The notes below the pieces were generated by a model. That model ran no database searches, was not told the origin of the DNA, and worked only from the letters and a program-made list of their open reading frames with translations. Both the position numbers and the translations under genes were made by a program. Positions 1 through 64,000 of a stretch of 64,000 bases of DNA are shown one piece after another (the stretch's first letter is position 1; every line of letters starts with the position of its first letter). Origin of the DNA: Aplysia californica (taxonomy: Eukaryota). The stretch is from assembly GCF_000002075.1 (NCBI RefSeq), contig NW_004797470.1, forward strand, positions 899,491 through 963,490, in the 5' to 3' direction.

Positions 1-13139: not shown

Positions 13140-16100
13140 TATTATCTTTATTATTAGTATTAGTATTATTGTCATATTATCATTATTATCATCATTGTTA
13201 TTATTAATGCGAAATGAAATGCGAGACAGGCAGAGTAATGAAGAAGTACGAGCGTACGAGCAGCTATCGGCACTGAGGCCTGCCTGCGTTACATAGAAAA
13301 ACAGAGGATAAAATGGTTTGGCCACCTGTTACGCATGTCACCTGACCAGCCAGTCTCGAGAGCCTACAACACCAAGCACTGAGGCTATAAAGGAAGAGAA
13401 AGGCCATGCAAAAGGTGGATCGAGGGTGTCAAGGAAACCCTAAGAAAACATAACATCACAACTGAAAGAGCTACGGAGCTGGCCTACCATAGAAAACTGC
13501 ATCTCCCCTCGACGCTTAACGGCAACAGAGGATGAAATAGTAAAGTAAGTATTATTATTATTATCATCATTGTTTATATTATTATTATTATCATAATTAT
13601 TATTACGTACCTGCAGTTAGGCCCAAATGTGACGTCGTCGATGGCCAGAGCGTTGCCCGGCCCACCCGGGGTGGCTTGGATCATCAGCTGGAAGGGTTGG
13701 TCAACACTGGCAGCCACAGACATCTGTTGCCAGTACGTGCCCGGTCTGGCGTCAGGTAGGGGCAGATCTTTGTCCGGCCCCAGGTTGCTGTGTGTGCGGT
13801 AGCTCACTTTCAGACGTTGGCTTGAGCTCGGAATCAAGGCGAAGAAGCGAATCTGAGAGATGGGATACATTGATAATAAGATAATACAATTTATAAATTA
13901 TGCCCCACTGAATAAAGCGGCACTGCGCTTTCACTCTGCAAGTTTGGCGATGCAAAATAGAATACGGAAACAAAGACCTTATCAAAATCAAACACAGAAA
14001 CAAACCGAGAGACTGACGTCAACGGAGTAACCAATACAAAAAGAATCGAAGCTGAAATATGGGATAAAATAATAAAGTAAAAGAAATTTATAAATGCCCT
14101 ATTAGAATAATGCGACAGAGTAGCTCACTTGAAGAGTCGAGCTTCGAATCAAGGCAGAGACGCAAATTTAAGAGACGAGATAAAATGCTGGTAAGATAAT
14201 GTTTCTTTTTTAAAAATTATTATTTTAATTTTGTCATGAGAAGAATATAGGCACTATAAAGGTAATTGTCTGCTGGTAAAAATTAAGGCAGACGAACAAA
14301 CAGAAACAACAGAGGGAAAAAGAAGAAGTTGTACCCGTCAGTGACACCCTATAACCGCACAAAAATAAGATAATGAAATTCATAAATGCATAATTGGAAT
14401 AAAGCCACAGTATGTTTTTAGACTGTAGTCTGATGCAAAATATGCAGAAAGAAACGTCTTACGTAAAAACAAACACACACATAGAGAGAGTGACATCAAA
14501 GAATCACAGATAATTTGGTGGGTGTATTTATGTGGGCATGCACACGTGTTTATCTTGACTTCTCTTTAGAGTGAGACAAAATGTTTGATAAATCTGTATT
14601 TGAATAAAAATGTTTTCCTGGATATATCTGGCTTTGCACAAAAATTTAAAAAATACAATCTGCTGCAACTCCTAAAAAGTCACTGAGAATTTGAATACTA
14701 TCTAATTCATTTTTCGAAAGTACAAAGGTTACTTAAATTAGACCATAGATTTGTAAGTGAAATGAATAAAAGAGTTCTCTTGCTCTTAAAACCTGAAATT
14801 TTAGAAATATCTGTTTTAGCATCTAAACCCTTCATATTAACACAAAGGCTCACCTGACACACGCTGTTGTTGGTGGGTGCCAGCGGCTTGGACAGTAGCC
14901 AGGCTGTGTCCGTGGACTTCGCTGAAGGTCCGGCCTGCACGTAGAGATAATGACCAGAGCTGAGGCCGGTACTGTGGTCCACACCGGGCAGGCCACGCGC
15001 CAGACCCTGGGAGCTGTCCCACAACTTCCAGTCTAGCTGATCCTCTTGGCTCTCAGAGAAATCGCCGAAGGGAACGCGCTCAAAGTTGAAGTGGAGGTAA
15101 CCCGTGCAGTTGGCGGGAGCCTCGTCCGAGTTATCCCCACAGTCGTCCTGGCCGTTGCACAGCGCCTGGAAGTCCACGCACGCCCCCGACTTGCAGCGGA
15201 ACTGATTGTCGGCACACGCAAAAACGCTCTGCGGTACAGCGCAGTGCTTCAGTTCTAGGTTGTCAATGGCGATCTGGCCGGAGAAAGATGAGGCTGGCAA
15301 GCGCGTGAAGGTCAAGGAGAAGGGTGAAGATCTCCGGCCAATGCCCACGTTGGCTTTGGTCCAGAGTCCGGTAGCGTCAGAGACCTGCCAGAGCGTGGCC
15401 GCCGTCATGTCAAATTTGTTGATCTCTAGCTTGATGGTGCCGGCGACGGGGGGAGCCATGTAGTAGCTGAAGGAGAGAAGACAGCCAGTGGCGGAGGAAG
15501 AGAACGTCTGGCTGGACAACTTAGCCACCTGGCCGGCTGTGTTCCCGTTGTTGGCGTCATTGATGTAGGCGTAGCCACCCGTCCGACTGCCATCTGCGTC
15601 CTGAGTGGGGCCTTTCGAGGGGTCAACAGATGTCGGGCTGCCAGCCTTCCAGTCCAGGAGATCTGGTTTCGTCTCACTCCACGTGCAAAGGTCAGTGTCG
15701 AAGGTGCAAACCTTTTGCGTGTGGCACTTTGACTCATCACTGCCGTCCATGCAGTCTAGGTGGAAGTCACACAACTGGCTCTGGAGGACACACCCACCCA
15801 GTGTACGACACGCGACCTGACCTCCAGGACACGTCGCCATGGTGCCCGTGGGCGCTGCGGTTGTGGGAGGTGTCGTGACGGCGGGGGCCGGTGTCGGGGG
15901 AACGGGTACATTGCAGAACGGGGAGAAGCTGATATCGTCAAGGTTCACGTCCGAGTAGGCGCCAATACCTTTCACAGCCTCAAATAGCAGCTGGTACGGT
16001 TCCGCTGACATGAGAGTGACACTGGCTCTTTGCCACACTGACGTCTGGTTGCTGGTCCATGTGTTCCTCGAGATTCTACCCATACTGCTGGTGCTGGTGT

Positions 16101-19100
16101 AGACGTTTAGAGTGCCCGGGTCGCGTCCTACCATCCTGTACCAAAATCGAACCACACACTGCTGGTTTGCGGCTGGCATTGAGTAGAGGATGGTGGCTGT
16201 TGTGTTGGCTGTCAGAGCCGCTGAGGAGTATGAGGTCAAGTAGTGTCCGTAGCTTGAGTGTGTGGTGTGGTCATCCGGTGGTCTTCTGTACGCACTTCCT
16301 ACCCCGGTGTTCATTCCCTGGACGAGTGACCAAGTGTTCCGTCCGCCCACCATGTTCTTCCAGTCTCCAATGCCTTGCTCGAACGTGGACTTGGCGTAGA
16401 GGTAGCACAGCTGGTTGTCCTCATCGGAGCCGTCACAACAGTCGGTGCTGAGGTCACACTTGTGGTCCTCCAGGATACAACGACCGTCGCCGCAGCTGAA
16501 CTCTCCCGCGCCGCAGTCGGCTGGGGGCGGACTCTGGCAGTTCTCGAAGGCAAAGTCGTCCAGGAAGAGTTGAGACACGGAGGAGTATATAGACCGATAG
16601 GTGACCACAATCTGGAACTCTGAGGAGCAAGGAGGAAGCGCCACCGACAGTTTGGTCCACTGGTTGAGGGGCAGGTTCGTTCTTCTCTCAGGCCATATGA
16701 TGTTATCGTAGCCTCCTGCCCGCACGCTGATGGTGAAGAGCGAGGGCTGTCGAACCGCTTGATACCACAGGGAGAACGTGCAGTGCGTGCTGGCTTTGCG
16801 GTAGAATGAGGATAACAGGATCAGAGTGTAGGAGCTATAACTTGTCCCAGGGTCGGGGGAGATTACGTGACCCTGAGGAGAGCCCGGGTTGTGGTCAGCG
16901 TTGATCATTGTCTTGGAGACTAAAGATACGATAGAAGACGCGGAGGAAGAAGAATTCGAGCCTTGGATCTTCCACCCACAAGCACCGTTCTCAAAGTTGC
17001 AGGTCGGTGGACAGCTGGCTTCATCTGTGCCGTCGGTGCAGTCTGCATAGAAGTCACACCAGGCAGAGACCGGCTTACACTGACCATCACACTGGAATTC
17101 CTTGCCCGCCTGGCACTGGCCTGGCGCTAGCGTAGGTCTCAGAGGTGGCAGCGTGCGGCGCACGTCTGGGATACAGCCGGGCGTCCAGGTGATGTCGTCA
17201 ATGGCTATGTCTCCCGTGTACTTTACGCCACGCACCCCCTCAAACACCACGCGATATGTGGATGGGTCGCTCAACTCCACCACTGCTTTCTGCCACTCGT
17301 CTCCTCCAGCGGACGCTTGCGGCATACTCCACTTCAAAGTCCTAGGCCCCCCTTCCTTCATTTCGGTGTAAACTGCCAGTTCGCTCACAGCATCCTGGGC
17401 TACGTGATAGAAGAATCGCATGTAGCAGGAAGCTGGCCCGTTGGGGTAGAACACGGGACCTTTGATCCTGGCAGTCTCATTGATCTTGTGGACAGTGCTG
17501 AGAGGCATGTACAAGAAGTGACCTGTTCTGTTCCCGTAAGTATGGTCTCTGCCCGGTCTTGTGGAGCCAGCGCTTTTGATCTGCCAGTCAAACTGATCTG
17601 TGCCGTCTTGCCTGAAGCCGCAAGTCCCTTGCTCAAAGGAGCAGCCGACATAGTTGCCACAGTTCATCTCGTCCTCCCCGTGAGCACAGTCTTGAGCATA
17701 ATCGCACACCACGTCGAGATGTTTACATTCACGTGACGTGGTGCACGTGAACTCCTGATCTGAGCACGTGTTGTGAGCGAGCCCACGAGAACACGATTCG
17801 CTGAAGGACACGTCGTCAATAGCCACAAACGTACCACTGGGCGGTCTCTTGTAGTCAAATCGGAACACCACCCGGAAACCTGCAGCACGAGAGCCGATGC
17901 CAACTCTTGCCTGGCGCCACTGGGAGGAGGTTCGAGCCCTCCACAGGCGCACGCCCGAAGCCGTTGACTTGTAGTTGAGCACACCGTCCGGGTACAGGTA
18001 CATCGAGAGTACATCTGGGCGGTCGCTGACGTAATAGAAGCGGATCTCACAGGTGGCCTCTGTGGCCCCGTACACCGGAGACTCGAAGATAGAGATACTG
18101 GTGTAGCCCTCCCCGCTGGACACAGGCAGCATGAAGTGACCCACGCCTTTGATGCCCAGAGTGTGGTCGAGGGTAGGTCTGTGGACCAGCTCGTCCTGTG
18201 TAGTGTTTACTCGGGTCCAGGAATACCTGTAGGAAACCAACACATGGTCAAATTAAATTGTAGCAACCCCCCTCCCCGCCGATCAAATTCAAGTCTGTTG
18301 CTGGAACCAGCTTTTTTGTCACGACTCTGGTCTACTGCAACATTATATTTTCATATTTAAAGAACATAGTATGAAGGTTACCATAGTTAAGCCCTCCCCC
18401 CCCCCCCCCCCCCCCAGGCCTCTGTTTAAAGCGTTGTTTCTCGGTTGAAAAAAAGATTGAAAAAAATGAATGCTTCAACTGAACTAATATTATTTGTAAA
18501 GTTGTGTTACTATTTAAATGAGATATTCAATGAAGAAAACGTTCTTCATCAGGTGTGGCTCTGAAGCAACATACGAGTATGAGTAAGAGATATAGCTCAT
18601 TGATTTATTATAAATGTTTTACACCCCCACTTGACGAAACTTAGATCATCTAGAGGGCTGGCTGATTCGATGTAGCCTGGCCAGACCAACCAGGGCAGTA
18701 TTGGGCACAGCATCTCAGCAGATAGATGAAGAGGTTAGAAAATAGAACTTCCACACACAGGAATCGAATTCCCTGTTCTCTTTGTGCTACGGAAAAGAGC
18801 TTGTAACCGATACACCGTAGGCCCCAGTGGACATGACTTATATGTGTTAGATTTTGGCAAACAGTAGATTATAATATGCCATGAAGCATGAATTGTAATT
18901 GTAGAAGTTTTACACCTCTATCGACACAACTTAGATCATTTAGGTGGCGGGCTTCGACCCTGCCGGCTTGAGAGGGATACAACGTCTCAGTAGAAAGACG
19001 GATATATTCTTTTTTTTATTTCTCACACGGAATTGAACTCGGGTCTTCTGCACGAGTCGTTGAGATGTCCAACGGCTACACCACAGACGCTGGTCAAACA

Positions 19101-22100
19101 ATGGATGATGCCATGGAGCTGTACAGATATGAATGGAAATTGGAAGGGGGATGGATTTACCTGTTGACACTGTGGTCTGTCCAGCCACACGTTGAGGACT
19201 CAAAGTCACAAACTCCACAATTCTGCTCATCGGAACCGTCGAAGCACTGGGTGAGGAAATCGCAGACCTGGGACTTGGGGATACAGTTCTGGTGGTCAGC
19301 GCATTGCCACAGGTTGGGGTCTCCACACGGGTTGGGCGTGGTTGTCGCAGGGCTGGGCGTGGCAGTGGGGAAACTGTCAGGGCTGACAGCGCATCCCGGG
19401 GCAAAGATGATGTCATCAATACCGATGTCTCCAAAAGAACCGTAGCCGCGGACACCTTCGATGACCACCTGGAACGGTTGTGAGCTGAAGATAGGGACAG
19501 TTTGAGGGAACCAGTAGTTGCCATTGTCCGAGTTGTCTGAAAACCTCAGCGTGAGAGGGCCGTTGATGGCTGTCCGGGTGTAGACGTTCAGCTTGTCGAT
19601 GTCTCTGCCGTACATGTGAGCGAAAAAGGTCATCAGACACAGGTTGGTCGGGGCTAGGGCAGGACTCACCAACCAGGCTCTATCCCCAGGCAAGCGACCT
19701 AAGGCCTTGATGTACAGGTAGTGTCCGGTGGCTAGTGATGTGGTGTGGTCCACTGAGGGACCCGTGGAGTGCAGAGGCGTACTTTTGGTGTTGCGCGTCC
19801 AGTCAAACTCATCCAGGACGTGCTCTTGGGTCCAGTCACACAGGTCCGACTCAAAACTGCAACGGTGGTAGGCGGAGCACGTGGTGTCCAACTCATCCGT
19901 GCCGTCACCGCAGTCGTCAACAAAGTTGCACGCCAACTTGGGGGAGATACAGCCTCCGTTGGCACATTTGAAGCTGTTAGCAGCCGATTGACAACTCGTG
20001 TTAGGGTCTGGGTAGTCACAGTTTCGGAAACTGATGTCGTCAATAGCGATATCACCAAGAGTGGTGTACGATCGCTTGGCAAGGATAGCCACGGTAAAGG
20101 GAGCGTTGGATGCTCCTATAGGAACGACCTTTTGCTGCCAGCTGTCGCCGTAATCCATATTGGTGCTGAAGAGGGTAAACTCCTGAACACCCTCTTTCCT
20201 GGAGACCATCAGTGTGCCGATGTTTGTGCCCGTCATGTGGAAAAAGAAGACGAGCTCGCAGTTGGGGGCCGAGCGCTGCAGTAGCGGACTCTCAAAGCGC
20301 GCCGTGCCGTACCTGCCACTCTTAGCGTCCACGTACATGTAATAGCCCGCAGGTGCTCCCAGGGTGTGGTCCACTGTAGGGCCCGTGTTAGCGTTGGGGG
20401 TAGCTCCCCGTAACTTTCTCCACTGATACGAGCCCTGTTGAGTGTTTTTCCACTTACAGTCCTTCTCAAACGTGCAGTCATACTCACACGCCGTTTCCTC
20501 CTCTCCATCAGGACAGTCTTTGTGGAAGTCACAGACCATTCTGCGGGATAGGTACTGGCCGTTAGCCGAGCAGTGGAAGGCGTTGAAGGTTGGAGCTGGG
20601 GTGGATGAGGAGCAACTGCCCATTTGTATGGCCAGGTCATCCAAGGCAATATCACTCCTCATCTGGGTGCCAATGGTGCCCTCTAGAATGACAAAGAATT
20701 CAGAGCTGAAGGGTCCCAATGTGACACGCTTAGCATTCCAGACGGCCCCCTGGTCTCCTGACATGGTAAACAGTGTTAAGGGAGCCGTTGCCGACGAAGG
20801 CAAAGTTTGAATCTTTACAGTGAATTTACCTACAGACGAACCTTTCATGTAATACCAAAGGTTGAGGCAGTACGTTGTTGAGACTTTCAGGCGAGGGGAA
20901 ACTAACTGAGCTACATCTCCAGGTTTCCTTGGGAGCAGACTATCTAAGACCAGGTAGCCTCCGTACTTTGTATTTAGAGTGTGGTCAACGCTAGGCCCTG
21001 TGTATGTTCTGTAGCCTCGACCCCGGAGCCAGTCAAACGTGTCCCCTGTCCGGGTGTTGCTCCAAGCACAGATCTCCCCCTCAAAGTCACAACTACCCAA
21101 GCCTGGACACTGACCGCTAATGAGAGACACGTCGTCAATGGCCAGGTCTCCAGCACCGGACCCCGAGACTTGAGCCTCAAACATCAAGTAAAATCGCGAG
21201 TTGCTGGCGACATTCACAAGAGCTAATTGCCATGGAGACGAGGTTCCAACTGATGGGGCGAATGTTTGAAGGGTAGAACTGAGAGCCGAACCTTCTGCTA
21301 GCTGCTGTATGGAGAGCTGAGCCTTGCCCGGCCGGTACCAGAAGGTAAAGCAAGAAGCGTCCGTGGGTGTGAACACAGAAGTCTCCAGGCGAGCCACGTC
21401 CCCGACCGACCTGTCCGGTGAAGTGACATTTGCCAGAGCGAAGTGGCCCTCGCTCGTGCCAAACGTGTGGTCAACAGACGGTGAAGAGCTAACTGCACCG
21501 GATGACGCCACTGCAGCAGCGGCTGTGACAGTCCAATCAAAATCATCCGCGGGCACTTGCATGAATTTGCAGAGTCCGTCCTCAAAATCACACCTCGGCG
21601 AAGCCGGGCAGTCTCCTAAGTTCATGGAGAAATCGTCGAGAGCTATATCCCCATTGTTATCAGCTGTCTCAAGGGCCTGCGCTGTGAGGAAAGCTGTGGC
21701 TCCGATCATGTCTTGTACGTGAACTTGCACAAACTTCCACTCAGGCCCTTGTGTGCCGACACGTGTCCACAAGAGGTCACTGTTCCCGCCTGGGCTGCTG
21801 GCGTTGACGTACAGGCTGAGCCGCCCGACGCTAGACCCATACATATAGTACCAGAATTTGAAGCAAATACCGCCAGTGGGTATGGTCACTGTGGGGCTGA
21901 CGAGCCTGGATGTTCCGCTACGCCTGAGTGTGCTGGGTCGGTAGATATAGTGTCCGAGAGCGTTGTTGTACGTGTGGTCAGCAGTCGGACCTGTTGCCGT
22001 GCTGGGGGTTCTACCGGCTCGGACCAACCAGTCCTGATCATTGCTTGGATCTTGTTTCCACAGACAGAACTGGCTCTCAAAGTTACAGTCCAGCTTGGTT

Positions 22101-25100
22101 GCTGCATAGGTCGGAGGGATCGTGGATGGAGGAGGTGTGGTGGACAGTTTCTGTTGGCCACCACAGGGGAAGCTGAACAGATGTATGTCATCTATGGCAA
22201 TATCTCCCGAATAGTTGCCACCATACACGCCCTCGAAGATGTACTCAAACATCTGAGAAGAGTGGACTGTGACCTGCCCTTTCTGCCATGAGTTCCCTTG
22301 ATTGTTGCTCAGAGCCCACACCAACGTCTTCAGGCTGCTGCCAAGCAGTTTTGTGTAGATGTTGAGCGTGCCGATACCGGCCCCGTACATGTGGTACCAG
22401 AACTCCAAACAGCTGCCCGTAGTGGCCGGGATGGGCTCACTCTGAAGCCAGGCACTGTCTCCCAGTTTGTGGCTGCCCGAAGTCTCAATGTACAAGTACT
22501 GCCCTTGTTTAGTGCCCGTCGTGTGGTCTACTTGTGGGCCCGTGTTGGAGGACAATGTACCTGCACTGTCCAGTACCCAGTCAAACTGATCCCCTTTCTT
22601 CACATTGAAAAACGCACACAGACCCTGTTCAAAAGAGCAGGAGCCTATGGGTTGACAAGGGAGAAAACTGACAGCGATATCATCAATGGCAATGTCACTT
22701 GTGTAACTTGATCCCCTAACTCCTTCAAATTGGATTTGTAAAGGTTTGCCGTTACCCGAGAGCTGGACGCTGGCTTTCTTCCAGGCATTCTCCTGCGGGC
22801 CTTGTAAGCTCCAGAGTTTGACGCTGGCTGAGCCAGGTGTCTTCTTGTAGACATTGAGCGTGCCCATGCCGCGGCCGTACATATGGTACCAGAAGGTGAG
22901 GCAGCCGCCGTACACTTTGTAGTCTTTGCTGGTGATGACTGCAGTGTCTCCAGTCGCACGTCCTGAGGCCTCGATGTAGGCGTACTTCCCCACAGATGAG
23001 CCGTGAGTGTGGTCAGTTCCTGGACCCGTGCCACTAGAGCTTGTTGCGTTGTTACCAAGTGTCCAGTTAAACACATCGTTCGTCTCCTGGGTCCAATCAC
23101 AGAATCCAGACTCAAAGGTGCATTCCTTGAGAGCTGGACAATCACCTCTCTTGGTGGTGATGTCATCGATGGCTATATCTCCCTGGTAGCCGGTGCCGAT
23201 AGTAGCCCGGAACGTGAGACCATACGAACTGCTCATGTTCATAAATACGTTCATTTGTACCCATTTGTCTGCCTGCGTGCCAGATAGAGACCAAAGGATG
23301 TCGGCTTTGCGAGCGTAAGGGCTAGTGGATAGTAGCTGCAGCGACCCAATGTCTTCTCCATGCATGTGGTACCAGAAGGACAGGCAGTAGCCAATCAGGT
23401 CTGTGGGCGGCAGTGTTGGGCTCACTAGGTCCGCCGTTTCGTTTTGTTTTCTAGGTGAAGAACTTTCAATGTACATGTACTTCCCACTACCCCCGTGAGC
23501 GCTCGGAGGTCCAGTGCCAGAGCTAGAGGTCGGGCCACTATTGTGCGTCCAGTCAAACACGTCACTGTTGGTCTGCTTCCAGTTGCAAGTGTTCTGGTCA
23601 AACGAACACGCCACAGACGGGGGTGCCTTGGTCCGGCTGCAGGACGAGAAAGAAACGTCGTCAATAGACGCAAAGTTCTGGAGACTCGCACTGCTCTGTG
23701 CTGTACTCGAGGCTTCATACCAGATCTCGATCTGGGTACCAGACGGAAGTTCTCCAACAGTACGTCCAAGGTAAACGTACGCAGCGCGCCAATTTCCGCT
23801 AAATGTCGGAGAGGACCACACACGGGTTTTAACACCTTTGTAGGGCACCATGACCGACAGTCTTCCAGCTGCGGGATTTATGTGGTAGAAAAACTTCATA
23901 ACACACAGAGTGGACGTACCGCCAAGCACGGGGGAGCGAAGGATGGCCGGGGAGGACAGGATGCCGTAAGCTGGTTTTATGTAAGCATAGTGGCCGTTGG
24001 CGTTGGCCAGCGTGTTATCTATTGAAGGCCCCACTTTACCCATGTCTGCTGGTTTGCTCAGATCCCATCTATAGTGTCCAGAGCTGGCGTGGAACCAGCC
24101 GCACATGGTTCCATTCTCGAAGTTACAGGTGCCACACTGAGCCTCATCTGAGCCGTCAGAACAGTCTGGATCAAAGTTACAGACCTTGTTGAGTCCCACA
24201 CACTGGCCGCTGGTACATTGGAAGTATGTCGAGTAGCACGTCCTTTTCGTGGTGGCAACCGTTGTCATGGTGTAAGTAGCTGCTGGGAGGGTGGTACCGG
24301 TGGCCACTTTACATCCAGGTGAAAGAGTAACATCGTCCAGTGCCATGTCTCCGAGGTAAGAGCCCACGACACCCTCGATAATCACCCTGAAGGACTTCTG
24401 GCTCACCAGAGGGATGATGGCGCGTGCCCAGAAGTTCTGACGGGTGCTGAGTTGGGTGAAGAGAAGCTGTGGGTACCCTGCCTTCTCTGTGAGCATGTAG
24501 ATGTTGAGGGGCTGCATGGTGCTCCCGTACATGTGATAGAACAGTGAGAGGTGACACTGATCCGACACTTGAGCCGGACTCACCACTGGGCTCATTAGCT
24601 TCGCCTTCTGGCCCGTCTTCGCTGGGCTCGAGGTCTCTAGATACACAAAATGACCGGTGTCCAGCCCCGTACTGTGGTCAACTGAAGGCCCGGTATTGTC
24701 CGTGGGGGTTGGCCCCTGGTGTATTCTCCAGTCCATATCGTCATGGGTGTCTTGCTGCCAGCTGCACAGGTCCGTCTCAAAGTTACACCGGTGTGCTTGA
24801 TTGCAGCTGAGGTCTGTCTCATCACTGTTGTCTCCACAGTCGTCCGTCAGATCACACAGGTACACGCGGTCCACACACACGCCATTGCCACAGCGGAACT
24901 TTGTGGACGGGCAGGACGCTGCAGGCTGAGGGGGCCCGCAGTTCACAAACTTTGTGTCATCTATAGCGATGGACCCCGGGGTGGAGTAGAGCCTTGAGGC
25001 TTTCAGCAGAACCCGAATCTGACTGGTGTAGTGGCCAACGTACACTTGCGCCAGAGCCCATTTGGAGCCGGTGGTGGGCATAGGGGGCGCCTTCCAGATG

Positions 25101-25202
25101 GTCATTTCTCTCGAGCCAATCTGTACCGAAACAATCAACCATACAGTAGTTACGCTGCAAGAGGCTCAATAATTATAATTTGAGGAAAAGTTAGTACACA
25201 CA

Positions 25203-25280
<78 letters not shown>

Positions 25281-28200
25281 ACTGAATAACTATCGCAATT
25301 ATAATAGAGTATTTACAATACATAAACACAAGGCAACAGGAACAATAATGTCAAAACTGAACTGAGAAAAAAAGGAACAGAGAAAAATGCATGTATCACA
25401 AGATCATGGAAATAAGCATATACAAAAACAAGTAATGAGGTCAAGAAACGAGATTAATAAAGTAGCAGTAAGATGTCTTATCACTCGCCCCCCCCCCCTT
25501 CCCCACTCAAGAAAATCACACTCTTTAAATCCTCAACAGTTCTACATCAGTTGGTTACAGAACAGCCTGTGTTGTCCTTAACTCTCTCAGACGATAGTAG
25601 AAAAAGCATTCCACATTGGCTCACCCACAAACTTTTTGATCTTCTTCTCTGTTTCTTTGATGGATCTTTCCGACTAATGCAGTATCATGTTCCCAAACAT
25701 GGTCTAGTTTTCTAAATCTGAGGGTTTTTCTCGTGTTTTACGCAGCCACAGGACCTTTATTGTCTTTTGGGGGGGGGGGGGGTACTTTTAGGCCTACTAT
25801 TAAATTCTACATCGAACATAACCCATTCGTAACCCAGATAGCACCATTTTATCTTCAAGAGAACAACACTTGCCTCCTCCTCCCCCTCCCTAATCGCCCC
25901 CCCCCCTAACCCCACACATTAAGTCTACCTGACAAAAGATGTCTGAATGTGACAAATGATGAACTGTCATCTCCTCTACAAGAAAACTAACCTGAATGTC
26001 GACAGACAGACTGCCCGCCGGTTTCTTGTAGTAAAACTGGAACTGGCAAGTCTCGTATGTGGCATGTAGCAAGGGGGTGGTCAGCGTGGCCTTGCTGGCG
26101 TAGGGGCCTTGACTTCGTGACACGTACATGAAGTGACCAGAGGTCGAGTCCAGGGTGTGGTCAGCTCCCACTCGATCCTTGAGGTCGTCTGTGTCCAAGT
26201 CCCGAGCTTGCTTCCACCTAAAGGCTCCTTTGCTCACGTCGGAGAAGCCGCAGAGATCTGTTTCGAACGAGCAAGTGCCACAGTGGGCCTCGTCTGTGGC
26301 GTTGGCGCAGTCTGGGTGGTAGTCACACACCTGCACACAGAGACAGACAGAGGTGTATTTAGATTTACCGGCACACAGAGACAGACAGGGATATACTTAG
26401 AATTACTTAGACTTAGAAACTACTACGTCTTGAAACGCACCAGTTTTTCAGAGATGACCAGGAAAATCTGTCTGCAGCTATCACAAGGACACCACTCCAT
26501 TTTTTTGTCCACAAGTACTTTTGCAATAGTCCGTTTTCCTTTCATTTTTGGTCGCCCCCAGGCCTCTCTTTCCACCGAAGACAGAGAGAAGTGTACACCC
26601 ACATAGAAACTATTAAAATTTGCATTATTTAGTACAATAGCTGCTCTGACCCTACATGTCAGGGCTAACAGTGGTAACTTGCTGTACACAGTTGGCCGAT
26701 TTGGTAACTTTGGTGAGCAGTGAGAATCACCTGCATAGTCACAGGTATTATTTGATGCCCCTCTTGGAAATACATGGCATGTTGGTGGCGGGTACGAAAA
26801 TGCTAGCATCTGATAGATAACAAAATTGGACGCTGTGGCAATAGGAGGGTTGACAAGCACTAATTTACAATATTTAAAGGATGATAGCTGTTTTGAGACT
26901 GCCTGTCAAGGCTAACAGTAGTCACAAGCTGTACAAGGAGAGAACGCTTTTGTAATTCTTCAATCATGTTTAACATCCCCTTTGATACACTTCAAATCAC
27001 TCTAGGACTTTTGAATCTCCATAAAGGCCATAAACATCTTGCCCTCGTTGGAGAAATAGACAGCAAAAGAGACAGAGGTACACAAAGAACAGTTTCTTGT
27101 AAGATATTATAGTTAGAAAATCATACCTTCTTGTAACATATTTCAGTTCCCATTCGTTTCAGTTCCCTTTAAGACCTTGAAGGATATTTTAGTTCCCATT
27201 CATACCTTCTCGTAAGATATTTTAGTTCCCAATTATATACCTTCTTTTAAGGTATTTTAGTTCCTATATAATTAGATCTTCCTGTAAGATGTTTTAGTTC
27301 CCATTCATACCTTATAAGATGATTTAATTCCCATGCATACCTTGTAAGATTTTTTAGTTTCCAAACTTACTACGTAAGTATTTTAGATTCCAATCGTTTC
27401 TTGTAAAATATTTTAGTTCCTTATCATACCTTCTTGTAGGATGTTTTAGTTTCCAATCGTACCTTAAAGTGGAATATTTCAGTTCCATTTAACCATTCTT
27501 GTTGGACACTTAAGTGTCCATTCCTACCTTGCTGTGAGATATTGTACTTCCATCTCCACAAGTGAAACTATCCGGTGGCTTTACGCAGCGTCCAGAAGTG
27601 AGTTGTATGTCATCAATAGCCATATCGCTGACGGACGGGTCGCCAACTACTCCCTCAAACATCAGGCTGTACGGACTTGTGGAAGAAATATCAACCTGCC
27701 CGAGACAAAAATACGAGGTAAAAAAAATATCAAGTCACAAGCATAAAAATACATAAACATAGGGATATATCTTCAAATTCATAATAAAAATAATGCCTAA
27801 TAATATTAATAATAATGATAATAATAACAATAATTTTTTACAAATAATAATNNNNNNNNNNNNNNNNNNNNNNNNNNNNNNNNNNNNNNNNNNNNNNNNN
27901 NNNNNNNNNNNNNNNNNNNNNNNNNNNNNNNNNNNNNNNNNNNNNNNNNNNNNNNNNNNNNNNNNNNNNNNNNNNNNNNNNNNNNNNNNNNNNNNNNNNN
28001 NNNNNNNNNNNNNNNAGCCCATATCCACGATCTATGGCATGCTCTATAAACTTTACATACAACTATCATTACCCAAATAGACACTACAACACGACTCAAA
28101 AACATTTTCTGCTTCCCGGGAAGTGTACAACTCAGGTAGCAAATAACAAGCGCTCAATCACTAACAAATTGAAAAGTAAATTAAATTCTAATACAGAAAA

Positions 28201-31200
28201 TAGATTAGAAAAAAACAGAACAGAAGGAAAAATACTTAGCTTGAAAACACTCGAATAAAAAGACATCTTTTAATGTACTGATGTTATTTGTACTAAAAGA
28301 GCATATTACCTGTTCATGAACCCAGTTCACGCCTTGGGGTCCGGTCATTGTCCAGAGTGAGGAGTAATGTCCACTTCCTGCAATGTCGTTGTCCCAGTAA
28401 ACAGACATTGTTCCTGCGTCATTACCTTGGTACATCTTCACATAGAAGCTCAGACAGGAGGCGCGGGTGGCCTTCAGTACCTCCGAGTACAAACGAGCTT
28501 TCTCCCCTCGCTTTCTGTACTTTGTGTCGATGAGCATGTAGTGGCCTGGGAAAGTCACAACAAAACAGATAGGTAAAACAAGGGGCGTAGTTAGCTCAGT
28601 TGGTAGTTTGCTGGACTGAGGGACTTCGAGCTAATATTATTGTGTCTTATAATTGTAGTAGTCTAACAATACGACAATATACAAAAACTTATGATTTGAT
28701 CTTCACAATCCATCTAGCACTGTGTTAATGTCCAGGGACTTAAATTCTCCTTCTGAGCGACCCCCTTACATAAAGGACAGGCCTGTACACAGCAGCTCAC
28801 CTAAGCTGGTCCGCAGCGTGTGGTCAGATGTAGGTCCACTCTGTGCATAAGAACTGCCTTGTCTGATCTCCCAGTCAAAGTCATCTCCCGGTACACTGTT
28901 GTAATAGAGACAGGGTCCGTTCTCAAAGTCGCAAGTGGCAGGAGGGGGGCAGGCCCCGAGGACAACTGATACATCATCAATGGCGATGTCGCTGGTCACT
29001 GAGCCACCAAGCACTCCTTCAAACACAACCTGAATAGCAAAAAAAAGCACAGGGCATTCAGTGGAAGCAGAGAAATAAACAACACAGCAATATTTAACCA
29101 TACACATTAAAAGCAAGCAAAGCAATTAATAGCCCATCAATATTTAAAACAAGTGGAGCAATTAATAACTAACACCGCAATATTTAAAACATGCGTAGCA
29201 ATAAATAACACAACAATATTTAAAGCATGAAGAGCAATAAATAACATAGAGATATTTAAAGCAAGCAGAGCAACTACGAGTACCAACACAGCAATATTAA
29301 TGATAGCACAATTATAGACAGAACAGCAATACAGTGGAATTTGGTTTCAATGAACTCGTATTAAACAAAGAGAGTTGGGATTCCTTGATTTTTTTATTCA
29401 TAAAATTAAATAAAAATAACCCGGATTCAACGAATACATAAATGAGCAAGCTTAAATTCAATGAAGTTGCTTGCAGGGTGAACTGCTCTATACGAATAAT
29501 CACCGGTCTCCTTCCATACCAACACAGGCGTCATAATCACGCACCCATGTCTTAGCGTGTGTCGGGGTCTGACGGGCGGCCAGCTAACAAGTGACTATGT
29601 GTGCATGTGTCTTGGGGGATGGGGGAGGGGGAGGGAGTACAAACGGTCTGGGCGTGGAACGTCAGTAGAGAAACAAAGACGACGCATTCATTTTTTTCCT
29701 TGGCTACTGATATATATTGCAATGATAAGCGAGTCTTAACATAGATCTACATAATGAATTGCCCGTTGAACTGGAATCAAATGTTGCCGTATGCTAGGCT
29801 CTACCCAGCAACAGAACTCGTTTGGCAAACAATACGTTATAGAAGATAGATGACTCAGGCATGTATTTGAACAAATGGGATCTTTTGTACAGTGTGTGCT
29901 TGGTAGAGTTCAGTGTATTTTCCTGAAATTTTCCAGCAATTCTGTGGTATCAAAGAAATGAAAGTTCCTCTCATTTGAAACCAAACTGCTTTTGACTGAG
30001 AAAGTCGAATATATTATACATTACTTGCTCGGTGCTGTAATTTTCTACACAAAAACCTCATAACGAAATCGAAGGCCAGGCCCAACGATTTCGTTGAATC
30101 CGAGTTCCACTGTATTTAACAATGCGTAGCGATAGACAATACAGAGATATTTAAGACAATCAGACCAAAAAAACAGTGGAGTGATATTAAATGCTTGTCA
30201 TCACACACAAGAGATGCGAGTTCAACTTGCATGTGGGTAAAATTTTCATCAAGTATGTTGGTCTATCTGTTGGGATGTTGAATCCCTCTTAGTCTGGGTT
30301 ATTGGCCTTTACAGACAGGACAGAAGCCCATCTTTTAAATGATCTAAATTGTGTTGATGGGGGCATAAAAATGCTTAAAACTAAAGTAAAGTTGTTCCCC
30401 CATCCGACCCGGACATTGGGGATTGCCTTGTTAGTGAGACAACATCCTGAGCCTTCGGCATATTGTGTTAGGGTGGCCAGTTCCTTTCCACACTACCTTT
30501 ACTTTCCCAACTCGAAGTCAGGTGCTCATTACTGCTGGGTGGAAAGGAGAGGGGGAAAAAATCTGTGTCCAAACGAAGGCTCGAACCCGGACTTTCACTT
30601 CGGAGACGAGCAAGTTAACCGCTCCGCCACCGCACCCTCAAAAAATGCTTACACTGAAAAAAAAAAATCTTTTTATACTAAACAGTGTATGTCACCTGGT
30701 AATCAGCAGCACTATTGATGGTGACAGCGGCCGGCTGCCATTGGTTACCCTGATTCCCCTTGGCCGACCAGATCGGAGAGTAGAGGCGACCGCGACGTTT
30801 CAGATAGACATTCAGTGTGCCCATATTGAGGCCGTACATGTGGTAGAAGAACTTGAGACATTTCCCGGTGGTGGCTTTCTGTGGTGGGCCCACCAGGCGT
30901 GCAGTGTCACCGCTTTTGGCAGGGGCAGATGACTCTGTGTACATGTAGGAGCCTGTAGGAAGAAATGGCAGAAGGTTACTTGGATACAAGTGCAAGCCAT
31001 AAGAAGAAAAAGAAATCATAAGTTTTACCTTCTTACACATTCTTTGATTGATTTCAAACCTACTGATGACGTCACTCCTTAGGAGAATATCAAGGAAGTC
31101 AAGATCAGAAGAGAGGGAAGTAGTACTTGGGCAGTTTGTGTCCTCTATGTTTACTGCCCAAGCAAAGTTGTATCACGCTTACTGTTTTATGATAGTCTGT

Positions 31201-34200
31201 CGAAATGGATAGGGCCATCATCAGTAAGTCACGAGTTACAATTATTCTTATTTGGGTTCTAGTGCAGGCCATTACAAGTGATAATAATAGTCACCCCTTG
31301 AGCAACACAACATGGAACATGAAAGATTTCAAGAAGATTCTATTGATCTTAAAGGCCTTCCCGTTCATCCACACAATATAATAAAAGACTCAACAAATAA
31401 GTAAATTGGAGCAGCACTTCAGATGCACAAACTTTAATAAAAGAACAAGAAAGAAAAGAATAGTCTCTGTAGATGCTTGACATCTCCATCGACACTATTT
31501 AGATCCTCTAGGAGACCTACTGCTTCGACCAAAACAGTCAGGGCCAACCTGAGCTGAGAGGGATATAACGTACTACCAGAAAGACGAAGATACTCAATAC
31601 AAATCCTCTGAATGCAACACCAATAAAGTGCCTAACCACTACACCACATATGCAGAGTATTTAAACTACAACAGAATCCGCCCTAAAGATCACCTGTCCA
31701 AGACAATCACTCGTACAAATGGCCACTTATCATTTTGATTTTTTTTTTATGACCACTTCTTATTTCCCTCTTGAATTTTAAAAATATTATAATGGCATTG
31801 CCCGAGATGTCTACCTGTCTAAAACAATCACTTTACTCTTACACAAAGGGAGGTCTTTTCGGACAATTTTTGGGGGGAAAAAGGAGAGAAAAGCTGACCT
31901 GTGGAAGTGCCGTAGGTGTGGTCACTGGATGGTCCGGTGCTCCCCGATGGTGTGCGTCCACTGGTTTGTGTCCAGTTGAGTGTGGCCAGATTGTCCTGGC
32001 TAAAGCCACAGATGCTCACGTCTTCAAAGTCACATACACCTGGTGGAAAAAAGAAGATACAATAGCAACTAGACATCAAACTTTTCATCCACTCAGTTTT
32101 TAAGTAAAATGCAGTCACTCAAATTATAAATCAATGGTGTTATGCTTTAACCGCCTCGTAAATTGCTTGGAAAAATCATTGAACACATGCCCTCCAAAAA
32201 AAGGGGGGAAACCCCGTCTTTTTCTTCAAGTGAAGAGAAAGCAAAAAAGTTTGCCAAGTACTTTTATACTATTTATAGTGCATGCAGATTTCTGCCCACA
32301 CAGGAATTGAACTCAAGTCTCCCGCATGCAATAGCAACTGCAAGCTCATGCTCAGTAATTAACCGAAGACCCATAGATAAACCTCTGTAAAGTTTACAAA
32401 AGAAAAAGAGAGTTATTTGGTGTCAGCACTTATCTTTGTCACTGCTTTCACAATATTGATATGGTAAAGCTCAAAGAAAGACTGGAGTGAACAATCAACT
32501 TGGATTTTTTATTGCTATGGACTTATTAACAATCATTTAGTGATGAGAGAAAGCAAAAAAAGCAATCAGAATTTTCAAACAACAGAGGGAGAGAAAAGAA
32601 GTAGGGTGTACTAGTGGCAGACAACCAATGTCAGAGCTGGCGAGCCTTTTCTAAAATTAATACATCTCTATCACCTCAAAGTTATGCACAATTTGGCCGC
32701 AGGATTACCTCCATATTCCAAACAAGTTCCCGGATGTGTGGAGATATCATCAATGGCTGTATCCCCCAGGTAGCTTCTTAGCATCACAGCTTCAAAAACC
32801 ATCTGCAATTTAAAAAACAAAAATTTAATTAAACTTACATAATTTATATAAAACAACAAATGTCTACGTTCGAAATGTACTCAGTCAAGAGAATACATGT
32901 GAGGCATCATGGTGAAATCAGGCGCTCGTCAAAATAGTGAAATTGGAGAAATCAGCATTTTCCCGTCGTTTCGGCTATTTTTACACATGTATATGGCTTT
33001 TGGTTCATTGAAGTCCTGTTACAAACACATTTCTAAATAGATTTTACTGAATATCTATGATTAAAGGCACAAAAAGTATATATTTTCACTTTCCCATTTC
33101 TCTCAAGCTATGGAAATCATCAAACTTTGGCAGCCATTTTCTCGCTGAATTTACCTATGAAACCAGGTAACCCCCACCTCCTTCAATTGTTCAAGATAGC
33201 TTAGTAGCTTTTTTTTCATTGAAACCAAGACAAATGAACAAGCTTTACGTTGATACCTAAAACTTTAAATGCCCCAAGACTGACGAGCGCCCGATTCCAC
33301 CTTGTCGTGACAAATATTTCTTTTAAAAACGTAAAGAACACAAACGCAAAATTGTCATTTTCCAGATGCATACACCACGCACACCACTGGAATAAGCTGT
33401 GTGTGAGACACGCAAAGAAGTATTTTACTTTTACCCGAGAACCAGTCATATGATGGGTGTCATCAGTACGCCTACCTGCATTGTGGAGGTTGGCTGTACC
33501 AGAGAACTCGGTGTGATGTGGACGCTGGCCATCTTCCAGAAACGACCTTGATCGCCTGACCGCTGCCACAGGATAGGGCCAAGAGCGCCTGGAGACACAG
33601 AAAGGAGACAGTGACCATCAGCATATCTATGGTATTCAGGTCTAACAATGTATCTGGTTTCTTTGAAATGTTTTTTAAGGCAAAACACAAAGCCTTACGA
33701 AGGATGTTTCGTTGTTCTGTCTGTGCGGTGGGTTGGGTGGCAAAATGAGATATTTCTCAGATGTTAGCGCTGTAGTAACAGATACATAAAATTTATAGGT
33801 AGAGTTTGAACAATGTATAAGTATGGAAAAATAAAAAACATGTTAAACTTGGGGGGGAAAAGGTATCAATTGAAAACTTACAAATTTGACCCCAGTGTCG
33901 TTGACTTTCAGCCAATATTGCCAATCGTGAATTGCAAAAAGTAACTCATTTTGTCAGCCCAGCTAACACATCTATGGTGTTTAGTTCTCACCGTGTAACT
34001 GGTTTCTTTGAAAACACAAAGCCTTATCAATGGTTCTATATTCTATATTCTAATCCTATACCTGGTTTCTTGAAAATCTTTTGGAGACTAAAAAATATCA
34101 TTATTGATAGATTTAAGCTCAAGCTCTAATAAATAATAATACGTGGAGTGTACTGACGAAATGAGTTGCTTCTCGGATTCAAGCTCTTTGGAAATAGATA

Positions 34201-35711
34201 CATCATGCTTATAGGGGAAGTTTTTACAATTTATAAGTATGAAATAATAAAAGACATGTTAGACCTAAAGAATATGGCATCATTGGAAAATCTAAAAATT
34301 TGACGCTAGTTAATTTTTGGCCAATATCTCCTATTGTGGATTGCGAGAAATAACTCATTATGTCGGCACACCTCACGCGTTTAATTCAAAAATGAAACTT
34401 TATTGATCCCGAAGGGAAATTTGGTTAACAAAGGCAAACATACATAAATAAATATATAATCAAAAACACTTAATATAAAGAATATCAAATACACAATATC
34501 ATACCAATACAGAACAACTTCATGAACATGCCATATTGCCGGTTGACACTGCGCAGTGACCTTTATCATGTCTTGTTCAAGGACACACACCAATGACCAC
34601 CCGTCTAAACCCTGTGCCAATGATACTTGCTTTACATTACGTTTGAGTCTGAACTCACTATTCCCTAGGCCACTGGAGCCCCCAGCCACTGGTTTCTAGA
34701 AAAATATTTGGAGGCCAAAGACCCCCAACGCAATAGACGGTTTTATGTTCTAAAATTTTAATTTTGATTAGATTTAAATGGAGCAAAAAGACGGAAAAGT
34801 ACTCCTACACTAGTTATAGTGTGACCTGTAGCCTAATTATTTTTTTTTTGCAATGAGGATTCAGAAATTGATTTCAGCTATGGTTTTACAATAAATTTCT
34901 TGCCGTTACTTTTTTCTGACATTTATGCTCTTCTGACAAAAAACAGCTCATTTTGGGAAAAAAGAAAAGTAATGAGAAGGTTTGCATTACAAAGCACCTA
35001 TTTTAAACTGGTATACAAAGGCCTTGCTTCACAAACGAAGATACAACCACGAAAACCACACAAAAACTCATCACTGACAAGCCAATGTGGGATAGACAGG
35101 TCAGCAACACAAATGAATTAATAAGGCTGATATTCAGGGATGGACACATAGAAAACTCACCATTCTGCTGCGCATAGACATTCAGAGAGCCAATGGTGCT
35201 TCCGTACATAAGGTACCAGAATATGAGACATATGCCATCTTTGTTGAGCTGCACATCCTTACTGAACAGGCGTGCTGTGTCGTTGGCTGATGTGGGGGAG
35301 CTCTCCGTATACAAGTAGTAGCCTGGATAGCAAGAGAGTGAAAGAAAGTCACGACAATGTACAGTTATCTCAAGTACTGTTTAGCAAGGTGAAATAACGA
35401 AAGGTGAAATAACGTAAAGTGAAATAGCTTAGTGAGTTTCCATCCCTTACTCTTCATGCTTCCTTCAATCTGCCCTCTTCTCTCTGTCTACCTCTGTCTC
35501 TCTCTCTGTCTCTCTCATGGTCTCCCCCAGTCGAGTCNNNNNNNNNNNNNNNNNNNNNNNNNNNNNNNNNNNNNNNNNNNNNNNNNNNNNNNNNNNNNNN
35601 NNNNNNNNNNNNNNNNNNNNNNNNNNNNNNNNNNNNNNNNNNNNNNNNNNNNNNNNNNNNNNNNNNNNNNNNNNNNNNNNNNNNNNNNNAGAGAGAAAGA
35701 GCCACATACAC

Positions 35712-35742
<31 letters not shown>

Positions 35743-38638
35743 AATTATATATCTTCACCTCCACCCTCCTTCTGTCTCTCTATCTCTTTCTCATGGCACC
35801 AGAGCTGAAACTTTCAACACCAAAACAAGCAACACCTCTCGTACTCACCTTTTCCAGTGGTGTGGTCAAAGCTGGGTCCAGTGTAGGATGAGTCTGTAGC
35901 TCCTTTGTGGATGGTCCAGTCGAACTGGTCAGAGGTGTCCTCACTCCAGGAACACCGCGTGTTGCTGTCAAAGTTACAGTCATACTGGGAGGGTGCTGCA
36001 GCGAGAGAGAAACATTTAAAAAGGGAAAGTCATAAACAGTATTAACAAAACTTAACTGCCAACGTCTTTACAATAGGTGGAGGTGGGGTACATGAGGAAA
36101 GGGGGAGAGACCAGGATGGGATGGGGGGGGGGATTGACGGTGGAAAGGGGGATGACAGGGGTGGAGGAAAGGGAATAGAGGGGGTGGAGGGGGAGAGTGG
36201 GGGTGAACGGTGGGGCGGCTTCCAATGAGCCAAAATATTGCAATTATAATTCACCTGTCAATGTCTCACAGTGACCAATGAACTTGCATCAGAAAATATT
36301 TTTTTAAGGTAAAATAGGAGAATGAATACGGGATAAGATGACTTGTGGCTTCCTCTATGGCCCATTGGACCAATTCTGGCAGAGAGTAGCTTGACACGCT
36401 TTGAGTATTTTAAAATTTCATTTTCATTCAAACATGTGAGCTTCTCTCTTGAATTCAGCATTTTTAATTCCAAATTATATACACATGGGATTAAAACTTA
36501 TTAATTCCAAACTAGCACTTAACCTTCTCCCTTTCACAAACAAATCATATTACATTTATTTTTAAAAGCGCTACGTAAAATCCGCGATGTATAAAAACAG
36601 CCAATGCAGTACATTGAAGATCCTCCAAATACAGTCAAAACTATCTCAGAAGGCCACCCAATGTCCAGAAGAAAAGTGTGCGTCATAGGCAGGTGGAGGT
36701 CTTACACGTGTCAGTATGATAACAGGTGTCACGGCGCGGTGGAATCAGGCGCTCGTCAATTTGCGGACATGTATAGTTATGGGTATCATTTTAAAGCTAG
36801 TTCATTTGTCTTGCTATTGTTTATAAAAAGTAGGGCCTTCTCATCTATCATGAATAGAAGTCGAAGTATTTGCGATTGAAGGTGGGGGGGGGGGTGCCTG
36901 GTTTCAGAGGTAAAATTAGCGAGAAAACGGCCGCCAAAATTTGACGACTACCAAAGTTTGAGAGTCCTTAGAAACCGCAAATTTACATTTTTGTGTCTTA
37001 CATCAATATTTTTCATCAAAATCCACAAAGAAATTTGTTTTTTAATGGGTCTTAAAGACGCTGAGTTAAAAGACAAAAATTGGATTAAAATTGCCACATG
37101 GACTGAAAAATGCCATTTTCTTCAATTTAATTGTTTTGACGAGTGCCTGATTTCACTATGATGCCTCATGTATTTATATTTTCAAAAATACACAAGGGAA
37201 AAAATGGGAAGTAACCATTAGTACAGGTGATTGTCTTCAACAGGTGGTTGTTGGAGCAAGTTCAACTGTATAATTCTCAAAACATGTATTCCTTAATGCA
37301 TTGACAAGTCTGTGAGGTGTGTGAAAGCCCATGCCATATTATATTATATATTTTGTTTACGATATTATGACTGCACTGATGTTTAAAAAGAATCAAACTA
37401 ATAAAAACACATGACATTTCATCCACTGCCACAACACATAGTATCCTGTACTCACGATAAGTTGGCCTAGTAGCGACGGTGATGTCAGTGGGTGGGGGTG
37501 CCGTGGTGTTCATGCAGTCTCCATCGTAGATGATGACATCATCAATAGCAACGTCGCCCTGCCCGCCAGCTTTGCCAATTTCTCCATCAAACACGATCTG
37601 AGGATGAACAAAGAAGGATCAAAAGTAGAACATGAAAAAAAAAAGAGAAACAAGTAAGAGAAGTATTATGTTGCAAAGAAAAATAGTGTAAAGAAAACAA
37701 AGAAGAGTTGAAGTTGTATAAGACAGTCATCCATTAATGAGGAGAAATGTGTTTGTATTATGCAAATGGATGTCTTAGACAGTATCATATACATCAATAA
37801 GGCAGCGTGGTGAAATCAGGCTTTCGTCAAAATAATAAAATTGAAAAAAATTGGCATTTTTCTGCCGGTTTGGTAATTTTTATCAAATATGTGATTTATG
37901 GCTCAAAACCTTTTATGTCCATTTAAGAACCTATTTATGCGTGGGTTTTACTGAATTACGTTGATTAAAGGCACAAAAAATGTAAGTTTTCAGTTTCCAC
38001 GAACGCTCGGGCTATGTAAATAACCAAATTCTGGCGCCATTATCTCGCTAATTTTACCTCTAAAACCAAGTGTCCCCCACCTCCTTCAATTGCAAATATC
38101 TCGCCTTGTATTCAAGATAAATGGGTATTTCATTCATCGAAAGCAAGGCAAATTATGTACAACCTTTAAGGCGATACCAATAACCCCACTTGCCCAAAAA
38201 TTGACGACCGCCTGATTCCACCAAGACGTGAAAGATCTTATTTTTTTAGAATACAATGGGGAATTGGGAAGTGGTCATTTGTGCAAGTGGCAGTCTGGGA
38301 CAGGAGGCCGTTGGAACAAATCTTACAATATTTATTGAAGTGGTAGGAGCATATTAAAGTGAGTCTCCATTCCCTCTCCTACCTCCCCCTCTCCCCCCCC
38401 CCCCCTCTTTCTTCCATCCTTCAACAATTATGTTCAGAGAAAGTATTTTCATCAAAGCTTATTTAGTGAAACTATTTATGATCAAACCTATCAAAAAAAA
38501 CATCCATTGTCAATGGGGAAAAAATTGTCTTCTTCAACAGGTGGTTCTCTTGGACAGTGTCATTATAATTTAGAAAACCGCAAGGGGGAAGGTTGGGAGG
38601 GAGGGAATGGGAAGTGGTTATTTGTACATGGGATTGTA

Positions 38639-38714
<76 letters not shown>

Positions 38715-62767: not shown

Positions 62768-63967
62768 GCATCTGCTATTTGTGGAAAAGAGGACTATGCA
62801 AAAATGATCTCCTAGTTCTTCCTCTATGGATAAGAGTAATAATCTCAGCACTGAACACTCACAATAAAAGTGTCATCTGGGAGTGAAATGTTGACCAGGG
62901 CTTGCTTCCATGTAGATCCTTGTGGGCCAGACAAAGAGAACAGGAGCTTGGAATGACCATCGACGATTGTCTGTGAATAGAATAATGTAAGACTTAGATA
63001 TATAGACTTGTTCCTGGTTGAATATTGTTGAGATTTAACTCTTTGACTTTGAGCCCTGACCTCCTGGGAATACCGTGCCTCTCTGCCTGAGCTCCAAAGC
63101 AATATATTACTAACTTTAATATGATCGTCAAAATCACATTCCATATACCACTCAGGGTATAGTAAAACATCCTCATCATTACCACCATCTAATTCAGAGA
63201 GATCTTCATATTAATCAATAATGTCTTCTGTAGTAAACGCTGTTTTTCGTAGCGTTTTGTCTCAGGTGGACCGGGTTGGAGATGAGGTCTCAATCCCCGG
63301 TGCACCAGTGGCTAGGCACACGGACAGTTTTAAACACCACCAGTGCACCAGTGGCTAGGCACACGGACAGTTTTAAACACCACCAGTGTACCAGAGACAA
63401 GGGCTCAAATGGTTAAAGCAGAAACAAAGCGTGCCTTGTTCTTCTGTCCTCGTAACCCATTTAAGTATAATGATCTGTAAGAAGGCTATCATGGAGTGGG
63501 AGGTTGGAGGCGCCACTGTTCAGTCCCTCTTTTCTTTCTTTCTGTTGTTTATGCCTATCTTCTTGCTTTTTCCAAGAGAAAATGATCATTGTTATCTTTA
63601 TATTTTTTTCGCTCAAACTAAAAAAGGCTATTTTTGTACTGCAAAAACTTGAGGTTCATGTTCAAATAAATGGAAAATAAATTATGTTTCTTTTTCCAAC
63701 TTAGTCAAACGGGACATAGAATATTTACAATCAGATCCTTATCCTTTTTTCGTTTAAAGTAAACAACGTGACATGCATTTTTTTAAATGCCATTTGCCAT
63801 TACCTTTATGGTAACATTGAGAGAGCCGATGTTGTCCCCGTACATGTGGTACCAGAAGGAGAAACAGAAGAAGTCGCTCTGAGACACCACGGCAATCTCC
63901 TGTGAGTCCAGTTCGGCTATGTCTCCTGGCTGGCTGGGCTGGCTAGACTCCAGGTAGATGTACTGGC
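3192..63967 (-). CDS. MALRD1: Giant MAM and LDL-receptor class A domain-containing transmembrane protein (MALRD1-like), spliced, 47 coding exons in window, 5'-incomplete
   Basis: Exons joined by hand at GT..AG sites with matching phases give one reading frame of repeated MAM domains (CxFE..C.W, GP..DHT, F.YHMYG, GDIAIDD) and LDLa domains (C..F.C...C....CD...DC.DGSDE..C), then EGF, TM and an NPxY tail. The symbol denotes family likeness; orthology not tested. Confidence 0.9.
3333..3562. mobile_element. Small TIR element
   Basis: taagcacaagggggcta ... tagcccgcttgtcctta inverted ends. Confidence 0.5.
3600..4175 (+). mobile_element. 5'-truncated RTE-type LINE (post-RT C-terminal region)
   Basis: ORF 3649..4059: [46 protein letters not shown]; (GAT)n tail. 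Confidence 0.85.
4825..4887 (-). CDS. Exon 46: cytoplasmic ([21 protein letters not shown])
   Basis: cag/GTAAG, 63 nt, phase 0 to 0. Confidence 0.8.
5819..5900 (-). CDS. Exon 45: cytoplasmic, LTNPVY motif
   Basis: [27 protein letters not shown]; cag/GTAAG, 82 nt. Confidence 0.88.
6720..6816 (-). CDS. Exon 44: transmembrane helix ([32 protein letters not shown])
   Basis: tag/GTGAG, 97 nt; hydrophobic run followed by basic residues. Confidence 0.9.
7649..7835 (+). repeat. 21-bp minisatellite (tggcgccctccaaccacccac), about 9 units
   Basis: Direct reading. Confidence 0.95.
8063..8223 (-). CDS. Exon 43: EGF end ([12 protein letters not shown]) plus Thr/Pro-rich stalk
   Basis: cag/GTGAG, 161 nt. 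Confidence 0.85.
9562..9615 (-). CDS. Exon 42: EGF-like N-half ([17 protein letters not shown]...), donor in N gap
   Basis: Strong ttcag acceptor; EGF Cys spacing; bridges the phase 1 to phase 2 gap between exons 41 and 43. Confidence 0.8.
10476..12064 (+). repeat. Near-identical 795-bp tandem duplication containing a ~30-bp minisatellite and an RTE LINE 3' end
   Basis: 10476-11270 repeats at 11271-12064; the only difference seen is one G in a poly-G run. Confidence 0.95.
12228..12474 (-). mobile_element. RNase H-containing LINE fragment
   Basis: [12 protein letters not shown] (RNase H C-terminal motif) and LARLRSDH. Confidence 0.7.
12673..12818 (-). CDS. Exon 41: last LDLa (CSPTQFTC...[11 protein letters not shown])
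   Basis: cag/GTAAG, 146 nt. Confidence 0.9.
13290..13550 (+). mobile_element. RTE-like LINE 3' fragment
   Basis: Encodes KWFGHLLRM...GRERPCKRW. Confidence 0.6.
13611..13852 (-). CDS. Exon 40: C-half of the last MAM (IRFFALIP...[13 protein letters not shown])
   Basis: cag/GTACG, 242 nt. Confidence 0.9.
14854..18226 (-). CDS. MALRD1: Exon 39: giant 3,373-bp exon (alternating MAM and LDLa)
   Basis: ORF 14707..18243 trimmed to cag acceptor and CAG|GTGAG donor; phase 2 to 0. Confidence 0.95.
18610..19090 (-). mobile_element. Two tandem tRNA-derived SINE copies; same family at about 40-215, 6390-6500 and 30170-30375
   Basis: A/B-box-like head, shared body (atccgtctttctRctgRgatgttg) and tail (taaatgatctaagtt...taaaa). 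Confidence 0.65.
19161..25120 (-). CDS. MALRD1: Exon 38: giant 5,960-bp exon (10 complete and 2 partial MAM, 5 LDLa)
   Basis: ORF 19157..25138 trimmed to cag acceptor and AG|GTAAAT donor; phase 0 to 2. Confidence 0.95.
25992..26330 (-). CDS. Exon 37: LDLa end plus MAM
   Basis: VCDYHPDC...SVDIQ; cag/GTTAG, 339 nt. Confidence 0.9.
27093..27500 (+). repeat. Degenerate ~31-bp minisatellite (cataccttcttgtaagatattttagttccc)
   Basis: Direct reading. Confidence 0.85.
27528..27695 (-). CDS. Exon 36: MAM end plus first half of a 4-Cys LDLa (start of unit B)
   Basis: VDISS...DMAIDD...FTCGDG; cag/GTAGG, 168 nt; absent from the ORF track. Confidence 0.9.
28310..28545 (-). CDS. Exon 35: MAM (HYMLIDTK...NWVHEQ)
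   Basis: cag/GTAAT, 236 nt. Confidence 0.9.
28801..29029 (-). CDS. Exon 34: MAM end plus next MAM start
   Basis: VVFEGVLG...TCDFENGPC; cag/GTGAG, 229 nt. Confidence 0.9.
30385..30638 (-). mobile_element. tRNA-derived SINE
   Basis: Minus: gggtgcggtggcggagcggttaa...gggttcgagcc head, then cacccagcagtaatgagcacctgac block. Confidence 0.65.
30696..30952 (-). CDS. Exon 33: MAM (SYMYTESS...ADYQ)
   Basis: cag/GTGAC, 257 nt. Confidence 0.9.
31899..32039 (-). CDS. Exon 32: MAM start ([12 protein letters not shown]...)
   Basis: cag/GTCAG, 141 nt. Confidence 0.9.
32709..32802 (-). CDS. Exon 31: MAM end (MVFEAVM...GDTAIDD)
   Basis: cag/GTAAT, 94 nt. Confidence 0.9.
32898..33312 (+). mobile_element. 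MITE family A copy (~415-440 bp; TIR core ggtgRaatcaggcgctcgtcaa)
   Basis: Imperfect TIRs; interior shared with four other copies in the window. Confidence 0.85.
33476..33588 (-). CDS. Exon 30: MAM ([17 protein letters not shown]...)
   Basis: cag/GTAGG, 113 nt. Confidence 0.9.
35161..35322 (-). CDS. Exon 29: MAM (YYLYTESS...[12 protein letters not shown])
   Basis: cag/GTGAG, 162 nt. Confidence 0.9.
35849..35995 (-). CDS. Exon 28: MAM start ([13 protein letters not shown]...)
   Basis: cag/GTGAG, 147 nt. Confidence 0.9.
36727..37170 (-). mobile_element. MITE family A copy, nested in a Tigger/pogo-like MITE (36632-37268)
   Basis: TIRs; host bounded by TA-CAGTCAAA ... TTCAACTG-TA. Confidence 0.85.
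37456..37597 (-). CDS. Exon 27: MAM end plus Thr/Pro linker
   Basis: IVFDGEIG...GDVAIDD; cag/GTGAG, 142 nt. Confidence 0.9.
37797..38233 (+). mobile_element. MITE family A copy
   Basis: TIRs and shared interior. Confidence 0.85.
38645..38945. repeat. (CT)n microsatellite and polypyrimidine tract
   Basis: Direct reading; other microsatellites at 5958-6075 (GACA/GGCA), 6862-7260 (GA/TG), 13026-13205 (TTA), 25196-25279 (CA), 49266-49372 (CA), 51841-51900 (CAT), 52379-52435 (CTA), 60451-60535 (CA), 61491-61563 (GACA). Confidence 0.95.
38980..39110 (-). CDS. Exon 26: MAM (VGTLRLYF...GDQGDQW...PYQ)
   Basis: cag/GTGGG, 131 nt. Confidence 0.9.
40170..40292 (-). CDS. Exon 25: MAM (YYMYIESS...FWYFMYGA)
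   Basis: cag/GTAAG, 123 nt. Confidence 0.9.
41035..41269 (-). CDS. Exon 24: MAM end plus next MAM start
   Basis: VIFEGVVG...TCDFEYDQC; cag/GTCAG, 235 nt. Confidence 0.9.
41981..42246 (-). CDS. Exon 23: MAM ([10 protein letters not shown]...GNFN)
   Basis: cag/GTAAG, 266 nt. Confidence 0.9.
42978..43206 (+). repeat. 21-bp minisatellite (cattctattccagctatgggg/gaggt)
   Basis: About 11 units with two alternating variants. Confidence 0.9.
43218..43358 (-). CDS. Exon 22: MAM start ([11 protein letters not shown]...)
   Basis: cag/GTTTG, 141 nt. Confidence 0.9.
43949..44039 (-). CDS. Exon 21: MAM end (IAFEGLVG...GDIGLDD)
   Basis: cag/GTAAG, 91 nt. Confidence 0.9.
44265..45771. mobile_element. TTAA-flanked (piggyBac-like) non-autonomous element carrying nested MITEs
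   Basis: TTAA-CTCTT ... AAGAG-TTAA with degenerate ~45-bp TIRs. Confidence 0.6.
45223..45661 (-). mobile_element. MITE family A copy
   Basis: TIRs and shared interior. Confidence 0.85.
45789..45964 (-). CDS. Exon 20: MAM ([11 protein letters not shown]...KNYQ)
   Basis: cag/GTCAG, 176 nt. Confidence 0.9.
46517..46738 (-). CDS. Exon 19: MAM ([11 protein letters not shown]...)
   Basis: cag/GTACT, 222 nt. Confidence 0.9.
47206..47308 (-). CDS. Exon 18: MAM end (IVVQSNP...[11 protein letters not shown])
   Basis: cag/GTGAG, 103 nt. Confidence 0.9.
47846..47988 (-). CDS. Exon 17: MAM (ELSVSLQ...[16 protein letters not shown])
   Basis: aag acceptor, GTTTG donor, 143 nt, phase-compatible. Confidence 0.8.
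48109..48370 (+). mobile_element. tRNA-derived SINE; related copy at about 1735-1900 (minus)
   Basis: tagtctagtggttagg head, then tgtgtccttgggaaaggcacttta...aatgggtacc central block. Confidence 0.7.
48612..48743 (-). CDS. Exon 16: MAM (HYMTVVNG...CRMSFYYM)
   Basis: cag/GTCAG, 132 nt. Confidence 0.9.
49410..49547 (-). CDS. Exon 15: MAM start ([11 protein letters not shown]...)
   Basis: cag/GTAAG, 138 nt. Confidence 0.9.
49600..49778 (-). mobile_element. tRNA-derived SINE; related copy at about 54620-54790
   Basis: Shared gactgagcca...agagcc..aaaactcc body and agctcagt A-box head. Confidence 0.6.
50361..50688. mobile_element. TTAA-flanked (piggyBac-like) MITE
   Basis: ttaa-cacttacagtacc ... 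ggtattgtaagtg-ttaa. Confidence 0.7.
51098..51531 (+). mobile_element. MITE family A copy
   Basis: TIRs and shared interior. Confidence 0.85.
51912..52061 (-). CDS. Exon 14: Thr/Pro linker plus LDLa
   Basis: cag/GTAAG, 150 nt; acceptor chosen by phase. Confidence 0.85.
53046..53139 (-). CDS. Exon 13: MAM end ([19 protein letters not shown]...)
   Basis: tag/GTGAG, 94 nt. Confidence 0.9.
54020..54173 (-). CDS. Exon 12: MAM ([10 protein letters not shown]...), donor lost in N gap
   Basis: cag acceptor; frame runs into the gap at 54019. Confidence 0.85.
55217..55323 (-). CDS. Exon 11: MAM ([19 protein letters not shown]...SCE)
   Basis: cag/GTATG, 107 nt. Confidence 0.9.
55894..56043 (-). CDS. 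Exon 10: MAM start ([15 protein letters not shown]...)
   Basis: cag/GTAGG, 150 nt. Confidence 0.9.
57214..57449 (+). mobile_element. MITE family B (~240 bp); further copies at about 34141-34380 and 33715-33970
   Basis: TIR tgtgaagtgtgctgacaaaatgagttac / gtaactc...cctcaca; shared interior. Confidence 0.75.
57500..57619 (-). CDS. Exon 9: LDLa (CASNQFTC...[12 protein letters not shown])
   Basis: cag/GTAAG, 120 nt. Confidence 0.9.
58191..58275 (-). CDS. Exon 8: MAM end ([22 protein letters not shown])
   Basis: cag/GTAAG, 85 nt. Confidence 0.9.
58300..58650 (+). mobile_element. Degenerate RTE-type LINE fragment related to 3600-4175
   Basis: tagaggcaacagaaatgtggattcttagga...gaaggaaaagaaaacc aligns with about 3800-3870. 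Confidence 0.7.
59193..59323 (-). CDS. Exon 7: MAM (IGRLMVV...GNQGNKWQ...PFR)
   Basis: cag/GTATG, 131 nt. Confidence 0.9.
59750..59878 (-). CDS. Exon 6: MAM (YYLYVDAS...FFYHMYGS)
   Basis: cag/GTGAG, 129 nt. Confidence 0.9.
60248..60382 (-). CDS. Exon 5: MAM start ([11 protein letters not shown]...)
   Basis: cag/GT, 135 nt. Confidence 0.9.
60689..60802 (-). CDS. Exon 4: 4-Cys LDLa (start of super-repeat unit A)
   Basis: FSCGD...VCDFKRDC...DETVC; cag/GTAAG. Confidence 0.9.
61733..61820 (-). CDS. Exon 3: MAM end ([19 protein letters not shown]...C)
   Basis: cag/GTAGG, 88 nt; absent from the ORF track. Confidence 0.9.
62863..62970 (-). CDS. Exon 2: MAM ([23 protein letters not shown]...)
   Basis: cag/GTGAG, 108 nt, phase 0 to 0. 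Confidence 0.9.
63804..63967 (-). CDS. Exon 1 (in window): MAM middle (QYIYLESS...[18 protein letters not shown])
   Basis: cag acceptor, GTAATG donor; phase 1 to 0. Confidence 0.9.
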
Positions 63968-64000
63968 CTGATCGCAACAGTAAGTGACATCAGTCTTAGT

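What the first reader, a model, noticed from the sequence alone, without database searches (positions are those of the whole stretch)
14854..27695. Paralogous super-repeat units differ 32 introns versus 2: two giant exons suggest massive 3'-biased intron loss
Seen: unit A spans exons 4-36 (85-266 nt each, 32 introns, about 33 kb), whereas unit B has only 2 introns and lies mostly within a 5,960-bp exon, followed by a 3,373-bp exon. Small exons resume for the last MAM, EGF, TM and tail. Known: reverse-transcriptase-mediated recombination with cDNA removes adjacent introns with a 3' bias. Inference: about 9 kb of internal CDS was replaced by or inserted from a spliced cDNA; the alternative is massive intron gain in unit A. 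The gene carries its own paralogous control for this question.
Basis: partly seen in the sequence, partly recalled or inferred. Interest (0 to 1): 0.85.

Follow-up and report, generated by a model that had tools for sequence, protein, structure and literature searches.

The report
Giant exons from ancient intron loss
Two huge exons (5,960 and 3,373 bases) in a giant sea-hare-type receptor gene arose when about fifty neighbouring introns were erased together in an early mollusc, and the intron that now separates them was added later.

Summary
On the minus strand lie exons of 5,960 nt (19161-25120) and 3,373 nt (14854-18226). They encode 16 MAM and 10 LDLa domains without interruption. The paralogous upstream unit is cut into 33 exons of 85-266 nt.

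Loss, not gain, explains this. Upstream introns sit at recurring positions in the MAM domain (column 45 phase 1, column 132 phase 0). The same positions dominate in amphioxus, a brachiopod, an annelid and a crinoid. The crinoid orthologue has the same domain order, but its unit B/C lies in at least 40 small exons.

The loss is ancient. The same block of very large exons occurs in a second paralogue of this genome (one 3,252-aa frame), in Gigantopelta, in Pecten and in two unnamed assemblies.

The 934-nt intron between the two giant exons is absent from all five homologues that cover the site. It lies at a unique position and carries a 7-nt repeat at its ends, so it is a later gain.

The gene also continues at least 100 kb beyond the window, so "unit A versus unit B" is only part of it.

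A spliced-RNA template is inferred, not shown. No RNA reads could be laid. This is a large, clean example of a known process.

The parts
19161..25120 (-). Giant exon 1 (5,960 nt). It runs from the end of MAM M11 (from column ~98) through LDLa, M12, LDLa, M13-M19, LDLa-M20, LDLa-M21 and LDLa, to M22 columns 1-17.
   Evidence: Open frame, Pfam, domain map, acceptor at 25120 and donor at 19161.
18227..19160 (-). 934-nt intron (GT..AG, phase 2) at MAM M22 column 17|18, gained in this lineage. A 7-nt in-register direct repeat, ACAGGTA, spans both junctions. An in-frame TAA follows the donor directly.
   Evidence: Sequence. Five homologues are colinear and uninterrupted across the site. No other intron lies at this column in about 230 mapped junctions. 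The junction repeat is the longest of 39 introns.
18878..19101 (-). Copy of a high-copy dispersed repeat of about 220 nt inside the gained intron. A second, diverged copy lies about 290 nt downstream (roughly 18590-18810).
   Evidence: Own-genome DNA search gave 1,203 first-look candidates, and the 39 scored hits elsewhere in the genome all map to intron nt 60-283 at 70-88% identity. Direct repeats D1 and D2. No tRNA or Rfam match.
14854..18226 (-). Giant exon 2 (3,373 nt). It runs from M22 column 18 onward through LDLa-M23, LDLa-M24, LDLa-M25, LDLa-M26 and LDLa, to M27 columns 1-79.
   Evidence: Open frame, Pfam, domain map, acceptor at 18226, donor CAG|GTGAGC at 14854.
25121..25991 (-). Intron before giant exon 1, at M11 column 97|100, phase 0. 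This is a recurring, probably ancestral, position class.
   Evidence: The same class occurs in M01 and in Branchiostoma and Owenia.
25992..26330 (-). Exon with the second half of an LDLa and M11 columns 1-97.
27528..27695 (-). Exon with the end of M10 (from column 123) and the first half of the LDLa. The intron after it lies at LDLa column 19, phase 0.
27528..60859 (-). Unit A (LDLa-M02 to M10): 33 exons of 85-266 nt and 32 introns. Introns recur at MAM column 45 phase 1, column 132 phase 0 and columns 73-100, and between domains at phase 1.
13611..13852 (-). Small exon with M27 columns 80-153, the first exon after the giant block.
3195..12818 (-). Remaining small 3' exons: LDLa (about 12818-12668) and cytoplasmic tail pieces at 5908-5828, 4893-4855 and 3272-3195. 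The protein ends in -SEA and has NPxY-type motifs.
   Evidence: HMM hit. tblastn of the Gigantopelta C-terminal model P0044.

Best explanation
The window holds the 3' third of a very large gene for a type-I membrane protein. It is MALRD1-like and probably from Aplysia californica.

In the ancestral gene every MAM domain was split by introns at fixed positions: column 45 phase 1, column 132 phase 0, often one more at columns 77-100, and one between domains.

In an early mollusc, before gastropods and bivalves diverged, a contiguous tract lost all of its roughly 50 introns precisely. The tract spans 9.3-10.6 kb of coding sequence, from M10/M11 to M27. It covers super-repeat unit B and the following eight LDLa-MAM modules. 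Introns on both sides were kept.

The most likely mechanism is repair or gene conversion of the germline gene with a reverse-transcribed, spliced copy of its own mRNA. That would have happened in one event or in a few overlapping events.

The result was one giant exon. It is still a single frame in the paralogue on contig C489 and in assembly L012.

Later, in the lineage of this gene copy, a 934-nt intron was inserted at M22 column 17|18, giving the present 5,960-nt and 3,373-nt exons. In the nearest relative (L011) a different intron split the exon about 160 codons further on.

Shown: the exon structure, the shared intron positions, the intron-rich orthologue and the distribution among species.
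Inferred: the RNA-templated mechanism, the number of events, and that the exons are spliced as modelled.
For: 1. Structure. Giant open frames and domain content. A 40-exon model with canonical GT..AG sites.

2. Regular intron positions in unit A and none of them in 17 consecutive downstream domains (Fisher p = 3e-13).

3. The same positions and phases dominate in Lingula, Branchiostoma, Owenia, Pecten, Gigantopelta, the paralogue and the upstream array.

4. Antedon (L038) has the identical order M10 L M11 L M12 L M13(truncated) M14-19 (L M)n, in at least 40 small exons. Several of its domains (M10, M15, M17, M19, M20) join the matching positional clades.

5. Fifteen of 17 positions M11-M27 form cross-species clades, so the block is orthologous among the molluscs.

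6. The block of very large frames is shared: C489 3,252 aa, L012 3,552 aa, Gigantopelta 613+1,565+1,418 aa, Pecten 713/907/1,283 aa, L011 1,968+1,013 aa.

7. The loss is precise. Every domain aligns over the full profile without indels.

8. GC3 is similar in small exons (0.605) and giant exons (0.65), so the block is not foreign DNA.

9. Gain of the middle intron. Five homologues are colinear across the site, the column is unique, a 7-nt junction repeat is present, and an old dispersed repeat sits inside.

10. Simultaneous loss of adjacent introns is the classical prediction of the reverse-transcriptase model (PMC3652778).
Against: - Splicing and continuity of the giant exons in mRNA therefore rest on sequence logic only.
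- The last several introns 3' of the block are retained. A simple poly(A)-primed cDNA model does not predict this. It requires an internal conversion tract.
- The block edges differ among lineages. It starts at M10 column 46 in L012 and Gigantopelta, and at M11 column ~98 in both copies of this genome and at M12 column ~107 in L011. Pecten keeps the LDLa column-19 intron. More than one loss event, or some re-gain, must therefore be assumed.
- No close non-mollusc lophotrochozoan orthologue with this architecture was found. The Owenia and Lingula loci have other domain orders. The lower age bound of the event is therefore loose.
- The species of L011 and L012 are unknown.
Confidence: 0.8

Rival explanations
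1. Stepwise independent loss. The roughly 50 introns were deleted one by one by genomic deletion or microhomology-mediated repair over a long time, under some regional pressure. No spliced-RNA template was involved.
For: The block edges differ among lineages, so loss was not strictly one event. Models of microhomology-mediated and deletion-based loss exist (PMC3698931, listed).
Against: All canonical sites are empty in 17 consecutive domains (0 of 34), while the neighbouring 10 domains keep 18 of 19. Every loss is exact to the codon. The same block is already intron-free in gastropods and a bivalve. Independent deletions should leave a patchwork and occasional indels.
Confidence: 0.12
2. Units B and C were born intronless. 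A reverse-transcribed piece of the gene's own mRNA was inserted in frame as a duplication, so no introns were ever lost there.
Against: The A/B/C super-repeat predates the protostome-deuterostome split. The crinoid has the same order of units, with introns in B and C at the canonical positions. B and C therefore existed with introns before molluscs arose.
Confidence: 0.04
3. The intron-poor state is ancestral, and unit A and the upstream array gained their introns.
For: None found.
Against: Identical positions and phases occur in over 200 junctions across six phyla. This includes the crinoid counterparts of the giant-exon domains. It would need parallel insertions at the same codon positions in dozens of domains.
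Confidence: 0.02
4. Artefact. The giant exons come from cDNA contamination or misassembly.
For: No genomic reads could be laid.
Against: The same structure appears in a second locus of this genome and in four other independent assemblies, each flanked by ordinary introns and small exons. The giant exons are embedded between canonical splice sites.
Confidence: 0.02

Closest known systems
Reverse-transcriptase (mRNA-mediated) model of intron loss (Fink 1987 from my own knowledge; tests reviewed in PMC3652778; internal losses in Cryptococcus, PMC2395259)
   Same: The losses are exact, they affect adjacent introns together, the introns were ancestrally present in outgroups, and the tract lies towards the 3' part of a long transcript.
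   Different: The scale is unusual: about 50 introns and at least 9.3 kb in one tract, where most reported cases involve a handful. The 3'-most introns are retained. The event is ancient (older than the gastropod-bivalve split), so no cDNA hallmarks remain. The mechanism is inferred only.
MALRD1 / 'MAM and LDL-receptor class A domain-containing protein 1/2' and apical endosomal glycoprotein (MAMDC4)
   Same: Alternating MAM and LDLa domains, and a tail with NPxY-type motifs. The best named database hits carry these names.
   Different: The protein is far larger: 27 MAM domains in the window and about 30 more upstream, against roughly 2,100-2,400 aa in vertebrate proteins. It has a 9-MAM super-repeat. 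Function is untested in molluscs.
New introns flanked by short direct repeats (Daphnia population gains, attributed to double-strand-break repair; transposon-type 'introners') - from my own knowledge
   Same: The middle intron is lineage-specific. It restores the reading frame exactly and has a 7-nt in-register repeat containing AG|GT at both ends.
   Different: The intron as a whole is single-copy in this genome. Only an internal repeat of about 220 nt is multi-copy. No terminal inverted repeats were found. Seven nucleotides overlapping the splice consensus could be chance.

Membership tests
RT/cDNA-mediated concerted intron loss | The lost introns were present ancestrally (outgroups keep them at homologous positions). 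| tested here: met
   The crinoid orthologue has the same architecture in at least 40 small exons. Column 45 phase 1 and column 132 phase 0 are shared across six phyla.
RT/cDNA-mediated concerted intron loss | The losses are exact, with no indels or frame change at former junctions. | tested here: met
   All 16 MAM and 10 LDLa domains in the giant exons align over the full profile without gaps at columns 45 or 132.
RT/cDNA-mediated concerted intron loss | Adjacent introns are lost together in a contiguous tract. | tested here: met
   0 of 34 canonical sites are occupied in M11-M27, against 18 of 19 in M01-M10. The block is contiguous in five assemblies.
RT/cDNA-mediated concerted intron loss | A 3' bias of the lost introns along the transcript. 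| tested here: inconclusive
   The block lies in the last third of a gene that extends at least 100 kb further 5'. Several small exons 3' of it keep their introns.
RT/cDNA-mediated concerted intron loss | Germline expression of the gene, and a reverse transcriptase source at the time of loss. | not testable with these tools
   No RNA reads could be laid, and the event is ancient.
MALRD1-like MAM/LDLa receptors | Multiple MAM (PF00629) and LDLa (PF00057) domains in alternation. | tested here: met
   Pfam E = 0 for giant exon 1 and 1e-128 for giant exon 2 (MAM), and 5e-35 and 1e-31 (LDLa). Domain order.
MALRD1-like MAM/LDLa receptors | C-terminal EGF, transmembrane segment and cytoplasmic tail. 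| tested here: inconclusive
   Tail exons with NPxY-type motifs match the Gigantopelta C-terminus only weakly (E 0.14-0.98). I did not examine the EGF and TM exons. Part of that region is masked with N.
Intron gain by insertion with target-site duplication | The intron is absent from orthologues and paralogues, and the coding sequence is colinear. | tested here: met
   C489, L011, L012, Gigantopelta and Pecten are uninterrupted and gap-free across the site.
Intron gain by insertion with target-site duplication | A direct repeat at both ends that exceeds the splice consensus, and an inserted element with other genomic copies. | tested here: inconclusive
   The 7-nt repeat ACAGGTA is the longest of 39 introns, but it overlaps the consensus. 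Only an internal repeat of about 220 nt is multi-copy, and there is no whole-intron copy.

The most novel reading that the evidence does not exclude
A single cDNA-templated conversion of at least 9.3 kb removed about 50 introns at once in a stem mollusc. That would be one of the largest contiguous intron-loss tracts described in an animal gene. The resulting giant exon has since been re-split independently in different lineages by new introns. One is at M22 column 17|18 here, with a 7-nt target-site-like duplication. Another is inside the next LDLa in L011. The gene would then be a natural system in which both loss and gain of introns can be dated and their mechanisms read from the sequence.
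Probability: 0.35. Interest if true: 0.6.

Novelty: new member of a known kind. Interest (0 to 1): 0.45.

Why it matters
Most evidence for RNA-templated intron loss comes from one to a few adjacent introns. Here a repetitive gene supplies its own control. There are dozens of homologous domains with introns at the same codon positions. One contiguous run of 17 domains has lost every one of them. A deuterostome orthologue still shows the original state.

This gives an unusually clear polarity (loss, not gain). It also gives a rough date (before the gastropod-bivalve split) and a minimum tract length for the conversion.

The later, lineage-specific intron that splits the giant exon is a rare, well-bracketed candidate for intron gain in a mollusc.

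Practically, annotation pipelines cut this locus into several gene models (for example 8,562 + 1,872 + 2,446 aa in Gigantopelta). The true gene and protein are therefore probably much larger than listed.

Tried and rejected
- 5' end of the gene.
- P0084 (Paramuricea, a cnidarian) has no gene on record, so there is no cnidarian outgroup.
- The Owenia, Lingula and Branchiostoma loci are intron-rich but have other domain orders. I used them only for intron positions, not as orthologues of unit B.
- The rotifer locus has many tiny introns at partly different columns (37, 85, 112) and was not informative.
- A tRNA-derived SINE reading of the intron repeat is not supported. ARAGORN and Rfam found nothing.
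- An 'introner' reading of the whole intron is rejected, because no other full-length copy exists.
- The LDLa intron of L011 as a retained ancestral intron or a transfer from the LDLa before M11. Its phase (2) and codon differ from the LDLa column-19 phase-0 intron, and I found no similarity between this intron and the rest of the locus. I read it as an independent gain.
- Read-through past the donor at 14854 gives a weak MAM-like alignment. I judged this to be alignment spill-over, because the next exon supplies the same columns properly.
- Literature searches for MALRD1 with 'intron loss', and for the protein name with 'Aplysia', gave nothing. The scan's own notes had nothing on it.
- The joined (spliced) protein model was built only inside local scripts, for profile mapping and trees. 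I did not send it to any database search. Only whole exons by reference were searched.
Full report
WHAT IS THERE

The window is G000:C200:899491-963490. The genome has 927 Mb in 4,332 contigs. Its contig C489 has the length (607,185) listed for an Aplysia californica protein record. The organism is therefore probably Aplysia californica; this is an inference.

On the minus strand there are two very long open frames: 19157-25138 (1,993 aa) and 14707-18243 (1,178 aa). Pfam assigns them only MAM (E = 0 and 1e-128) and LDL-receptor class A domains.

Profiles built from these frames map 16 MAM and 10 LDLa domains in them. They also find MAM and LDLa fragments in short open segments all the way up to the 5' edge of the window.

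EXON MODEL

For each pair of neighbouring fragments I listed all frame-compatible GT..AG combinations. I kept the one that maximised the profile score of the joined peptide.

- The result is a chain of 40 exons, from 63977 to 13611, open for 5,092 codons. Most donors and acceptors fit the consensus.
- Giant exon 1 is 25120..19161 (5,960 nt). Giant exon 2 is 18226..14854 (3,373 nt).
- The small exons are 85-266 nt.
- The next exon starts at 13852 behind a proper AG.
- One donor, near 54039, lies 20 nt from a masked N run and is uncertain. I did not fill it in.

The domain order is: M01 L M02 L M03 L M04-M10 L M11 L M12 L M13-M19 (L M20 ... L M27). Unit B (L-M11 to M19) has two.

INTRON POSITIONS

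Introns of the small-exon part were mapped on the 153-column MAM profile. They fall at:
- column 45|46, phase 1 (8 of 9 domains);
- column 132|133, phase 0 (8 of 10 domains, and column 122 in the other two);
- one further site at columns 73-100;
- between domains, phase 1.

None of these sites is occupied in M11-M27: 0 of 34 canonical sites, against 18 of 19 upstream (Fisher p = 3e-13).

The introns that bound the block lie at M11 column 97|100 phase 0 and M27 column 79|80 phase 0. Both belong to recurring position classes. The intron between the two giant exons lies at M22 column 17|18 phase 2, a position seen nowhere else.

THE GENE IS LARGER THAN THE WINDOW

The 100 kb upstream on the same strand (C200:963,491-1,063,490) hold about 30 more MAM domains in small exons, with the same intron positions and no LDLa. 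The first exon of M01 lies just outside the window. The gene therefore does not begin in the window.

At the 3' end, small exons encode the rest of M27, an LDLa and a tail. The tail carries NPxY-type motifs and ends in -SEA.

RELATIVES

A paralogue on contig C489 has the same architecture. It has the same outer exon boundaries (M11 column ~100 and M27 column ~77). The whole block is one open frame of 3,252 aa.

Database ORFs led to genomic loci in other assemblies:
- L011 (ENA, the closest at 54% identity): frames of 1,968 and 1,013 aa.
- L012 (ENA): a single 3,552-aa frame from M10 column 45 to the LDLa after M27.
- Gigantopelta aegis: 613 + 1,565 + 1,418 aa.
- Pecten maximus: 713, 215, 907, 1,283 and at least 359 aa. 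The locus ends inside the last frame.

All have small MAM exons upstream.

A maximum-likelihood tree of the domains recovers cross-species clades for 15 of the 17 positions M11-M27. The block is therefore orthologous among these molluscs.

Unit-A domains pair with unit-B domains at an offset of nine for M02, M03, M04, M05, M08 and M09. M06 and M01 do not pair this way. This supports the super-repeat, with moderate branch support.

A census of intron position and phase covered about 230 junctions. Column 45 phase 1 and column 132 phase 0 dominate in:
- Lingula (a brachiopod);
- Branchiostoma (a chordate);
- Owenia (an annelid);
- Pecten;
- Gigantopelta;
- both Aplysia copies.

Columns 77, 87-89 and 97 are also shared.

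The crinoid Antedon mediterranea is the most informative outgroup. Its locus L038 reads M10 L M11 L M12 L M13(truncated) M14-M19 L M20 L M21 L M22 L M23 L. This is the same order as here, including the truncated M13. It lies in at least 40 small exons.

Antedon domains M10, M15, M17, M19 and M20 join the corresponding mollusc clades. The others pair with their unit-A partners.

Priapulus and a bdelloid rotifer are also split into small exons.

The introns are therefore ancestral. Units B and C existed with introns before molluscs arose. The giant exons are the product of loss.

The loss is exact, because every domain aligns over the full profile. It is contiguous, and it is shared by gastropods and a bivalve. 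GC3 is similar in small and giant exons (0.605 and 0.65).

MECHANISM

Exact, simultaneous removal of a long run of adjacent introns, with sharp edges, is the signature predicted for recombination with a reverse-transcribed spliced mRNA (PMC3652778).

I take this as the most likely mechanism, but it is inferred. The retained 3'-most introns require an internal conversion tract. The block edges also differ among lineages:
- L012 and Gigantopelta start at M10 column 46.
- Both copies in this genome start at M11 column ~98, and L011 starts at M12 column ~107.
- Pecten keeps the LDLa column-19 intron.

More than one event, or some re-gain, must therefore be allowed.

THE MIDDLE INTRON

Across the site of intron 18227-19160, the paralogue, L011, L012, Gigantopelta and Pecten are all uninterrupted and gap-free. 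Gain in this gene's lineage is the parsimonious reading.

- Both junctions share the 7-nt string ACAGGTA in register. This is the longest such repeat among the 39 introns; the others have 5 nt or fewer. It fits an insertion with target-site duplication or double-strand-break repair. It also overlaps the splice consensus, so chance is not excluded.
- Intron nt 60-283 are a copy of a dispersed repeat with at least 1,200 candidate copies at 70-88% identity. A second, diverged copy follows. The intron as a whole is unique.
- It has no tRNA or Rfam match.
- Without splicing, a TAA directly after the donor would end the protein. The 1,124-codon exon downstream is intact and conserved. This argues that the intron is removed and is not recent.
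- L011 splits its giant exon elsewhere: inside the LDLa after M22, at phase 2, with no similarity to other parts of the locus. That is an independent event.

LIMITS

- No reads could be laid. Places 14197-14237 were kept out of all later searches.
- The 5' end of the gene could not be fetched.
- No cnidarian locus was available.
- The joined protein model was used only in local scripts and was never sent to a database search.

VERDICT

The finding is a large and unusually clean instance of a known process. It adds a later intron gain and a much bigger gene than the window suggests.

Noticed in passing
G000:C200:963491-1063490 (loci L023-L032), upstream of the window on the minus strand: About 30 further MAM domains lie in small exons with the same intron positions, without LDLa, and continuous with M01. 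The gene probably encodes well over 10,000 residues (at least 57 MAM domains). Its 5' end was not reached.
   Followed up: partly
G000:C489:470001-557000 (loci L013-L021): A second paralogue has the same architecture and a single 3,252-aa open frame (544.5-554.3 kb), at 48% identity. It also has a long intron-rich MAM array upstream.
   Followed up: partly
window 18878-19101 and about 18590-18810: Two copies of a dispersed repeat of about 220 nt, with at least 1,200 candidate copies in the genome (70-88% identity). There is no tRNA or Rfam match. The family was not identified.
   Followed up: partly
window 18390-18420: A run of about 25 G inside the gained intron.
   Followed up: no
L011:15779-17972: The closest relative splits its giant exon with a different intron. 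It lies inside the LDLa after M22, at phase 2, and is about 2.2 kb long. This relative also has extra introns before and inside M12, so re-splitting of the giant exon has happened more than once.
   Followed up: partly
L034:28430-29087, 40036-40777 and 54069-54908 (Pecten maximus): Tandem arrays of short, overlapping open segments each match the same part of the MAM profile (columns 31-50, 33-55 or 63-100). They look like tandemly amplified exon fragments inside the intron-rich part of the scallop gene.
   Followed up: no
L033 (Gigantopelta aegis) and L034 (Pecten maximus): Public annotation cuts what looks like one gene into adjacent models: 8,562 + 1,872 + 2,446 aa in Gigantopelta, and 713 + 2,575 + 4,470 aa in Pecten. 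The cuts fall at or near the giant-exon borders.
   Followed up: no
window 14755-14853: The frame stays open for 49 codons past the donor at 14854, and the read-through gives a weak MAM-like alignment (columns 80-111). This is probably alignment spill-over.
   Followed up: partly
window 53709-54019: A masked N run begins 20 nt after the modelled end of the exon at 54173-54039. The donor of that exon and the position of its intron (column 122) are therefore uncertain.
   Followed up: no
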